A stretch of 64,000 nucleotides of DNA from a virus. The notes beneath the pieces are model-generated. The model searched no databases. It worked only from the letters and a program-made list of their open reading frames with translations, and was not told the DNA's origin. Numbering within the stretch: position 1 is the first letter of the stretch; every line of letters starts with the position of its first letter. The stretch is taken from the IMG/VR virus record IMGVR_UViG_3300009180_000022. The stretch is one strand, 5' to 3'. Made by a program: the position numbers and the translations under genes. This document shows positions 1 to 64,000 of this stretch, piece after piece.

Positions 1-861
1 GAATCAAAGCCAGATCCTAGCCAGCAAGGCTCACTTCAATTCCCATCTGATATTACTGATAAGTTTATTAGGTTTACATTTGCATCCTATTACCAACCTG
101 GTCCGTTATTTAAACGAGAGATAATTCCATCAAGATCTATTATTCTACCTATACCTGCAGATCTAATAGAAAAACACGGTGTGCAATATTCCGAAAAGCA
201 ACTTGGCGTATTAGGTGTATTGCAAGAATCTGGTATGCTTGGTAGCGCGGCAGCAGGCCTTCAAAATCTTACAACAGAATCTGCTGGAAAGGCGGGTGAG
301 GCTTTAGGTAGACTAGCTGGAGATGCTGGTAATGCTGCAGCAATTGCAAGAAACGTAATCGGGGCTATTTCTGATTCTGCTGGAAACGCATTTGATAGGG
401 CGACCGGAACGATTCTTAATCCGTACAACGCGCTTCAATTCACTGGTATCGAGTTAAGAAATCATTCATTTAAATATAAATTCTCACCTAACAACGCTAC
501 CGAATCACAAACACTCAAAAATATAATTAAGGAGTTTAAGCTAAGAATGCTACCTGAAAAGGTAGGGTTGCTTTTTAATTTTCCTGATGTATGTACTATT
601 GAATTTTCTGATAGGGAAAATGCTCTATATTATTTTAAGAATTGCTATCTTAAAAGTATAAGTGTTAATTATGCACCTTCAGGTAATCCGGCATTCTTTA
701 TTGGAGGAAAAAATCCAGTTGAAGTTGAAATATCATTAGAGTTTGGTGAAATTGAACCGGTTACACGTAATGATATTATAAAGGGTGACTTTACGGGTAG
801 TCTTGGCTCGGCCATATCTTCCGATAGACAAACTTCTCAACAGGCCGATTCAGCTGTCTAA
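1..861 (+). CDS. gp48: Baseplate tail-tube cap protein (T4 gp48-like), 5'-truncated by window edge
   Basis: Frame is open from base 1. Motifs LPIP..L, ILNPY..LQFTGIELRNHSFKYKFSPNNATES and FKNCYLKSISVNYAP are typical of the gp48/gp54 tube-like fold. Lies upstream of gp53. Confidence 0.8.
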   Translation, partial: ESKPDPSQQGSLQFPSDITDKFIRFTFASYYQPGPLFKREIIPSRSIILPIPADLIEKHGVQYSEKQLGVLGVLQESGMLGSAAAGLQNLTTESAGKAGEALGRLAGDAGNAAAIARNVIGAISDSAGNAFDRATGTILNPYNALQFTGIELRNHSFKYKFSPNNATESQTLKNIIKEFKLRMLPEKVGLLFNFPDVCTIEFSDRENALYYFKNCYLKSISVNYAPSGNPAFFIGGKNPVEVEISLEFGEIEPVTRNDIIKGDFTGSLGSAISSDRQTSQQADSAV

Positions 862-886
862 GCTAAACGAATAATAGGAATGGTCA

Positions 887-2137
887 ATGTATAATTTATT
901 TAGTCAATTTGGAGTAGTACTTTACAATGGTGTACCTGTCAGGAACATTCTTACAAGGGTAGCTTTTTCTGATATTATTAAGAAAACAGGCGGTGTTTAC
1001 CATCCGTATATTGTAGAGGATGGTGAAAGACCAGATGCTATTGCCTATAATTATTACGGGGATTCAAGATACAGCTGGATAGTGTATATGAGTAATAATA
1101 TTATGGATCCTTACTATGAATGGCCGATGTCTCAAAACGAGTTTGATAGATTTATAACGAAAAAATATGGATCAAGAGAATTAGCTATGAAGAAAATTCT
1201 TTACTGGAAAGACAATTGGCAAACGGATGATAGAATTATTAACGTCGCAACTTATAATTCATATCCGGTGTTTATAAAAAAATATTGGTCACCCATATTA
1301 GGATATAATAATAGTATCGTTAGCTACTCTCGCACCCCAACGACTGATACAATTGAAACTAATAAAATGCTCGAGGTTACAATATCACCAACTATTTCAA
1401 TTAATGGTGCAAATTATACAGTAACAGATAACTTAGTATCGGATAATTTTGCTGTAGGGGATTTAGTTGGACAGTATGATAGCAGTGGTATTTTAACTGC
1501 TACTGGAGAAATAACCGTAATATATGATGATTATAAATTTAATATCAAGCACATACAGGGTAATTTTGTTTACTACTTTAACACTGTGTTTGGCCAAAAC
1601 CTTACAAATCAACTACTTACATGGGTGAGTACTACACCAATAACAGTAGGCGCAACAACTACATATCAAGTTGTATTTAATAATCAATTACCAAACAACA
1701 ACATTAAAGTTGGAGATAAAGTCACAGTAACAGGAATTAATCCAACTACATTTAATACATCAGCTATAGTCACTGCTATAAGCAGTGCAGGAACTATTAC
1801 CTTAACGTATACTAGTAATCCAGGTACATTTATATCGATTCCAACATTGGCATATGCAGTAAAAACAATCTCGTATAGTAGCACAATATACAAATTATCA
1901 GATAAATCTAAATTAATATACCCTACCACTATAAGATCTGTTGGTAATATATTTTTTGATTTTCCTGAAAATACTTACGGTAATACTGATGATGTAAACA
2001 ATCAAGTACTAACATATTATTCTCCTGTATTTGCATATGACTATGAATCCGATCTCAACACCCAAAAGAGGTCTATAAGGTTAATTGATAGAGCATACGT
2101 TGATCAAATTGAGCGCGAGTTAAGTGAAATCATATGA
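887..2137 (+). CDS. gp53: Baseplate wedge subunit (gp53-like) with extra beta-rich insertion
   Basis: LysM-like motif YIVEDGERPDAIAYNYYGDSRYSWIVYMSNNIMDPYYEWP and C-terminal YDYESDLNTQKRSIRLI. Longer than T4 gp53. Confidence 0.85.
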   Translation: MYNLFSQFGVVLYNGVPVRNILTRVAFSDIIKKTGGVYHPYIVEDGERPDAIAYNYYGDSRYSWIVYMSNNIMDPYYEWPMSQNEFDRFITKKYGSRELAMKKILYWKDNWQTDDRIINVATYNSYPVFIKKYWSPILGYNNSIVSYSRTPTTDTIETNKMLEVTISPTISINGANYTVTDNLVSDNFAVGDLVGQYDSSGILTATGEITVIYDDYKFNIKHIQGNFVYYFNTVFGQNLTNQLLTWVSTTPITVGATTTYQVVFNNQLPNNNIKVGDKVTVTGINPTTFNTSAIVTAISSAGTITLTYTSNPGTFISIPTLAYAVKTISYSSTIYKLSDKSKLIYPTTIRSVGNIFFDFPENTYGNTDDVNNQVLTYYSPVFAYDYESDLNTQKRSIRLIDRAYVDQIERELSEII

Positions 2138-3387
2138 TGACTAAGGTATATGATCCAGGTGATATAAAAATACTTGCCATCAGGTTAACAAACTATAATA
2201 AATCTGCGATATCTGACATTAGAGGCCAAGTTATTTCATTGTCTATATACGAAGATATGGAGCAGCCTTCGATTTATGCCGAAATAATACTTAAAGATGG
2301 TGTAAATTTAGTTAAAGATTTTCCTATAATAGGAGAAGAAGATCTTGATATATCATATATCACCCCCGGTAGGGATAAACCATCTCTATTTAAACTGAGG
2401 GTATACACTGTTACTGGTGGTAGTGCAGATCCTAGTAATCAATCATCGGTGTATGTTATTAAAGCTGTTTCATATGAACATATAGTAAATGGTATTAATT
2501 TAACTGAAAGAAGTTTTAATGATACAGTTACAAATATTGTTACTAATATTATAAAGACAGATGTAGAAACAAATAAAAGTTTATTTGTAGAGGAGACGAG
2601 AGGTATTGTTCCATATACCGTGCCTCGCATGACTCCTTTTCAAGCTATCGACTTACTCAGACAGCGCGCAATTGCAAAAAGACCTTCAGGAGGAGTATTC
2701 GTATTCTTTGAAAATCAATATGGAATAAATTTTACATCGATTGAGAAACTTATTGAAGATGGAAAGCCGCTAGTAGGTTCTAAAATATTTACACATTCTC
2801 CTCAGACTGAGGCTGACCCGGCAAGACAAACGTATAGCTGGCGAAACATTATTCAGATGGAACAGTTAAGTAAGTTTGACACAATTGAAAAACTTACAAA
2901 AGGATATTACAAAAACGCTATACAATCTTACGACATGCTGACTAAGTCGTTTAATATTACTCAATTTAAAATTAGTGAGCACGCTGATAAGTTTACTTAC
3001 AGTGATAAAAACGCAACCATACCTAATACCGATAGCTTCTTGAAAACAGCTACAGGAGGCTCTCCAACATACATGTTTACACCTAAGGATTCAAGTAAAG
3101 GCAACGACTTCATACCAGATCTAATGGGGTACAGGCAAACGTTTGTACTTTTGTTTAATCAGGTGGTAGTAAGGTGTATGGTTTACGGGGATAACTATCT
3201 TACTGTTGGAGATCTAGTACAACTTAACCTACCTGACACATCCGGTACAACAAATAGTAAGACTAATGATAGTAGATATTCAGGAAAATACTTAATTACT
3301 AAGTTAAGGCATATAATTGTGTATGAAGAAAATAAATTTAAGCATCGAATTGTATTTGATTGCAACCGAACAGGGGTAGGAACATGA
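2134..3387 (+). CDS. Baseplate hub / tail protein (gp27-like)
   Basis: Motifs SLSIYEDM, FVFFENQYGINFTSIEKL and YSGKYLITKLRHII. Lies between gp53 and gp5 with ATGA overlaps at both ends. Confidence 0.65.
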   Translation: MMTKVYDPGDIKILAIRLTNYNKSAISDIRGQVISLSIYEDMEQPSIYAEIILKDGVNLVKDFPIIGEEDLDISYITPGRDKPSLFKLRVYTVTGGSADPSNQSSVYVIKAVSYEHIVNGINLTERSFNDTVTNIVTNIIKTDVETNKSLFVEETRGIVPYTVPRMTPFQAIDLLRQRAIAKRPSGGVFVFFENQYGINFTSIEKLIEDGKPLVGSKIFTHSPQTEADPARQTYSWRNIIQMEQLSKFDTIEKLTKGYYKNAIQSYDMLTKSFNITQFKISEHADKFTYSDKNATIPNTDSFLKTATGGSPTYMFTPKDSSKGNDFIPDLMGYRQTFVLLFNQVVVRCMVYGDNYLTVGDLVQLNLPDTSGTTNSKTNDSRYSGKYLITKLRHIIVYEENKFKHRIVFDCNRTGVGT

Positions 3388-4259
3388 CAACGCGAAGCAT
3401 GGGCGATGAAGGTTTCAGGTGGTTTGTCGGGGTGGTGGAAGATAGAGATGATCCTTTGCAGCTAGGTAGGACTAAGGTAAGAATATACAACCTACACTCC
3501 CCTAATAAAAGTCTTACACGCACAGAAGATTTGCCATGGGCACAGATCATGAACGGAGTGAACGACTCAAACCTTAACAAGGTAGGAAGATCACCTACTG
3601 GTATTCTAGTTGGTACAACCGTAATCGGATTCTTTATGGATGGACGTGACGGTAATTTACCCGTCATTATGGGGTCACTTGCAGGTATACCAGATAACAA
3701 TATTGTTAACCATGATGTCTCGCTCGAAGCAAGAGGTACAAACCCGATTGTTAAGCCTGTGCTTGGTACTGAGCCAAGTTCAGCTTATAACGCTAAATAC
3801 CCATATAATAAAGTACTGAGAACTGAAAGTGGGCATGTAATAGAAATTGACGATACACCGGATAATGAAAGAATACATTGGTATCATAAGAGCGGCACAT
3901 ACACAGAAATAAATCATGATGGTAGAATGGTAACAAAGGTTGTAAATGATGACTATCAAGCTGTAGCTGGCAATCGCGACGCGTATATTGACGGTAATGT
4001 TAACGTCAGGGTTAACGGATCCGATACTCAATCTATAGGTGGTAGTCGTGAGGTTTATATTGAGGGTAATGTTAACGTTAGGGTTAACGGGTCATACACC
4101 CTCAATGTTTCAGGTCCTATAGTTATTAACGGTAGTACGGTCAATATTAATCAAGGGACGAGGGGCGCAGCCCGTATTGGTGATATTGTTCCTGATACGG
4201 AAGTAGACGGTACCCAAGGTATCAAGACAGGTTCAGGTACAGTATTCATCGGAGGCTAA
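3384..4259 (+). CDS. gp5: Baseplate central spike (gp5-like): OB fold, beta-helix, no lysozyme domain, PAAR-like C-terminus
   Basis: WFVGVVEDRDDPLQLGRTKVRI and YPYNKVLRTESGHVIEIDDTPDNERIHWYHKSGTY. Start placed at ATG 3384, overlapping the upstream TGA. Confidence 0.9.
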   Translation: MTTRSMGDEGFRWFVGVVEDRDDPLQLGRTKVRIYNLHSPNKSLTRTEDLPWAQIMNGVNDSNLNKVGRSPTGILVGTTVIGFFMDGRDGNLPVIMGSLAGIPDNNIVNHDVSLEARGTNPIVKPVLGTEPSSAYNAKYPYNKVLRTESGHVIEIDDTPDNERIHWYHKSGTYTEINHDGRMVTKVVNDDYQAVAGNRDAYIDGNVNVRVNGSDTQSIGGSREVYIEGNVNVRVNGSYTLNVSGPIVINGSTVNINQGTRGAARIGDIVPDTEVDGTQGIKTGSGTVFIGG

Positions 4260-4262
4260 TAA

Positions 4263-4691
4263 ATGGCATTAGTAAAACATACAAGTAGTATAAACGTTAG
4301 ACCGGTTAACACGGAATTTTATTCTGATTTTTATACTAACTTTGATAAGCACCCTGATAAAAATGATGTACTCAAATACTCTAATGAAGAGTCGGTAAAG
4401 AGGGCTATTAGAAATATATTACAGACTAATAGAGGAGAGAGGGTATTTAATCCTACATTTGGTAGCAATATACGTAAATTTTTATTTGAAAACATCACAC
4501 CAATAACAGAGTCCCTTATACGTGAGCAGGTCGAAACTTCAATTAATAACTTCGAACCCCGCGCCAAGCTTATAGATGTTATAGTATCAGGGTATCCTGA
4601 CGATAACGCATATAATATAACAGTCGTTTTCTCTACACTAAATACAATCGACCCAATTGTACTAAGCGTACTTCTCAACAGGATAAGGTAA
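4263..4691 (+). CDS. gp25: Baseplate wedge subunit / sheath initiator gp25
   Basis: SVKRAIRNILQTNRGERVFNPTFGSNI...FEPRAKL. Confidence 0.92.
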   Translation: MALVKHTSSINVRPVNTEFYSDFYTNFDKHPDKNDVLKYSNEESVKRAIRNILQTNRGERVFNPTFGSNIRKFLFENITPITESLIREQVETSINNFEPRAKLIDVIVSGYPDDNAYNITVVFSTLNTIDPIVLSVLLNRIR

Positions 4692-6496
4692 TGTCTAATA
4701 CCACTATAAGTTTAGTTGATCTTGATTTCGAGACAATTAAAAGTAACTTTAAAAGCTATCTAAGAAGATCTAATTCAACCTTTAAAGATTATGATTTTGA
4801 AGGATCTAATTTAAGCCAGCTAATAGATGTGCTATCGTATAACACATACCTAAACTCATACTATTTAAATATGGTAGCTAGTGAAATGTTTCTTGATACT
4901 GCATCATTAAGGGATAGTGTAGTATCTCACGCCAAAGAGCTTAACTATGTGCCAAGAAGCTTCAGGTCAGCAATGGCGACTGTTTCCTTTTCTATATTTA
5001 CTGACAACCCAGGCGGTGCCCTTACCGTTCCAAAAGGCACTACATTTACATCTAAAATTGGTAGTAATAACCATTCATTTACTACTACCACAAACATTAA
5101 CTTTACAGCAAATTCTACTGGTCATTGTAATATTGAGCTTGATATTTACGAAGGATCATACCTAACTGATGTATTTTCCTACGATGCTTCAAACACTATA
5201 CAGAGATTTGTATTATCAAATTATACTTTAGATACAAGATTTATAAGTGTAATTTCTATAGAGAATAACGGCGCCAATAATATTACATATAACACGTATA
5301 CATCTTTACTCGGAGTAAGTGGTGATACTAATGCAGTATTTATTCAAGCAGCTGAGAATAATCAGTATGAAATTAGATTCGGTGATAATATAAAGGGTAG
5401 AACACCAAAAAGTGGATCTACTATAGCTGTAAGTTACCTTGCAGGTAGTGGTGAAATGCCTAATGGTGCATCAGTATTTAATATAGATGGACCCATTGGT
5501 GGATTTACTAGTATTTCTAGTATAACTGCTATATCACCAGCATCAGGTGGCAGCATTTACGAGAGTGTAGAGAGTATTAAATACAACGCACCTAGGTATT
5601 ATCAGACCCAAGGCCGTGCAGTTACAGTAAGCGACTACGAAACATTACTTACTGTTAATTATCCAGAAATATCAAGCGCGTCAGCATACGGAGGTGAAGA
5701 TTTAGAGCCTCCAGTTTATGGTAAGGTATACGTTGCAGTAGATATGCTAACGGCAGACGGTGTCACAGAAACCAATAGCGCAAAGTACTATAAGTTTTTA
5801 AAGGCACGTACTCCTATTTCGATTGATCCTATTATAATTAACCCCGATAGACTTTATGTTGAGGTTGATGCTATAGTCAGATATAATACCAATATTACCA
5901 ATCTTACAATTAATGACATAGTAACAGCTGTATCAGTAAAAATAAGCACCTATAATGACATATACCTTAACGGGTTTAAAAAGACTCTAAGATATAGTAA
6001 ACTAATAGAGCAAATTAATAATACACATGAAAGTATATTAGGCGTTAATCTTGAGGTCAATCCGTTTAAAAAGTTTATACCTACTACAACTTCATCGTAT
6101 AGTACAGTTATTAACTTCGGTTTTGCACTAGCTAAGTCGTTAATTATTTCATTAGAAGAATCTATAACCGCATCTGTACCTGCAATTAGATCTACTCCTA
6201 TGATGCGAGAAGGCGTTTCTGTGTTTATTATGGATGATGGTAATGGTATAGTTAATCTATATACATCCTCATCTAGCGGGGTTCAAACTAAAATAGTATC
6301 AATAGGTACAGTTGATTACACGATGGGGCGAGTTCTTATAACATCTATGAGCATTGATAGTTTTACTCCCGCATCAGGCGCCCATGTACATTTATACGCC
6401 AACCCACTATCAAATGATATATCAGCAACCAGAGATCAAATTATTGTAATTTCTGATGATGATATATTCGTAACAGCAGAAGCAATAACCGAATGA
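4691..6496 (+). CDS. gp6: Baseplate wedge subunit gp6
   Basis: LDFETIK, DYDFEGSNLSQLIDVLSYNT, EMFLDTASLRDSVVSHAKELNYVPRS and ESIKYNAPRYYQTQGRAVTVSDY. Confidence 0.93.
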   Translation: MSNTTISLVDLDFETIKSNFKSYLRRSNSTFKDYDFEGSNLSQLIDVLSYNTYLNSYYLNMVASEMFLDTASLRDSVVSHAKELNYVPRSFRSAMATVSFSIFTDNPGGALTVPKGTTFTSKIGSNNHSFTTTTNINFTANSTGHCNIELDIYEGSYLTDVFSYDASNTIQRFVLSNYTLDTRFISVISIENNGANNITYNTYTSLLGVSGDTNAVFIQAAENNQYEIRFGDNIKGRTPKSGSTIAVSYLAGSGEMPNGASVFNIDGPIGGFTSISSITAISPASGGSIYESVESIKYNAPRYYQTQGRAVTVSDYETLLTVNYPEISSASAYGGEDLEPPVYGKVYVAVDMLTADGVTETNSAKYYKFLKARTPISIDPIIINPDRLYVEVDAIVRYNTNITNLTINDIVTAVSVKISTYNDIYLNGFKKTLRYSKLIEQINNTHESILGVNLEVNPFKKFIPTTTSSYSTVINFGFALAKSLIISLEESITASVPAIRSTPMMREGVSVFIMDDGNGIVNLYTSSSSGVQTKIVSIGTVDYTMGRVLITSMSIDSFTPASGAHVHLYANPLSNDISATRDQIIVISDDDIFVTAEAITE

Positions 6497-9400
6497 TCGA
6501 TATTGAAAACAATATAATACCTTTAATAGAAGGTCAGTTTCCTGCTTTCTATGAAGAAGAGGGACCGCTGTTCGTTTTATTTGTAAAGGAGTATTATGAG
6601 TGGCTTAATACTCAAACATACAATATTGATGGAGTCAATGTAGCAGGCGGCGCAATATACCAATCTAGATCACTACCAAATTATAGAGATATTGATAAGA
6701 CAGCGGATGAGTATCTTGTACACTTTAAAGAAAAGTATCTTAAGAATATTAATTTTAATTCAGAATCTAATCGTAGAACGCTTATAAAAGCAGCCCATGA
6801 TTTGTTTGCATAAAAGGATCAGAATTATCTATTGAGTTGTTATTTAATTTACTTTATGGAATAGGTGTGCAGGTTTATACCCCAGGCGATGCAGTTTTTA
6901 AGTGCTCAAATGCAAGGTGGACTATTCCAAAATATCTAGAAGTTCTTCCTACGTATAAGTCGCCTTTGCTTGCAGGTCAGCAAATAATAGGTTCGAGATC
7001 AGGTGCCACGGCCTTTGTAGAATATGTAATTACAAGACAGATCAATGGAAGATTTATAGATTTATTATTTCTTTCTAGCATTGATGGATTGTTTTTAGTA
7101 GATGATGTTGTTTCAACAGATGGTATTATTGCTGATTCTCCTACAGTAACAGGCTCATTTAATAGTATTGATATAACTCAGGCTGGTGATGGGTTTGTGG
7201 TTGGAGAGGAAGTAAATATAGTTTCAGCGTCGGGGGTAGAGGGCAGAGCGTTTGTTACATCGATAGAGGCAGTTACTGGTATCGTTCAGTTTGCTCTTAA
7301 CGATGGGGGATGGGGATTTTCAACATCATCTAACACACTCGTTTCTCAAAGTTCTCTATTACTTACTAATATAATAAACGCTAATACAGAAATTACATCA
7401 TTTACTAAATTTGAATTTGTTGAACAAAATAACTTTAGTCTTGCACTTAGTAATATAACCGGCAGTCTATCTACGGGTAACATACTTGCAACACCAGAAG
7501 GATCCTTATCAGTTGTTTTAAGGGTTGATCCTGGTGCAAATCCTAATACCGCAACTGTTCTTATCAACCCGGTATCTGGTACTACCTTTTCAAACAGCAT
7601 AATGTTCTCACCCAACAGTGCTTATGTTTATGTTGATAGAACTCTAGGATTTACACAAGGCAATGTTGTCAAACAGAATAACGGTACAAGTGATAATGCT
7701 AGGGGGGCTGTAAAGAGTACTGCTAATGTAGTGGTTTTAAACATCAATAGCGCAGTTACTGCGGCTAATGGTATTCACGTAGGTACATTTGTTATTCAAG
7801 CAACAACTCTTGCTACAGGCCGAGTTGTTGCTATTAATCGTGAAGCTAATTTTGTTTTTACAGCCGTAAACGCCATAGCAGTTTCCGTATCAACAGGTAC
7901 ATTTAGCGGTACTGATGCTATTAATATGTATGCAGATGCTGCAGGTATTAGCTATCTTTCAGTAGCAACACCGACGTCAATAATAAACGCACGCCAACTT
8001 GAACTAGAAGCAGTAACAGGTCTGTGGTCGGCTGGAAATACTATCATTTCTGAAAGTGCCTCCGCTATCACAGGTACAACATTACTTGCAAGTGCTGTTG
8101 GTGGAAAATTTACTTCAAACACCCAGTATCTTTCAACCGGTCAAATTATTGGATCTAATACTAGTGCAATTGGTATTATTTTAGAAAGTAATACATTTTT
8201 TGGTACAGGTCTAAGTACTATAAGGGGGCTAACATCTAATACATACGCCAATGTGTATCAGGTTTCTACTGGATCTAGTGCTGACTTTCAGGTTGGTTTT
8301 ATTAGTGATTCAGAGACAGTTCTACTATCTCCGGACTTATTAAATGGTAATAATCAAGGGCCTAACGGACCAGATACCCTGCCTTCGGTTCCATGGGCAT
8401 CCATGTTAATATCAGGTGCTAATAGTTCATACAATAACCTACATTCTGTATACATCGAGTCTGGAGGTACGGGGTATAGTAATACTGACACAGTCGTGCT
8501 AACGTCAGGGAGAAACATTAATGCTGCAAGTCTTACATATACAGTTGGAGCATTTCTTTCTAATACTTTTATAAGTCCCCTAGAGCTAACTCCATCGGGA
8601 ATATTTTTTAAATACACTGGTACTGAAATGTACTTAGTAGGTACCACATCCGATAAAATACACCAGTTCACATTATCAACTCCATGGGCAGTAAATACAG
8701 CAACATATACTGCTAATGTAAGCGTAAATCCTCAGGGTGCAAATCATCAAGATGTCTTTATATCATCAGATGGTAAATTTGTCTACACGGTTGAATCTAG
8801 CAGTGATAGAGTTCATCAGTATACCATGGCCACCCCATGGTCAATAGCTACTACAGCCTTTACGCGAACGTTTCAATTATCCGCCGCCTACCAGGCATTA
8901 GAGAGTGGTACTGTTGGAATGACCTTTAAACCGGATGGTACTAGCTTTTATCTTATAGGATCTGCTGGAGATACCATAGTACAGTTCGATCTTTCGGTTG
9001 CATGGGATATATCTACTGCATTTCAATCAAGTAAATCTCTTTATGTTAATCCTATTGAAACCAACCCAGGCGCATTAAGAATAACAGAAGACGGTACCAG
9101 GTTTATTCTTATTGGTACTACTGGTGATAGAGCACATGTATATAATCTAACTACACCCTGGGATATATCAACAGGTGTATTCGTAGGATCATCAAGCACT
9201 TGGGCAACCCTTGGCGCCGGACAAGCCGTTCCACAATCCGAAACAGGCGCAACAGGCTTTTATATTAAACCGACCGGTGATAAGTTATACGTTATAGGTA
9301 CTGCAATAGATACGGTTGCGGAATACAATGTAGCCAACGCCGGTGTTGTTCCACTTTCGAATGCTACTATTATTACGAATGCATCCGGAGTTATAACAGC

Positions 9401-11291
9401 ATGCACACTTGGAGCATCTAAGGGTGGTGCAAATATATTTTCAACACCTATAGCAACAGTACTTAATTCATCTGGAGGAGCTTCTACAGGATCGGCCGCA
9501 AGTCTAATTCCTGTATCTTCTCTAGGATTTCCAAAATATGCACTTGGGGATATAACATTTACTATTCTTGATCTGCTTAGATTTAATACAAGAACGATTG
9601 GAACTATTGCTAGTCTAACTGCAATCAATCCAGGTGAAAATTATAACCTGGACCCATTTGTGCTTGTACGTGAAGATTTGGTTGCAGCATACGGTAAGCG
9701 CGATTACATAATGAACATTACTAATCTAAGTAAAGGTACTGGGTTTACTCCTAATGAATTAGTAACGCAGTCATCAGGTACACCTGCACTTACATTACTA
9801 TCAAGTGCCTTTGTTTATAATAATTATGGTCCAACCCTTTCGTCTATAGTTACTGCAGCAAGTACAAACATACTACTTGTAGCGACGGTAGCAGCTAGCA
9901 ACACAATTACAGGTGCATCGTTAACTAGTGCTGTAATTCAACCTGGTATGTATGTTTCAGGTACAGGTATCCCAACCAATACGTATGTTGTATCGGTTAG
10001 CAGCGGAGTATCAGCAGTTCTTTCAAACGCTGCTACTGCCAGCAGCGCCGCTACAGCTCCAGGAACCATCACTATAACTACAAGTGGTACAGTAATTTTT
10101 GGGGCTGCGTTAACTACAGCAGCAATCGAGCCAGGAATGTATGTATACGGAACAGGTATACCAAATGGTGCATTAATTATTTCAATTAATACCGGTGTAT
10201 CGGCAGTTATATCTCTACCTGCTACAGCTTCTGGTACCATCACACTTACTACCGCCTATGGAATAGTTAGGAATGCATATGAGGTCGGTGAATTTATAAC
10301 CACTAATAATGGTATTTCTATTACAGGGACAGGGACAGTTTATAGTACTACAGCATCCGGTGGAGTAACTACCACAGTTCTTACATCAAACACCGGTACA
10401 TTCAACTCTACTATATCAACATCTAAACTCGCAGTAAGTACAAATGTTGGATTTAGTGTAGGGGATGCTGTTACTCAGTCAGGTGGTGGTAGTGGTACAG
10501 TGCTTGTAACTAATACAAGCACGATGATTATCAGAAATGTAACCGGTACATTTGCAATAAGCGGTAATAAAATAACTGGTACAGGTACTGCAAATGCTAA
10601 TATTACTGCAGTGACCAGTGCATTTAACGTGTATCAGATGTCAGGATCGACGTCAAAAGGCCTTACAAATATTAGCGGATATTCTGCATGCACCGCATCA
10701 TCTGTTGCAACAGGTAGAATAAAAAACCTTTCAAATACTTCTACTCTGTTTATAAAAAGGACTAGCTTGTTTGATGAGTTCATTAATAACGGAGGTACGT
10801 TAGTCGGAGAAATTTCCGGTGAGACTGCTACTGTAGTTTTTAGTGCCCCTGATACATCTTCTGATATAATTGGCCTTAACGCTAATATAACTGCTAATGT
10901 TATAACAACGACCGGTTCAATAACTGACTTAACACTCGTAGACTCTGGGATTTCATTCTATCAAGATCAAGGCGCCACATTCAGTTCGTTAGATGGTGCA
11001 AGGGTTGGAGCTGGTAAGATTAATCTTGGTGGTATAGGTTCCGGGTCTGGTAGATATACAACGTTTAGCGGCATATTGGACGATGTTAATTACATACACG
11101 ATGGTGAATATTATCAGGAATACTCGTATGAAGTACAGAGTAACAAACCACTAGATACATATTATAACGTACTTAAGCAACTGCTGCATGTTGCTGGAAC
11201 TAAAATGTTTGGAAGAGTAGTTACATCTTCAACCAGCATTATAGGAACTGATATAGTCCAGAGCAGCAAGACTATCGAACTAACTCCATAA
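6493..11291 (+). CDS. gp7: Baseplate wedge initiator (gp7-like), about 1600 aa, split by an apparent 1-bp deletion at ~6812 (ORFs 6493-6813 and 6837-11291)
   Basis: N-terminal IEGQFPAFYEEEGPLFVLFVKEYYEWL. Restoring one base gives HDLFA-S-KGSELSIELLFNLLYG, matching the conserved gp7 motif. C-terminal IHDGEYYQEYSYEV...LLHVAGTKMFG. Confidence 0.8.
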
Positions 11292-11294
11292 ATA
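11287..11294 (+). promoter_or_regulatory. Late promoter variant upstream of gp8
   Basis: CATAAATA overlapping the gp7 stop codon. Confidence 0.55.
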
Positions 11295-11299
11295 AAGAC

Positions 11300-13360
11300 A
11301 TGACCAAATTAGTAACAAAAGTTTTTAGTAAACATCTTATAGATCAGTTTGTCGAATCATTTACTGAGCCTGCTAATAGCGTGTATTACCTTGCCGCAAG
11401 TAGGCATATACCTTACAGTACCTCTAGTGGTGGTAGTGATGATTATCCACCTACACCCGGGGATAGCGTCCAAGATACACAGGTAGACCCCTACAATACT
11501 ATGGTATTCGGAAAAAAAGTAACTTCATCTGATATATCACTTATGATACCCAGGTACAACTGGACTACTGGCACAACCTATACATCATATGACCATACTG
11601 ATTCAGCATTGTTTGACAAACCTTTCTATGTCGTATCTTTTTCAGGTTCAGAATATTTTATTTATAAGTGTCTTGAAAATAATAGAAATAATCCTTCAAC
11701 CGTCGATCCAATATCCAGTACGTCAGAAGTCGCATTTAACCATATAACTACCGGTGATAATTATAAATGGAAGTTAATGTACAGGCTGCCAATGGCTACA
11801 TTTGAAAAGTTTGCAACAGCTGATTACATGCCGGTAGCACTAAGTAGTAACGTTTCAACTAATGCAATATCTGGTTCTATTGATTCAGTCAGAGTAGATT
11901 CCGGCACTCGTAATTGGATTTCTTCTTCTACTGGAGTTTTTAGTTCTGATGATATAGCTACCAGTATTCCAGATGGGCTAGGAACTCAACTGACGTACAG
12001 ATTAAATGCTAATTCATCAACTAGTTCTGATTTTTATCAGGGTAGTGCTCTATATATTTCTTCTGGTATAGGTGCAGGACAGCAAAGAAAAATTCTTTCA
12101 TATGAAGCTGTTACTAAGATAGCTGAAATAGACAGTCCGTTTGATGTAACCCCGCTAGCAGGATCTACTTACCTAACAGCACCGTATGTTACTATTACTG
12201 GTGATGGAGAAGGTGCAGTAGGTTTTGCAGCTGTAGCTTCAAATACAACAGTTAACAATTTTATTTATAGCGTATTAATAACTAACAGGGGCAGTAACTA
12301 CACGTATGCAAGCGCAGTAGTGACTGGTAATACTGGTGGTGATTCATATCCCCAAACAAATACAGTAGTCACTCCTATCATACCTCCAATAGGGGGACAT
12401 GGGTATCGTACTGTACAGGAACTAGGCAGTGATTCTATCGGTATTAGTGTTACTTTTGCAAACAACGAAAGTGGTTTTATTCCAGTAAGTAACGATTACC
12501 GCCAGATCATATTACTTAAGGATCCGTTATTTGATGGAGTCACATTAACCTTATCTAGCGCAACCGGTACATTTAGCCCTGGTGAGACTATTAATCAAAT
12601 TTCATACTCAACTTTAGTGGGAACGGTTGTTTGTAGCGCAACCTCCACTACAATAACCGGTACCGGTACTGAGTTTTTATCAGCTTTTAAACCTGGTGAT
12701 TCTATATTGTTAACTGATACTATTAGTACTTCTAAAAGCTTGAGAACGGTAGATACAGTTACTAGTAATACAATTCTTTCAGTAACATCAAACGTATCAT
12801 TCACACGTGCATCAGGTCAGTATGTTACAGTAGCTAAGGCCACAGTATTAGCAACTGGTATTAAGGTTGGTAATACAGGTAATTTCATTACAATGTCTAA
12901 TACTGAGGCAAAATTTTATACAGGTAAACCAGTCATAGGGTCCGTCTCTGGATACTTTGGCCCAAACGTAACAGCGATCAACGTACAGGATCACAACTTT
13001 AATAATTGGTCAACGTTTGATAATAGAACAAAAATATCATACATAAGTAATAATCAAGTGTTTAACACAGATGGGGTGGTATACCAAACAGCGACCGCAG
13101 ATAGTAGCCAATCAAACGCATATTTTCATTCAGCTAATGCCTCATTTATTTTTATAACTGATGATAGAGGACCTATTAACGCCGCCTCAAATGAGTATCT
13201 TCAACAGATAGGTAGTCCTGCAACATATGTACTTGGCGGAACTAAGTACCCACCCGACATTGTAAGATCGTCTGGAGAGATCGTATACATAGAGAACTAC
13301 AGCCCAATTACAAGATCAGATAATCAATCAGAAACCTTCAGATTAATTCTGAAATTCTAA
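11300..13360 (+). CDS. gp8: Baseplate wedge subunit gp8 (extended form)
   Basis: MVFGKKVTSSDISLMIPRYNWTTGTTY, YKCLENN, GDNYKWKLMY, IIPPIGGHG, NDYRQIILLKDP and SGEIVYIENYSPITRSDNQSETFRLILKF. Confidence 0.88.
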   Translation: MTKLVTKVFSKHLIDQFVESFTEPANSVYYLAASRHIPYSTSSGGSDDYPPTPGDSVQDTQVDPYNTMVFGKKVTSSDISLMIPRYNWTTGTTYTSYDHTDSALFDKPFYVVSFSGSEYFIYKCLENNRNNPSTVDPISSTSEVAFNHITTGDNYKWKLMYRLPMATFEKFATADYMPVALSSNVSTNAISGSIDSVRVDSGTRNWISSSTGVFSSDDIATSIPDGLGTQLTYRLNANSSTSSDFYQGSALYISSGIGAGQQRKILSYEAVTKIAEIDSPFDVTPLAGSTYLTAPYVTITGDGEGAVGFAAVASNTTVNNFIYSVLITNRGSNYTYASAVVTGNTGGDSYPQTNTVVTPIIPPIGGHGYRTVQELGSDSIGISVTFANNESGFIPVSNDYRQIILLKDPLFDGVTLTLSSATGTFSPGETINQISYSTLVGTVVCSATSTTITGTGTEFLSAFKPGDSILLTDTISTSKSLRTVDTVTSNTILSVTSNVSFTRASGQYVTVAKATVLATGIKVGNTGNFITMSNTEAKFYTGKPVIGSVSGYFGPNVTAINVQDHNFNNWSTFDNRTKISYISNNQVFNTDGVVYQTATADSSQSNAYFHSANASFIFITDDRGPINAASNEYLQQIGSPATYVLGGTKYPPDIVRSSGEIVYIENYSPITRSDNQSETFRLILKF

Positions 13361-13369
13361 GAGGACAAT

Positions 13370-16300
13370 ATGCCAATAGAGACAAATCTAAACACCACTC
13401 CATACTTTGATGACTATGATGAAGATAAGCAATTTCATCGCGTACTTTTTAGACCGGGTGTAGCGCTACAGGCAAGGGAACTTACCCAACTTCAATCAAT
13501 TCTTCAAAATCAAATTGAGAGATTTGGTAACAATATCTACCTTAAAGGTACTATTATAAGTGGATGTACTCTTTCAGCTGACTACGCTTATAATTATATA
13601 AAGATTTTAGACTTACAGGAAAATGGTGCACCAGTATCTCTTCAATCATATACTGAAAAGATTGGCATACAAGAAGCATCAGGCCTGAAAGCGTCTATAG
13701 TTAACTATGTATCCGGATTCCAAACATCAAATCCTGATTTAAATACCTTATATGTCAAATACTTAAATACAGGATCAAGCGGTGAAAAAGTTTTTGCTGC
13801 AGATCAAGTCATTAAAATATATAGTCCAACTCTTCCTATTGAATCTATTAGTATTGCAACTGGGGGGACAGGATATTCAAATAGTGATATAGTAGTTATT
13901 TACGGTACTTCTGGTACAGGGGCTACAGCAACAATAACGACCAACAGTCTGGGTAAAATTATCGATATATCGATGACCAATGGAGGAACGTCATATTCTA
14001 CTGTACCTGGGGTATATATTACATCAAGTGCAACTGCAGGGTCTATTACTGTAATTGGAGCATATACTACCACCGGTGGTATTACTGGATACCCGTCATC
14101 ACATTCTGGTAGTATAGGAGATGGATATATTGTTGGTGGATCTACTTTATATATCTGGAGCGGTACTGCTTGGGTTAAATCTGACGGGTCAGGGGCTATA
14201 TTTACAGCGCTTAATTATAATGCTCAAATTAGAGTCGCAAGTGATAGCTTTACAGCACCAGTCGGTGTAGGTGCAGCTATAAAGACAAGTCGTGGTATAA
14301 TATATCAAAAAGGAAACTTTATACAGGTTAATGAGCAAACAGCTTTATTACAAAAGTATACCACATACGTAGATAATAAAGTAGTAGGATTCTATACTAA
14401 CGAAAGTATTGTTAACAGTAATATAGATTCAACCTTATTGGACATAGCAACCGGTACTCCTAACTTTGCGGCTCCTGGTGCTAACAGATTAAAACTTAAT
14501 CCAACGCTCTCCGTTCTTTCTGCTGATGCTGCATCTGCCAATAACGACTATCTACCTCTTTTAGAATTTCAACTAGGCAATATTGTTAAAGACAGAACAA
14601 GCACACAGTTTAACTCCGTAAATAAGGAGCTTGCCAAGCGCACTTTTGAAGAAAGTGGTAACTATGTGTTAGAGGCCTTTAGTCTTGATACATCTACCGT
14701 TCCAACATCGAATGCTACTGTAAATAATAGTAATTATTTTACTACTGTATTAAGTCCAGGTACTGCATATGTTTCCGGGGAGCGGGTTAATTTACTAAAC
14801 ACAACTAAAGCATTAGTAAGAAAAGGCCTTGACACTATTACTGTACCTAATCAGTACATTAATACCTCGTATGGCAATTACGTTATTGTTAATGAACTAC
14901 AGGGCAACTTCGATGTGCGCGCAGGTACTACTGTTAGTTTAAAGAGTGCAGCTGCCACTTCACTGACACTTAATACAGGTACAATACCATCACCGGGTGT
15001 AACCGTTGGTACAGCAGTAATTAGATCTATTGAATATATGGCTGGTACTCCTGGCACACCTGCTGCTACTTATAAGCTGTATCTCTTTAATATCAACATG
15101 CAAGCCGGTAGGTCATTTAAAGATGTAAAGGCAGCCCATATCACTAGCACCGCAGTTGCTGATATTGTGCTGGTAGGTAGTCCTGCAATAGCTGTGCTTA
15201 ACGATACTGAACGCGACACACTAGTATTCAATACAGGATCGTACGCTGTACAGCAGCTAACATCTACTCAATTTATTTATAGAACATCTAGTACTACTAG
15301 TATTGGTGTAACTGGTTCTGTATCTTTTACAGTATCCGGAGAGAGTACTTCATTACCGTACGGCGTCGGCGCCCTGGGCAGTACTGATAAGCAGGACTTT
15401 ATAGTTATACCTACAACTGCATTTAGATTTAATGCAAACAATGCAGGCACTGTAACTGTTGCTGATGCTAGTACTACAATGGTTGTCGGTTCAGGTGCAT
15501 CCTTTACTACCTCATATGTTGCCGGGGATTACATTTCTATTAACAACGTTGTAAGACGAATCAACAGAATTATAAACAATGATTCGTTAGAATTAACAGC
15601 AGCATACGGTACTACTGTATCATCAGGTATAGCTCACTTTACCGCGTTTCCAGCGCTTACCCCTATTGATTTTACAAGAGCTGGACGCAGTATAACAGTA
15701 GCATCAACAACCTCATTTACACTTAATATAGGTGCGGCTATTAATACTGCTACGAATATTACAATATACCATAATTTATTGGTTGTAAATGCACCGATTA
15801 AAACAAAAACCTTAGTTGCTAACGTACATGTTAAATTATCTACTTCTTTAATAACTGCCTCAACAGTAGGTCCATGGTGTCTAGGAATACCTGATGTACT
15901 TTCAGTTGAAGGTGTTTACATTGGTTCAGGCTCGTATGCAACCGATGATACTACAAATTTTGTTAATGATTTTGTATTAAATAATGGTCAGAAAAATAAT
16001 ATCTACGGTCTAGCATATCTTTCTAAAAAACCAGGATCAACAGTAACCCTTACCGGTGCTAATCAATTGGTTGTTAAAGTAAAGGCATTCCAAATAAGTG
16101 ATGGTAGATATGCTTCTGCGCTATCATATCCAGTAGACGATGCGTCCGCTACTCTACCGAGTAACAAGATAAGAACACAGACTATTCCTATCTACATTTC
16201 ACCGTCATCAGGTGAGGCTATTTCCCTAAGAGATGCTATTGACTTTAGGCCTCATGTAAGTAATACTGCAGTATTAGCTACTGTTTTGGCTTCAGCATCT

Positions 16301-19300
16301 ATCGATCCTTCTTCAACTGAAACCTTGGTGGCTAGCGCTGATAAGTACTTCCCTGCGCCTTCTGAGTCTTTCCAGGGTTCAGTAGTTTCTTATCTAAGTA
16401 GAATTGATAGAATTAATTTGACCCAACAAGGTCAAATGAAAATAGTCGAAGGCGCGCCTGCCAACAATCCCCTACCACCACCTGTAGATACAGGGTGTAT
16501 GGATCTTGGACTGTTAAACGTTGCTCCATTCCCAAGCCTACCATCAAAGGTAGCTTCTGCTGCTGGTAGACCTGATCTTAAGAATTCAATCAGACAGTCA
16601 CAGACCCGTAGATATACCATGTCTGATATCAGTAGTCTGGATAAACGCATTCAAAGATTAGAATATTACACTGCGCTTAATACAATTGAAGCTAAAACTA
16701 AAAATCTAACCCTTACTAGTGAAGCTAACACGTCACTTGAAAGGTTTAAGAATGGATTTTTTGTTGATCCTTTAAATGACTACAGTATTTCGAATCTCAA
16801 TGATGGGGAGTTCAAAGCATTAATTGACCTGGATAGGACTAGATTAACCCCGCAGCAAATTATCACCCCAATTGATTTAAAGTACTCAGCTACCGGGAGT
16901 ACTAATGTTGTAAAGAATTTGGACTTAATTACTCTCCCTTACACCTCTGAAGTACTAGTAAGTCAACCACATGCTAATAAAGAAAGAACTTTAGTAACAG
17001 GATTCTGGAGTTTTGTTGGAAAAATGACAGTTGTTCCTAGAGTAGATAATTTCTTTGACACTCAAGTTACCAGCACTTCGGTTATTGATATTAACATTGC
17101 CGATCCGCTTAGGGCGCTTACAGACACAGTTAATCAAACCTTAGGTGCAATTAATTTAACTCCTAATGCCATTAAGACTACTAGTAGTGGAGTATCATTA
17201 ACAGGCACACAATATTCAAACCCAGATGCGTGGACTGTTAGAACTACACAAAACTTTGCAGAGACTCTAACAACCACCTTAGGTGTAAAGAATAACCAGA
17301 TCACTGTTGCTCCTACAGTAACCACAACACAGGATGTAGGTTCATATCTTAAGAGTGTTAATATTAACACATACATTAAGGCCCAAAGAATCTGCATGCA
17401 CGTTGCCGGTCTAAGACCAGGTGCACAGCACTGGGTATTTTTTGATGGTATAGATGTTACAGACCGTTGTTCCCAAGCTGATCTGATATCCAATATAACC
17501 GATCCTAATAAAGCTTCTGTTGATAATTTTAATCCAAGAACTAATAAGAATACCGGTGCTGGGTCACTATTTGCTGATAGCACTACCGGTATCTTATCAA
17601 TTATTCTGTATTTACCTAATGATACCTTTGCATCAGGTGAAAAGACAGTACTAGTAATGGATGTAAGTTCACTTGCATCAGAAACTAGCGCTACTTCTAA
17701 ATCTACTGGTAAATTCTCTTCATTTGGAATATCTGGAACTTCCGGTAATATTACAGCATCCACAAAAACATTTAACACCACCTCTGGAAGCCCGTTCGCA
17801 AATAAGACAATTGATAGTACAGAGGTTCTTAACACTACAACTAATAGGTGGTCTACATCAACTCAAGTTTCTAACTATCCACCTCCTCCTCCACCTCCCC
17901 CACCAGGCGTCGGGCCCATGGGCGGCCGCGGGGGCCCCGATCCATTAGCACAGACGTTCTATATTCAAGCACAGGGTCAGGTTGAATACGTGCACCTTAC
18001 ATCTATAGATATTTACTTTAAGGCTAAAGATGCCAATCTAGGCGTGTCATTAGATATAAGGGAAGTATCAGATTCTGGTGATGTGCTTCCATACATTTTA
18101 GGATTCGGTTCAGTGTATTTGCCTAGCGCATCGGTAAGTGTAGATAGTACACAAGCAAGCGTTGCAACAACATTTACATTTAGTTCACCTCTGCTAGTTA
18201 AGGCCGGACGTGAATATGCAATAGTACTTACGCCGGATGGTGGATCACCAGACTATAGAGTATGGACAGCTATACCTGGTATTGCTGATGTATTGAATCC
18301 AACATTAACACCTAATAAAACATGGGGTGATGGTACATTATTTTACTCAACAAGCAACAGAGCCTTTACTGCAATTCAGGACGAGGATATTAAATTTAGA
18401 GTTAATTATGCAATGTTTACACAAGTTTCAGGTACCGCAGTTCTTACTAACGACGATTCTGAATACTTAACTATTACTAATACTTCTGGTTCATTTAATG
18501 GAGGTGAGGATGTTGCGCAATACGCAAACTCATTCTTAAATACAACTATAACTACTAATAGTGCCTGTAACGTTATTTTAACTGGATCATCTCTGACCTC
18601 AGTACTAGCTCCAGGTACTTCGATTTTAATAGCTTATGGTACAGCAAATACAATTGGTCCAGGTACAGTTCAATCAGCAGGGCTAACCATAACTAATGCA
18701 ACATCAACCAGTACTTCTTTTATTACTACCATGAATTTTACAAGCGGTAGCTTTATTAGAATTGGTAATGAAATAAGGCAGGTTATTGCAGTTAACTCCG
18801 AAAACTCTCTTACTATTGATGTACCATTAAATACTGCAGCAGCAAGCAACAACCATTACACTGTTGTGTCCAAATTTGATGTTTTAAAAGTACAAGCAGT
18901 AACTTCTAGTCAGATTACTGTTAACAGACCACCATCATATACAACTAGTTCTATACTTGCTGCTAGTATTCAGCAGGCAGTTTCTGGTAAGGTAAAATAC
19001 TTTGATCCAACAGCAGGCGCACTTCATATAAGAGACTCAAATGCAGCTAACTCTATATTTAAAATTCTACCAGCAAATTCAACTTATAAAGCGTTAATGG
19101 TAGGGGATAGATCGGATGCCAGGGCAAGTGTATCTTCTATCGGTAGTATTGAAGTTCTCTCATTTACCCCGTTTATTAACGTTATCAATCCTACTGGAAC
19201 CAGCGTAACACAGACTTTAAATCTAACTAAATCTTCATCTGGTACTACCACAAGTGTTTCATTTCCATTGGCAGGAAAGACTGATTTAGACATAAACGAT

Positions 19301-20188
19301 ACAGCAATAGTTAAGAGTAAATCTAATGAAATTAGTGGCACTACTCTCACCAAGTCGCTTACCTGCACATTTACATTAGGTGCAGCTGCGTACGCTACTT
19401 CACCCATACTAGATGATTCTCCAGCATCCCTTGTTTCAAGCAGATACTTAATTAATAATTCGTACGCTAATGAAAATACAAGATACGGAAATGCGATGTG
19501 CAAGTATATTTCTAAACGTATTGTACTTGCTGATGGTATGGATGCTGAAGATATTAAAGTATACATATCAGCATACAAACCAGTAGGTAGTGAAGTTATT
19601 GTGTATGCTAAGATACTTAACACCTCTGATACAGAAGATTTTGTAAACAAAGATTGGACAATATTAAGTCAAGTTACTGAATCTTCTCTATTCAGCTCAA
19701 CATCCGATGAGTCTGATGTTAAGGAGTATGAATATACATTCCCAAGCACTCCGCCTTCTATCATAATAGGTGGCGCTATAACTGCAACAACTGCGTGCAA
19801 TGTTGTTACCGGTTTAAATACAGTGTTTAATACCGACCTTACAGTAGACAGTATTGTTAAAATTGTAAGGAGCAGTCCTACTACTGATTACTTTATTAGT
19901 ACCGTAAATGCTATTTCAAGCGGGACAAGCTTGATACTAGATTCACCTGTTACATTTAGTTCAACAGCAGCTGCTACTACTATTACTGGGCTTACCATGG
20001 AACGGGTTACTACCCCTCAAGCTGCATTTAAGTACAATCAAAATGCAAACATAGTAAAGTATTATTCAGCAGCGCAGCAGGAAATGGATTCATACAAATA
20101 TATGGCCATAAAGGTAGTGCTTTTATCTTCAAGCACATTTACTATTCCTAATGTTAATGATATAAGAGCGATAGCAGTATCGGTATAA
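13370..20188 (+). CDS. Large baseplate/virion structural protein (VrlC-like, DUF4815-type)
   Basis: NLNTTPYFDDYDEDKQFHRVLFRPGVALQARELTQLQSILQNQIERFG, LAKRTFEESGNY, RYTMSDISSLDKRIQRLEYYTAL, RFKNGFFVD, DPLAQTF and C-terminal IPNVNDIRAIA. Confidence 0.8.
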   Translation: MPIETNLNTTPYFDDYDEDKQFHRVLFRPGVALQARELTQLQSILQNQIERFGNNIYLKGTIISGCTLSADYAYNYIKILDLQENGAPVSLQSYTEKIGIQEASGLKASIVNYVSGFQTSNPDLNTLYVKYLNTGSSGEKVFAADQVIKIYSPTLPIESISIATGGTGYSNSDIVVIYGTSGTGATATITTNSLGKIIDISMTNGGTSYSTVPGVYITSSATAGSITVIGAYTTTGGITGYPSSHSGSIGDGYIVGGSTLYIWSGTAWVKSDGSGAIFTALNYNAQIRVASDSFTAPVGVGAAIKTSRGIIYQKGNFIQVNEQTALLQKYTTYVDNKVVGFYTNESIVNSNIDSTLLDIATGTPNFAAPGANRLKLNPTLSVLSADAASANNDYLPLLEFQLGNIVKDRTSTQFNSVNKELAKRTFEESGNYVLEAFSLDTSTVPTSNATVNNSNYFTTVLSPGTAYVSGERVNLLNTTKALVRKGLDTITVPNQYINTSYGNYVIVNELQGNFDVRAGTTVSLKSAAATSLTLNTGTIPSPGVTVGTAVIRSIEYMAGTPGTPAATYKLYLFNINMQAGRSFKDVKAAHITSTAVADIVLVGSPAIAVLNDTERDTLVFNTGSYAVQQLTSTQFIYRTSSTTSIGVTGSVSFTVSGESTSLPYGVGALGSTDKQDFIVIPTTAFRFNANNAGTVTVADASTTMVVGSGASFTTSYVAGDYISINNVVRRINRIINNDSLELTAAYGTTVSSGIAHFTAFPALTPIDFTRAGRSITVASTTSFTLNIGAAINTATNITIYHNLLVVNAPIKTKTLVANVHVKLSTSLITASTVGPWCLGIPDVLSVEGVYIGSGSYATDDTTNFVNDFVLNNGQKNNIYGLAYLSKKPGSTVTLTGANQLVVKVKAFQISDGRYASALSYPVDDASATLPSNKIRTQTIPIYISPSSGEAISLRDAIDFRPHVSNTAVLATVLASASIDPSSTETLVASADKYFPAPSESFQGSVVSYLSRIDRINLTQQGQMKIVEGAPANNPLPPPVDTGCMDLGLLNVAPFPSLPSKVASAAGRPDLKNSIRQSQTRRYTMSDISSLDKRIQRLEYYTALNTIEAKTKNLTLTSEANTSLERFKNGFFVDPLNDYSISNLNDGEFKALIDLDRTRLTPQQIITPIDLKYSATGSTNVVKNLDLITLPYTSEVLVSQPHANKERTLVTGFWSFVGKMTVVPRVDNFFDTQVTSTSVIDINIADPLRALTDTVNQTLGAINLTPNAIKTTSSGVSLTGTQYSNPDAWTVRTTQNFAETLTTTLGVKNNQITVAPTVTTTQDVGSYLKSVNINTYIKAQRICMHVAGLRPGAQHWVFFDGIDVTDRCSQADLISNITDPNKASVDNFNPRTNKNTGAGSLFADSTTGILSIILYLPNDTFASGEKTVLVMDVSSLASETSATSKSTGKFSSFGISGTSGNITASTKTFNTTSGSPFANKTIDSTEVLNTTTNRWSTSTQVSNYPPPPPPPPPGVGPMGGRGGPDPLAQTFYIQAQGQVEYVHLTSIDIYFKAKDANLGVSLDIREVSDSGDVLPYILGFGSVYLPSASVSVDSTQASVATTFTFSSPLLVKAGREYAIVLTPDGGSPDYRVWTAIPGIADVLNPTLTPNKTWGDGTLFYSTSNRAFTAIQDEDIKFRVNYAMFTQVSGTAVLTNDDSEYLTITNTSGSFNGGEDVAQYANSFLNTTITTNSACNVILTGSSLTSVLAPGTSILIAYGTANTIGPGTVQSAGLTITNATSTSTSFITTMNFTSGSFIRIGNEIRQVIAVNSENSLTIDVPLNTAAASNNHYTVVSKFDVLKVQAVTSSQITVNRPPSYTTSSILAASIQQAVSGKVKYFDPTAGALHIRDSNAANSIFKILPANSTYKALMVGDRSDARASVSSIGSIEVLSFTPFINVINPTGTSVTQTLNLTKSSSGTTTSVSFPLAGKTDLDINDTAIVKSKSNEISGTTLTKSLTCTFTLGAAAYATSPILDDSPASLVSSRYLINNSYANENTRYGNAMCKYISKRIVLADGMDAEDIKVYISAYKPVGSEVIVYAKILNTSDTEDFVNKDWTILSQVTESSLFSSTSDESDVKEYEYTFPSTPPSIIIGGAITATTACNVVTGLNTVFNTDLTVDSIVKIVRSSPTTDYFISTVNAISSGTSLILDSPVTFSSTAAATTITGLTMERVTTPQAAFKYNQNANIVKYYSAAQQEMDSYKYMAIKVVLLSSSTFTIPNVNDIRAIAVSV

Positions 20189-20189
20189 T

Positions 20190-20396
20190 ATGAAAGTAGA
20201 AGGCACAGATTTCGTTCGCGATACACACAATAATGCACTGATAAATACAAATGTTAGTGCGTTTATTCTATATAAGCAGCAACGCAATACACTGATTGCT
20301 CAAAGCGCTCAAGAAATTGAGATATCAAATCTCAAAAATGAGCTTACCCAAATGAAAAATTTGCTACAAGAATTAATTAGAGACAAGAATGGCTAA
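20190..20396 (+). CDS. Small conserved coiled-coil protein typically following the VrlC-like gene
   Basis: MKVEG..FVRD....ALINTN start and heptad-like C-terminus. Tightly packed with both neighbours. Confidence 0.65.
   Translation: MKVEGTDFVRDTHNNALINTNVSAFILYKQQRNTLIAQSAQEIEISNLKNELTQMKNLLQELIRDKNG
20240..20247 (+). promoter_or_regulatory. Possible late promoter for the fibre-collagen-enzyme unit
   Basis: GATAAATA inside the small gene, ~140 bp upstream of 20389. Confidence 0.4.
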
Positions 20397-23300
20397 ACCA
20401 GTATCAAACGTTACAATTGCAACCGACACCTTTGCCGGTTGGGTAGGAAAGAGTAATATTCTTTTAGATGCTCTTACTAACCTTACAGTTACAGTAGAAA
20501 CATCTACACTCGGCGCTAATGTATATGGTAATGGTAGTGTATTTGGTACGCTTTCAGCAAACGTACTAAGTGCAACAGTAATGAGGGGTGGAGGGGTTGG
20601 TAATACAGCCAACGTATCTACATTGACTATTGGTATAGCAAATTCTACAGTATCATCAAACGTAATTATTACTGGCTACACCGCCAATGTTACAGCAAAC
20701 AGTTTAAACGTTACTTCAAACTCAAACTTCTCTGGTAACACTCTAGTCTACAGTAATACTACCGGTAACGTCTCTGTTACAGCTACTAATACGGCTATAG
20801 GTGGTGGTTCTTTTGATGTTTCATCAAACACAAACATTAGATCTCGACTAATGTATGTATATGCAAACACCACCATTTCTGGTGCTAATACTATTATTAT
20901 CGCAGGTTCTGGACAGGCATCACAAACGTTTGATGCTAATGCTGCAGTTGAAACAGTTAATAATTCTATCGCGATAACAACAGCACCAACATATAGCATT
21001 AATGAACCGGTAGTATATACGGTTGCTGCTGGTAATACAGCGCTGGCCGGGCTTGTATCAGGTACAACGTATTACATTCAATTCTCTAATGCTACCAGTG
21101 TAAAATTATCTACCACACCCGGAGGTACAGCATTAACACTAACTAAAGGCCTAACACAAACCGGTCATAGTTTTGCCGGTATTAGCGGTAACGTTGCCAT
21201 TGGAGCATCTAATACTACCATTAGAGGTATTAATTTAAATATTCAATCAAATGTCAGTATTACAAGTGCAAATTTAAACTACACTAATGCAACAGGTAAC
21301 GTTTATGTAAATACAGCAATAGCATACATTACAGGTGGTAACGTAAGTATTACATCCAATACCTATATTAATACTACCAACACTACTGTTAATACTGCTA
21401 ACTTTTTACTGTCTGGGGGACAGGCTAACGTTACTTCTAACGTAAATATTACAAGTGCTAATTTAATTTATAATAACGCATCAGGGAATGCATCTATTAC
21501 ATCTGCTAATACTACTGTTGCAGGCGGTAACTTTAATATATCGTCTAACGTCAGCATTACAGGTGCTAATTTATCTTATGTTAACGCGTCTGGTAATGTA
21601 AGTATTAATACTGCAGCCGTATATGTTAGGGGTGGTACCGTAAGGGTATTCTCCAATAGCATATCATCCGGTGCTAATACTATTATTATAGCAGGTTCAG
21701 GTCAAGCATCACAAACGTTTGATGCAAATGCTGCTGTAGAAACAGTTAATAATTCTATAGCGATAACAACAGCACCAACATATAGCATCAACGATCCGTT
21801 AGTTTATACGGTTGCAGCAGGTAATACTGCACTTACCGGGCTTGCATCAGGTACTACCTACTATATCCAATTCTCTAACGCCACCAGTGTAAAGTTAGCC
21901 TCAATACCGGGCGGATCAGCGCTTACACTAACTAAAGGCCTAACACAAACCGGTCATAGTTTTGCCGGTGTTAGTGGTAACGTAGTTATAGGTTCCTCTA
22001 ATACTACAATTAGAGGTATTGATTTAAATATTCAATCGAATGTTAACATTACAAGTGCTAATTTAATTTATAATAACGCATCAGGGAATGCATCTATTAC
22101 ATCTGCTAATACAACTGTTGCAGGTGGTAACGTAAATATATCGTCTAACGTCAGTATTACAAGTGCAAATTTAAACTACACTAATGCAACAGGTAACGTT
22201 TATGTAAATACAGCAATAGCATACATTACAGGTGGTAACGTAAGTATATCGTCTAACGTGAGTATAACAGGTGCTAATTTATCTTACGTTAGCGCGTCTG
22301 GTAACGTAAGTATTAATACTGCAGCCGTATATGTTAGGGGTGGTACCGTAAGGGTATTCTCCAATAGCGTCACGTCTGGTGCAAACACCATTATTATAGC
22401 AGGTTCAGGTCAAGCCCTCGCTACATTTAATTCTAATACTGATGTAGATAATACAACAGGGTTAATTACCATAGGCGCAACTGCGGCTAGCTACACAGTT
22501 AATGATCCGTTAGTTTATACGGTTGCAGCAGGTAATACTGCACTGACAGGACTTACATCAGGGTCTACCTTTTATATTCAATCTACAACTAGTACGGCCA
22601 TAAAGTTATCTTCAATACCAGGTGGTGCTGCAATCTCCCTTACAAAAGGAGTAACTGAAGCAGGTCACAGTTTTACAGGAGTTAGTGGTAATGTAGTTAT
22701 AGGTTCCTCTAATACCACCATTAGAGGTATTGATTTAAATATTCAATCGAATGTCAGTATTACAGGTGCAAATTTAAATTACACTAATGCATCAGGTAAT
22801 GTTTATATTAATACTGCAATAGCATACATTACAGGTGGTAACGTAAGTATATCATCGAATGTTAACATTACCAGCGCTAATTTAATTTATAACAATGCAA
22901 TTGGTAACGCATCGATTACATCTGCTAATACTACTGTTGCTGGCGGTAACTTTAACATATCATCTAATATTAGTGCTACCGGTGTAACCTTAATATACAA
23001 TAACGCATCAGGGAATGTATCGATTACATCTGCAAATACAACAGTAGCAGGTGGCGTGTTGAATGTTACATCCAACACCAATTTAAGACCTGCCCAGGTT
23101 ATCGTATATGCAAATACTGTTATGTCAGGCGCTAATGTTGATATTATCGCAGGTTCTGGACAAGCATCACAGTCGTTTAATTCTAATACTGCTGTAGAAA
23201 CTGTTAATAATTCTATTGCAATAACAGCATCATCAACATATAGCATTAACGATCCGGTAGTGTATACTGTCGCCGCTGGTAATACAGCACTTACCGGGCT

Positions 23301-24363
23301 TGCATCAGGTACTACGTATTACATTCAATTCTCTAATGCTACCAGTGTAAAATTATCTACCACACCAGGCGGGGCTGCACTTGCACTAACAAAGGGGTTA
23401 ACACAAACTGGCCATAGTTTTGCCGGTGTTAGTGGTAACGTTTCAATAGGTTCAGCTAATACCACGATCAACGGCACCACATTTAATGTACAGGCAAACG
23501 TTAATATAACGGGCGCAAACGTTATAATTAATAACTCGTCTGGTAACGTAATAATCACCTCAGCAAACACAAAGTTTGACGGTGGAGATTTATATTCAAC
23601 TTCTAATGTTAACTTTGCCGGTGCCAAAGTTACATCTTCAGCTAATATTGATATAACTGCTACACTCGTCATATTTAACAACGCTTCAGGTAACGTTGCC
23701 ATAACTGCATCTAATACGACGATTACTGGTGGCGCTATCAACCTAGGATCGAACGTTTCATCCAATGCTGCAGCCATCACGACAACAGGTAACGTGACTG
23801 CAAATGCGTTTGCTGCAACTGTTGTTAGAGGTGGCGGTATAGCTACTTACGGTGTTTTAGCAGTTGGTTTTGCAAATTCTACCGTATCCTCTAACGTAAC
23901 TATCAATGGCAACACAACTACCATCAGAAGTACGGATGTATTAATTGATTCAACTAACGTACTAACTGTTAACAATGGTATTACTGCTAACGGTAATATT
24001 ACACTTGCCAATACCGTTTCGTTTGGTACGATATCGATAATTACAGCAAAGACGGCCGCGGCGCAAACCTTTGCAACGGCTGCCGTACAGAATGAGATAG
24101 ACGCCTTTACTATTGCAAACTTCTCAGCTGCTAAATATTCAATTAGCGCAGTACATGACGGTAATTCGAATAACAAGATTATGACTGAAATTTCGGTTGT
24201 ATATGGGCATACAAATGCACACATGACTGAATACGGTACAATCTTCTCGAATACACAATACTCTACGTTCTATGTTGAATCAAACACAACACACGTTAAA
24301 CTACTCGCTAACTCTACATTAACACCTGTGACATATAAAATGGTTAGAACCGCTCTGACCTAA
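20389..24363 (+). CDS. Asn/Thr/Ser-rich fibre protein with four internal globular repeats and a C-terminal putative docking domain
   Basis: N-terminal V..TDTF.GW..K.N anchor-like motif and beta-strand repeats. C-terminal D.F.IANFSAAKYSI...EISVVY....MTEYG is shared with the 29266 fibre. Confidence 0.7.
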   Translation: MAKPVSNVTIATDTFAGWVGKSNILLDALTNLTVTVETSTLGANVYGNGSVFGTLSANVLSATVMRGGGVGNTANVSTLTIGIANSTVSSNVIITGYTANVTANSLNVTSNSNFSGNTLVYSNTTGNVSVTATNTAIGGGSFDVSSNTNIRSRLMYVYANTTISGANTIIIAGSGQASQTFDANAAVETVNNSIAITTAPTYSINEPVVYTVAAGNTALAGLVSGTTYYIQFSNATSVKLSTTPGGTALTLTKGLTQTGHSFAGISGNVAIGASNTTIRGINLNIQSNVSITSANLNYTNATGNVYVNTAIAYITGGNVSITSNTYINTTNTTVNTANFLLSGGQANVTSNVNITSANLIYNNASGNASITSANTTVAGGNFNISSNVSITGANLSYVNASGNVSINTAAVYVRGGTVRVFSNSISSGANTIIIAGSGQASQTFDANAAVETVNNSIAITTAPTYSINDPLVYTVAAGNTALTGLASGTTYYIQFSNATSVKLASIPGGSALTLTKGLTQTGHSFAGVSGNVVIGSSNTTIRGIDLNIQSNVNITSANLIYNNASGNASITSANTTVAGGNVNISSNVSITSANLNYTNATGNVYVNTAIAYITGGNVSISSNVSITGANLSYVSASGNVSINTAAVYVRGGTVRVFSNSVTSGANTIIIAGSGQALATFNSNTDVDNTTGLITIGATAASYTVNDPLVYTVAAGNTALTGLTSGSTFYIQSTTSTAIKLSSIPGGAAISLTKGVTEAGHSFTGVSGNVVIGSSNTTIRGIDLNIQSNVSITGANLNYTNASGNVYINTAIAYITGGNVSISSNVNITSANLIYNNAIGNASITSANTTVAGGNFNISSNISATGVTLIYNNASGNVSITSANTTVAGGVLNVTSNTNLRPAQVIVYANTVMSGANVDIIAGSGQASQSFNSNTAVETVNNSIAITASSTYSINDPVVYTVAAGNTALTGLASGTTYYIQFSNATSVKLSTTPGGAALALTKGLTQTGHSFAGVSGNVSIGSANTTINGTTFNVQANVNITGANVIINNSSGNVIITSANTKFDGGDLYSTSNVNFAGAKVTSSANIDITATLVIFNNASGNVAITASNTTITGGAINLGSNVSSNAAAITTTGNVTANAFAATVVRGGGIATYGVLAVGFANSTVSSNVTINGNTTTIRSTDVLIDSTNVLTVNNGITANGNITLANTVSFGTISIITAKTAAAQTFATAAVQNEIDAFTIANFSAAKYSISAVHDGNSNNKIMTEISVVYGHTNAHMTEYGTIFSNTQYSTFYVESNTTHVKLLANSTLTPVTYKMVRTALT
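20881..23439 (+). repeat. Four ~310 bp intragenic direct repeats (~20881-21192, 21670-21981, 22378-22692, 23128-23439) plus shorter shuffled spacer repeats
   Basis: Repeated AGSGQASQTFDANAAVETVNNSIAIT...YTVAAGNTAL.GL.SGTTYYIQFSNATSVKL...LTKGLTQTGHSFAG, with near-identical DNA stretches. Confidence 0.9.
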
Positions 24364-24394
24364 TAATAAAAACAATTAGCGGAAAGGGAAGCTA

Positions 24395-26464
24395 ATGGCG
24401 TCAAATACACAAAATTTTAGAGTTAAGTACGGTGCAGATGTAACCCTAGGGCTTTCTGCTAATACTTTATCAATCACATCTACTGCCAACGTTGGTGGTA
24501 ATATGGGTATTAAAGGTGATCTTCAGGTTGAAGGTAACATCAATTCTTTTGGTGCAGTTAGTTATAGCGCCGGTACTATTAACCTAAACAACGCCCAAAG
24601 CACTCCTACAGCAGTAGCACCTACGCTTGATGCAGCTGTAGTAGCCAAGAGAGGCACAAGCGCTGACGTACAGGTCAAGTGGAATGAAACGATTGATAGG
24701 TGGGAGTTTACCAATGATGGAACGTTGTATATTCCTTTACTCTCATATCCTAATCTAACATTTGCATTTGATACCGGTACTGATACTGCAACAGACCCTG
24801 GCGCTGGTAAGTTTAGGTTTAACACTGGAACAACATCAACCGTAACACAGATTGCATTAAACAATGTTGAATATAAAGGCGGTAATGTTCGAAGCTTTAT
24901 ATCAAGCTGGACTAGTAGTAGTGCTATAAATGGATTTTTAATCTTGCGTAGCTATAGCGACCCAAGTAAAATAATGACGTTTAGCGTTAATGGTAGGGCC
25001 AGCCAAACCGGGTTCATGCAATTAAATGTAATTAATATATCGACAGGTAGCGGATTATTTACTAGTGGTGAATTGGTCAGCATGCATTTTTCAGCATCCG
25101 GTGATAAAGGTCAAAAGGGTGAGATAGGCGATAAAGGTCAAAAAGGAGAAAAGGGTGATAAAGGCGAAAAAGGCGAAAAGGGTGATAAAGGTGAAGTTGG
25201 AGATAAAGGTCAAAAGGGCGAGAGAGTAAATAGCGGGTCATATAATTCATCTACTGATACCGTTACCTATACTAATTCTGACGCATCTACTTTTACTATA
25301 ACCGGATTCAAAGGTCAGAAGGGCGAGATTGGAGATAAAGGCGAAAAAGGTCAGAAGGGTGAGATTGGAGATAAGGGTCAAAAAGGTGAGCGTGTAAATT
25401 CCGGAGCATATAATGCTGGTACTGATACCGTTACCTATACTAATTCTGACGCATCTACTTTTACTATAACCGGATTCAAAGGCCAAAAAGGCGAAACGGG
25501 TGCACGTGTATCGTCTGCAGTCTTTACTGATGCTACCAACACCACTACCTTTACCGAATCTGACGGATCAACATTTACAGTATCTGGCCTAAAGGGTGAT
25601 AAGGGCGAAAAAGGTCAAAAGGGTGAAGTTGGAGATAAAGGTCAAAAAGGTGAAACCGGTGCACGTGTATCATCTGCAGTCGCTAATAACACTACCAACA
25701 CCACTACCTTTACCGAATCTGACGGATCAACCTTTACAGTAGGTGGCCTAAAGGGGGATAAGGGTGAAAAGGGTGAAAAAGGTGAAAAGGGAGAAAAAGG
25801 CGAAAAAGGTCAAAAAGGCGAAGTTGGTGATAAAGGCCAAAAAGGCGAAAAAATTACCGCGGTAACCTATTCAGACGCTTTGAATACTCTTACATTTACA
25901 AACTCTGATACAACTACTCTTTCTATAGCTGGTATTAAAGGTCAAAAAGGCGAAGTTGGTGATAAAGGCCAAAAAGGTGAAATAGGCGCCAAAGGCGACA
26001 AAGGCGAAAAAGGTCAAAAGGGCGATGCTGGAGGTTTTACAACAGGGGATAACGCACAGGTTAACTCATTAGGTGTTGGAGTAGCAGCATCAGGTACTGC
26101 AGGCACAATTCTTGCTACTGGTGATATTACTGCTTTCTACTCTGATAAAAGACTGAAGGACATTGAAGGTAACATACCTAACGCGTTAGAACTTGTAACT
26201 AAACTGAATGGGGTATATTATACTAATAATGACCTTGCAAAATACTACGGATATGATGATACATCGAGAATGATAGGTGTTATTGCTCAGGAAGTTCAAG
26301 CAACAATACCAGAAGCTGTCAAGCCTGCACCTTTTGATATGGGAGTAGATAATACAAGTAAGTCAGGTAATAATTACTTAACTGTACAGTATGAAAAAAT
26401 TGTACCGTTACTTATCGAGGCGATCAAGGAACTTAACATTAAGGTAGATAAACTTCAACGTTAA
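24395..26464 (+). CDS. Collagen-like fibre: six interrupted Gly-X-Y segments (Lys in Y, no Pro) and a C-terminal peptidase S74 intramolecular chaperone
   Basis: GDKGQKGEIGDKGQKGEK... repeats at ~25100-26030. FY-SDKRLK autocleavage motif (~26138-26158) followed by IGVIAQEV and YEKIVPLLIEAIKEL. Confidence 0.9.
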   Translation: MASNTQNFRVKYGADVTLGLSANTLSITSTANVGGNMGIKGDLQVEGNINSFGAVSYSAGTINLNNAQSTPTAVAPTLDAAVVAKRGTSADVQVKWNETIDRWEFTNDGTLYIPLLSYPNLTFAFDTGTDTATDPGAGKFRFNTGTTSTVTQIALNNVEYKGGNVRSFISSWTSSSAINGFLILRSYSDPSKIMTFSVNGRASQTGFMQLNVINISTGSGLFTSGELVSMHFSASGDKGQKGEIGDKGQKGEKGDKGEKGEKGDKGEVGDKGQKGERVNSGSYNSSTDTVTYTNSDASTFTITGFKGQKGEIGDKGEKGQKGEIGDKGQKGERVNSGAYNAGTDTVTYTNSDASTFTITGFKGQKGETGARVSSAVFTDATNTTTFTESDGSTFTVSGLKGDKGEKGQKGEVGDKGQKGETGARVSSAVANNTTNTTTFTESDGSTFTVGGLKGDKGEKGEKGEKGEKGEKGQKGEVGDKGQKGEKITAVTYSDALNTLTFTNSDTTTLSIAGIKGQKGEVGDKGQKGEIGAKGDKGEKGQKGDAGGFTTGDNAQVNSLGVGVAASGTAGTILATGDITAFYSDKRLKDIEGNIPNALELVTKLNGVYYTNNDLAKYYGYDDTSRMIGVIAQEVQATIPEAVKPAPFDMGVDNTSKSGNNYLTVQYEKIVPLLIEAIKELNIKVDKLQR
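25100..26030 (+). repeat. Collagen Gly-X-Y repeat region with five ~27-aa non-collagen spacers
   Basis: Hand count of about 60 triplets, about 45 with Lys in Y. Identical 63-bp duplication (25252-25314 and 25420-25482) and 40-bp duplication (25533-25572 and 25692-25731). Confidence 0.92.
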
Positions 26465-26479
26465 ACCACAAACTATATT

Positions 26480-28456
26480 ATGAAAATCTTTGTTATTAAT
26501 CTTGCACGAAGAACTGATAGACTTAAACACATTAGCGGACAACTCAACGGGTATGATTTTGTACCCGTTGAGGCTATTGATGGCAATACGTTAAGTTTAT
26601 CAGGTTCCCAACATAAATATTATAAGGATTGGGTCGACCCGTTACTTAATCGACGCCTTACAATTGGTGAGATAGCCACTACCCTTTCCCATATCAAGGT
26701 ATGGAATATGGTTGCTGAGCTAGACGAACCAGCACTTATTTTAGAAGATGATTCAATTCTATCTGGAGACTTTAGACCGGCTGATATTTTAGGGTACATG
26801 GAACGGTGCGATATGTTGTATCTCAACCACCGTGAAATGGTGGAATCTAATGCACGTGAAATCAACGATGAGCTTGTCCGTCCTTACTACCCCTATCTAG
26901 GTAATGCATATGTCATTACACCAAAGTTTGCAAGGGATCTTATAGCACTTGGATTACATCAATGCATTATTCCTGTTGATGAATTTTTTCCTATAATTAA
27001 TGGTGTAGATTTTAATCACTATTGTCTTTCAGAAAGTTCTAATATTAAAAAGTGTTTTGTTGATCTGTCAAAAAAGTTCAGTCGCGAAACATACAAGATT
27101 TATGCATACAAAACGCCCATATTTGAACAACAATCTAGAAGTGTAATGGGTTCTGATATCGAGAATTCTCCTACTATTCCTGATGATTATTACTTTCTGA
27201 CTGTAGGTACAGACGAATCGCAGATGGATGCATTATACGCATCGTGTAAGAGGCATAACGTAAATATTATTAATCTCGGTAAAGGAAAAACTTGGACTGG
27301 TGGAAATATGGAAGCCGGGCCAGGTGGTGGGTATAAGCTTAACCTGGTAAAAACATTCCTTGAATCAAGCAACTTACCTGATAATACTATAATCGGTTTC
27401 TTTGATGGGTATGATGTGTTAATTAACGACACTGAACAGACGATCATTGATAAGTTTAAAAGCTTTGAGGCATCGATAGTGTTTGCTGCAGAGAAGACGT
27501 GTTGGCCTGATTCTAGCATAGCATCACAATACCCACCTTGCGATACAGAGTATAGATACCTAAACAGTGGGTGTTACATAGGATATGCGGGTAGCTTAAA
27601 ACAGATTATATGGTCTGTAGACCCTTATGGTGACGTAGTAGGCGATACGTCTGACGATCAACTTTACTTGCATCTAAAATACCTTGAAAATTACGAGGTA
27701 CCAGGAGTACGAATTAGATTAGATCATAGGAATGAGTTGTTTCAATGTTTGAGTGGAGCCGAGGATAGTCTAGGGTTTACAAGTAGTGATAATATCTTTA
27801 ACACTGAAACCAAAACATGTCCGAGTATACTTCACGGTAATGGCGGAAAATTCCAAAAGGAAGTATTTCGCAAGATTTATGTTGATAAATTTCTTCCTGA
27901 TTTAATGCAATTCAATTCTGCGTCTAAATTTAGCATCGTTGCGCCTGAGATACTTCTAACAGATTTCTTCACCAAAAGAGACTGTGAGTATATTATTCAG
28001 AAGGCAGAACTTATTAATCAGTGGGAGCAGCTCCCCGGGGACAAGTTTCCAGGTCAAGAATTAAGAATTAAAAAGCTTGATCAAGGGCTGTATAACCTCA
28101 TGGAAGAAAAGATTAGAACAGGACTATACCCGGCAATCGAGCAGTACTGGAGACCGCTCCAGATGTATGGTATTAGAGACATGTTTATAATTAAGTACCA
28201 GCATGGGTCTCAAATAAGCCTTCCGTGTCATCATGACGCCTCACTTGTTACAATAACGGTCCGATTAAACGATGAATATGAGGGCGCTGAGTTATATTTT
28301 TATAGGCAAAATTACAGTAATATTGATGTAAAAACTGGAGAGGCTATTATATGGCCAGGACAGGTTACCCATGGTCATGAATCGAGACCTCTTATAAGCG
28401 GGATTAAGTATAGTCTTGTTATATGGACGTCACGCTATAAAGGCGATGTAAACTGA
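26480..28456 (+). CDS. Three-domain putative collagen-modifying enzyme: GT25 (COLGALT-like), PLOD/LH3-type glycosyltransferase and 2OG-Fe(II) lysyl hydroxylase
   Basis: GT25: VINLARRTDR, EAIDG, DPLLNRRLTIGEI..LSH, LILEDD, IPVDEFFP, GSDIENS. PLOD GT: LTVGT, LGKGKTWTGG, GGGYK, FFDGYDV, FAAEKTCWP, RYLNSGCYIGY, DDQLY, LDHRNELFQCL, LHGNG. Hydroxylase: FIIKY, LPCHHDAS, YEGAELYF, WPGQVTHGHES, GIKYSLV. Confidence 0.88.
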   Translation: MKIFVINLARRTDRLKHISGQLNGYDFVPVEAIDGNTLSLSGSQHKYYKDWVDPLLNRRLTIGEIATTLSHIKVWNMVAELDEPALILEDDSILSGDFRPADILGYMERCDMLYLNHREMVESNAREINDELVRPYYPYLGNAYVITPKFARDLIALGLHQCIIPVDEFFPIINGVDFNHYCLSESSNIKKCFVDLSKKFSRETYKIYAYKTPIFEQQSRSVMGSDIENSPTIPDDYYFLTVGTDESQMDALYASCKRHNVNIINLGKGKTWTGGNMEAGPGGGYKLNLVKTFLESSNLPDNTIIGFFDGYDVLINDTEQTIIDKFKSFEASIVFAAEKTCWPDSSIASQYPPCDTEYRYLNSGCYIGYAGSLKQIIWSVDPYGDVVGDTSDDQLYLHLKYLENYEVPGVRIRLDHRNELFQCLSGAEDSLGFTSSDNIFNTETKTCPSILHGNGGKFQKEVFRKIYVDKFLPDLMQFNSASKFSIVAPEILLTDFFTKRDCEYIIQKAELINQWEQLPGDKFPGQELRIKKLDQGLYNLMEEKIRTGLYPAIEQYWRPLQMYGIRDMFIIKYQHGSQISLPCHHDASLVTITVRLNDEYEGAELYFYRQNYSNIDVKTGEAIIWPGQVTHGHESRPLISGIKYSLVIWTSRYKGDVN

Positions 28457-28468
28457 TATTTAAGGATT

Positions 28469-28476
28469 AATAAATA
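28469..28476 (+). promoter_or_regulatory. Late promoter variant upstream of 28495
   Basis: Intergenic AATAAATA. Confidence 0.6.
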
Positions 28477-28494
28477 CCTTAAAAGGGCACGACA

Positions 28495-28827
28495 ATGGCT
28501 ACTAAAGCAAATTTAAGCATCGATCAAGGGGCGACCTTTAGCACGTCAATTACACTAACAGATTCGTCAGATAACATAGTAGATCTGACTGGATATACTG
28601 GTGCCTCTCAAATGCGTAAAAGCGCCACCTCATCAGCATATACAGCATTTACTGTTGTGCTTGGTAATACAGCAGGGACCATCAATCTCTCTCTTTGAGC
28701 CAATTCAACAGCAAACGTTGCCGCTGGTCGCTATCTTTATGATGTTGAACTTACAGAAACTGCATCAAACACAATCTCTAGAGTTTTTGAAGGTATAGTA
28801 ACGGTAAATCCAAACATCACGAGGTAA
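28495..28827 (+). CDS. Conserved small virion/fibre-associated protein interrupted by an in-frame TGA at 28696-28698
   Basis: MATKANLSIDQGATFS...DLTGYTGASQMRKS. The same frame continues past the TGA as ANSTANVAAGRYLYDVELT...RVFEGIVTVNPNITR to TAA 28825-28827, 1 bp before the next ATG. Confidence 0.75.
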
Positions 28828-28828
28828 T

Positions 28829-29194
28829 ATGTCACTAGTAGCCATACCAACACAGGTATTAAGGGTCAATAGAAAAGACACTTTAATTACATCTGATACA
28901 CCGATCACCTTAAGAACAACTACATCCAACTATCTAGAAACGTTAAAGGATGTAAATGTAACTGGGGCTGCCAACAACAGCCTTTTTGTATACAATACAA
29001 CGTTATCAAAGTGGGAAGACCATTCAATATCCGGAACTGCTAACGAAGTAGAGGTTAGCTTTAGTTCTCAAGACATTACTATTGGTCTACCTAACGATGT
29101 AACTGTAGGTACTCTAACTGCTACGACTGTAACTACAACGGATTTCAACGTCTCATTGTTGAGCTTCAGCAATATCGACTGCGGAGAGTTCTAG
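28829..29194 (+). CDS. Small fibre-associated structural protein
   Basis: LETLKDVNV...NNSLFVYNTTLSKWE motif and terminal IDCGEF, both common in fibre-associated proteins of environmental T4-like phages. Confidence 0.6.
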   Translation: MSLVAIPTQVLRVNRKDTLITSDTPITLRTTTSNYLETLKDVNVTGAANNSLFVYNTTLSKWEDHSISGTANEVEVSFSSQDITIGLPNDVTVGTLTATTVTTTDFNVSLLSFSNIDCGEF

Positions 29195-29212
29195 TCTCTC
29201 AAACCATTACGA

Positions 29213-29220
29213 CATAAATA
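29213..29220 (+). promoter_or_regulatory. Late promoter variant upstream of the long fibre gene
   Basis: Intergenic CATAAATA. Confidence 0.65.
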
Positions 29221-29265
29221 GATAGTCTTATATAAGACTTCTACTATCCTACATAGGGTGTTCTA

Positions 29266-32200
29266 ATGGCAAATACAAAAATTCTTCAGGTTAAGCGTAC
29301 CACAGTTTCTGGGCGCCTACCTAACACTTCTAGTACCTCCAACAGCTCGTACATCTATCCAGGTGAATTTGCATTCAACCTAGCCGATAGAAAGCTTTAC
29401 TCCCAATACGCTTCCGTACCGTTTGAAGTAGGCGCAAACTTATCTTCACTAGTTGTAACCGGTAATGCCTCTATTACCGGTACGCTTACTGTTGTAGGTA
29501 ATACGATCTATACCGGTAACGTAGTTTATATTAACACCACGAACCTGACCGTTGGTGATAATATCATCACCCTTAACTCTGATGTAACCGGATCACCAAC
29601 TGAATCGGCCGGCATTGAAATTAATCGCGGCACATCGGCAAATGTAAGCTTTCTTTGGGATGAAGCAAACACTAGATGGACTATAGGTTCACAGAACCTT
29701 TTTGTTGGCGGCAGTATTAATGCTGTATCTATTTCTGTTACAAACTTTACGGCCGCCAACATTGCCGCTGTAAACTTAAGCACATCTAATAACTTTGCAG
29801 TCTCTAATACTAGTTTTGATATAAATACAGGTATTGCCGGGTGGCATTATAGCGGTAAAGCACTATCGGTTAACGCAAAAGAATCTGTACCTAGAGGAGT
29901 CAGTTTTTCTTCCGATGGTACAAAAATGTATGTTGTAGGAACTAGTTCTTCTTCAGTACATCAGTACAATCTATCATCAGCATTTGATGTAACTACCGGT
30001 ACATTTGCAAGCACCCTTTCTGTTTCTACTCAAGAAGCAGCTCCTTCTGGTTTATTTTTTAAATTAGATGGTACTAAGATGTACATTATCGGTACTACGT
30101 CTGATTCAATACATCAGTATAGTTTGGCAACAGCCTGGAATTTAAGTACTGCTACTGCCGATGGTGTGTCATATAATATCGTTCAAGACACTTCACCAAC
30201 TGATATATTCTTTAGCCCTGACGGTACGTCTGTATTCATTCTTGGTAATACAAATAGTAGAGTTAACAAATATACTTTATCCTCAGCTTGGAATATTTCT
30301 ACTGCAACATTTAATAATTTCTTTGCTTTTTCAAGTTCATCTAATGAAAGTAATGCAACAGGTCTGACGTTTAATTCAACAGGTACAATTATGTACTTAG
30401 TAGGACTAAATACAAATTATATTTTTAGCTATGCTCTATCTACCCCATGGGATGTAACTACAGCAACGATTACCGGGTATAAGAGTGTATACAACGTTGA
30501 ATCAGGTGTTCAAGGTGTTTTTTATAGTCAGACTAGCAATAAGTTTTGGATAGTAGGTGCATCAAACGATACGGTATATCAGTATGACACTAATGATAGT
30601 GCAGCACTTAAAGTAACTGCTAACTCCTTACATATAACTGGCATATTAAGTGTCAGTAATAATATTAGTATTGATGGTAACTTCCATACATTAGGAACTA
30701 TTAAAGCTGAAAATGATATACAGACTGACGGTAACCTAACAGTCGTAGGAACTACTTTACTTGGCAATACAACTACTGTCACCGGTGCATTTACTGTAAC
30801 TGGAACCACAACAACAACCTCAATTCAAAGTACTCAAACATCTGGCACAATCACTTTAGGTGGAACTACTGGTACTGGTGCTATTACGGTTGGTCAGTCA
30901 ACTGGAGTTCAAACGTTAGGTCTTGCAACTGGCGCCACAACATCTTCAAATACAAAGACAGTTAACATTGGTACAGCAGGGCTTTCAGGCTCCATTACCA
31001 ACGTTAATATAGGATCGGTGGTTTCTGGTGCAACAGGTACAACGACAATTAATAGCAATAACGTCGTTGTACCTAATAACCTTGCCGTTACTGGTACAGC
31101 TAACGTTGCAACTACTATAAATGTAGGCGCAAATTTAACGATTAATACAACCTCATATGGGATTGGTAACTCAACTATAAATGCAGTACTTACATCTACT
31201 TCATTATTGATAGGTAATACAGTTGCCAACACAACCGCGGTTGCAGTAGGCGCAAACGTTATTGCTAATACTACTGCTTTACTAGTTGGTAATAGTTCAG
31301 TTAATAGTATCATCACATCATCCCTGTTAACAACAACTACTGCCAATTTATCGACAAGTGTTAATGTTGGTGCTAACGTTAACTTAAGTACTACTCAAAT
31401 TAAAGTTGGTAATTCGAGCGTCAATACAGTTATTACAAGCACTACTATTACTGGTAATGCAGCGGCGACTCTAGGTAATACAACTATTAACGGATCCTTA
31501 ACAGTTACTGCCAATACTGTTGCTGCTCAGGTCAATACGACAAGCATCAACGTTGGTGCAAACGTAAACATAAGTGCCACTCAACTCAACGTTGGCAATA
31601 GTACAGTAAATACTGTCATTACTAGTACAACGATGACGGGTAATGGTGCTGGTATCCTTAACGTTAACGCTGCAACTGTTGGATCTAATACAGCTTCAAC
31701 ACTGAGGACATACTCAGAGACGCAAGCTGCCAATGCATACACCACTGCTCAGGCCAACTCAGCTAATGCTACTAACATTTCAAGTGGTACGCTTGCAACC
31801 GCCAGATTACCTGCAACTGTCAACGTTGCAACTACTGTAAACGTTGGTGCAAACGTAAACTTAGGTACATCTTCTATCAACGTTGGTAATGCAACAATCA
31901 ATACCGTAATTACGTCATCAACAATTACTACATCCGGTAATGTTTTTGCATCAGGTGGGCTGGTTGTTAATACTAACTCTTCCACCGATGCCGTAAGAAT
32001 TACTCAATTAGGTGCTGGTAATGCGCTGTTAATTGAAGATGATACTTCAACTGACGTAACTCCTACTGTTATTGATACTAACGGTGTTTTAGTGCGTGGT
32101 GCTACTTCAAAAGCAAGTCACTGGTCTGCAAGTGTAGCCGCGCCTGAATCGTTCTTCGTTGGTAATTCCGGTTCATCTATAGGTGTAGGTATTATTGGTC

Positions 32201-35200
32201 ATGCTACAAACCCAGTTATTCTGCTTGCAAGAACTGCTAATTCTACACTAGGTGGTAGGGCTCTTATAGCTGATAGTGATAATATAGGCACTATAACGTT
32301 TGCGGGTGATGCTAATACTGGAAGCAATTTTTCGATAGGTGCTCGTATTATAGGTAAAATTAACGGTACGGCAAATGACACTTCACTACCAGGATCATTA
32401 GATTTTCAGGTTACTCCAGCAAATGCGTTAGTACCAACGTCGAGAATGACAATAAATGCTAACGATACAATTACGTTTTCATCTAATTCTAATCTTAAAT
32501 TAGGTGTTAGTGTTTTAGGTAATACTCAGCTGGCAATAGGTAGTACAACTTCCAACGCCACTCTAACTCAAACATCGTTAAACATAGGTACATCAACAAG
32601 TAATGTACAGATAAATTCAAGCAGCCTGACTGTTGGTAATACTTCTTCTGGTACTGTCAACGCGTTTGCTATTAACTTAGGCGCAAACGTAAATATTAGT
32701 ACTAGTGGATTAAACATAGGCAATTCTACTGTCAATACTTTTATAACTGCATCGTCTATCAGCACAAACGGTACGCTTACAATCACCGGTAATACAACAG
32801 CCGGGCAGATTAATGCTACGAGTATTAATGCCAATAACCTGTCGCTATCTGGTAACTTAACTGTATCAGGTTCAATTACCTATCTTAACTCGACTACATT
32901 AAACATAGGTGATAATTTAATTACACTTAATGCCGATCTTACCAATGTAACTGCACCTACTGAAAATGCAGGTATTGAGGTTAACAGGGGTTCTGCTGCT
33001 AATACTAGTTTTTTCTGGGATGAGACTAACGCAAGATGGACAGCAGCCAATAATACCTATATTGCAGGTACATTAACGACAACTGGTAATACAGTTGCTG
33101 CTCAAATTAACGCAACGAGTATCAACGTCGGTGCTAACGTAACTTTAAATACCACAGCAATTAGTGTAGGTAATAGTACAGTAAATTCTGTAATTACAAG
33201 CACATCAATATCTGGCAATGGTGCCGGTATCCTTAACGTTAATGCAGCTACCGTTGGTTCTAATACTGCTAGTGATCTGAGAACCTATTCAGAGACTCAG
33301 GCCGCTAATGCATACTCAACTGGGCAAGCTAACTCGGCTAACGCCACTAACATTACTAGTGGTACACTTGCAACTGCAAGATTACCGGCTACAGTTAACG
33401 TTGCAACAGTCATTAATGTAGGTGCAAATGTAGGGTTAGGAACTAGTCAGCTTACTATTGGCAATACAACTGTTAATAGTTTTTTAAATGCAACCAATTT
33501 AAAGGTTAACACTACAACGATTAGTAGTAATGCTTTAACTATTTCTGGTGCAAATGCTACTGCAAACGCAACTATTCTATTGCAGCTTGATGGTGGTCAG
33601 GCCCAGGTTGAACTAGGTGGATCAGTTGGTGCATACATAGACTTTAAGACACCGTATGCTGATGATTATGATTATAGATTATCGGCAGGCGATACTGGTT
33701 TTACTATTACTGCTAAATCTTCGACTAATGCAGCGAATTCACTTTTTATTGTTGCTGACTCCGTATTTGTAAATTCAGCGTTCACTGTTGCTAACAACAC
33801 CGGTAATACCTTTATAATGAATGCTAACGGTGATGTTGGCATCAATACTACTGGAGGAGGCGCTGGTGTATCTGATCTTCTTCACATCAGAAAAGATTCA
33901 AACACCAATATTGGTATAGTAGTACAAAATAGAGTCGCAAACCTTTCGGCACAATCCAGTATTAAATTTATTACCGGTCAGTTTGATTTATCCGACTCAA
34001 GGTATTCAGAAATATCCGGATTTACTACAGCGGGCGGGGCATCCGGGTTACAATTCCGAACCGGTAATGGTGCTGCGCCTTCCAACAGAATTACAATTTT
34101 ACCTGCTGGTAATGTTGGTATCTCTAATACTGCACCTGACGCAGCGCTGGCCGTTACTGGTGCTGCAAACGTATCTGGTAATGTAATAATTGGGGGTACG
34201 TTAAGTACTTCCGGTAACACTGTTGCTGCTCAAATTAACGCTACAAGTATTAACGTCGGTGCAAACGTAATTATAAGCACATCCCAAATAAATGTAGGTA
34301 ATAGTACTGTTAATACAGTTATAACAAGTACAAGTATAACAGGAAATGGCGCAGGGCTTACAACAGTTAATGCAGCCACTGTTGGATCAAATACCGCAGG
34401 TGATCTGAGAACATATTCTGAAACCCAGGCATCAAATGCGTATACAACAGCTGTTGCTAATACATCGAACGCCACTAACATTACAAGCGGCACTCTTGCA
34501 ACTGCAAGGCTACCGTCTACAGTAAACGTTGCAACGGTTATAAACGTTGGTGCCAACGTTAATCTTGGTGTGACCGATCTAAGGATCGGCAATTCAACTA
34601 TTAATGCTGTAATAAGTTCGACTGCACTTACTCTTTCAACTAATACCGCCACCTTTGGTAATGCAGCATATATCGCAGCTAACGGTAATATATCTGTCGG
34701 AACTACTGCATCTAATTGGAAGCTTCTTGTAAACGGACCTACAGTAGCTAACGTTGCTAACTCACAATCACTTGTAGCAAGATTTACAGCAAATAATCAG
34801 AATAGTGATGCGTTAGAAATAACCAATACACGAGGAACGGATGGAGGAGTATCAGGAGATTGGACAACAGCCGGGTTTAGACTACAACAAAAAGTTGATG
34901 CAACCTGGATGGGTTACATGCAGTACAATGGAACTACGTCTGGATTAAATAATGGTGGTATTAGTTTTGGTACTGGTCAAAGCACATCTAACGCAATTTC
35001 TATTACCGAAAGATTGAGAATTACTGGGACTGGTAACATAGGTATTTCAAATACCGCACCTGACGCTACATTAAAGGTAACAGGTACGGCAAACGTCTCT
35101 GGAGCCGTAGTTATTGGCGGTACTACATCGATTGCAGGTAACACTACAATCGATGCGACTACCCTGACTACACGTGCAATTACTGCAAATGCAATTAATG

Positions 35201-35853
35201 TTACTGTAACGGTAGCAACGACCGGTCTAGACATGAATGGATCTGATATTGTAGACGTTAATAGGATTAATATTTCTGATCCTGGTCCGTATGAAGGTAT
35301 TTTAATTGATGGTGGTTCAGGCTGGGCTATATTTGAATCACCAAACAATCTTACAACTAACGGTTCAGGTAACCTGCAGTTTGTAGTTGCTAATACCCGT
35401 GTTGGAACGATCACAAGTACTGGCATTGACACCCCCTTTAATGTCACTGCTAACTTAGCTTTAAGTGTAATAGATACTAACGGGACTGCAACTGTTAACT
35501 CAACTGTAGTATCGGTGGGTTCTGTTGCTATTGGTGCATCTCTTCAAAAGTTTATTACATTTACACCACCTGATACTTCTAGCAACCAGATAGCAGATAC
35601 AATAGCTATTGCCACATACAGATCGGTTAGATATACAATACAGGTAACTGGTGGAGGATTCTATCAGAGTTCGGAAGTATCCTTAATTCACAATGGTACC
35701 ACGGTATACAAGACTGAGTACGGTATAAATAGTACAACAGCGACATGGAGTACATGTGATGCCGACATAAGCGGTGGAAATATGAGACTTCTAGTCACCC
35801 CATTATACGCAGGATCTGTATACAAAATATTTAGAACAGCAATACCAGTATAA
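29266..35853 (+). CDS. Long tail-fibre protein (2195 aa) with beta-propeller module, repeated shaft segments and C-terminal putative docking domain
   Basis: N-terminal ILQVKRTTVSGRLP...GEFAFNLADRKLY resembles long-fibre N-termini. Propeller repeats (F..DGTKMY, W.(I/L)STA) at ~29850-30590. C-terminal DTIAIATYRSVRYTIQ...SEVSLIHNG...TEYG. Confidence 0.8.
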   Translation: MANTKILQVKRTTVSGRLPNTSSTSNSSYIYPGEFAFNLADRKLYSQYASVPFEVGANLSSLVVTGNASITGTLTVVGNTIYTGNVVYINTTNLTVGDNIITLNSDVTGSPTESAGIEINRGTSANVSFLWDEANTRWTIGSQNLFVGGSINAVSISVTNFTAANIAAVNLSTSNNFAVSNTSFDINTGIAGWHYSGKALSVNAKESVPRGVSFSSDGTKMYVVGTSSSSVHQYNLSSAFDVTTGTFASTLSVSTQEAAPSGLFFKLDGTKMYIIGTTSDSIHQYSLATAWNLSTATADGVSYNIVQDTSPTDIFFSPDGTSVFILGNTNSRVNKYTLSSAWNISTATFNNFFAFSSSSNESNATGLTFNSTGTIMYLVGLNTNYIFSYALSTPWDVTTATITGYKSVYNVESGVQGVFYSQTSNKFWIVGASNDTVYQYDTNDSAALKVTANSLHITGILSVSNNISIDGNFHTLGTIKAENDIQTDGNLTVVGTTLLGNTTTVTGAFTVTGTTTTTSIQSTQTSGTITLGGTTGTGAITVGQSTGVQTLGLATGATTSSNTKTVNIGTAGLSGSITNVNIGSVVSGATGTTTINSNNVVVPNNLAVTGTANVATTINVGANLTINTTSYGIGNSTINAVLTSTSLLIGNTVANTTAVAVGANVIANTTALLVGNSSVNSIITSSLLTTTTANLSTSVNVGANVNLSTTQIKVGNSSVNTVITSTTITGNAAATLGNTTINGSLTVTANTVAAQVNTTSINVGANVNISATQLNVGNSTVNTVITSTTMTGNGAGILNVNAATVGSNTASTLRTYSETQAANAYTTAQANSANATNISSGTLATARLPATVNVATTVNVGANVNLGTSSINVGNATINTVITSSTITTSGNVFASGGLVVNTNSSTDAVRITQLGAGNALLIEDDTSTDVTPTVIDTNGVLVRGATSKASHWSASVAAPESFFVGNSGSSIGVGIIGHATNPVILLARTANSTLGGRALIADSDNIGTITFAGDANTGSNFSIGARIIGKINGTANDTSLPGSLDFQVTPANALVPTSRMTINANDTITFSSNSNLKLGVSVLGNTQLAIGSTTSNATLTQTSLNIGTSTSNVQINSSSLTVGNTSSGTVNAFAINLGANVNISTSGLNIGNSTVNTFITASSISTNGTLTITGNTTAGQINATSINANNLSLSGNLTVSGSITYLNSTTLNIGDNLITLNADLTNVTAPTENAGIEVNRGSAANTSFFWDETNARWTAANNTYIAGTLTTTGNTVAAQINATSINVGANVTLNTTAISVGNSTVNSVITSTSISGNGAGILNVNAATVGSNTASDLRTYSETQAANAYSTGQANSANATNITSGTLATARLPATVNVATVINVGANVGLGTSQLTIGNTTVNSFLNATNLKVNTTTISSNALTISGANATANATILLQLDGGQAQVELGGSVGAYIDFKTPYADDYDYRLSAGDTGFTITAKSSTNAANSLFIVADSVFVNSAFTVANNTGNTFIMNANGDVGINTTGGGAGVSDLLHIRKDSNTNIGIVVQNRVANLSAQSSIKFITGQFDLSDSRYSEISGFTTAGGASGLQFRTGNGAAPSNRITILPAGNVGISNTAPDAALAVTGAANVSGNVIIGGTLSTSGNTVAAQINATSINVGANVIISTSQINVGNSTVNTVITSTSITGNGAGLTTVNAATVGSNTAGDLRTYSETQASNAYTTAVANTSNATNITSGTLATARLPSTVNVATVINVGANVNLGVTDLRIGNSTINAVISSTALTLSTNTATFGNAAYIAANGNISVGTTASNWKLLVNGPTVANVANSQSLVARFTANNQNSDALEITNTRGTDGGVSGDWTTAGFRLQQKVDATWMGYMQYNGTTSGLNNGGISFGTGQSTSNAISITERLRITGTGNIGISNTAPDATLKVTGTANVSGAVVIGGTTSIAGNTTIDATTLTTRAITANAINVTVTVATTGLDMNGSDIVDVNRINISDPGPYEGILIDGGSGWAIFESPNNLTTNGSGNLQFVVANTRVGTITSTGIDTPFNVTANLALSVIDTNGTATVNSTVVSVGSVAIGASLQKFITFTPPDTSSNQIADTIAIATYRSVRYTIQVTGGGFYQSSEVSLIHNGTTVYKTEYGINSTTATWSTCDADISGGNMRLLVTPLYAGSVYKIFRTAIPV
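31639..34565 (+). repeat. Three intragenic ~220 bp repeats (starting ~31639, 33214, 34342)
   Basis: Repeated GNGAG...VNAATVGSNTA..LRTYSETQA.NAY....AN..NATNI.SGTLATARLP.TVNVAT..NVGANV. Confidence 0.85.
35724..35731 (+). promoter_or_regulatory. Possible late promoter for the three spike paralogues
   Basis: TATAAATA within the 3' end of the long fibre gene, ~155 bp before 35887. Confidence 0.45.
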
Positions 35854-35886
35854 CAATTAATCGCCTTTAATAGAGAGTGAAATTAA

Positions 35887-37230
35887 ATGGCAACAATAAA
35901 ACCCTTCACGGTCAATAATGGCCTTGAAGTAAATAGCAATGCTAACGTAGCTACCTACGTTAGCGCATACGACTACTACCAGACGGCGGTGCTAGGTCCA
36001 ATCCAGCAGCCTTCATTTGCTGTTGATCTCGTTAATACTAATCGCCTTGATTCAAGAATCCTATTTACCCGGGCATCAAAGGCATCCTATGTTAACTCAC
36101 AGGGCGTAATAGCATATGCTGATATAAATGAGCCTAGGTTTGAAAGTAGATCTGAAAGTCCGTACTCACAGCTAGGTCTTTTAATAGAAGAGTCAAGAGC
36201 TAATAGACTTATATTCTCAGGGGAGTTGCATAGATATACCGGCAGCGGCGGTACTGCTGTTGCAAATACCAATATCACTGCGCCAGATGGTACGTTTACA
36301 GCAACTACATTTACTGAAAATACCGATACGAGTCACTATATACCTGTAAATTTTCACAGCACACCACCATCATTAGGTACGGTATTTACCGTTTCGGTAT
36401 TTGTGAAACCTAATGGAAGAACAAAATTTCAAATACAAACAGGCGGTGATAATTTAGTATGCCAGTTTTACCTAGACACTCTCACCTTTAATATTAGTAC
36501 GGCAATTGCAGGGTCAGCATCAATTACACCTTTTAATAACGGATGGTATAGATGTTCGGCATCATTTACAGCCGGTGCGGCATTAAACTCTATTCTTCTT
36601 ATTCTTTTAGATAATACACCTACTGGTAGTTACCAGGGTGATGAAGTCAGTGGGATGCACTTTTGGGGTGCTCAAAGTGAAAATGGAAGTTGGGCAACTT
36701 CATACATCCCAACTACAGACGTTTCAGCAACCCGTGCACTCGATGTTGCAAATGTACAAGATGGCGCTTTTAGAAATTTTTTCAATCAGTCCGCCGGAAC
36801 GTTATATGCTAAGTATATCAGATTAGTATCAGCAACCGGTGGTTTAACTGGTAGAGTGTTCAGCCTTACCGATGTTACTCGTTTAAATATAATGGAATTA
36901 TATATTAGTAGTATTATGGAGCCTGGCGGCCAGTTTGTATCGGAAGGGGTCGACCAGGCAAGTTATATAATAGGGGCTGTAGCAGCTAATACACTTATAA
37001 AATCTGCAATAACATACGGTATCAGTAACACAAACGTGTTCTATAATGCTGCATCTAATGGCACGTTAGGAGGTAATGCAACAAAGTTAGCTATAGATAT
37101 ACCTTTAGTAGATAGGGCTGATATTGGAAATAGAGATAGCTTAACCAGGCCGCTAAATGGTTACATACAGCAAATTAGATATTATCCTACCCGTCTATCT
37201 GATTCAGACTTGCAAGTACTAACAACATAA
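35887..37230 (+). CDS. Putative receptor-binding/spike protein, paralogue 1 (carbohydrate-binding-like and LamG-like domains)
   Basis: FTRASKASY...NEPRF...GLLIEESRAN, APDGTFTA, NGWYRCS, WGAQSENG...TSYIPT and LNGYIQQIRYYP. Confidence 0.7.
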   Translation: MATIKPFTVNNGLEVNSNANVATYVSAYDYYQTAVLGPIQQPSFAVDLVNTNRLDSRILFTRASKASYVNSQGVIAYADINEPRFESRSESPYSQLGLLIEESRANRLIFSGELHRYTGSGGTAVANTNITAPDGTFTATTFTENTDTSHYIPVNFHSTPPSLGTVFTVSVFVKPNGRTKFQIQTGGDNLVCQFYLDTLTFNISTAIAGSASITPFNNGWYRCSASFTAGAALNSILLILLDNTPTGSYQGDEVSGMHFWGAQSENGSWATSYIPTTDVSATRALDVANVQDGAFRNFFNQSAGTLYAKYIRLVSATGGLTGRVFSLTDVTRLNIMELYISSIMEPGGQFVSEGVDQASYIIGAVAANTLIKSAITYGISNTNVFYNAASNGTLGGNATKLAIDIPLVDRADIGNRDSLTRPLNGYIQQIRYYPTRLSDSDLQVLTT

Positions 37231-37231
37231 T

Positions 37232-38578
37232 ATGGCAACAGAAAACGATTTTATAACCCCTGCCGGACTTTATGTTTATGAGACCGCAAACGTGGTCGGA
37301 AATACAACGTCTTCAGACATGTATGCCGAAATTACTGAATCCTTATCTCAACCTAGTGTAATGTTTGATTTTTATAAATCAAAAAAACTGGATTCAAGAT
37401 TAGAATTTACAAGGGCAACTATCGGATCATATTACGATGCAGATGGTATTCTATCATACGCTGCAGTCAATGAACCTAGGTTTGATTATGACCCTGTGAC
37501 CGGTATATCGAAAGGTTTATTAATTGAAGAAGCAAGAACTAATTTACTAACTTACAGTGAACAATTTGATAATGCATCATGGTCCATAGGAGCAGCAACT
37601 ATTACCTCAAATGCTACTACTGCACCAGATGGAAGTTTTACTGCTGATTTATTTGTAGAAGATACAAACAACAATTCACATTCAATATCGCCTACAGTAA
37701 ATATTAACATAGGCACAAATTATACTTTCTCAGTATATGCCAGAGCAGGAACTCGTTCAGTTATTGAGTTAGCTGGGCTAGGTTTTTCTGCGCAAGGATA
37801 TACTGCTATTTTTGATCTTTCGACGGGATTAATGACAAGCAATATTGGCGGATTTGGTAAAATAATTAATGCCGGTAATGGTTGGTATAGATGCCAATTT
37901 GTTGTCACTGCATCTGGGGGTTCAACACCAGTAATTTATTTAAATAATGGTACATCATCTGTATATACTGGCGATGGCACATCTGGAATATACGTATGGG
38001 GCGCGCAACTCGAAGTTGGACCTTGCGCAACATCTTACATACCAACAATTGCATCTACTGTTACAAGATCTCAGGATGTAACATTTATAAAGGATGATAA
38101 CTTTAGTAGCTGGTATACTGCAAATTGTGTTGTTTATGTTGAGGTTAGTGGAACCAATGTTAGTACACCACCCTACCCGGTTATATTTCATTTAGATAAT
38201 GATGAGTCTACGAGTTTTATAGGATTGATTTACTATGGTGGTTCTCCAAACCTAGGCAATATTAGTGTAAGGACTAGTAACGGCATAACCTATAATGAAA
38301 ATGTAATTAGTTCCGGTACAGTTGTAAACGATACATTCTGCAAAATAGCTGTACTAATAAACAATCAACCTGGTAACACAAGCAATTACATAACTGGATA
38401 TGTTAACGGAGTAGGAACAACGTTTACTAACTCAGCGTTACCAACCGATATTACCAGGCTGCGCATTGGAACATATCGATACGATCAACAGCTTAACGGC
38501 CATATAAAGAAGATTGCTTTCTATCAACTTACAGGCACAAATGCAACTGCCAATAGCCTTATGGCAATGACCTTATAA
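37232..38578 (+). CDS. Putative receptor-binding/spike protein, paralogue 2
   Basis: FTRATIGSY...NEPRFDY...GLLIEEARTNL, APDGSFTA, GNGWYRC, WGAQLEVG..ATSYIPT and LNGHIKKIAFY. Confidence 0.7.
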   Translation: MATENDFITPAGLYVYETANVVGNTTSSDMYAEITESLSQPSVMFDFYKSKKLDSRLEFTRATIGSYYDADGILSYAAVNEPRFDYDPVTGISKGLLIEEARTNLLTYSEQFDNASWSIGAATITSNATTAPDGSFTADLFVEDTNNNSHSISPTVNINIGTNYTFSVYARAGTRSVIELAGLGFSAQGYTAIFDLSTGLMTSNIGGFGKIINAGNGWYRCQFVVTASGGSTPVIYLNNGTSSVYTGDGTSGIYVWGAQLEVGPCATSYIPTIASTVTRSQDVTFIKDDNFSSWYTANCVVYVEVSGTNVSTPPYPVIFHLDNDESTSFIGLIYYGGSPNLGNISVRTSNGITYNENVISSGTVVNDTFCKIAVLINNQPGNTSNYITGYVNGVGTTFTNSALPTDITRLRIGTYRYDQQLNGHIKKIAFYQLTGTNATANSLMAMTL

Positions 38579-38584
38579 AAACAT

Positions 38585-39859
38585 ATGGCAACAAATCGAA
38601 ATTTTATTGTTAAGCAGGGTATACAGGTAGGCACGTCAGCCAATGTGATAGGCGATTTTACGTCTAACACTTACAGTTCTAATAAATACAATATAACCGG
38701 CAATCCATCGTTTGTTATGGATTTCTTAAAGTCACCGGTACTAGACTCCAGGGTAACATTTACTAGATCAAGTAAAGCAACCTATGTTAACCAACAAGGT
38801 ATTGTAACTACAGCCCAGGTCAATACTCCACGCTTTGAGTATGACTACGCTACAGGGGAGTTCCTTGGATTGTTGCTTGAACCGTCGGTAACTAACATTA
38901 TACAAAGCAGCTCAAATTACAATGATGTATCTACTGCTTGGAGCTATTACGGATCAGCATTTACAATACCTAACACTACGATTGCTCCTGACGGAACGAA
39001 TACAGCAAGTACCCTCCTTCAAGCCACAGATATAAGTACCGGCGGACATAACATTTATCAGATAGCTACTGTAGTAACTGGTAACTATTATGTGTTTAGT
39101 TTATGGGTGAAGAGTGCCGGTGCCACGACCATAACGATAAGAATAAGAGATAGTAATGCTGGTGACGCATCTACAGCAGTTACATTAACCAATAACTGGC
39201 AAAGAATATATGCTTCATACTTTATACCTACTACAGCAACAACATCTGGTACAAGGTTTATGATTGGTTTGGCTGATGGTGATGTTTATATTTGGGGCGC
39301 GCAGGTTGAAAGGGGCGGCAGACCAACATCTTATACTCCTACCGATAATGCAACAGTAGTACGTGCTTCTGATTATGCTTATGTCGCCGGTGACGGATTT
39401 AATAGTTTCTTCAACCAAACAGCCGGATCACTAATTGTATCTTACAGCATGCCCAAAGATAGCGTAGAATCCACCTTTAATTTAATTGCAGGGTTCTCTG
39501 ATGGGTCGTTCGCCAATTCAATTACCATTTACGAGCGTTCAATAGATGATACCAATCGATTAAGCTACAGATCCAATAATATTGTATCGTTTGATATAAC
39601 TAATAGTACTGCATACACATATAATAACAATACAAGTAAAGTTATATTAACCTATGGTGCTGGAAGCTATTCCTTATCAGTTGCTTCTAGCACTACGGTT
39701 ACTGGTACTGCAGCTATCTTGCCTAATATGACTATGCTAGGAATAGGTACTAACTATCACACTGGCGGTAGCCTTGATGCAATTAACGGACATATAAAGC
39801 GAGTTGCTTTTTATCCAAGACAGTTTTCTAGTAACGAGTTGACTTCCCTCATATCCTAA
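38585..39859 (+). CDS. Putative receptor-binding/spike protein, paralogue 3
   Basis: FTRSSKATY...NTPRFEY...GLLLEPSVTN, APDGTNTA, WGAQVERG..PTSYTPT and INGHIKRVAFYP. Confidence 0.7.
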   Translation: MATNRNFIVKQGIQVGTSANVIGDFTSNTYSSNKYNITGNPSFVMDFLKSPVLDSRVTFTRSSKATYVNQQGIVTTAQVNTPRFEYDYATGEFLGLLLEPSVTNIIQSSSNYNDVSTAWSYYGSAFTIPNTTIAPDGTNTASTLLQATDISTGGHNIYQIATVVTGNYYVFSLWVKSAGATTITIRIRDSNAGDASTAVTLTNNWQRIYASYFIPTTATTSGTRFMIGLADGDVYIWGAQVERGGRPTSYTPTDNATVVRASDYAYVAGDGFNSFFNQTAGSLIVSYSMPKDSVESTFNLIAGFSDGSFANSITIYERSIDDTNRLSYRSNNIVSFDITNSTAYTYNNNTSKVILTYGAGSYSLSVASSTTVTGTAAILPNMTMLGIGTNYHTGGSLDAINGHIKRVAFYPRQFSSNELTSLIS

Positions 39860-39894
39860 CATGCTAAGTACTAACACTATAAACGGAGAAAATA

Positions 39895-40395
39895 ATGGCT
39901 TTTAGACTTACCGGTACCGAGCCGTATCAGGTACCCACAAATGCTGATTTAGGATCAATGGCGTATCAAGACGTCAATGGTGCTAGTATGGCTCAGGCAA
40001 ATATAGCCTACCTTTACGTTAATGGCGGAGATGCAACCAACGTACTTGCCTTAGATGATATTTCAGTCCGCTTTGATGGAGATGCAAGAACATTTACCCT
40101 ATCAATTGATAACTTTAATATTATTCCAGTAGCCCCAGAACAAATGCTAATTAGCATTGGTGGTATTATAGTTCAGCCTTTTATAAATACGGTAGATAAC
40201 GTTTATACACCAGTTACAGATAGCATTGGATTCAATAAAGGGTACGTGGTTAATAGCGATGGCACTATTACATTCTCTTTTGCACCTCAGCTAGGTATGG
40301 ATTTCGACGGAAGAATGCTTAACAATTCGCAAACTTACGCCACAAATAGATCTTACCCCTTTAAACCGCTTTCAATAGCATATTCAGATTATTAA
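39895..40395 (+). CDS. Virion structural / fibre-associated protein
   Basis: GTEPYQVPTNADLGSMAYQD and LDDISVRFDG...LISIGGIIVQP...ITFSFAP motifs. GGAG ribosome-binding site upstream. Confidence 0.6.
   Translation: MAFRLTGTEPYQVPTNADLGSMAYQDVNGASMAQANIAYLYVNGGDATNVLALDDISVRFDGDARTFTLSIDNFNIIPVAPEQMLISIGGIIVQPFINTVDNVYTPVTDSIGFNKGYVVNSDGTITFSFAPQLGMDFDGRMLNNSQTYATNRSYPFKPLSIAYSDY
40182..40189 (+). promoter_or_regulatory. Possible late promoter for 40408
   Basis: TATAAATA inside the 39895 ORF. Confidence 0.4.
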
Positions 40396-40407
40396 CGGAG
40401 AAAATAT

Positions 40408-43402
40408 ATGGCGCGTCGTGTCCTTTATGAAACTAATTATACCTTTACACCGTCTACAAAGACAATTGTAATCCAGCGTTTTATTCCTCGTGAGAGACTT
40501 GTTCTCATTACGAACGTAACAACTGGCATTCCAATCTTTAACTTCTCCGATTCGAGGTTAACAGCAACAAGCTATACTGCAACCTCTACTTCAACAGGTA
40601 CATCTGGTGGACAAGGTACTACAACCATTGTATTAGCGTATAATACAACCAGTATGCTTTCGACCCACAAACTTCAGATCATGATAGATGAAGTTACAGA
40701 GTTCATTGCACCCTCTGAGACGCTAATGGATCCTGTTGGTAAGCTACGTGTTTCCACACCTCAGTCGCTAATTGATACTGACTTTGAATACGGTCTACAG
40801 CCAACAAAGTGGGAAAACATTCAGCTAGTAAACAACAGAGCGTCTATCTTTACATCTCAAAATGCACCTAGAGCTGACATTACTAACATTCAGACTACTA
40901 GTGGATCGAGACTGGCATTTGCTAATTCAGTTTCTGCACCTGCGAATGGTTCTATCATACAGGTATTATTTACTTCATTAGAACCTGCCGAAGGTTATTT
41001 TGTTACTGAGCAATCAAACTCTACTGGATTCCAGTACTCGATGAAGCAGACAGCTAATACAACTGGTAGTATTTACATCACCAACCAGACCCAGGTATTT
41101 AACGGTAACCTATACTCTGGTGCAAATTTAAACATTACAACAATTAGTAATACCTCAACCGTAACTACAGTTAATACTGCCGGTCCTCACGGCCTGGTCA
41201 CTGGCAACTATATTATTTCTAGAAATTACACAGCAACAACTAACCCTCCGAACGGCACATTTGTGGTTAGATCAGTACCAGCTGCTAATTCCTTTATATT
41301 TGATGCTGTTGCAGCACCAACCGGGACTCTTGCAGCTGGTACCATAGTTCCAAGACCAGAAGGTAAGTTTTTACACAGACCATTCGACGGTGGAGTACAA
41401 TACAGCACTGGAAGTTCAGCCCATGGATATCAAGTTGCAAGACAAACTCGAAGATATTTCCGTTACCAATCTGGTAAAGGCATTCAAATGTCTACCAATG
41501 CTGTCTTTAAACCTGGATTTAACGTTGATCAAATTTCTAATTCAGGGGCAACAGTCACTGTTAGAACCAAACAACCTCATTATCTAAACACCGGAGTTTC
41601 TATTTCTGTGTCAGGATGTACACCAACAGCATATAATGGTACATTTACAGTACTTACCGTAATTGATAGCTATACATTTACCTATACTGCAGGCTCAACA
41701 CCAGGAGCATTAACAGCTGGTATTCCTTATGTTGTTGTAAACAGTTGGTCAAATGCTGGTGTTAGAATTGGTATGTTTGACTCACAAAACGGATTCTATT
41801 ATGAATTTGATGGTAGTACGTTGTATGCTGTGAGAAGAAATGCTACTGCACAGTTGTCAGGTACAGTTACTGTAGCATCCGGATCACAAAGTGTGACCGG
41901 TGTAAATACATATTTACCATTACAAGCTGCACCCGGTGATTTTATTGTTATAAGAGGGCAGACATACAGAATTGGAACTATTGCTTCAAATACATCCTTT
42001 ACTATCATACCTGAATATAGAGGTAGTAATATGGCCGGTGTATCGATTAGTAAGGTGCAGGAAACAAGGGTAGCTCAATCTGCCTGGAACATTGATTATA
42101 TGGATGGTACTGGTCCATCTGGATATACACTTGATCTAACTAAAACTCAAATGTTATACATGGATTATTCTTGGTATGGGGCCGGTAGTATTAGATACGG
42201 TTTCAAGGACATTAAAGGTGAGGTAGTTTATTGCCACCGCTACGTACACAATAACTCTCAAACCGAGGCATACATCAGATCAGGTAACTTACCAGCCAGG
42301 TATGAAACAAATACCCTTGGGGCTGTAACTAAATTAGGTGCATCTATTACAGGAACTGCTACAACACTGACTGTTGCTAGTACAACTGACTTCCCAACCA
42401 CTGGTAGTGTTTTAATCGCAGACCCTGCATCATTTGAGTATTGCACGTATACTGGTAAAACCTCTACTACATTTACCGGGCTTACAAGGGGCATTGCAGG
42501 GTCAGCCCTATCTACTATTGTAACTACAGCAGGTAGTGCAACTGTTACAGGAGCCGCACTCACAACGTCTGCCGTTCAGGTTGGTATGTTCGTATCAGGT
42601 ACCGGTATCCCAGAAGGTACATTTGTTATATCTGTAGCAACTGGTGTGTCAGCGGTTCTTTCTCAAGCAGCTACTGCTTCAGGTACAATCACCTTAACTA
42701 CATTTACAATGGGTGCTGCTAATGCCGCCCACACATTCTCTGCAACAGCACCGATTGGTATTTACGGTCATTCACCACAATTCTCACCATTAGTAAGCCA
42801 TTGGGGAACTTCGGTTATTATGGATGGTAGATTTGATGATGATAAGTCTTTCGTTTTTACTACCGGCATGACTAATGTATTAAGCGTTGACGCTGCGAAT
42901 ACTAATGCATTAGTTAGTCTTCGAATTGCACCTTCGGTTGACTCTGGTCTAACAGGTGTTCTAGGCATTAAGGAATTAGTTAACCGAATGCAACTTACAC
43001 TGCGTAAAGTATCTGTTCGTGCAAACGGCAACATGCTGGTTCAATTATACCTAAACGGTATTACATCTGGTTCTGCAACGTTTGGTCAGCCAACTGCAAA
43101 CCCATCAAGTCTGGCTCAAATTGCAACACATGCAGCTAATACAACTATATCTGGCGGTGAAGTTATTTACGCATTTTATACTGATCAAGGCGGCTCTGGT
43201 ACTTTTGGATCAACATCAGAAGACATTAACTTGATTCGTGATTTAGGTAACGGCATACTTGGTAGGAACAAATAATTTTGCTAATTCATCAGGTCAGGCT
43301 TACCCAGATGCACCAGATATTTTAACGGTAGTTGTTACAAATCTTGAAGGAACAGCAAGAACCGCTGCAACACGTATTGCATGGACGGAAGCACAAGCTT
43401 AA
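40408..43402 (+). CDS. Large virion structural protein (~997 aa) with an apparent +1 frameshift at ~43264
   Basis: YTFTP...IPRERLVLITNVT, DPVGKLRVSTPQSLIDTDFEYG, RQTRRYFRYQSGKG and SHWGTSVIMDGRFDDDK. The family-type C-terminus YPDAPDILTVV...RIAWTEAQA lies in the +1 frame and ends at 43402. Confidence 0.7.
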
Positions 43403-43408
43403 TACAAA

Positions 43409-43906
43409 ATGCCATTACAAGAGCTTTTTATTGATAACGACGGATTAAGGGTAGGTAATAACCAGTTACAGACCCTCGATGGTAATGTAATAATTGGTAA
43501 TTCCTTAATTGTGGGTACTAATACATTCTCCATCCGTGTTTCTGCTAATGGGTTTATTGGTAATAACAGCACTGATACTGGTGGTTATAATCTTAACATG
43601 GTAGGTAATGCGGCAAATTATATTGCCGGTGACATTCAACTTGATAAGACTATAACACCTGACGGGACTAATAGCGATCAAACTATTGATAAAAATGCAG
43701 GGTCAATTAACTTTGAGACCGGTAACACGTCAGTGCTAGTTACAAATGCAAGAGTAACGGTAAACTCTATTATTGTTGCTACAGTTGCAACAAATGATTC
43801 AACTATGAAGTCGGTAGCGGCTGTTTCAGCTGCAGGGTCTTTCACGTTATACCCTAATGCAACACCTTCGGCTAATACCAGGGTTAACTTTCTTGTAATT
43901 AATTAA
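43409..43906 (+). CDS. Putative small fibre/spike-tip protein
   Basis: 165-aa beta-rich ORF packed between structural genes. C-terminal domain AGSINF...VTNARVTVNSIIVATV...RVNFLVIN resembles fibre tip domains. Confidence 0.5.
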   Translation: MPLQELFIDNDGLRVGNNQLQTLDGNVIIGNSLIVGTNTFSIRVSANGFIGNNSTDTGGYNLNMVGNAANYIAGDIQLDKTITPDGTNSDQTIDKNAGSINFETGNTSVLVTNARVTVNSIIVATVATNDSTMKSVAAVSAAGSFTLYPNATPSANTRVNFLVIN

Positions 43907-43917
43907 TCGGAGACATA

Positions 43918-44661
43918 ATGGCAGTTCCAACTTCAAGAATCACCTTTAAAGAGTATTGCTTAAGAAAGCTAGGTAAGCCAGTCATTGAAATTAACGTAGA
44001 TGACGATCAGGTTGATGATCGTGTGGATGAGGCGTTAAAGTACTACTATGACTATCACTTTGATGGAACTGAAAAGCTTTACTATAAGCACCAAGTAACC
44101 GATACTAATAAGGCTAATAAGTTTATTACTTTACCAGATAACATTATTGGCGCAGTTAGAATATTCTCAATTGCTGACCCTTCTATCCGTTCAGATGATT
44201 TATTTAATATACGATATCAAATTGCATTAAACGATCTTTACTCCCTAACCTCTGTCAGCATGGTACCGTATTATATGGTTATGCAGAATCTTGCCACTAT
44301 TACAGAAATGCTGGTAGGAAAGCAACCCATAAGATATAACAGACACACCAATAAGTTATATGTAGATATGGATTGGAATTCTATTGCAACAGGTGAATTC
44401 TTGTTAGTTGAAGCATATGAAGTTATTGATCCAGATGTATATACAGATGCATGGGGCGATAGATGGCTTCAAGAATATGCTTCAGCAAAGATCAAATATC
44501 AATGGGGATCTAATCTTACCAAGTTTACCGGAATGACCTTACCTGGTGGAATTCAGTTTAACGGCGAAAAAATTCTTGATGATGCAAAGGCTGATATAGA
44601 AAAATTAGAAAAAGAAATGATATCCAGCTACAGCTTGCCTGTCAGTGATATGGTAGGATAA
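43918..44661 (+). CDS. gp13: Neck protein gp13
   Basis: KEYCLRKLGKPVIEINVDDDQ, DYHFDG and QWGSNLTKFTGMTLPGGIQFNG. Confidence 0.93.
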   Translation: MAVPTSRITFKEYCLRKLGKPVIEINVDDDQVDDRVDEALKYYYDYHFDGTEKLYYKHQVTDTNKANKFITLPDNIIGAVRIFSIADPSIRSDDLFNIRYQIALNDLYSLTSVSMVPYYMVMQNLATITEMLVGKQPIRYNRHTNKLYVDMDWNSIATGEFLLVEAYEVIDPDVYTDAWGDRWLQEYASAKIKYQWGSNLTKFTGMTLPGGIQFNGEKILDDAKADIEKLEKEMISSYSLPVSDMVG

Positions 44662-44662
44662 T

Positions 44663-45403
44663 ATGGCGACATCAGTATTCTTCAATAATTTTCAAAGCAG
44701 CCAAGAGCAGTTTTTAATTGAAGATTTAGTTATTGAAAGTATCAAGATCTACGGGCACGATGTCTATTATATACCTCGTGTACGTATTGCTTATGATAAA
44801 ATTTATGGTGAAGACACCCTTTCGGAATTTATAGATTCTTATTTTGTTGAGATGTTCATTAAGAATGTGGATGGGTTTGATGGTGATGGAGACTTCATTT
44901 CTAAGTTTGGTCTAGAAATACGCGATAGAGTTACATTTACTATTGCTAGAAGAACATTTAATAATGAAATTGGTCTTAATAATAATGCAGTAAGACCGTT
45001 TGAAGGTGATCTTATATTCTTCCCGCTAAACAAAAAGATTTTTGAAATTAAATTTGTAGAGCATGAAGCTATCTTTTACCAGATGGGCGCACTTCAGACT
45101 TATGATCTTGTTTGTGAGTTGTTTGAATACAGTAGTGAAAGATTTAATACTGGTTTAGATTTTATTGATACCTTGTTTACTAATAACTATCTTACTGGTA
45201 AAAACTACTCTGAAGTTATTACTGATTATGCGTTTATAACAGAAGATTATAATCCATATCAAATAATTACTGAAGATGGATATAGAATTATACAAGAAGA
45301 TAGTTCTAATTCAGATCTAGGTGATAGTACGGAGCTTCAAACAGAAGCAGACGTGTTTATTGACTTTAGTGAATTAGATCCATTTGCCGAGGGTACGTAC
45401 TAA
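44663..45403 (+). CDS. gp14: Neck protein gp14
   Basis: EQFLIEDLVIESIKIYGHDVYYIPR, SKFGLEIRD, RPFEGDLIFFPL and CELFEYSSE. Confidence 0.93.
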   Translation: MATSVFFNNFQSSQEQFLIEDLVIESIKIYGHDVYYIPRVRIAYDKIYGEDTLSEFIDSYFVEMFIKNVDGFDGDGDFISKFGLEIRDRVTFTIARRTFNNEIGLNNNAVRPFEGDLIFFPLNKKIFEIKFVEHEAIFYQMGALQTYDLVCELFEYSSERFNTGLDFIDTLFTNNYLTGKNYSEVITDYAFITEDYNPYQIITEDGYRIIQEDSSNSDLGDSTELQTEADVFIDFSELDPFAEGTY

Positions 45404-46209
45404 TGTTAGGTCACGATTTTTATCATAAAACTCTCAGAAAATATGTTGCGTTATTTGGCACTATATTTAATGAAATCTATATTAATAGGGTCGATAATGA
45501 TGGTGCTAACGTCCAGACATTAAAGATTCCAGTTACTTACGGGCCAAAGACCAAAGGTCTATCACGGGTAGATAATGATCCTGCACTTAACAGACCTGCT
45601 CAAATATCATCACCCCTTATATCATTTGAGATGACAGGGATGAGGTATGCATCTGACAGAAAGCTTAACTCTAGAAGAATGCATGCAATTGATACTAATA
45701 CCCTCAATACCGAGCAACTAGACTACATCTATAATCCTGTACCATATGATATAGATTTTAGCATGTACATTCTTGTTAAGAATGCAGAAGATGGTACTAA
45801 AATTTTAGAGCAAATACTGCCGTTTTTCACCCCAGAGTGGACTCCTTCTGTTACTCTTATTAGTGAACCAGAAGTAAAAATGGACATACCACTAGTAATT
45901 CAAGGTGTAACATCAGAAGATACATATGAAGGTAGTGTAGATGAAAGAAGAACCATTATATGGACACTTACCTTCACTATGAAGGGATATTTGTTTGGTC
46001 CTCCTCGTAAATCAGAGACGATCAAGCTGGCAAATATTAATTTTTATACGGCCTATTCAAACACATCAGCACATGATAATGTTTCTATTTTACCTGGGCT
46101 CACATCAAATGGTCAACCGACTAACAATGCATCACTAACCATAGATAAGAGTATTATTAAGGCAACTGATGATTGGGATTATATCATAACTATTAATAAT
46201 GTAATATAA
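45403..46209 (+). CDS. gp15: Tail sheath stabiliser / tail terminator gp15
   Basis: FYHKTLRKYVALFGTIFN, KIPVTYGPK, PVPYDIDF, QILPFFTP and RRTIIWTLTFTMKGYLFGP. Confidence 0.93.
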   Translation: MLGHDFYHKTLRKYVALFGTIFNEIYINRVDNDGANVQTLKIPVTYGPKTKGLSRVDNDPALNRPAQISSPLISFEMTGMRYASDRKLNSRRMHAIDTNTLNTEQLDYIYNPVPYDIDFSMYILVKNAEDGTKILEQILPFFTPEWTPSVTLISEPEVKMDIPLVIQGVTSEDTYEGSVDERRTIIWTLTFTMKGYLFGPPRKSETIKLANINFYTAYSNTSAHDNVSILPGLTSNGQPTNNASLTIDKSIIKATDDWDYIITINNVI

Positions 46210-46583
46210 TGAATGAAGAGATTAGCAAAGCCCTTGGACTCACACATATAGAAGTACCTACAGCAGACGTCCAGGAGATTCCTCAGATAGAATCAGATTA
46301 TGAATATGCTCGTGCTAACATGATTGAAATAATTCAAAAGGGTAATTCTGCATTAGATAACATTATCAGCGTGGCTAATATGTCACAAAATCCTCGCGCA
46401 TACGAAGTAGCCGCAAACCTTATTAAGAACATGGCTGAGATTAATAAGGACCTTCTTGACTTGACTAAAAAGAAAATGGATATATCTGGCGAGCTTGGGC
46501 ACCCAAAAACTATCAACAACAACTTATTTGTTGGTAGTACAGCTGAGCTTCAAAAGTTAATTAAAAATAATGGCAGCAACTGA
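46209..46583 (+). CDS. gp16: Terminase small subunit gp16
   Basis: DYEYARAN, PRAYEVAANLIK and NNNLFVGSTAELQKL. Confidence 0.92.
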   Translation: MNEEISKALGLTHIEVPTADVQEIPQIESDYEYARANMIEIIQKGNSALDNIISVANMSQNPRAYEVAANLIKNMAEINKDLLDLTKKKMDISGELGHPKTINNNLFVGSTAELQKLIKNNGSN

Positions 46584-48195
46584 CAATTATCAAGGCAATC
46601 GTAACCTTAAGAAAACTAACGTTGCGATAGCCTGGACCCAGGAACAAGTACAAGAATATTTAAAGTGTGCACGTAATCCTGTATACTTTATTACGACATA
46701 TGTAAAGATTGTTAACGTTGATCAAGGTTTAATTCCTTTTAACTTGTATGATTTTCAAAAGGATATGGTTGACCTATCAGTCGCCGAACGTTTCGTTATT
46801 TGTAAAATGCCTCGACAGGTTGGTAAGACTACCACAGTTGCTGCATTACTTCTTTGGTATATTTTATTTCATGAATCATACTCTGTTGCTCTCCTTGCAC
46901 ATAAGGAAGCCCAGGCTATTGAAATTCTATCTAGGGTTCAACTTGCTTATGAACACTTACCAAAATGGCTTCAGCAGGGTATTGTTGAATGGAATAAAAA
47001 GAGCGTTGAATTAGAAAACGGCTCAACCATTATAGCGTCTTCTACATCATCATCTGCTATTCGTGGAACATCTCAAAACCTGGTATACTTGGATGAGTTT
47101 GCGTTCGTTCCTAACAACTTACAAGAGCAGTTCTTTGCATCAGTTTATCCTACAATTTCTTCCGGTAAAACCACTAAGGTCCTAATAACATCTACTCCTA
47201 ACGGGCTTAATCAGTTCTATAGAATCTGGGCAAACTCGGAGAGAGGTCAAAATGACTATAAGCGATTTGATGTGCATTGGAGCAATGTACCAGGTCGTGA
47301 TGAAGAGTGGAAAAAAGAGACAATTAGAAATACATCTGAAGAACAATTCAGGGTTGAATTTGAATGCGAGTTTGTAGGTTCTACTGATACGTTAATATCA
47401 GCAGCTAAATTAAGCAAGCTAATATACCTTGATCCAACAAGGCAGACTGAGCATTTAAAGGTATATGAAGAACCGCAAAAGGATAAAATATACGCTATTG
47501 CAGTAGATACTGCCCGTGGGGGCGGGGCTGATTATTCAGCCTTTCAGGTAATGGATATTTCTAAGTCACCATACACCCAGGTTGCTAGATATCTTAACAA
47601 TACAGTCCCTGTAATGTTGTATCCTACTATAATTTATGAGACGGCAAGGTATTACAACAACGCCCTTATTCTAGTTGAAACTAACGATATTGGTGGTCAG
47701 GTTGCTGATATGCTTGCATACGATCTAGAATATGAGGGGGTTTTAAAAACTATAAGTAATCACAATAACACTGTAGAGATATCTGCAGGGTTTGCGGCAG
47801 GATCAAAATTAGGCATCCGTACAACTAAATCAACAAAGCGTGTTGGGTGTATGAACTTAAAGAACCTGATAGAGAGTGATAAGTTAATAATCAATGATTA
47901 TGAAACAATTGAAGAGTTGATGAGGTTTTCCTTTAATGGGGTATCTTATGTGGCTGAAGAAGGGCATGATGACCTAACAATGGGGCTTGTGCTTTTTGCT
48001 TGGCTTTCAACTCAAAATTATTTTAAAGAGATAAGCAATAGTGATGTTCGACGTGATCTGTTCACTGAGAATCTTAAAAGAATTGAAGAAGAAATGCTAC
48101 CATTTGGTATTATAGCTGATGGTAATGAACAAATATCAAAAATTGAAATTATAGATTTAGAGCGCATGTCATTTGATAGATGGATGTCTAGTTAA
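46570..48195 (+). CDS. gp17: Terminase large subunit gp17
   Basis: Walker A PRQVGKTT, Walker B YLDEFAF, STPNG, nuclease motifs AVDTARG and HDDLTM. Confidence 0.97.
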   Translation: MAATDNYQGNRNLKKTNVAIAWTQEQVQEYLKCARNPVYFITTYVKIVNVDQGLIPFNLYDFQKDMVDLSVAERFVICKMPRQVGKTTTVAALLLWYILFHESYSVALLAHKEAQAIEILSRVQLAYEHLPKWLQQGIVEWNKKSVELENGSTIIASSTSSSAIRGTSQNLVYLDEFAFVPNNLQEQFFASVYPTISSGKTTKVLITSTPNGLNQFYRIWANSERGQNDYKRFDVHWSNVPGRDEEWKKETIRNTSEEQFRVEFECEFVGSTDTLISAAKLSKLIYLDPTRQTEHLKVYEEPQKDKIYAIAVDTARGGGADYSAFQVMDISKSPYTQVARYLNNTVPVMLYPTIIYETARYYNNALILVETNDIGGQVADMLAYDLEYEGVLKTISNHNNTVEISAGFAAGSKLGIRTTKSTKRVGCMNLKNLIESDKLIINDYETIEELMRFSFNGVSYVAEEGHDDLTMGLVLFAWLSTQNYFKEISNSDVRRDLFTENLKRIEEEMLPFGIIADGNEQISKIEIIDLERMSFDRWMSS

Positions 48196-48210
48196 CGACT
48201 TTTCTGATTT

Positions 48211-48242
48211 TATAAATATCTTTAAGTTCTTAGTTATAAATA
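48211..48242 (+). promoter_or_regulatory. Two tandem T4-type late promoters upstream of gp18
   Basis: TATAAATA at 48211-48218 and 48235-48242. The cognate gp55 is in the window. Confidence 0.85.
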
Positions 48243-48264
48243 CAACCTCTGAAGGGAGAATCAT

Positions 48265-50388
48265 ATGCCATTTCAAGTAAGTCCAGGCGTAAATGTTTCT
48301 GAAATAGACCTGACTACCGTAGTCCCAGCAGTTTCAACAACCGAAGGCGCCATTGCTGGTGTGTTTCGTTGGGGACCAGTGAATACACGTGTTCTAGTTG
48401 ATTCTGAATCCACGCTAGTTAGCCGTTTCTGCAAACCAACCAATCACAACCCAGAAACCTTCTTTACTGCAGCTAACTTTTTAGCCTACGGTAATCAATT
48501 GTATGTTGTTCGTACTGCAGATACAACCGATGCAACAGGCGCCAACGGCGTTCTTTCCGCATACGGTAATGTAGCTGCTGTAACAACCAATACAAACCTT
48601 ATTGTTAAGAATGATGCACTAATCGATAGTAATACTGTTTCTGCTGCTATCACAGCAGAAACAGGTGTAAGGTACATTGCAAGATACCCAGGATCAATGG
48701 GTAACTCTTTAAAAGTCTCTGCCTGCGATACACCTAATGCCTTCTTTTCTTCAACTATTCTAGCTGATAACCAAGGTCCAAACACCTATAACGTTTCAGG
48801 GGTATTTACAGCTGTTGTTGCACAAAACGGTAATAATCAAGTACTTGTTCAAATTGCTAACGGTTCAGCTAATACTGTTGCCCAGGCACTTGTACGCCTT
48901 GATGTAGTTCGCTCTTTACTTAACGTTAATGATCTTATTGAACTTGGTAATTCAACAATTGGTACTCAACTGCTAAAAGTTTCTTCTATTGCAACTTCTG
49001 TATCTAATTCTACACATGCGTCTTTTATTATTAATTGTGCATCAAAGTACACACTGTCTAGTATAGGACTTACTACTGTTGCTAACGGCGCAACCCTTAG
49101 CCAAGGTAAATTAACCCGCTATTGGGAATATGCATTTAACGTAGATTCTGCTCCAGGAACTTCGGCATTTACAACCAACTTCGGTAATTCAGCTGCAATT
49201 GACGAGGTGCATGTGGTTGTTGCTGACGAAGGGGGTGAGTTTACAGGAGTACCAGGTACCGTGCTTGAAGTATATAAAGGTCTTTCAAGAGCAACGAATG
49301 CCAAAACTGATGATGGTACATCTAACTATATCAAAACTGTAATTAACCAAAATTCAGATTACGTATATTACGCAAATGATAGAGCAAGCGAGTTCTCAAA
49401 TCCCGCAGCCAATTTAGCTTCTTTAGCATTTACTGCGCCTTTAAGCCTGTCCTTTTCAGGCGGATTCGATGGATTAGATGAAGCAAACGTGTCGATTAAT
49501 ACTTTAACTGCCGGGTATGATATGTTTGTATCACCTGATGATGTAAGTGTTGCCTTAGTAATGCAGGGTAAGGCAAGGGATGGAGTAGCAAATACTCAAC
49601 TTGCTAACTACATTATTCAAAACATTTGCGAAGTAAGAAAAGATTGCGTAGCGTTTATTTCTCCATGTAAAACTGACGTTGTACTCAATGCTGGTCAAAC
49701 CGAAGCTTTAAATATGGTTGAATTTCGTAATGCTATTACTTCTTCTTCATACGGCTTCATCGATTCTGGATACAAGTATCAATACGACAAGTATAATGAT
49801 ATTTACCGCTATGTTCCTTTAAATGGAGACATGGCCGGGCTTTGCGTGCGTACTGATGAGACAAGAGATCCTTGGTTCTCACCTGCTGGATACAATAGAG
49901 GCATTATTAAGAATGTTGTTAAGCTTGCGTTCAATCCAAATAAAACTGCACGTGATGTGCTTTATAAGAATGGTATCAATCCAGTAGTTACATTCCCTGG
50001 ACAAGGAACACTCCTGTTTGGTGATAAGACTGCTCTTTCTAAGCCATCGGCATTCGATCGTATCAACGTTCGTCGTCTGTTTATCGTGCTTGAAAAAGCG
50101 ATTGCAACTGCTGCTAAGTATTCATTATTCGAATTCAACGATGACATTACACGTGCACAGTTCAAGAACTTAGTTGAACCGTTCCTACGAGATGTTCAAG
50201 GTCGCCGTGGCATTTACGACTTCAAGGTAATTTGTGACACCACAAACAATACTGGTGAGGTCATCGATAGAAATGAGTTTAGAGGTGATATCTATATTAA
50301 ACCAGCCAAGTCTATTAACTTTATACAACTGAACTTTATTGCAGTGAGATCGGGTATTGAATTCTCCGAAATCGTTGGACAGTTCTAA
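48265..50388 (+). CDS. gp18: Tail sheath protein gp18
   Basis: SPGVNVSEIDLT, FRWGP, PWFSPAGYNRG, SAFDRINVRRLF and IKPAKSINFIQLNF. Confidence 0.97.
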   Translation: MPFQVSPGVNVSEIDLTTVVPAVSTTEGAIAGVFRWGPVNTRVLVDSESTLVSRFCKPTNHNPETFFTAANFLAYGNQLYVVRTADTTDATGANGVLSAYGNVAAVTTNTNLIVKNDALIDSNTVSAAITAETGVRYIARYPGSMGNSLKVSACDTPNAFFSSTILADNQGPNTYNVSGVFTAVVAQNGNNQVLVQIANGSANTVAQALVRLDVVRSLLNVNDLIELGNSTIGTQLLKVSSIATSVSNSTHASFIINCASKYTLSSIGLTTVANGATLSQGKLTRYWEYAFNVDSAPGTSAFTTNFGNSAAIDEVHVVVADEGGEFTGVPGTVLEVYKGLSRATNAKTDDGTSNYIKTVINQNSDYVYYANDRASEFSNPAANLASLAFTAPLSLSFSGGFDGLDEANVSINTLTAGYDMFVSPDDVSVALVMQGKARDGVANTQLANYIIQNICEVRKDCVAFISPCKTDVVLNAGQTEALNMVEFRNAITSSSYGFIDSGYKYQYDKYNDIYRYVPLNGDMAGLCVRTDETRDPWFSPAGYNRGIIKNVVKLAFNPNKTARDVLYKNGINPVVTFPGQGTLLFGDKTALSKPSAFDRINVRRLFIVLEKAIATAAKYSLFEFNDDITRAQFKNLVEPFLRDVQGRRGIYDFKVICDTTNNTGEVIDRNEFRGDIYIKPAKSINFIQLNFIAVRSGIEFSEIVGQF

Positions 50389-50394
50389 TAAATA
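50387..50394 (+). promoter_or_regulatory. Late promoter variant upstream of gp19
   Basis: AATAAATA overlapping the gp18 stop codon. Confidence 0.6.
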
Positions 50395-50415
50395 ACAAGA
50401 CAAGGAGAAACAGAC

Positions 50416-50967
50416 ATGGCATTTGATATAAATGAAATTAGAAGTCAGCTGACCTTGGGAGGGGCTAGAAATAGCCTTTTTCAAGTTATCATTCAAAATC
50501 CAGCGACTGGTGTTGCCGATATTAAATCACCTTTTATGGTTAAGACAGCTGCAATTCCTGCCTCAACTTTAGGTCTTATCGAAGTACCTTATTTTGGTCG
50601 TAAGATTAAACTAGCTGGAGATAGAACGTTCGGTGACTGGACAGTATCAGTAATTAACGATGAAGACTTTTTGATCCGTAATGCCCTTGAGCAATGGTCG
50701 AATCAAATTCAATCTTTTCAGACTAACCTAAGACAATTTGGTTCATCTAGCCCTTCGGCCTACAAGGCACAGGCTCAGGTTACCCAATTCTCTAAGACTG
50801 GTGTGCCCATCAGGACATACACGTTTAACGGTATATACCCATCTGAAATTTCACCTATCGAACTCGATTGGAACTCAACAGACTCTATTGAAGAGTTTCA
50901 AGTAACTTTCCAATACGACTGGTGGGAAGTAACCGGTGGAACTACAGGAAACGCCGGCGGAGCTTAA
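50416..50967 (+). CDS. gp19: Tail tube protein gp19
   Basis: GGARNSLFQV, VPYFGRKIKLAGDRTFGDWTVSVINDEDF and IEEFQVTFQYDWW. Confidence 0.96.
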   Translation: MAFDINEIRSQLTLGGARNSLFQVIIQNPATGVADIKSPFMVKTAAIPASTLGLIEVPYFGRKIKLAGDRTFGDWTVSVINDEDFLIRNALEQWSNQIQSFQTNLRQFGSSSPSAYKAQAQVTQFSKTGVPIRTYTFNGIYPSEISPIELDWNSTDSIEEFQVTFQYDWWEVTGGTTGNAGGA

Positions 50968-50974
50968 ATTGTGA

Positions 50975-51002
50975 GGCGGTGAGAGATCATCGCCATTTTA
51001 TT
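50975..51002 (+). terminator. Hairpin terminator/attenuator between gp19 and gp20
   Basis: GGCGGTGA-GAGA-TCATCGCC (8-bp stem with one G-U pair, GNRA loop) followed by ATTTTATT. Confidence 0.65.
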
Positions 51003-51019
51003 CATTATAAGGATTTTAA

Positions 51020-52618
51020 ATGGCTCAGCTATTTGGTTTTGAGATACGCCGCAAGCAAGAACTTGTACAACAAGCAAACCCCAACATACAAACCTTCTCT
51101 CCAGAAGCCAAAGATGATGGGGCTGTCGTTGTTGCTGCAGGAGGCGCATACGGCACCTACGTTGATATGGAAGGATCGGCTCGATCAGAAGCCGATTTAA
51201 TCAACAAATATAGAGAAATAGCCCAGCATCCAGAAGTTGATCAAGCTATTGATGATATTGTAAATGAGGCAATTGTTTTTGAACCTGATGAAAAGGTTGT
51301 ACAGATTAATCTTGATGACGTAGAACTTTCAGCAGGCGTCAAGAAAACAATCACAACTGAGTTTGGTGAAATACTTGACATGCTTAGTTTTCAACAACAA
51401 CCCTATGATCTGTTTAGACGTTGGTATGTTGATGGTAGGTTGTATTATCATATCGTTATTGATACGAAGAATCCAGGGGAAGGGATTCAAGAATTAAGAT
51501 ACCTTGATCCGCGTAAGATACGCAAGATTAGGGAAGTCAAAAAGAAAAGAGATCCAGCAACATCTGCAACAGTTACTAAGACTGCAGGTGAATATTTTCT
51601 CTATAACGAGAAGGGACTCAACAATCAAAAAGCCGGCGCCGCATCTGCAATGGATGCCCAGAACACAACCGGTCTAAGAATTGCAAAAGATAGTATTGCC
51701 CACGTTACATCTGGATTGATGGATGTAAACAATACAATAGTACTTTCTTATGTACATAAGGCTATCAAGCCTTTAAATCAATTAAGAACACTAGAAGATG
51801 CTACTGTTATTTACAGAGTATCCCGTGCACCAGAAAGAAGGATCTTCTACATTGACGTAGGTAACCTTCCTAAGATGAAGGCCGAGCAATATCTCAGTGA
51901 CATCATGACTAAGTTTAAGAATAGACTTGTATATGATTCATCTACAGGTGAAATTAGAGACGATAGAAAATTCATGACTATGCTTGAGGACTTCTGGTTC
52001 CCAAGACGTGAAGGTGGTAAAGGTACAGAAGTTACTACGCTACCAGCTGGCCAGAACTTAGGGGAGATGTCCGATGTTGAATACTTCAAGAAGAAGTTAT
52101 ATCAATCGTTAAACGTTCCCACTTCAAGGTTCTCTTCCCAGGATGATCCTTTTGATATCGGTCGTTCTACTCAGGTATCGAGAGACGAGGTTAAGTTTGC
52201 CAAGTTCATTAATAGGCTGAGATTGCGTTTTTCTCAGCTGTTTTTAAAGTGTCTTGAGAAGCAGCTAATACTTAAAGGTATCACTACTTCGGCAGACTGG
52301 GAATCAATTTCTAAGAACATTAGATTTGACTTTGCAAAAGACAATTATTTCTCCGAGCTTAAAGAGACTGAAGTACTTACAGGCAGGCTAAATACCCTAA
52401 ACATGATTGAACCTTACGCCGGTAAGTATTATTCTCATACCTGGATTCGTAAGAATATACTTCGTCAGTCAGATGAAGATATTGAAGAAATGGATGAGCA
52501 GATTGAAGGGGAACAGGATGATGAAAAGTTTAACCCGCCTGTAGATGCGATTGGTAATCCAATGTCTCCAGGTCAAGGTATTCCTAATCCAAATCAGCCT
52601 AGTTCTGACGAACAATAA
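51020..52618 (+). CDS. gp20: Portal protein gp20
   Basis: WYVDGRLYYH, LRYLDPRKI, YRVSRAPERRIFYIDVGNLPK and MLEDFWFPRREGGKGTEVTTLP. Confidence 0.97.
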   Translation: MAQLFGFEIRRKQELVQQANPNIQTFSPEAKDDGAVVVAAGGAYGTYVDMEGSARSEADLINKYREIAQHPEVDQAIDDIVNEAIVFEPDEKVVQINLDDVELSAGVKKTITTEFGEILDMLSFQQQPYDLFRRWYVDGRLYYHIVIDTKNPGEGIQELRYLDPRKIRKIREVKKKRDPATSATVTKTAGEYFLYNEKGLNNQKAGAASAMDAQNTTGLRIAKDSIAHVTSGLMDVNNTIVLSYVHKAIKPLNQLRTLEDATVIYRVSRAPERRIFYIDVGNLPKMKAEQYLSDIMTKFKNRLVYDSSTGEIRDDRKFMTMLEDFWFPRREGGKGTEVTTLPAGQNLGEMSDVEYFKKKLYQSLNVPTSRFSSQDDPFDIGRSTQVSRDEVKFAKFINRLRLRFSQLFLKCLEKQLILKGITTSADWESISKNIRFDFAKDNYFSELKETEVLTGRLNTLNMIEPYAGKYYSHTWIRKNILRQSDEDIEEMDEQIEGEQDDEKFNPPVDAIGNPMSPGQGIPNPNQPSSDEQ

Positions 52619-52621
52619 ATA
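52614..52621 (+). promoter_or_regulatory. Late promoter variant upstream of the gp67-like gene
   Basis: AATAAATA overlapping the gp20 stop codon. Confidence 0.6.
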
Positions 52622-52638
52622 AAGAATGGAGTTATGCA

Positions 52639-52845
52639 ATGAGTGAATTTAGCGTACAAGATATGATAGGTAGCGTCTTAGAGAAGCAACCTGAACAGTT
52701 TAGAACAGCTTTCAACGACGTTATGGTCGATAAAATTGCAGCTGCCTTAGATATTAAAAAGCAAGAAGTAGCCCAGAATTATTTCACTACTTCCGAAGAA
52801 GAAACAGAACAAGAAACCGAGGAAGAAAATGGCGAAAACACTTAA
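52639..52845 (+). CDS. Small acidic prohead core protein (gp67-like)
   Basis: Position after portal, F...M..KI..ALD.KKQEVA motif and Glu-rich tail. Confidence 0.6.
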   Translation: MSEFSVQDMIGSVLEKQPEQFRTAFNDVMVDKIAAALDIKKQEVAQNYFTTSEEETEQETEEENGENT

Positions 52846-53986
52846 TCAGGTAGTTGGGTATAGGCCTAAAGCAGGTGACGAACAAAAGTTCGTAGACAAG
52901 CATGTAATTGCTAGTAAAGAAGATCCTAACGGTAATGGTGACGATGTGTTCAAAGGATCTAAGGTTAAAGTTATGGATCGTATGAAACATCGCCACGGGT
53001 ACGATGTAGGTACCGATGATAAGGTGTATGAGGCAAGACTAGGTGAAGCAATTAATGATAACCTACATCCAGCTGGTGCTGCATTGCTAAAGCACATCAA
53101 ACCAGAACACCATAACAAATACAAAGAACATCTAACTACAGACGTTTTTAATGGTTCATACAAGGACCGTACTGATGTATTAAATGCAGCCAAAAAAGCA
53201 GGGCATTTAAAAGAAGATGCTGAGCAAATTGATGAGCTGTCAAAAACAACTCTTGGTTCTTATGCTAAGAAAGCATCGCGTGATGCAGTAATTACTCGTA
53301 AAATTGGTGCAGATTTTGAGCATCAAGGTAACCGAGCAAAAAGCCCAGGAATGAAAGCGGCAAGTAATGAAATGTCGCAAAAATATAAAGTAAAATCTTG
53401 GAAGCGCAGAGATGGCGTTGACAAAGCAGTTGATCGTTTGACCAAAGAAGAAGTTGAAGGCACAATACCTAAAACCGCAAGAGAAAAAGATTTGGCAGGC
53501 AAGCATGGACATCCTAACCGTATTACATTTGGAGATGTTTTAAAAGCCCGTGGTGTAAAGATGAAGAAAGAAGAAGTCGAGATGGTAACAGAGGGAGATG
53601 AAGCTCACGCACGTTTTCAACACTATCACAATGAATCGGCTAAGTTGCTAAAAAACATTCACTCTGGCCTTTCTAAGCACTACGATAATGTAACCAACAA
53701 AAAAGGTCACAACAATGGTGAAGCCCATTGGGGTCATGTCGGTGACATTAAAGACATTCATAGCAGCCTGCAAGACATACACGATAGAATTCTTCAAACT
53801 GGTGAGTATGCAAAGCCTCCAAAGCCAATCAAAGAAGAAGTAGAAGTTCATGAAGATATCGATACATCGTTGTTAAATCTATACGCAAACCTAGATGATG
53901 ACAATCGTATTTCAATGGTAAAGATGATCGACGAAGGCCGTAAAGATGAACTGTTAGAATTTGCAGTCGAGGCAGGTACTGAATAA
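52829..53986 (+). CDS. Putative prohead core / internal head protein precursor
   Basis: Lies between gp67-like and gp21. Lys/His-rich modules separated by Glu-rich linkers (LKEDAEQIDELS, TKEEVE, KKEEVEMVTE, IKEEVEVHE). Confidence 0.6.
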   Translation: MAKTLNQVVGYRPKAGDEQKFVDKHVIASKEDPNGNGDDVFKGSKVKVMDRMKHRHGYDVGTDDKVYEARLGEAINDNLHPAGAALLKHIKPEHHNKYKEHLTTDVFNGSYKDRTDVLNAAKKAGHLKEDAEQIDELSKTTLGSYAKKASRDAVITRKIGADFEHQGNRAKSPGMKAASNEMSQKYKVKSWKRRDGVDKAVDRLTKEEVEGTIPKTAREKDLAGKHGHPNRITFGDVLKARGVKMKKEEVEMVTEGDEAHARFQHYHNESAKLLKNIHSGLSKHYDNVTNKKGHNNGEAHWGHVGDIKDIHSSLQDIHDRILQTGEYAKPPKPIKEEVEVHEDIDTSLLNLYANLDDDNRISMVKMIDEGRKDELLEFAVEAGTE

Positions 53987-54363
53987 TGGCTGCATATACT
54001 ATTGTAACAAACAAGATAGGCACCAGAGCGGTGCTTAGAATTAACGCAAATGTAAATATTTCCGTTAATACCTTATCCGTAGGTGCTAGTGAAATTGTAG
54101 GTGCCGCGACCCTTACATCCATTTATTATGCAAGTAACGATGCAACAACAGCCGCCTACTACAGAGGAAACACCGCCTCTGTAGATAGCGCTATACTCAG
54201 ATTAGTTCCTACTCATAACACATACTTAGATTTTGCTGGTAATGGAATTTCCCCTGATCAAGATCTAAGAACAGCAAATATTATTTTTGTTGTTAGTGGA
54301 GCTAATAACAGTAGTATTATTGCTGAGTTCCATAAAATTTCTAACGCTAACACGAATTACTAA
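53986..54363 (+). CDS. Hypothetical protein in head module
   Basis: 125-aa ORF overlapping the previous stop and ending 1 bp before gp21. Beta-rich composition. Confidence 0.55.
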   Translation: MAAYTIVTNKIGTRAVLRINANVNISVNTLSVGASEIVGAATLTSIYYASNDATTAAYYRGNTASVDSAILRLVPTHNTYLDFAGNGISPDQDLRTANIIFVVSGANNSSIIAEFHKISNANTNY

Positions 54364-54364
54364 A

Positions 54365-55015
54365 ATGAAACTAATAGCAGAATTACACGAAGATGTAAGC
54401 TACCTGGTCGAAGATGCAGGTAACGGCAAGAAGAGCTACTTCATTGAAGGAGTCTTCTTACAAGGTGATCTTAAGAACAGAAATGGTCGTGTATATCGTA
54501 CAGAGACTCTTGATAAAGAAGTAAATAGATATAACAAAGAATATGTGCTTGAGAATCGTGCTTTTGGTGAACTAGGTCATCCAGCTGGACCTACTCTAAA
54601 TTTAGAGAGAGTATCTCACATGATTAAATCCCTTGATCGCGATGGAAGTAATTTCATTGGTAAGGCTAAGATCATGGATACACCATATGGCAACATCGTA
54701 AAGAATCTAATGGATGAAGGCGCCAAACTAGGTGTTTCTTCTCGTGGTATGGGTTCGTTACAAATGAATAAAGAAGGTGTAATGGAAGTACAGGATGACT
54801 TCTATCTTGCAACTGCGGCTGATATTGTAGCTGATCCTTCTGCTCCTGATGCTTTTGTTAGAGGCATCATGGAAGGCGTTGAATGGGTCTGGGATTCGGG
54901 AGTACTTAAAGCGCAGAAGTTAGAAGAGATTAAGCAAGAAATAAAGCGCACTCCTTCTCGCCGCCTTGACGAAGCAAAGCTACAAGCATTTAAGAGTTTC
55001 TTAAATTCGCTGTAA
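54365..55015 (+). CDS. gp21: Prohead protease gp21
   Basis: MKLIAE start (ATG 54365), IEGVFLQ, NRNGRVY, catalytic-type GELGHP and GVSSRG, DIVADPSAPDAFV. Confidence 0.95.
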   Translation: MKLIAELHEDVSYLVEDAGNGKKSYFIEGVFLQGDLKNRNGRVYRTETLDKEVNRYNKEYVLENRAFGELGHPAGPTLNLERVSHMIKSLDRDGSNFIGKAKIMDTPYGNIVKNLMDEGAKLGVSSRGMGSLQMNKEGVMEVQDDFYLATAADIVADPSAPDAFVRGIMEGVEWVWDSGVLKAQKLEEIKQEIKRTPSRRLDEAKLQAFKSFLNSL

Positions 55016-55023
55016 TATAAATA
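55016..55023 (+). promoter_or_regulatory. T4-type late promoter upstream of gp22
   Basis: Exact intergenic TATAAATA. Confidence 0.85.
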
Positions 55024-55050
55024 AAAGTACAATCCAAACAGGAGAACCCA

Positions 55051-56022
55051 ATGACCCTAAAATTAAATAAAAGAGATCTTCAAGAAAAGATGTCAGCAAC
55101 CGAGCCAGTAGGTGGTGGAGCAACAGGTGCATCTAATGCAGCTGACCCAACCGGAGTAAGAGCCAAAGCGCCAGGCAACTCAAAAATTCAAGGCGACCTT
55201 ACACCTGAAAAATGTGAAGGTGAGACTGAAGTAACAAATCCAGAAAACAATACCAAGCCAACCGGTGACAATTCAGCTAAAAACAAATCATCTGTCTCTA
55301 TGAAAGAAGACATGGCTATTATGTTTGATGGTGAAGATCTATCAGAAGAATTTAAAGAGAAAGCAACCACATTCTTTGAAGCTGCTGTTAATGCACGCCT
55401 ACAAGAAGAAGTTACACGTATTGAAGAAGAGTACAGCAATTCCCTAACAGAACAAGTTACAGAGATTGCTGAAGAACTATCTACCAAGCTTAACGATTAT
55501 CTAAACCACGTTGTTGAGTCATGGATGGAAGAGAACGAAGTCGCTATTGAGTCATCTCTACGTTCTGAAATCACAGAAGAATTCATCGAAGGTCTTAAGA
55601 ATCTGTGCGTTGAGCACTATATTGACCTTCCAGAAGAAAAAGTTAGTGTTGTAGAAGAGCTTGCACTTCAGGTTGAAGAACTAACTACCAAGCTTAACAC
55701 CTCTATTGATGCACAAATTGAACTAAAGAAACAAATTGATGAACAAGCAATGCAAATCGTATTCAGCGAAGTTTCTGAAGGTCTAGCTGATACACAAGCA
55801 GACAAGTTCAAGACTCTTGCCGAAGGTGTAGAGTTCAATGGTGTTGATGCATACAAGAAGAAACTTGAAGTAGTTAAAGAAAGTTACTTCACAGGTAAGA
55901 AGTCTCCTCAACTAATCGTTGAAGGTGAAATCGATTCTGCTGAGTATATTGAACCTACTGCTCCTGTAACTGGACCTGTTGCTAACTACGTTAGAGCAAT
56001 CTCTAGAACAGTCAAGAAATAA
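55051..56022 (+). CDS. gp22: Prohead core scaffold protein gp22
   Basis: LSEEFKEKATTFFEAAV, YLNHVVESWMEENEVAIE and FIEGLKNLCVEHYID. Acidic coiled coil. Confidence 0.93.
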   Translation: MTLKLNKRDLQEKMSATEPVGGGATGASNAADPTGVRAKAPGNSKIQGDLTPEKCEGETEVTNPENNTKPTGDNSAKNKSSVSMKEDMAIMFDGEDLSEEFKEKATTFFEAAVNARLQEEVTRIEEEYSNSLTEQVTEIAEELSTKLNDYLNHVVESWMEENEVAIESSLRSEITEEFIEGLKNLCVEHYIDLPEEKVSVVEELALQVEELTTKLNTSIDAQIELKKQIDEQAMQIVFSEVSEGLADTQADKFKTLAEGVEFNGVDAYKKKLEVVKESYFTGKKSPQLIVEGEIDSAEYIEPTAPVTGPVANYVRAISRTVKK

Positions 56023-56026
56023 TTTT

Positions 56027-56034
56027 TATAAATA
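56027..56034 (+). promoter_or_regulatory. T4-type late promoter upstream of gp23
   Basis: Exact intergenic TATAAATA. Confidence 0.88.
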
Positions 56035-56073
56035 AACTTAACCCGATAAATTTTAAACGGAAGGAAAATAAAT

Positions 56074-57453
56074 ATGTACTTAAATGAAGAAATTCAAAAG
56101 AAGTGGCAACCAGTTCTTGAGCATCCTGATCTAGACGCGATCAAGGATCCGCACAAGCGTTCGGTTACTGCTATTATTCTAGAAAACACTGAAAAGGCTC
56201 TTCGCGAAAGCGGCGGTCGCGTTGGTGGTCAGTCTCTTCTTGAAGCTAACCAACCAGTTAACGCAATGCAAGGTTCTAGCTCTGCAGCTGGCGATGGCGC
56301 AGTTGACATTTTCGATCCTGTGCTTATCAGCCTGGTTCGTCGTTCGATGCCTAACCTAATTGCTTATGATGTTTGCGGCGTTCAGCCAATGACAGGTCCT
56401 ACAGGTCTTATCTTCGCAATGCGTGCTCGTTACAGCAACCAAGCTGGAACCGAAACATTCTACGGTGAAGTTAATACTGCATTCTCTTCTAGCCTGACTG
56501 GTGCTAACACCTTCGGTCTAAAGAATGCTGGTAACCTACCAGGTAATACAACTATTACTCTTGGTGCTGATATGGTTTCTAACGGACTATACAACACCGG
56601 AACTGGTATGTCTACATCGACAGCTGAATATCTTGGTTCTAACGCATCCTTAGTATTCCCACAAATGGCTTTCTCTATCGAGAAGGTTACTGTAACTGCT
56701 AAGTCTCGCGCGCTAAAAGCTGAGTACTCAATGGAACTTGCGCAAGACTTACGCGCTGTTCATGGACTAGATGCTGAAACAGAACTGTCTAACATTCTGT
56801 CTTCAGAAATTCTTGCTGAAATTAATCGTGAAGTTATCCGTACAATCAATATCACTGCTACTCGTGGTGCTACTGAGAATACTACTAACACCGGTATTTT
56901 CGACCTTGACACCGATTCTAACGGTCGTTGGTCAGTTGAGAAGTTCAAGGGTCTTATGTTCCAAGTGGAACGTGAAGCAAATCAAATTGCTAAGGGAACT
57001 CGTCGTGGTAAGGGTAACATCATTATCTGTTCTTCAGACGTTGCGTCTGCCCTACAGATGGCCGGTGTTCTTGACTACGCTCCTGCTCTAAATAGCAACA
57101 ACCTGAATGTTGATGATACTGGCAACACATTCGCCGGTGTTCTAAACGGACGTATCCGTGTATATGTTGATCCATATGCTGGTGGTCAAAATAGTGCTTC
57201 CGGTCAGTATCTGACTGTAGGTTACAAAGGTTCTAGCGCATTTGATGCTGGTCTGTTCTATTGCCCATATGTGCCTCTACAAATGGTTCGTGCGGTTGAT
57301 CAAGATACATTCCAACCAAAGATTGGTTTCAAAACTCGTTACGGTATGGTATCAAATCCATTCGCTGACGGTTCATCTGCAACCACTCAAGGTGCATTAA
57401 CTGCTGATACAAACGTTTACTATCGTCGTATCATTGTTGCAAACCTGATGTAA
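56074..57453 (+). CDS. gp23: Major capsid protein gp23
   Basis: DPVLISLVRRSMPNLIAYDVCGVQPMTGPTGLIFAMR, KSRALKAEYSMELAQDLRAVHGLDAE and FQPKIGFKTRYG. Confidence 0.98.
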   Translation: MYLNEEIQKKWQPVLEHPDLDAIKDPHKRSVTAIILENTEKALRESGGRVGGQSLLEANQPVNAMQGSSSAAGDGAVDIFDPVLISLVRRSMPNLIAYDVCGVQPMTGPTGLIFAMRARYSNQAGTETFYGEVNTAFSSSLTGANTFGLKNAGNLPGNTTITLGADMVSNGLYNTGTGMSTSTAEYLGSNASLVFPQMAFSIEKVTVTAKSRALKAEYSMELAQDLRAVHGLDAETELSNILSSEILAEINREVIRTINITATRGATENTTNTGIFDLDTDSNGRWSVEKFKGLMFQVEREANQIAKGTRRGKGNIIICSSDVASALQMAGVLDYAPALNSNNLNVDDTGNTFAGVLNGRIRVYVDPYAGGQNSASGQYLTVGYKGSSAFDAGLFYCPYVPLQMVRAVDQDTFQPKIGFKTRYGMVSNPFADGSSATTQGALTADTNVYYRRIIVANLM

Positions 57454-57489
57454 TCTTAAGAATAATAATAATTACATTCTTGCAAACTT

Positions 57490-57516
57490 AAAAGGGCTCC
57501 GCAGAGCCCTTTTTTT
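57490..57516 (+). terminator. Rho-independent terminator after gp23
   Basis: AAAAGGGCTC-CGCA-GAGCCC followed by TTTTTTT. Confidence 0.92.
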
Positions 57517-57520
57517 ATGA

Positions 57521-57528
57521 GATAAATA
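57521..57528 (+). promoter_or_regulatory. Late promoter variant upstream of gp3
   Basis: GATAAATA just after the gp23 terminator. Confidence 0.6.
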
Positions 57529-57565
57529 TATTTACTAACTAGTAAATAATGAGGTTATATAAAAT

Positions 57566-58084
57566 ATGTCAGCTACCGATAGATTACCATCAAACAAAAA
57601 CTTTCTTTCTCCTCTTGGGTTTAACTTCTCCATATACAAAACTCCCGGGCTGAATTATTTCGTTCAACAAGCAAGCATCCCTTCTATTACGATTGGCCGT
57701 GCCGAAGTAAACACACCATTCAATGTACTGAAGTATCCAGGTGATAAGGTAGATTATAGTGATCTGACTATTGTGTTTAGGGTAGATGAAGAGTTGCGTA
57801 ATTACATGGAGCTGTATACATGGCTTACAAGCATTACACGTAATGGAGGATTTACTGGATATAAGAGATTGACTGATGCTGCAGTCGGTGAGGGTGTTTT
57901 CTCTGATGCCGTTCTTACTGTAATGTCTAGCTCAAAGAACACCATTGCTCTTGTTAATTACATAAACCTTTATCCTACATCTCTATCTGAACTTACGTTT
58001 GATTCAAGAATGGAAGATGTGTCATACATTGAAGCTACAGTAAACTTTACGTATCAGTCATTCAATATCGAATACTTGATCTAA
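57566..58084 (+). CDS. gp3: Tail completion / tube terminator gp3
   Basis: NFLSPLGFNF, PGDKVDYSDL...FRVDEELRNYMELYTW and YPTSLSELTFD. Position after gp23. Confidence 0.85.
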   Translation: MSATDRLPSNKNFLSPLGFNFSIYKTPGLNYFVQQASIPSITIGRAEVNTPFNVLKYPGDKVDYSDLTIVFRVDEELRNYMELYTWLTSITRNGGFTGYKRLTDAAVGEGVFSDAVLTVMSSSKNTIALVNYINLYPTSLSELTFDSRMEDVSYIEATVNFTYQSFNIEYLI

Positions 58085-58104
58085 GGCAGTACATACTATA
58101 CAAT
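58076..58104 (+). promoter_or_regulatory. Sigma70-type (early/middle) promoter upstream of uvsY
   Basis: TTGATC (58076-58081), 17-bp spacer, TACAAT (58099-58104), at the boundary between structural and recombination genes. Confidence 0.6.
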
Positions 58105-58133
58105 ACCTATGTGTTGATTGATAGGACTATATT

Positions 58134-58568
58134 ATGAAGATTGAAGAATTGCATCAGTTATGGGAGAAAGATGCCGGTATTGATCGTACTGAGTTAGGTG
58201 AGGAAAGCCTTCGCATTCCTCAATTGCATTCAAAGTATTATAAGCTATACTCTGAAGAACGTACTACTCTAAGAAAGTGGGAGGTAGAGTTCAAACGTCT
58301 ATATAGAGAAAAGCACGAATACTACAACGGCGTGTTGAGTGAAGAAGAACTACGGTCTAACGGGTGGGAGCCATTCTCACTTCGTGTGCTAAAAACAGAC
58401 ATCCCGATGTACCTCGAGGCAGATAAAGACATTTCAAGAGGCAAGTCACTTATTGCCGCCCAACAAGACAAGGTTGAGTTTATTGAATCAATTATCAAGT
58501 CACTGCCTTCTCGTGGTTATCAGATCAATGCCGCTATAAGCTGGGAAAAGTTTAAAGTCGGCGCATGA
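58134..58568 (+). CDS. uvsY: Recombination mediator UvsY
   Basis: WEKDAGID...ESLRIPQLHSKY, YLEAD and RGYQINAAISWEKF. Confidence 0.9.
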   Translation: MKIEELHQLWEKDAGIDRTELGEESLRIPQLHSKYYKLYSEERTTLRKWEVEFKRLYREKHEYYNGVLSEEELRSNGWEPFSLRVLKTDIPMYLEADKDISRGKSLIAAQQDKVEFIESIIKSLPSRGYQINAAISWEKFKVGA

Positions 58569-60040
58569 GTATTATAGTATTATCCCGCATAGATGACGTT
58601 TATATAAGAGTTCATTGCGATTCTGATGTCGCATATGAGCTAAGTGAGTACTTTACGTTTAACGTGCCTGGTGCTAAGTTCTCACCCAAGTATAAAAATA
58701 AGATGTGGGATGGTAAAATACGGCTATACAGCGTTATGACTAAAAGGCTGTATACTGGACTTAGACTGTACGTTGAGATATTTGCAAGGGAAAGGGGATA
58801 TGAGATAGAATACCCTAGCCCAAATGATTTTTGTGATCAAGAGTACTCCTTAGTAGAAGCATTCGAGGATGCAAATAAGTATATAAAGAAGCCTGATATT
58901 GAGGTAAGAGGTTACCAGGCTGAAGCTTTCGCCCATGGCATAAGAACGAGGAGAGCGTTACTTCTATCTCCAACAGCATCCGGTAAGTCATTAATGATAT
59001 TTGCACTGTGTATGCATCTACTCAAGAACGATCCATCTAGAAAAGTATTAGTTATTGTTCCTACAACATCTCTAGTACATCAAATGGCTACAGACTTCGG
59101 GGACTATATCCAGGATGATTGCGATAAGTTTTGTCATCGAATTCTAGCAGGCGCCGAAAAATCTACCTCTAAACCAATCGTCATATCGACTTGGCAGTCA
59201 ATCTATAAACAACCCAAAGCCTGGTTCAATCAATTTCATACAGCAATTGGTGATGAGGCCCATCTATTCAAAGCTAAAAGCCTTACCGATATCATGTGTA
59301 AGCTTACCAATTGCCCTAACAAGTTTGGGTTTACTGGTACACTAGATGGAACAGAGACTCATAAGTTAGTGCTCGAAGGACTGTTTGGCCCGGTTAAAAA
59401 AGTAACCACAACAGCCGAACTAATAGAGAACAAGACATTATCATCGTTCAAGATCAAAGCCTTAGTACTTAACTACAGTGATGATATTCGTAAGCAGATA
59501 TCAAAGGCAACATACCCCGATGAAGTTGACTTTATAACTAATAATCAATTCCGTACAAAGTTCATAACAAACTTGGCGCTATCTCTAAAGGGTAACACTC
59601 TAATATTATTCAGACATAAAGCACACGGACATGCAATTCATGATGTGCTTAAAGATAAGATGAACAATCGCGAGCTCTACTACGTGGATGGAGACGTAGA
59701 CGGTGCTATTAGAGAAGATATAAGAAAGGAAGTAGAGGGGGTGCAAGACGGTATTATAGTAGCCTCACTAGGTACTTTCTCAACAGGTATAAATATTAAG
59801 AACTTGCACAACGTTGTATTTGCAAGTCCTTCGAAATCAAGGATTAAGGTATTACAGTCTATTGGCCGAGGTCTTAGAAAATTAATCAGTAAGAACGTAT
59901 TTACACTTTATGACGTCGCTGACGACCTAAGCTGGAAGTCTAACAAGAATCATACTATACTACACTTTGTTGAGCGTATAAAAATGTACAACGAAGAAAA
60001 ATTTGATTATAAAATTTATAATGTTGAGCTAAGGAATTAA
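58565..60040 (+). CDS. uvsW: SF2 DNA helicase UvsW
   Basis: WDGKIRL, SPTASGKS, GDEAH, GFTGT and LQSIGRGLR. Confidence 0.95.
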   Translation: MSIIVLSRIDDVYIRVHCDSDVAYELSEYFTFNVPGAKFSPKYKNKMWDGKIRLYSVMTKRLYTGLRLYVEIFARERGYEIEYPSPNDFCDQEYSLVEAFEDANKYIKKPDIEVRGYQAEAFAHGIRTRRALLLSPTASGKSLMIFALCMHLLKNDPSRKVLVIVPTTSLVHQMATDFGDYIQDDCDKFCHRILAGAEKSTSKPIVISTWQSIYKQPKAWFNQFHTAIGDEAHLFKAKSLTDIMCKLTNCPNKFGFTGTLDGTETHKLVLEGLFGPVKKVTTTAELIENKTLSSFKIKALVLNYSDDIRKQISKATYPDEVDFITNNQFRTKFITNLALSLKGNTLILFRHKAHGHAIHDVLKDKMNNRELYYVDGDVDGAIREDIRKEVEGVQDGIIVASLGTFSTGINIKNLHNVVFASPSKSRIKVLQSIGRGLRKLISKNVFTLYDVADDLSWKSNKNHTILHFVERIKMYNEEKFDYKIYNVELRN

Positions 60041-60042
60041 TA

Positions 60043-60426
60043 ATGGTTACGGTGTGTAAGTTACAATCAGGTAGTGAAATAGTTGGTACTATAATTGAAT
60101 CAACATCAAAAAGTATAACTATCAATAATCCCTTGCAGATTATGTACATAAGAAGACTGAATGGTCCGCCATCAGTCACACTACAACGTTATGTACCCTT
60201 CACATCACAAGAAGACCTTACAATAAGCCGTACCCATATTGAAGTTATGTGTGAGCCGATCCAAGGCCTTGAGCAGTACTATGTTAATACGCTTAAATCA
60301 ATCCAAGAGCATGTTGATCCAAGTCTAGTAACTGATCTTATGGACGCCAATGAACCTAAGAAATTTGAACATGACAGCTATATTGCCATGCTTGAGCAAT
60401 TAATGTCAAAGAAGCCACTGAATTAA
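60043..60426 (+). CDS. Conserved hypothetical protein (possible Sm-like fold)
   Basis: KLQSGSEIVG...ITINNPL motif. Usual position between uvsW and gp55 in this phage group. Confidence 0.55.
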   Translation: MVTVCKLQSGSEIVGTIIESTSKSITINNPLQIMYIRRLNGPPSVTLQRYVPFTSQEDLTISRTHIEVMCEPIQGLEQYYVNTLKSIQEHVDPSLVTDLMDANEPKKFEHDSYIAMLEQLMSKKPLN

Positions 60427-60433
60427 GGATATT

Positions 60434-61006
60434 ATGAGTGATAACCACTATGTTGACAATAAGAAGCTATTAGAATCGATAACAGAATATAGAAATTTAG
60501 TTATTGAGTCTAAAACAAACGGTACCGTTAAGCCAAGGATACCTGACTATATCGGCAGGTGTATGTTGCTTATTGCCCAGAGATTATCACATAAGCCTAA
60601 CTTCATTAATTACTCATACCGTGAGGAGATGATTAGTGATGGTATAGAGAACTGTATTAGTTATATCGATAACTTTGATCCTTCCAAGTCAAACAATCCA
60701 TTTGCGTACTTTACACAGATTATATATTTTGCATTCCTTCGAAGAATTCAGAAAGAAAAGAAGCAGTTGTATGTAAAGCATAAGATGCTTGAAAACTCAT
60801 TGTTAATGAATACACTTATTTCCCAAGGTGAGCACGATGATGGAGAATTTACTCCAGCCTACATTGATATGGAAAATGAGAATATGAGTGACTTCATTAA
60901 CAATTTCGAGGAAGGGCTTGATAAGAAGAAAAAGCTTCGTAAGAAAGGCTTAGAAAAGTTTCTCGAGGAAGATATAGTCGCTGATATAGAGGAAGATGAA
61001 CAATGA
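60434..61006 (+). CDS. gp55: Late-transcription sigma factor gp55
   Basis: HYVDNKKL, YIGRCMLLIAQRLSHKPNFINYSYREEMISDGIENC and NPFAYFTQIIYFAFLRRIQKEK. Confidence 0.96.
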   Translation: MSDNHYVDNKKLLESITEYRNLVIESKTNGTVKPRIPDYIGRCMLLIAQRLSHKPNFINYSYREEMISDGIENCISYIDNFDPSKSNNPFAYFTQIIYFAFLRRIQKEKKQLYVKHKMLENSLLMNTLISQGEHDDGEFTPAYIDMENENMSDFINNFEEGLDKKKKLRKKGLEKFLEEDIVADIEEDEQ

Positions 61007-62067
61007 AGGTTGCAATTCTTGGTGACACCCATTTCGGAGCGCGCGGTGATAGTGCCCACTTTCATAAACTGTTTAAAAGATTTTACGATGAGGTCTTTTT
61101 TCCCTACCTAAAAGCAAACAGTATAGAGTATGTAATTCAACTAGGTGATGTTTTTGATAGACGTAAATACATTAACTATCAAACGTTGAGTAGTGCAAGG
61201 GAGTATTTCTTTGAGCCGTTAAATAGAGACTTTAAAAGCTGGCTGCTTGTTGGTAATCATGATACCTACTACAAGAACACCAACGAAGTTAATTCACTCG
61301 ACCTGTTATTACAGCAATATGAAAATATTCATCAAGTGCATTCGGCATGTGAGCTTGGACTTGAAGGTACATCCATTCTATTAGTACCCTGGATTGCACC
61401 TGATAACCAGATTGAAATACTTAACGATATGCAAACGTCACGCTCCCAGATATGTATGGGTCACTTTGAGATAAGTGGATTTGAGATGCATAAGGGCGCT
61501 GTATGTGATACAGGGCTTAACCGCGATGTGTTTGATAAGTTTGATCTAGTTATATCAGGTCACTTTCACACTAGGAGTATCCGTAATAACATCACATACA
61601 CAGGCACTCCCTATCAAATGACCTGGGCAGACTTTGATGATCCAAAAGGATTTCACATATTAGACACTAACACCAGGGAGATGGAGTTTATACCTAACCC
61701 TAATGTTATGTTCCATAAGGTATGGTATGATGACTTGAACAAAAGCATGACTGACGTTATTGTAGATGACTACACCCTGTATAAAGACTCAATCGTAAAA
61801 GTAATTATTAAAAATAAAACTAATCCTTATTGGTTTGATTTGTTTATCGAGCGTTTAGAGAAGTCAGGCCTATTAGATCTACAGGTCGTAGAAGATCACC
61901 TTAACCTTAACTTAGAAGATGATTCTGATATAGTTAATGAGGCAGAAGATACACTTACTATTCTTAATAAGTTTGTTGATCAGCTGGAACTCAAAGTTGA
62001 TAAACTAAAACTGGAAAGCCTACTACGTAACCTATACAATGAAGCGTTATCAATGGAGATTGCGTGA
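61003..62067 (+). CDS. gp47: Recombination nuclease gp47 (Mre11/SbcD-like)
   Basis: Metallophosphoesterase motifs GDTHFG, LGDVFDRRK, VGNHD, MGHFE and SGHFH. Confidence 0.95.
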   Translation: MKVAILGDTHFGARGDSAHFHKLFKRFYDEVFFPYLKANSIEYVIQLGDVFDRRKYINYQTLSSAREYFFEPLNRDFKSWLLVGNHDTYYKNTNEVNSLDLLLQQYENIHQVHSACELGLEGTSILLVPWIAPDNQIEILNDMQTSRSQICMGHFEISGFEMHKGAVCDTGLNRDVFDKFDLVISGHFHTRSIRNNITYTGTPYQMTWADFDDPKGFHILDTNTREMEFIPNPNVMFHKVWYDDLNKSMTDVIVDDYTLYKDSIVKVIIKNKTNPYWFDLFIERLEKSGLLDLQVVEDHLNLNLEDDSDIVNEAEDTLTILNKFVDQLELKVDKLKLESLLRNLYNEALSMEIA

Positions 62068-63779
62068 TATTTTTTAAAACTATAAGATGGAAAAACTTTC
62101 TTAGTACTGGCAACACATTTACTGAGATTGACTTTACAAAACATAAGTCAACACTTATTATTGGTGAGAACGGCGCCGGTAAATCTACCCTACTGGATGC
62201 GTTGTGCTTTGCGCTCTACGGTAAGCCGTTTAGAAAGATTAATAAGCCTCAGTTGGTTAACTCCATTAATGGTAAGGCACTTGAGGTAGAAGTTGAATTT
62301 AGTATTGGTAAAAGAGAATATAAAGTAAGGCGTGGTATAAAGCCTGCTATCTTTGAAATCTATCAAGATGGCAAGGTAATTAACCAGGATGCTGAATCGC
62401 GAGACTATCAGGAGATGTTTGAGCGTAGCATTATTAAGCTAAGCCATAAATCGTTCTCTCAGATCGTCATCCTCGGTAGTGCAGCGTTTGTACCATTCAT
62501 GCAGTTGTCTGCAATGAACCGCAGAGAAGTCATTGAGGACTTACTGGATATACAGATATTCTCTACTATGAACACCCTACTCAAGGGCAAACTATCAACC
62601 AACAGGGATAACGCTATTAGTGCCGACTTCAATACAAAGAGTACTGGTGAGAAGATTGAACTGTATAAGAAGCATATTGAGTCATTAAAGCAGAACAATG
62701 AAGAGTTAGTCAATCAGAAAAAGGTAAAGGTTACCGAGCTTTCTACCAGCATTGAAAATACAAATAAAACGATTGAATTACTGCAAACTGAAATAGAGGG
62801 GTTGTCAAGTAGTATTAGTGATCAAGACAAAGTACGATCAAGGCTGGAAAAAATCCGAGATATATCAAGACAGGTTGACCTTCGGTTAGAGAAACTACGC
62901 AAAGAGACGCAATTCTTCACATCGCATGATGACTGCCCAACCTGCCGTCAAGGAATTGCACATGATCACAAGTCTTCTATTATTGAGAAAAGCAATAGTC
63001 AAATTACTGAGGTTGAAGCAGGTAAACAAAAAATCACAGAAGAACTGGATAGTATTAATACCAGACTTACAGACATCTCAAGTGTATCCACTACTATTTC
63101 TACTAAGAATAGAGAAGTGTCAGATTTACTAATACAGTGCCGTACATGGGCATCGTTCATTGAAGATATAAAGAAGGAGATAGAGGCGCTAAACACCTCT
63201 AATAAGCAAATAGAGTCTAATAATGAAGAGCTGAAAGAGTTGAAAGATCAACTTAAGACCTTGATTAATCAGAAGGAAACACTTATACTTGAGAAACAAG
63301 TGCTAGATGTTGCCAATACTCTACTTAAAGATTCAGGTATAAAGACAAAGATCATTAAGCAGTATGTTCCTATTATGAATAAATTAGTTAACAAGTATCT
63401 TGCATCGATGGATTTTTTTGTTAACTTTGAATTAAACGAGTCGTTTGAAGAAACAATCAAATCAAGGTTTAGGGATGCATTTAGCTATGAGTCGTTTAGT
63501 GAAGGTGAAAAGTCACGTATCGATTTAGCGTTGTTATTTACATGGCGTGCAGTAGCTAAGTTACGTAATAGTGCATCTACTAACTTGCTTATCTTGGATG
63601 AGGTGTTTGATAGCTCAATGGACGTGCAAGGGAGTGATGAACTGATGAAGATATTGCAAACCCTGGCTGGTGATACAAACGTATTTGTTATTAGTCATAA
63701 GACTGATCAGCTGGTAGATAAGTTTAATAATGTAATTAGATTTGAAAAACACAAGAACTTTTCAAGAATGTGTAATTAA
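62064..63779 (+). CDS. gp46: Recombination ATPase gp46 (Rad50/SbcC-like)
   Basis: Walker A GENGAGKST, zinc hook CPTC, signature FSEGEK, Walker B LILDEVFD and ISH. Confidence 0.96.
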   Translation: MIFFKTIRWKNFLSTGNTFTEIDFTKHKSTLIIGENGAGKSTLLDALCFALYGKPFRKINKPQLVNSINGKALEVEVEFSIGKREYKVRRGIKPAIFEIYQDGKVINQDAESRDYQEMFERSIIKLSHKSFSQIVILGSAAFVPFMQLSAMNRREVIEDLLDIQIFSTMNTLLKGKLSTNRDNAISADFNTKSTGEKIELYKKHIESLKQNNEELVNQKKVKVTELSTSIENTNKTIELLQTEIEGLSSSISDQDKVRSRLEKIRDISRQVDLRLEKLRKETQFFTSHDDCPTCRQGIAHDHKSSIIEKSNSQITEVEAGKQKITEELDSINTRLTDISSVSTTISTKNREVSDLLIQCRTWASFIEDIKKEIEALNTSNKQIESNNEELKELKDQLKTLINQKETLILEKQVLDVANTLLKDSGIKTKIIKQYVPIMNKLVNKYLASMDFFVNFELNESFEETIKSRFRDAFSYESFSEGEKSRIDLALLFTWRAVAKLRNSASTNLLILDEVFDSSMDVQGSDELMKILQTLAGDTNVFVISHKTDQLVDKFNNVIRFEKHKNFSRMCN

Positions 63780-63791
63780 TAAAGGATTAAT

Positions 63792-64000
63792 ATGGCGACA
63801 TTTTTATCGGAATTTGTTGATGGTGGGCCTACATGTAGTAGAGATGATTGCATGATTCAAGATCAAGGTGGAACCTCTACTATGGCATACTTCCCACCCA
63901 TCTATAACAACAACAATGTTAATATCAATCCTGATATGAACACTCAAACCTATAACAGAAGATGCCTTGCATGTGGTAAGGCCTGGACGGAGACATGGCA
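63792..64000 (+). CDS. Hypothetical Cys-containing (possible zinc-binding) protein, 3'-truncated by window edge
   Basis: AAGGA ribosome-binding site and ATG 63792. Reads MATFLSEFVDGGPTCSRDDC...RRCLACGKAWTETW, open to the end of the window. Confidence 0.55.
   Translation, partial: MATFLSEFVDGGPTCSRDDCMIQDQGGTSTMAYFPPIYNNNNVNINPDMNTQTYNRRCLACGKAWTETW

Follow-up and report, generated by a model that had tools for sequence, protein, structure and literature searches.

A predicted single-chain collagen-lysine modification enzyme encoded beside a collagen-like tail fibre gene in a T4-like phage

Introduction

The hydroxylation of collagen lysine and the subsequent attachment of two sugars require three catalytic modules, which are used by animals and mimivirus. 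Luther et al. in 2011 are said to have found that mimivirus L230 places glucose, not galactose, on hydroxylysine (Hyl), giving Glc-Hyl as the product. The human enzymes LH3 and COLGALT1 associate non-covalently in a complex (PDB 8zgc; PMC11897130). In Acanthamoeba polyphaga mimivirus, L230 is a lysyl hydroxylase and glycosyltransferase (LH domain, PDB 6ax6) and R699 is a Gal-Hyl glucosyltransferase (PDB 9dyt) (PMC9546862, PMC12279948). Glycosylation of virion proteins by phage-encoded glycosyltransferases is described for mycobacteriophages (Freeman et al. 2023, as listed among the references of PMC12619734 and PMC12801897). A literature search found no paper on collagen-lysine modification of this kind in tailed phages.

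Results

Fibre and enzyme genes

The stretch of DNA analysed here (the window, 64,000 nucleotides) originates from freshwater metagenomes. It represents the structural module of a T4-like myovirus and encodes baseplate wedge, sheath, portal and gp23-type capsid proteins. Two ORFs at 24395-26464 and 26480-28456, on the same (+) strand and separated by exactly 15 bp, were found where an earlier note on this DNA had placed them. Their features are as follows.

24395..26464, + strand: collagen-like tail fibre gene, 689 aa, the proposed substrate (ORF; Pfam Collagen 9.6e-29; Peptidase_S74 3.5e-11; PHROG tail-fibre families down to 7e-27)
24395..25099, + strand: N-terminal non-collagen domain of the fibre, aa 1-235 (no Gly-X-Y run of four or more triplets)
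25100..26038, + strand: collagen region of the fibre, aa 236-548 (six Gly-X-Y runs, five interruptions)
26141..26323, + strand: Peptidase_S74-type intramolecular chaperone domain of the fibre (PF13884, 43.6 bits against a cut-off of 22)
26465..26479, + strand: 15-bp spacer between fibre and enzyme genes (ORF coordinates)
26480..28456, + strand: three-domain enzyme gene, 658 aa (ORF; full-length match to phrog_61, 1.9e-84)
26480..27139, + strand: GT25 domain, about aa 1-220, COLGALT1 GT2-like, with E89-D90-D91 (PF01755, 7.6e-24)
27191..27847, + strand: PLOD-type GT domain, aa 238-456, like LH3 GT and R699 (PF25342, 5.2e-57)
27917..28456, + strand: lysyl-hydroxylase-like 2OG-Fe(II) domain, about aa 480-658 (LH3 and L230 matches; H584, D586, H633, K643)

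No terminator-like site was found on the + strand from 24363 to 28456, and the two genes may be co-transcribed. Because no ORF between 13370 and 43275 other than the enzyme at 26480-28456 matched a Pfam enzyme family, the previous description of this gene as the only enzyme-like one in ~23 kb of fibre genes is good for about 30 kb.

Inspection of the fibre polypeptide revealed six Gly-X-Y runs of at least four triplets (14, 10, 4, 9, 12 and 12; 61 triplets in total), separated by five mutually related, Thr/Ser-rich interruptions of 26 aa, with tandem periods of 168 and 159 bp in the underlying DNA. Lys occupies the Y position in 45 of the 61 triplets, or 46 of 64 once a three-triplet N-terminal run is included, with Glu, Asp or Gln at X in these triplets; Lys at X was not observed (0/61). 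Pro is likewise absent from all 61 triplets, the 11 Pro residues of the protein lying outside the runs, and the recount agrees with the earlier estimate of about 45 Lys-bearing, Pro-free triplets in about 60. An SDKRLK motif begins at aa 583 in the Peptidase_S74-type region, and its Ser, together with the Lys five positions later, presumably forms the autocleavage pair, by analogy with endosialidase chaperones.

Domain identities of the 658-aa protein

The 658-aa protein is a fusion of GT25, PLOD-GT and lysyl-hydroxylase-like domains. The three domain types named from the letters alone were all recovered by Pfam, the last (2OG-FeII_Oxy_3, 1.9e-5, 26.0 bits) just below the 27-bit cut-off. Searches against solved structures placed the GT25 domain closest to the catalytic half of COLGALT1 (1.9e-12), with bacterial GT25 at 0.003, and aligned its EDD with the EDD by which COLGALT1 binds the catalytic Mn (PMC12003778). 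The middle domain matched R699 (2.6e-34) and LH3 (4e-31) and contains D309/D312 (DxxD), D392-D393 and H452. The C-terminal domain alone matched only LH3 (1.9e-9) and the LH domain of L230 (3.8e-9), the next match being at 0.31, and its HHD and THxHE motifs align with LH3.

An AlphaFold model of the enzyme had a mean pLDDT of 88.2, and the order of its structural matches in Foldseek concurs with the sequence-based identities: the middle domain superposed on 6wfv (TM 0.85) and on R699 (rmsd 2.0-2.2 Å), and the C-terminal domain on L230 (TM 0.75). The comparison with COLGALT1, PLOD3 and mimivirus L230/R699 that the earlier note had called for, made by sequence and by Foldseek, thus found each domain nearest, among solved structures, to a collagen-lysine enzyme.

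Residues E89-D90-D91, D309, D312, D392-D393, H452, H584, D586, H633 and K643 were invariant in 25 homologues of 37-86% identity. Since the metal-binding motifs of both GT domains are complete and invariant, both are argued to be catalytic. This bears on the possible, if unlikely, alternative that the same fibre lysines are modified by different or partial chemistry, in which Lys is hydroxylated but receives sugars other than Gal followed by Glc (glucose directly on Hyl, as is said of L230, or other hexoses) or one GT domain is structural only. Sequence alignments do not reveal donor-sugar specificity, the titles of structure entries indicate that crystals of LH3-type GT domains take up several UDP-sugars, and one GT domain of COLGALT1 is non-catalytic (PMC12003778); two-domain relatives also exist, comprising PLOD-GT and LH (~417 aa) or GT25 and PLOD-GT (~470 aa). 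Against such chemistry stand the motifs and the alignment of the phage GT25 domain with the catalytic rather than the structural half of COLGALT1.

The domain identities also weigh on two readings in which the substrate is not a fibre. Modification of LPS or O-chain on the host surface, for instance as a barrier to superinfection, appears very unlikely: PF01755 is named as an LPS biosynthesis family by Pfam, homologues carry the automatic JGI name [quoted passage not shown], and glycosyltransferases of the pelagimyophage fibre region have been read as O-chain modifiers (PMC7029224), but COLGALT1 is a far better match to the GT25 domain than the solved bacterial GT25 enzymes are, the domain's fusion partner matches lysyl hydroxylases only, and both the collagen linkage and the strict Y placement of Lys described below would be left unexplained. 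Hydroxylation and glycosylation of DNA bases by TET/JBP-type logic, serving restriction evasion, is scarcely credible. Base J and the hypermodified bases of phages do rely on such a pairing of oxygenase and glycosyltransferase, and some PHROG matches of the C-terminal domain have nucleic-acid labels (e.g. "DNA endonuclease", phrog_2297, 2.5e-12), but TET/JBP and AlkB structures were absent among the sequence matches of this domain, the gene lies in the late fibre block 15 bp past a fibre gene, and the collagen linkage would again be unaccounted for.

Linkage of the enzyme to collagen genes

At least 553 IMG/VR loci encode relatives of the enzyme. Analysis of 89 loci, which form 36 clusters at 80% identity, left 23 clusters with at least 5 kb of upstream sequence, and a same-strand collagen ORF was present within 5 kb in 21 of these (counts not corrected for shared ancestry), at a distance of no more than 150 bp in seven. 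The arrangement varies among loci, with the collagen gene upstream, downstream or separated from the enzyme by a chaperone, and so do the backbones, from a 45-kb Roseobacter phage through complete genomes of ~60 kb to myovirus contigs of 140-165 kb. In a set of 28 related records, each long or complete, Pfam Collagen exceeded its cut-off in 10 of 12 with the enzyme and 5 of 16 without (one-sided Fisher p = 0.008, shared ancestry ignored). The collagen linkage of the enzyme is therefore tight and recurs across divergent phages.

The two remaining clusters, L085 and L088, lacked a collagen ORF out to 10 kb; they are pieces of much larger phages, the whole records of which gave no collagen match in one case and a weak match in the other. 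An enzyme copy in a sponge-symbiont MAG lies among IS elements with no collagen nearby, and Streptomyces kronopolitis contains a split version, a PLOD-GT and LH ORF with a separate GT25 ORF, 0.5 kb from a small collagen-like ORF.

That the enzyme modifies Lys of non-collagen virion or fibre proteins, its proximity to collagen reflecting placement in the fibre module, is an improbable reading. The L085 and L088 enzymes adjoin large non-collagen fibre-like ORFs, and non-collagen X-Lys-Gly sites, such as those of antibodies, can be hydroxylated by LH enzymes (PMC11551027). The 21 of 23 clusters and the scarcity of collagen in related enzyme-free records argue against it, and fibre-module placement alone does not predict zero Lys at X in the linked collagens.

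Lysine placement in enzyme-linked collagens

In 10,830 triplets of enzyme-linked collagens, Lys was found 2,461 times at Y and never at X, a position that accommodates Arg 46 times. By contrast, Lys-rich phage collagens without the enzyme have Lys at X in 67 of 3,619 triplets, a rate at which about 200 would be expected in the enzyme-linked set.

The proposal that the enzyme is tied to Gly-X-Lys rather than Gly-X-Pro collagens was not upheld, as most related loci encode Gly-Pro-Thr/Gly-Gln-Lys collagens with Lys at only about 20% of Y positions. Nor are Gly-X-Lys collagens companions of the fusion enzyme in general, which was absent from all eight near-complete records with runs of six Gly-X-Lys. 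Loci with Gly-Pro-Thr/Gly-Gln-Lys collagens usually encode a small extra P4H-like oxygenase. Lys-rich collagens are a common feature of phages that lack the enzyme, so that Lys richness does not identify the enzyme system; it is probably a general means of helix stabilization, and the fibre can exist without modification.

Discussion

The 658-aa protein is likely to be a single-chain collagen-lysine modification enzyme acting on the phage's own, upstream-encoded fibre, the lysines of which are its probable substrate. The earlier suggestion that the phage hydroxylates and glycosylates fibre Lys thus agrees with all tests run (domain similarity, invariant motifs and linkage) except in its specificity for Gly-X-Lys. 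In the cytoplasm of the infected cell, the C-terminal 2OG/Fe(II) domain would convert Y-position Lys (X-Lys-Gly) to hydroxylysine, the N-terminal GT25 domain would add a first hexose (galactose from UDP-Gal, by analogy with COLGALT1), and the middle PLOD-type GT domain would add a second (glucose from UDP-Glc, by analogy with LH3 and R699). The substrate, step order and sugars of this scheme are predicted, a Glc-Gal-Hyl product being expected, and the modified fibre may be incorporated in virions, where the glycans might have a stabilizing or masking role. Counting against the scheme, the C-terminal domain aligns a Lys with the 2OG-binding Arg of LH3 and falls slightly short of the Pfam 2OG-FeII_Oxy_3 threshold, and the collagen-free surroundings of the enzyme in L085, L088 and the sponge-symbiont MAG weigh in the same direction. 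Because the enzyme adjoins collagen genes in many phages, these phages probably decorate their own collagen-like fibres with hydroxylated, two-sugar Lys.

Mycobacteriophages are likewise tailed phages in which GT genes lie beside structural genes and the phage's own virion proteins become glycosylated, but by other GT families on other acceptor residues, reportedly in capsid and tail-tube proteins, and no hydroxylase step, hydroxylysine or collagen is known to be involved. Bacterial GT25 LPS/LOS enzymes, such as a beta-1,4-galactosyltransferase (PDB 8xlz), have PF01755 and the GT-A fold in common with the phage domain but are stand-alone proteins that use a lipid-linked oligosaccharide acceptor, lack a hydroxylase fusion and match the phage domain weakly.

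Mimivirus L230 and R699 are closer. They are likewise virus-encoded and act on the virus's own collagen-like proteins, as the phage enzyme would, and R699 is the best sequence match of the middle domain, L230 LH matching the C-terminal domain. However, mimivirus is a giant virus of amoebae with the activities on separate proteins, whereas the phage infects a bacterium, joins all three in one protein and has a COLGALT-like GT25 domain in addition.

The human system, LH3/PLOD3 with COLGALT1/GLT25D1, has the same three catalytic modules, and the GT25 EDD, the LH3 DxxD and His Mn site, the Asp-Asp helix and the LH His-x-Asp...His Fe site all align with the phage enzyme. The folds also correspond (Foldseek, 4.7e-31 for full-length LH3 and 1.2e-14 for COLGALT1), and the human acceptor X-Lys-Gly is the motif presented by the phage fibre. 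Identity is only about 18-33% per domain, Lys replaces the 2OG-binding Arg, and the phage enzyme would act in the bacterial cytoplasm rather than the ER. Where the human system is a complex of two polypeptides, about 740 and 620 aa long, the phage encodes one 658-aa chain in the order GT25, PLOD-GT, LH, without the LH3 accessory domain or the non-catalytic GT1 domain of COLGALT1, and the phage protein is thus a covalent counterpart of the human LH3-COLGALT1 complex.

Genomic Setting and Composition of the Fibre

The window carries the late structural module of a T4-like myovirus, with PHROG profiles for baseplate wedge proteins, tail sheath, portal, a gp23-type major capsid protein, the large terminase and a UvsW-type helicase. 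Its capsid protein shares 69% identity with the counterpart of Stenotrophomonas phage DLP_6 and ∼63-65% with the capsid proteins of myophages of Methylophilales, Pelagibacter and cyanobacteria. A megablast search of isolated phages with positions 24000-29000 gave no DNA match, and only 11 isolate records contained a protein-level relative, at ∼36% identity. Window DNA was found again in freshwater metagenomes from at least two studies, one of which has mismatch-free pieces across both genes, which makes this a freshwater phage. The fibre-enzyme pair comprises the following features.

24395-26464, + strand: ORF of the collagen-like tail fibre, 689 aa (Pfam Collagen, PF01391, 99.4 bits; cut-off 27.2)
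25100-26038, + strand: collagen region of the fibre, a bead-on-a-string arrangement of Gly-X-Y runs split by five related 26-aa Thr/Ser-rich interruptions
Fibre aa 583-643: C-terminal Peptidase_S74 intramolecular chaperone (PF13884, 43.6 bits; cut-off 22)
26480-28456, + strand: ORF of the three-domain enzyme, 658 aa, starting exactly 15 bp past the fibre ORF

This same-strand layout is as the earlier note had described it, and the note's statement that the enzyme gene is the only enzyme-like one in ∼23 kb of fibre genes is borne out by a Pfam search of the ORFs between 13370 and 43275, in which no enzyme family apart from those of the three-domain enzyme was detected. The gene upstream (20389-24363) encodes a 1324-aa fibre protein that consists of several long near-identical internal repeats with a high content of Asn, Thr and Ser and matches no Pfam family except for a below-threshold match to DUF2141.

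Six Gly-X-Y runs of 4-14 triplets each lie between aa 236 and 548 of the fibre. Lysine occupies position Y in 45 of the 61 triplets and position X in none, and the runs contain no proline, in agreement with the earlier hand count of about 45 in about 60. Position X is nearly always Glu, Asp or Gln. The interruptions follow a consensus like V-x-S-x-x-x-x-x-x-T-x-T-x-T-F-T-x-S-D-x-S-T-F-T, and the DNA of the region repeats with periods of 168 and 159 bp. Judged by its uninterrupted runs and its profile, the fibre belongs to the collagen triple-helix repeat proteins, the triple helix itself being predicted. The sequence SDKRLK at aa 583-588 is a putative Ser...Lys autocleavage motif, in which the Ser and the Lys five residues on are presumably the autocleavage pair by analogy with endosialidase chaperones.

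Ion pairs of the Lys-Gly-Glu and Lys-Gly-Asp types stabilise Pro-free collagen helices, so that the composition of Lys-rich collagens would be explicable without any modification. The ion-pair and modification explanations are compatible, because C5 hydroxylation and O-glycosylation leave the lysine amine free.

Domain Architecture of the Enzyme

The GT25, PLOD-GT and 2OG-Fe(II) domains proposed in the earlier note were all matched in Pfam: Glyco_transf_25 (PF01755) at 7.6e-24 (85.1 bits; cut-off 24), GT_PLOD (PF25342) at 5.2e-57 (193.3 bits; cut-off 27) and 2OG-FeII_Oxy_3 at 1.9e-5, which at 26.0 bits falls one bit under its cut-off of 27. Each domain was also compared by sequence with all solved structures. 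The N-terminal domain matched human COLGALT1 best, at 1.9e-12, the alignment to the catalytic GT2 half of that protein covering aa 2-173; solved bacterial GT25 enzymes reached only 0.003. The middle domain matched the mimivirus glucosyltransferase R699 at 2.6e-34 and the GT domain of human LH3 (PLOD3) at 4e-31. Searched alone, the C-terminal domain matched only LH3 (1.9e-9) and the lysyl hydroxylase (LH) domain of mimivirus L230 (3.8e-9), the next entry being PiuC at 0.31; among 2OG oxygenases, its closest relatives by sequence are thus the lysyl hydroxylases.

An AlphaFold model of the enzyme was built on 25 homologues, with a mean pLDDT of 88.2. Foldseek ranked full-length LH3 first (4.7e-31), followed by the LH3 GT domain (6wfv; TM 0.85, rmsd 2.8 Å), with R699 (rmsd 2.0 Å), COLGALT1 (1.2e-14) and the L230 LH domain (TM 0.75) further down. 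The PLOD-type middle domain has a GT-A fold on the 6wfv match and a profile (PF25342) above cut-off. The best solved relatives of each domain are the very enzymes against which the earlier note had suggested checking them. PLOD-type glycosyltransferases such as the LH3 GT domain and R699 transfer Glc from UDP-Glc onto Gal-Hyl, and collagen lysyl hydroxylases, active as dimers, hydroxylate Lys within X-Lys-Gly of collagenous peptides.

Conservation of Catalytic Residues

Across 25 homologues of 37-86% identity, E89-D90-D91, D309, D312, D392-D393, H452, H584, D586, H633 and K643 are invariant. In the middle domain, FDGYDV (D309 and D312) is aligned with the DxxD of LH3 (VDSYDV), the HGNG containing H452 with HGNG of LH3, and D392-D393 with the acidic Asp-Asp helix of LH3 (DDDQL). 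Following the LH3 structure papers, we take the LH3 residues of the DxxD, the distal His and the Asp-Asp helix to be those that bind Mn and the donor. H584, D586 and H633 align with LH3 HHD and THxHE, the 2-His-1-Asp Fe(II) triad of a double-stranded β-helix fold. The phage enzyme departs from LH3 at K643, which occupies the place of the Arg that binds 2OG in LH3. A Lys binds the C5 carboxylate of 2OG in prolyl 4-hydroxylases, and the substitution is therefore probably compatible with function. In the N-terminal domain, E89-D90-D91 aligns with the EDD of the catalytic GT2 domain of COLGALT1, an unusual Mn-binding motif that has been shown to be catalytic (PMC12003778). Because these motifs are invariant, all three domains appear to have been maintained in a catalytically competent state.

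Expression Signals

The T4 late-promoter motif TATAAATA occurred 11 times in the window against 11.3 expected, never before the fibre or the enzyme gene, and scans for σ70 promoters and terminators around the pair gave nothing above chance. As only 15 bp separate the two genes and no terminator-like site was detected, we infer that they would be co-transcribed. Logan contigs from the lake-water metatranscriptome run X13 match window positions 24160-26466 at 98-99.7% identity, the closest to the fibre gene having 1 mismatch in 286 nt, although such contigs cannot show transcription. None covers the enzyme gene, and contigs cannot show the absence of transcription either.

Linkage of Enzyme Relatives to Collagen Genes

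A word-index search with a limit of E ≤ 1e-10 returned 199 protein clusters, which consist almost entirely of full-length, three-domain proteins of metagenomic origin; an exhaustive profile-free search returned 231 clusters (50% identity) at E ≤ 1e-30. At least 553 loci in IMG/VR encode relatives of the enzyme. For analysis of linkage, 89 loci were reduced to 36 clusters at 80% identity, and ORFs with 8 or more triplets were counted as linked collagen-like ORFs when on the same strand and within 5 kb. Upstream sequence of at least 5 kb was available for 23 clusters, and 21 of these had such an ORF (kinship ignored); in seven clusters it was within 150 bp of the enzyme gene. Placement of the collagen gene varies: it is upstream, as in the window, directly downstream, or beyond a tail assembly chaperone gene and a small oxygenase gene. 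The carrier backbones vary too. Some are myovirus contigs (140-165 kb) and others complete genomes (∼60 kb), and the enzyme also occurs in cyanomyoviruses, among them S-CAM9, and in Roseobacter phage CRP-6 (45 kb). Of the isolated Synechococcus phages, S-PRM1 is a carrier as well as S-CAM9.

Pfam Collagen was above cut-off in 10 of 12 enzyme carriers, usually with many hits, as against 5 of 16 non-carriers (one-sided Fisher p = 0.008; 28 related phages with long or complete records, kinship ignored). This base-rate control was limited to 28 long records because capsid-anchored loci are mostly short contigs; another control, for which the gp10-like baseplate gene served as anchor, found one near-identical fragment only and yielded no base rate. 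In two clusters, L085 and L088 (IMG/VR contigs of 72 and 90 kb, estimated to be 20-25% complete), the genes for the enzyme and the small oxygenase have large fibre-like, non-collagen ORFs as neighbours, and neither whole record contains Pfam Collagen above cut-off, one having a single weak match (6.7e-4). These fragments of phages estimated at ∼360 kb appear to derive from jumbo phages, for which a non-collagen substrate or a distant collagen gene is possible.

Position of Lysine in Enzyme-linked Collagens

Lysyl hydroxylases act on Lys in position Y. In 88 enzyme-linked collagen ORFs (loci L002-L090; 10,830 triplets), Lys was found 2,461 times at Y and not once at X, where Arg occurred 46 times. 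By comparison, Lys-rich phage collagens whose loci contain no enzyme had Lys at X in 67 of 3,619 triplets (1.9%); the same rate would predict ∼200 such triplets among the enzyme-linked collagens. Collagens of related enzyme-free phages are often devoid of Lys; that of P-SSM2 has none in ∼250 triplets, and that of S-SCSM2R has Gln at Y.

The clade to which the window belongs (42-47% identity) has Lys-dominated, Pro-free collagens. The earlier note had expected the enzyme to go with Gly-X-Lys rather than Gly-X-Pro collagens, an expectation contradicted by the larger, more distant group (36-39% identity), in which the collagens are of the Gly-Pro-Thr/Gly-Gln-Lys type, position Y being Thr in ∼55% and Lys in ∼20% of cases and position X being Pro in ∼30%. 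In a third enzyme-linked group, the collagens have only ∼7% Lys. Conversely, IMG/VR was scanned for six consecutive Gly-X-Lys codons and the whole records were then searched for the enzyme, which was found in full in 1 of 37 records (with single-domain matches in 2) and in none of the 8 near-complete ones. Gly-X-Lys richness was therefore rejected as a mark of the enzyme system, and Lys-rich collagens are evidently common in phages on their own.

A Companion Small Oxygenase in Loci with Pro-containing Collagens

Of 46 loci whose collagens contain Pro, defined as at least 0.1 per triplet, 35 encode a small oxygenase of ∼185 aa, its gene lying between those of the collagen and of the three-domain enzyme. 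It belongs to the P4H superfamily (2OG-FeII_Oxy_3, 4e-15), and examples are as follows.

Locus L006, 9351-9905: small oxygenase
Locus L001 (phage S-CAM9), 7447-8004: small oxygenase
Locus L016, 6568-7137: small oxygenase

The gene is missing from 13 of 17 Pro-poor loci, the window included (locus-level Fisher p = 0.0002, kinship ignored), and in the four exceptions it adjoins a second, Pro-containing collagen ORF. Its best solved matches are of the PKHD/PiuC type (1.7e-5), with the P4H of PBCV-1 at only 0.011, and assignment as a prolyl hydroxylase by sequence is thus not supported. It is the correlation with Pro that suggests a matched prolyl-modifying partner.

Relatives outside Phages and Variant Forms

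A search of 185,579 species, each represented by a single genome, found near-full-length relatives in just a handful, several being MAG contigs that resemble the phage loci, collagen gene included. Streptomyces kronopolitis (NZ_BMND01000001.1, 8951-12567) has a split version, in which a small collagen-like ORF (Gly-Thr-Pro/Gly-Pro-Pro) is followed 0.5 kb downstream by a 478-aa PLOD-GT and LH ORF and then by a 259-aa GT25 ORF, all on one strand. A full three-domain homologue is present in a MAG of the sponge symbiont Candidatus Poriferihabitaceae (loci L298/L304; 865-kb contig, 10001-11944), where it lies among IS elements and transposases and no collagen-like ORF is present in the 10 kb around it. 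Animal PLODs stand lower in the match list (e.g. Lingula PLOD1, 1.6e-49). Three proteins of ∼900-1100 aa from short metagenome contigs (P0153, P0155 and P0170) combine GT25, PLOD-GT, OGFOD2-like and 2OG domains and resemble a full-length PLOD with an added GT25 domain. Among other variants, P0078 has N-terminal methyltransferase domains and P0086 has two GT25 domains.

Significance and Comparison with Known Systems

It is an even call whether tailed phages carry collagen-modification toolkits matched to fibre composition, with an LH and two glycosyltransferases wherever Lys is at Y (never X) and an added P4H-like oxygenase mainly where there is Pro; animal-type hydroxylysine glycosylation would then be widespread in the virions of aquatic phages. 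It would take place inside the bacterial cytoplasm and be carried out by one compact protein. If this is true, it would constitute a new type of virion modification, with possible effects on the stiffness and protease resistance of fibres and on adsorption and recognition. The protein, a small cytoplasm-compatible enzyme usable in E. coli, would also allow recombinant collagen to be Hyl-glycosylated by a natural route that needs one gene. The origin of the metazoan enzymes would also become testable with hundreds of phage sequences.

Hydroxylysine glycosylation of collagen is regarded as an animal chemistry, for which mimivirus provides the only viral case shown. The collagen-enzyme literature names animals, some fungi and bacteria, and mimivirus as sources, and no such enzyme was found described in tailed phages in the published literature, mostly that outside subscription journals. 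Family labels for the enzyme are “2OG-Fe(II) oxygenase” only (PHROGs) and LPS glycosyltransferase (JGI). Virion glycosylation is known in mycobacteriophages, as cited in PMC12619734 and PMC12801897, and glycosyltransferases of the fibre region in pelagimyophages have been taken as modifiers of the host O-chain (PMC7029224). If the proposal is true, at least part of what is annotated in the fibre regions of aquatic phages as “LPS-type” glycosyltransferases or “2OG-Fe(II) oxygenases” would need reinterpreting.

Animal COLGALT has both GT1 and GT2, whereas the phage enzyme has the GT2-like half only, with no match to COLGALT1 residues before ∼300; its N-terminal domain would be expected to work like the COLGALT catalytic half, and is not a full COLGALT orthologue. 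Since it lacks both the accessory domain of LH3 and the structural GT1 domain of COLGALT1, the enzyme is a minimal fusion of three catalytic modules. The human counterparts of these modules form a non-covalent LH3-COLGALT1 complex (PDB 8zgc; PMC11897130), of which the phage protein, if active as proposed, would be a minimal model. While animals and mimivirus are known to have this chemistry, its occurrence in bacteriophages and its single-chain three-domain form would, on the sequence comparisons, be new.

Follow-up and report, generated by a model that had tools for sequence, protein, structure and literature searches.

A three-domain phage protein predicted to hydroxylate and glycosylate a collagen-like tail fiber

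We propose that a protein of a marine T4-like phage is a cytoplasmic enzyme with three activities that, judging from sequence, probably modifies the phage's own collagen-like tail fiber. The window (the whole 64,000-nt stretch of DNA that was analyzed) contains the structural module of the phage, in which a 658-aa open reading frame (P0001) was confirmed to be real. The protein joins, in one chain, a GT25 glycosyltransferase domain, a second glycosyltransferase (GT) domain of the PLOD/LH3 type, and a 2OG/Fe(II) oxygenase resembling lysyl hydroxylases. From the domain identities, active-site conservation, fold matches, GT25 tree position, and family-wide linkage to collagens with Lys at Y that we computed, we infer that it is catalytically active, which sugars it uses, in what order it works, and what its biological role is. 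To our knowledge, hydroxylysine-linked Glc-Gal, a hallmark of animal collagens, is known outside animals from mimivirus alone.

Domain architecture of the enzyme

An earlier note on this DNA had described the reading frame as a minimal fusion of COLGALT and LH3 catalytic domains, with domains at aa ~1–232, ~235–460, and ~480–658. Pfam, a sequence search of the PDB, and an AlphaFold model bore out this layout, and the core inference of the note is supported.

26480–28456, + strand: three-domain enzyme P0001, 658 aa (ORF, Pfam, PDB sequence search, PHROG 61)
26480–27175, + strand: GT25 domain, aa 1–232, resembling the COLGALT1 catalytic GT domain (CGT), predicted hydroxylysine (Hyl) beta-galactosyltransferase (sequence, Foldseek, trees)
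27176–27853, + strand: PLOD/LH3-type GT domain, aa 233–458, predicted Gal-Hyl glucosyltransferase (Pfam, Foldseek)
27854–28453, + strand: lysyl-hydroxylase-like 2OG/Fe(II) oxygenase domain, aa 459–658 (sequence matches, Foldseek)

Pfam assigned GT25 (PF01755) to aa 2–100 (E 7.6e-24), GT_PLOD (PF25342) to aa 238–456 (E 5.2e-57), and 2OG-FeII_Oxy_3 to aa 572–650 (E 1.9e-5), the last with 26 bits, just under the cut-off of 27. Among PDB sequences, P0001 matched the GT domain of human LH3 (E 4e-31), mimivirus R699 (E 2.6e-34), the hydroxylase domains of LH3 (E 9e-8) and mimivirus L230 (E 1.8e-8), and the C-terminal domain of human COLGALT1 (E 1e-11). The AlphaFold model was confident (mean pLDDT 90) and superposed on human LH3, human COLGALT1, and mimivirus L230 with its catalytic residues intact.

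The chain is compact. Neither a signal peptide nor a membrane anchor was found in P0001; the first GT25 strand starts at residue 2, leaving no room for a signal peptide, and because the domain begins there, without the N-terminal non-catalytic UDP-Gal-binding GT domain of COLGALT, the protein is by architecture not a full COLGALT orthologue. Between the GT domain and the hydroxylase lie only about 25 residues (aa 457–480, with one helix at aa 457–475), so that P0001 lacks an accessory domain, and LH3 residues ~280–620 have no counterpart. These three absences had been read correctly in the earlier note, and the domains and folds support its picture of a compact cytoplasmic chain combining COLGALT-type and LH3-type parts. 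The fusion is compact as claimed, but it is not singular: it belongs to a large family of phage proteins, with at least 524 relatives in IMG/VR. P0001 matched PHROG 61 end to end (aa 1–654 to profile positions 1–631 of 689, E 1.9e-84), which means that the architecture is already catalogued as a phage family, there named '2OG-Fe(II) oxygenase' in the auxiliary metabolic gene category and given no collagen function. Three cultured phages, S-CAM9, S-PRM1, and CRP-6, also carry the module, and orthologues in GenBank are labelled 'hypothetical protein'. Our literature search turned up no paper on the phage enzyme; most subscription journals lay outside it, so a prior description is possible.

A collagen-like fiber gene adjoins the enzyme gene

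The start codon of the enzyme lies 15 bp past the stop codon of P0002, which is the proposed substrate; the window contains no other collagen ORF. The earlier note had mentioned neither this fiber gene nor the phage setting.

24395–26464, + strand: collagen-like tail fiber P0002, 689 aa, proposed substrate
25100–26032, + strand: collagen region of the fiber (aa 236–546), six Gly-X-Lys-rich segments (aa 236–277, 304–333, 360–371, 398–424, 451–486, and 513–546) with ~27-aa non-collagen spacers between them
26141–26323, + strand: Peptidase_S74 intramolecular chaperone domain, aa 583–643 (Pfam)

P0002 carries Pfam Collagen (E 9.6e-29) and a C-terminal Peptidase_S74 domain (E 3.5e-11), the mark of a trimeric phage fiber, and matches many PHROG tail-fiber families. 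Its 63 Gly-X-Y triplets have Lys at Y in 46 cases and contain no Pro. Scans for sigma-70 promoters, terminators, and T4 late promoters (TATAAATA) gave hits at chance level, none of them between the fiber and enzyme genes, and a megablast search with positions 20000–36000 of the window against sequenced phages returned no match.

Active sites and the predicted chemistry

We compared the active sites of P0001 with those of human GLT25D1 (COLGALT1) and LH3 and followed each residue through 40 homologues of 35–86% identity.

26744–26752, + strand: E89-D90-D91; D90/D91 = GLT25D1 D436 (ribose)/D437 (Mn2+)
26897–26899, + strand: L140, aligned with GLT25D1 W495 of the 'YW' acceptor motif (Y494, W495)
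26978–26983, + strand: D167-E168 = GLT25D1 D522 (catalytic base) and E523 (Hyl epsilon-amine anchor)
27404–27415, + strand: D309-G-Y311-D312 = LH3 D112/Y114/D115 (Mn2+, UDP)
27833–27835, + strand: H452, third Mn ligand = LH3 H253
28229–28237, + strand: H584-H585-D586 = LH3 H667-H668-D669 (Fe2+ ligands H and D)
28376–28378, + strand: H633, third Fe2+ ligand = LH3 H719
28406–28408, + strand: K643 in GIKY = LH3 R729 (2OG C5 carboxylate)

E89/D90/D91, D167, D309/D312/H452, H584/D586/H633, and K643 are invariant in all 40 homologues, a match that at such divergence goes far beyond chance, and all residues to which the papers on GLT25D1 and LH3 assign catalysis or cofactor binding show no or almost no variation (PMC12987934, PMC9546862).

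The GT25 domain aligned to COLGALT1 both in sequence (E 2e-12 over aa 2–173) and in structure (Foldseek, 9evk: rmsd 2.9 Å, 26% identity, 231 columns), and the motif pairs that had first suggested the likeness, DPLLNRRLTIGE with DPYHGRPLTKGE and IPVDEFFP with LPVDEFLP, do align. The UDP and Mn2+ ligands of GLT25D1, R351, R354, D436, and D437 (PMC12987934), correspond to R11, R14, D90, and D91, which are kept in 36, 38, 40, and 40 of the 40 homologues; the base D167 is kept in 40 and E168 in 39. The full 'YW' acceptor motif is not found in P0001: Y139 is kept in 39/40, and the partner column, Leu in P0001, is variable (W 21, L 11, N 5, H 2, M 1; n = 40). A lid loop in GLT25D1 (S569/D570/T571) contacts the beta-phosphate (PMC12987934). 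The earlier note had paired GSDIENS of P0001 with VSDTETS, and these lid-loop residues allow that pairing to be compared indirectly. At the expected distance, P0001 has G-S225-D226-I-E228, its numbered residues kept in 38, 37, and 38 of 40; the COLGALT1 alignment stops at residue 173, so that the equivalence, under which T571 would be Ile, is by motif only.

The second domain superposed on the LH3 GT domain (Foldseek, 6wfv: TM 0.87, rmsd 2.6 Å, 33% identity) and on R699 (rmsd 2.2 Å), and the motifs DGYD, TCWP, LNSG, DDQL, and HGNG, listed as kept in the earlier note, align to DSYD, FCWP, LNSG, DDQL, and HGNG of LH3. D309, D312, H452, and W272 (LH3 D112, D115, H253, and W75) are present in 40/40 homologues and Y311 (Y114) in 37/40. 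Also kept, in 40/40 each, are E338, W342, D392, D393, and N454, the counterparts of E141, W145, D190, D191, and N255, which serve acceptor binding and catalysis in LH3 (PMC9546862).

In the oxygenase domain, the fold is closest to that of L230 (Foldseek, 6ax6: TM 0.75, rmsd 2.2 Å), with P4H and other 2OG oxygenases at 4–7 Å. The iron triad had been located exactly, at 28229–28237 and at 28370–28378, the latter encoding H631-G632-H633. One feature differs from PLODs, as had been noticed: K643 takes the place of LH3 R729. Lys fills the 2OG-binding role in collagen prolyl 4-hydroxylase and FIH, and by analogy hydroxylase activity with Lys at this position is plausible.

In the mechanism that we propose, the oxygenase would convert Y-position Lys of the fiber's Gly-X-Lys triplets to 5-hydroxylysine. 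The GT25 domain would then attach a hexose to the new hydroxyl, galactose from UDP-Gal being the likeliest, with D167 as the base and E168 holding the lysine amine. Glucose from UDP-Glc would be added by the PLOD-type GT, through its Mn2+ site D309/D312/H452. The outcome would be a fiber chain with up to 46 Hyl-linked glycans, which may make the proline-free triple helix more stable, shield it, or adjust how the host is recognized.

It is possible, though we consider it unlikely, that the hydroxylase and one or both transferases act on the fiber and build a glycan other than the animal Glc-Gal-Hyl. With Leu in place of W495, a residue essential in the human enzyme (W495A abolishes GLT25D1 activity), the GT25 domain might use another donor or hold its acceptor in a different way, or the PLOD-type GT might glucosylate Hyl directly, as L230 does on the mimivirus collagen L71 (PMC9546862); donor specificity is not readable from sequence. 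Such variants are harder to square with a GT25 base, metal/UDP ligands, and Hyl-amine anchor that are all intact and invariant or nearly so, with a PLOD-type GT that keeps LH3 W145, D190, and D191, the residues tied to Gal-Hyl glucosylation by the R699 paper, and with the maintenance of both transferases, fused under selection, in hundreds of phages.

Linkage to Lys-rich collagens across the family

Modification of the neighboring fiber is also suggested by the loci of relatives. Collagen ORFs occurred at a density of 7.6 per 100 kb in 80 related loci and 1.1 in 80 control loci, the loci compared being phylogenetically related and not independent. Where at least 5 kb of upstream sequence was available, 33/37 loci had a collagen ORF, and 46/55 collagen ORFs lay no more than 1.5 kb away on the same strand. 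Of the 7,051 triplets in the collagens of family loci, 29.8% had Lys at Y and 0.0% had it at X; in control collagens, the share with Lys at Y was 0.4%. Triple helices are also stabilized by a Y-position Lys that follows Glu or Asp at X, so enrichment in Lys does not by itself imply modification. Independent support for a GT25 domain acting on Hyl comes from 19 further loci in which two-domain GT25-hydroxylase fusions lacking the PLOD-type GT adjoin Lys-rich collagens.

We regard it as improbable that another protein or a small molecule is the substrate and that adjacency to the fiber reflects nothing more than late expression shared within the structural module. Under that reading one would point to the 4 of the 37 well-flanked loci with no collagen ORF within 10 kb, to the bacterial chromosomal copy P0112, beside which none was found, and to the 49/77 Lys-rich collagen loci that show no enzyme within the available sequence; many of the loci are fragments, however, so a missing partner is weak evidence. 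The composition of neighboring collagens, which follows the enzyme (Lys at Y in 30% beside it and 0.4% in controls, and never at X), argues for the fiber, as do the acceptor cleft residues of P0001, which correspond to the GLT25D1 residues that bind X-Hyl-Gly, and the occurrence of extra P4H-type oxygenases where the neighboring collagen contains Pro.

The GT25 domain and bacterial-type GT25s

In an IQ-TREE analysis of 48 rows under a mixture model, the viral fusions and metazoan COLGALT fell on one side, and 14 bacterial-type GT25s on the other, of a branch supported at 97% (SH-aLRT), which places the domain outside the bacterial LPS/LOS-type group; in this tree the COLGALT clade consists of butterfly and ostracod sequences, and the bacterial-type set includes no bona fide LgtB, Lic2A, or Lex2. 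A FastTree analysis of 168 GT25 rows agreed; both trees came from a quick search, with SH-aLRT and SH-like values as support. A search of the ESM Atlas, taken as a lead, returned viral GT25 clusters only, and the control genomes contained one Bacteroides GT25 and no locus.

Sequence features follow the same division. The hydroxylysine-amine Glu and the YPYW block are present in the phage family and COLGALT1 and in 0/10 aligned standalone GT25s with bacterial-type features (three from named enterobacteria), which have K, R, Y, C, H, Q, or T after the catalytic Asp instead. Bacterial LPS/LOS galactosyltransferases of the same CAZy and Pfam family (the beta-1,4-GalT of solved structure, 8xlz/8xkd; Rahnella and Pantoea GT25s) share with the phage protein the donor half at the N-terminus and the EDD motif, as well as the catalytic Asp and the Ser of the lid loop, but they align to it over aa 1–100 only, lack the insert after PVDEFFP as well as the Glu and YPYW block, and differ by an rmsd of 9–11 Å, compared to 2.9 Å for COLGALT1.

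The possibility that the enzyme modifies a host surface glycan (LPS/LOS), for example to block superinfection, was considered and rejected as very unlikely. The GT25 family was founded on LOS enzymes, members of the phage family carry the JGI label 'GR25 family glycosyltransferase involved in LPS biosynthesis', and glycosyltransferases in the hypervariable fiber region of pelagimyophages have been read as O-chain modifiers (PMC7029224). Yet this GT25 domain shares its chain with a hydroxylase and a GT that are both of PLOD type, carries a COLGALT1-type acceptor half in place of the bacterial type, is separated from bacterial-type GT25s in the trees, and is tightly linked to Lys-Y collagens in a protein with no membrane anchor or signal peptide. 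Least probable of all, and likewise rejected, is DNA hypermodification by base hydroxylation and glycosylation, as in JBP/base J or T4 glucosyl-hmC: a 2OG oxygenase and sugar transferases do occur together here in a T4-like phage, with weak PHROG hits labelled 'DNA endonuclease', but those labels are family names and not tests, the gene lies among fiber genes and not replication genes, and the oxygenase best matches the PLOD/L230 lysyl hydroxylases, not TET/JBP or AlkB.

Comparison with animal and giant-virus systems

The predicted chemistry of the phage enzyme, namely Lys 5-hydroxylation, Hyl galactosylation, and Gal-Hyl glucosylation, is that of human LH3/PLOD3 and GLT25D1/COLGALT1 (complex 8zgc). 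The two systems share GLT25D1 D436/D437/D522/E523, LH3 W75/D112/Y114/D115/E141/W145/D190/D191/H253 and H667/D669/H719, as well as X-Lys-Gly within collagen repeats as the substrate motif. The human system is divided between two proteins of the ER (about 740 and 620 aa), whereas the phage has one 658-aa cytoplasmic chain in the order GT25, GT, hydroxylase. This chain has no counterpart to the accessory domain of LH3 or to the UDP-Gal-binding domain at the N-terminus of COLGALT1, and no signal peptide. P0001 further differs in having Lys for Arg729 and Leu at W495, in its 26–33% identity per domain, and in its proposed substrate, a proline-free phage fiber.

Mimivirus L230 (hydroxylase and GT), R699 (Gal-Hyl glucosyltransferase), and R655 (GT25-like) are likewise viral, can be obtained in soluble form from E. 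coli, and modify collagen-like proteins of viral origin, as the phage enzyme is predicted to do. R699 and the L230 hydroxylase are among its best matches (E 2.6e-34, rmsd 2.2 Å; E 1.8e-8, TM 0.75), whereas R655 matches the phage GT25 domain poorly (E 0.002, rmsd 5.9 Å). In mimivirus, a virus of a eukaryote, the activities are spread over three genes, L230 has the order hydroxylase then GT, and R699 keeps the accessory domain; the phage setting is a bacteriophage tail fiber.

Two ~900-aa fusions of GT25 with a full-length PLOD, P0184 and P0244, lie on metagenomic, giant-virus-like contigs; they have the same order (GT25, PLOD GT, hydroxylase), belong to the same GT25 clade, and keep the accessory domain that the phage protein lacks. 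They are far nearer the animal enzymes: P0184 scored 187 bits to COLGALT1 and 481 to LH3, compared to 50 and 148 for the phage protein. It is conceivable, if doubtful, that marine phages, abundant cyanophages included, put Glc-Gal-hydroxylysine on their fibers and also that the metazoan COLGALT catalytic domain, perhaps with the PLOD system, descends from viral fused enzymes. On that equally speculative account, the two-enzyme ER system of animals would be a split and elaborated form of a viral single-chain enzyme, and not the source of animal genes captured by viruses. Since the tree has no root within the clade in question, the link to metazoan origins is at most suggestive. Whether LH3 and COLGALT1 share an origin is a question already raised (PMC12003778), for which the GT25 tree and the giant-virus versions with an accessory domain provide concrete material.

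Implications

Mimivirus enzymes are already used as tools for making recombinant collagen in E. coli (PMC9546862). If our proposal is correct, the phage enzyme would offer a single-gene route, suited to the bacterial cytoplasm, to hydroxylated and glycosylated collagen-like proteins. The presence of the module in three cultured phages makes the prediction directly testable. If it holds, the annotation of collagen-like fibers and of fiber-region glycosyltransferases, now 'hypothetical', '2OG-Fe(II) oxygenase', or 'LPS biosynthesis', would change, and the modification would be widespread in ocean phages, on the very structures that recognize their hosts.

Domain architecture and structure of the fusion enzyme

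We analyzed P0001, which the earlier note had read as a compact fusion of COLGALT-type and LH3-type catalytic domains, by Pfam and PDB sequence searches and by comparing an AlphaFold2 model, built from an alignment of 40 homologues, with the PDB using Foldseek. Pfam assigned three domains in the order GT25, PLOD-type glycosyltransferase (GT) and 2OG-Fe(II) oxygenase:

26480–28456, + strand: P0001, 658 aa
aa 1–232: GT25 domain (PF01755, E = 7.6 × 10−24)
aa 233–458: PLOD-type GT domain (PF25342 at aa 238–456, E = 5.2 × 10−57)
aa 459–658: 2OG-Fe(II) oxygenase domain (PF13640 at aa 572–650, E = 1.9 × 10−5, one bit below the curated cut-off)

In the PDB sequence search, P0001 matched human LH3 twice, at its GT domain (E = 4 × 10−31) and its hydroxylase domain (E = 9 × 10−8), together with mimivirus R699 (E = 2.6 × 10−34), the C-terminal catalytic domain of human COLGALT1 (E = 1 × 10−11) and the hydroxylase domain of mimivirus L230 (E = 1.8 × 10−8). 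The model (mean pLDDT 90) agreed with these assignments, its domains matching the folds of the LH3 GT, COLGALT1 and L230. The PLOD-type GT aligned with the isolated LH3 GT domain (6wfv; TM 0.87, rmsd 2.6 Å, 33% identity) and R699 (rmsd 2.2 Å), and the oxygenase with the L230 hydroxylase (TM 0.75, rmsd 2.2 Å). For the GT25 domain the rmsd was 2.9 Å with human COLGALT1 (26% identity), 5.9 Å with mimivirus R655 and 9–11 Å with a solved bacterial GT25 β-1,4-galactosyltransferase.

The first GT25 strand of the model begins at residue 2 and a single helix (aa 457–475) separates the GT and oxygenase domains, so that P0001 lacks a signal peptide, the COLGALT N-terminal domain and the PLOD accessory domain, as had been proposed. 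The motifs quoted for each domain are present and, within the reach of the HMMER alignments (aa 2–173 for COLGALT1), align as proposed, and the iron ligands lie exactly where they had been placed, at 28229–28237 and 28370–28378. These results support the reading of P0001 as a compact COLGALT-type and LH3-type catalytic fusion.

Active sites across the family

Using HMMER alignments, we mapped residues reported for the GLT25D1 (COLGALT1) ternary complex (PMC12987934) and for LH3 and R699 (PMC9546862) onto P0001, and followed them through 40 full-length homologues (35–86% identity). In GLT25D1, D436 and D437 contact ribose and Mn2+, D522 is the catalytic base, E523 anchors the hydroxylysine (Hyl) amine and W495 is essential (PMC12987934). 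The corresponding positions, and those of the other two domains, are as follows.

Active-site residues of P0001, their counterparts and conservation in 40 homologues
GT25 (GLT25D1): R11, R14 (R351, R354); D90, D91 (D436, D437), 40/40; D167 (D522), 40/40; E168 (E523), 39/40; Y139 (Y494), 39/40; L140 (W495), column W 21, L 11, N 5, H 2, M 1
PLOD-type GT (LH3): W272, K286, D309, D312, E338 (W75, K89, D112, D115, E141), invariant; W342, D392, D393, H452, N454 (W145, D190, D191, H253, N255), invariant; Y311 (Y114), 37/40
Oxygenase (LH3): Y573, H584, D586, H633 (Y656, H667, D669, H719), invariant; K643 (R729), Lys in 40/40

All three catalytic sites are thus under purifying selection in the family. 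Two departures from the animal enzymes stand out at the family level: the variable W495 position, and the lysine that replaces the 2OG-binding Arg729 of LH3 in every aligned member, a substitution the earlier note had already recognized in P0001.

The GT25 domain is COLGALT-like

GT25 domains also occur in enzymes that act on bacterial lipooligosaccharide (LOS), and we asked which type the phage domain resembles. Searched in isolation, it matched COLGALT1 over aa 2–173 (E = 2 × 10−12), and R655 and the solved bacterial GT25 over aa 1–100 only (E = 0.002–0.006); GT25s of Rahnella, Pantoea and other Enterobacteriaceae aligned solely to the donor-binding N-terminal 40–50% of the domain. In a direct alignment, all GT25s share the EDD motif, the catalytic Asp and the lid-loop Ser. 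Only the phage proteins in that alignment have the Glu following the catalytic Asp, a YPYW block and an insert after PVDEFFP; bacterial-type GT25s carry K, R, Y, C, H, Q or T at the position of that Glu. A separate alignment located both the Glu and the YPYW block in COLGALT1.

The GT25 domain was searched exhaustively against 1.84 billion representatives, giving 1,863 matches, one of them a true COLGALT orthologue from the butterfly Brenthis ino (P0253; E = 4 × 10−136 to human COLGALT1). In trees of 168 GT25 domains (FastTree) and 48 domains (IQ-TREE, LG+C20+F+G4), both from quick searches, the metazoan COLGALT clade (99% support) fell inside or beside the radiation of viral fusion proteins, with the viral and COLGALT clade itself unrooted. 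Viral fusions and COLGALT were together split from 14 bacterial-type GT25s (97% SH-aLRT, branch length 0.61), a set that excludes the experimentally defined LgtB and Lex2. Sequence scores, acceptor-site features and phylogeny thus agree with the earlier assignment of the domain as COLGALT-like rather than LOS-like, relative to this bacterial set.

The adjacent tail fibre and its genomic setting

The genes in the window make up a T4-like myovirus structural module. They encode baseplate wedge and neck proteins, gp15, the large terminase, sheath, portal, prohead protease, scaffold, the Gp23 capsid protein and UvsW. No close DNA relative was found among sequenced phages, and the portal shares 50–57% identity with portals of Stenotrophomonas, Sinorhizobium and Synechococcus phages. 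The following features surround or accompany the enzyme gene:

24395–26464, + strand: P0002, collagen-like fibre, 689 aa, ending 15 bp upstream of the P0001 gene
25100–26032: six collagen segments of P0002 with five intervening copies of a ~27-aa Ser/Thr-rich spacer, ...T(V/T)T(Y/F)T(N/E)SD(A/G)STFT(I/V).G
20389–24363: ORF of 1,324 aa
21995–22016 and 22706–22727: near-identical 22-nt hairpin-forming repeats within that ORF, 711 bp apart
29266–35853: ORF of 2,195 aa
48211–48242, 55016–55023 and 56027–56034: TATAAATA, the T4 late-promoter consensus, immediately preceding the sheath, scaffold and major capsid genes

P0002 is the sole collagen ORF in the window. Its C-terminal Peptidase_S74 chaperone domain identifies it as a trimeric tail fibre, and its segmented layout implies that triple helix alternates with a repeated non-collagen module. 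Lysine occupies Y in 46 of its 63 Gly-X-Y triplets, Glu, Asp and Gln predominate at X, and proline is absent from all 63. Lysyl hydroxylases and GLT25D1 require an X-Lys-Gly context, and each Y-position lysine of P0002 is found in one.

The very large ORFs on either side of the module had no significant Pfam or PHROG match, the 1,324-aa ORF having a weak sub-threshold match to DUF2141; its repeat pair suggests an internal duplication. The total count of TATAAATA in the window is not above chance.

Linkage of the enzyme to lysine-rich collagens

We fetched 80 loci from at least 524 relatives of P0001 in IMG/VR, and control loci picked by a gp6-like baseplate gene; the enzyme loci are related by descent and include several near-duplicates, so the counts that follow are not phylogenetically independent. 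Collagen ORFs numbered 7.6 per 100 kb in enzyme loci and 1.1 in control loci, with lysine at Y in 29.8% of 7,051 and 0.4% of 492 triplets, respectively, and at X in 0.0% and 0.2%. Of the 37 enzyme loci whose upstream sequence extended to 5 kb or more, 33 had a collagen ORF; four well-flanked enzyme loci had none within 10 kb. In 46 of 55 loci the nearest collagen ORF lay on the same strand at a distance of no more than 1.5 kb, and in 12 it was no more than 100 bp away.

Triple helices are also stabilized by Y-position lysine paired with acidic X residues, which is why the control loci matter: lysine enrichment alone is no proof of modification, but the fact that only enzyme-linked collagens show it speaks for a functional connection. 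Searching in the reverse direction with P0002, we fetched 77 loci with lysine-rich collagens, of which 9 held the three-domain enzyme, 19 a GT25-hydroxylase encoded as a single reading frame and lacking the PLOD-type GT, and 49 neither in the available sequence. Examples of the two-domain form adjoining lysine-rich collagen genes are:

L194:18168–19277
L174:17468–18715
L202:14939–16186
L175:137–2782 (1.26-Mb giant-virus contig)

The expected end product of this form would be hexose-Hyl, and the recurrent pairing independently supports GT25 action on hydroxylysine.

The cultured cyanomyoviruses S-CAM9 and S-PRM1 and Roseobacter phage CRP-6 all encode the enzyme, annotated as a hypothetical protein, just downstream of a collagen-like fibre with lysine at Y in 27–39% of triplets and none at X. 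In S-PRM1, an annotated nucleotide-sugar epimerase (gp170, L244:14428–15219) lies 3.6 kb downstream of the enzyme and could supply UDP-Gal from UDP-Glc.

Cyanophage-type loci carry, between the fibre and fusion genes, one or two small PF13640 oxygenases of the prolyl-4-hydroxylase-type family:

L001:4839–6004 (S-CAM9 gp220 and gp219)
L028:8965–10001
L056:9432–10004
L244:7839–9004 (S-PRM1)

Proline-containing collagen triplets averaged 36% in loci with such ORFs versus 13% in those without (Mann–Whitney P = 2 × 10−5, uncorrected for relatedness); the window has neither such an ORF nor proline in the P0002 triplets. Enzyme complement tracks collagen substrate composition, and the small oxygenases may be dedicated prolyl hydroxylases.

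Breadth of the family

P0001 is one member of a large, unrecognized phage family rather than a one-off. It matches PHROG 61 ('2OG-Fe(II) oxygenase') end to end (E = 1.9 × 10−84), and at least 200 clusters at 90% identity span its full length, many of them on 140–165 kb contigs. A full three-domain copy (P0112, L163:10001–11944) also occurs in a bacterial chromosome, on an 865-kb contig near a cyanophycin synthetase gene, in a transposase-rich island with IS elements and restriction-modification genes; no collagen gene was found within 10 kb.

The same GT25 clade includes domain-shuffled proteins (P0220, P0282, P0199, P0202, P0087, P0079 and P0119), with architectures comprising PLOD-GT + GT25, alone or with a HalD-like halogenase/oxygenase, FkbM methyltransferase + GT25, sulfotransferase + GT25, and three-domain forms with an additional N-terminal or methyltransferase domain.

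Two giant-virus-like contigs encode ~900-aa fusions of GT25 with full-length PLOD:

L242:7852–10605: P0184 (187 bits to human COLGALT1, 481 bits to human LH3)
L241:10001–12769: P0244

Unlike the phage form, these retain the accessory domain, and their similarity to the human enzymes is much greater. The phage form thus stands at the compact end of a series extending via giant viruses to the split animal system.

Proposed function

Known viral enzymes of collagen modification include mimivirus L230, R699 and R655, the first two of which have already been proposed for making recombinant collagen (PMC9546862). The COLGALT1 structure paper noted giant-virus and bacterial BLAST matches to the GT25 domain and posed a common ancestor of LH3 and COLGALT1 as a question (PMC12003778). 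Dioxygenases of other families were predicted by comparative genomics to hydroxylate collagen-like proteins of bacteria (PMC2938197), and glycosyltransferases in pelagimyophage fibre regions have been interpreted as O-antigen modifiers (PMC7029224). In the literature searched, which left out most subscription journals, we found no description of the three-domain phage enzyme or of hydroxylysine glycosylation of phage fibres.

P0001 is kin to the viral and animal collagen lysine-modifying enzymes. Its most likely function, which we consider probable, is to modify lysines at Y in the adjacent tail fibre by hydroxylation followed by glycosylation, with the hydroxylase predicted to act first, the GT25 domain second and the PLOD-type GT last. 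Leucine at the W495 position makes the identity of the glycan less certain. The prediction is directly testable in cultured phages.
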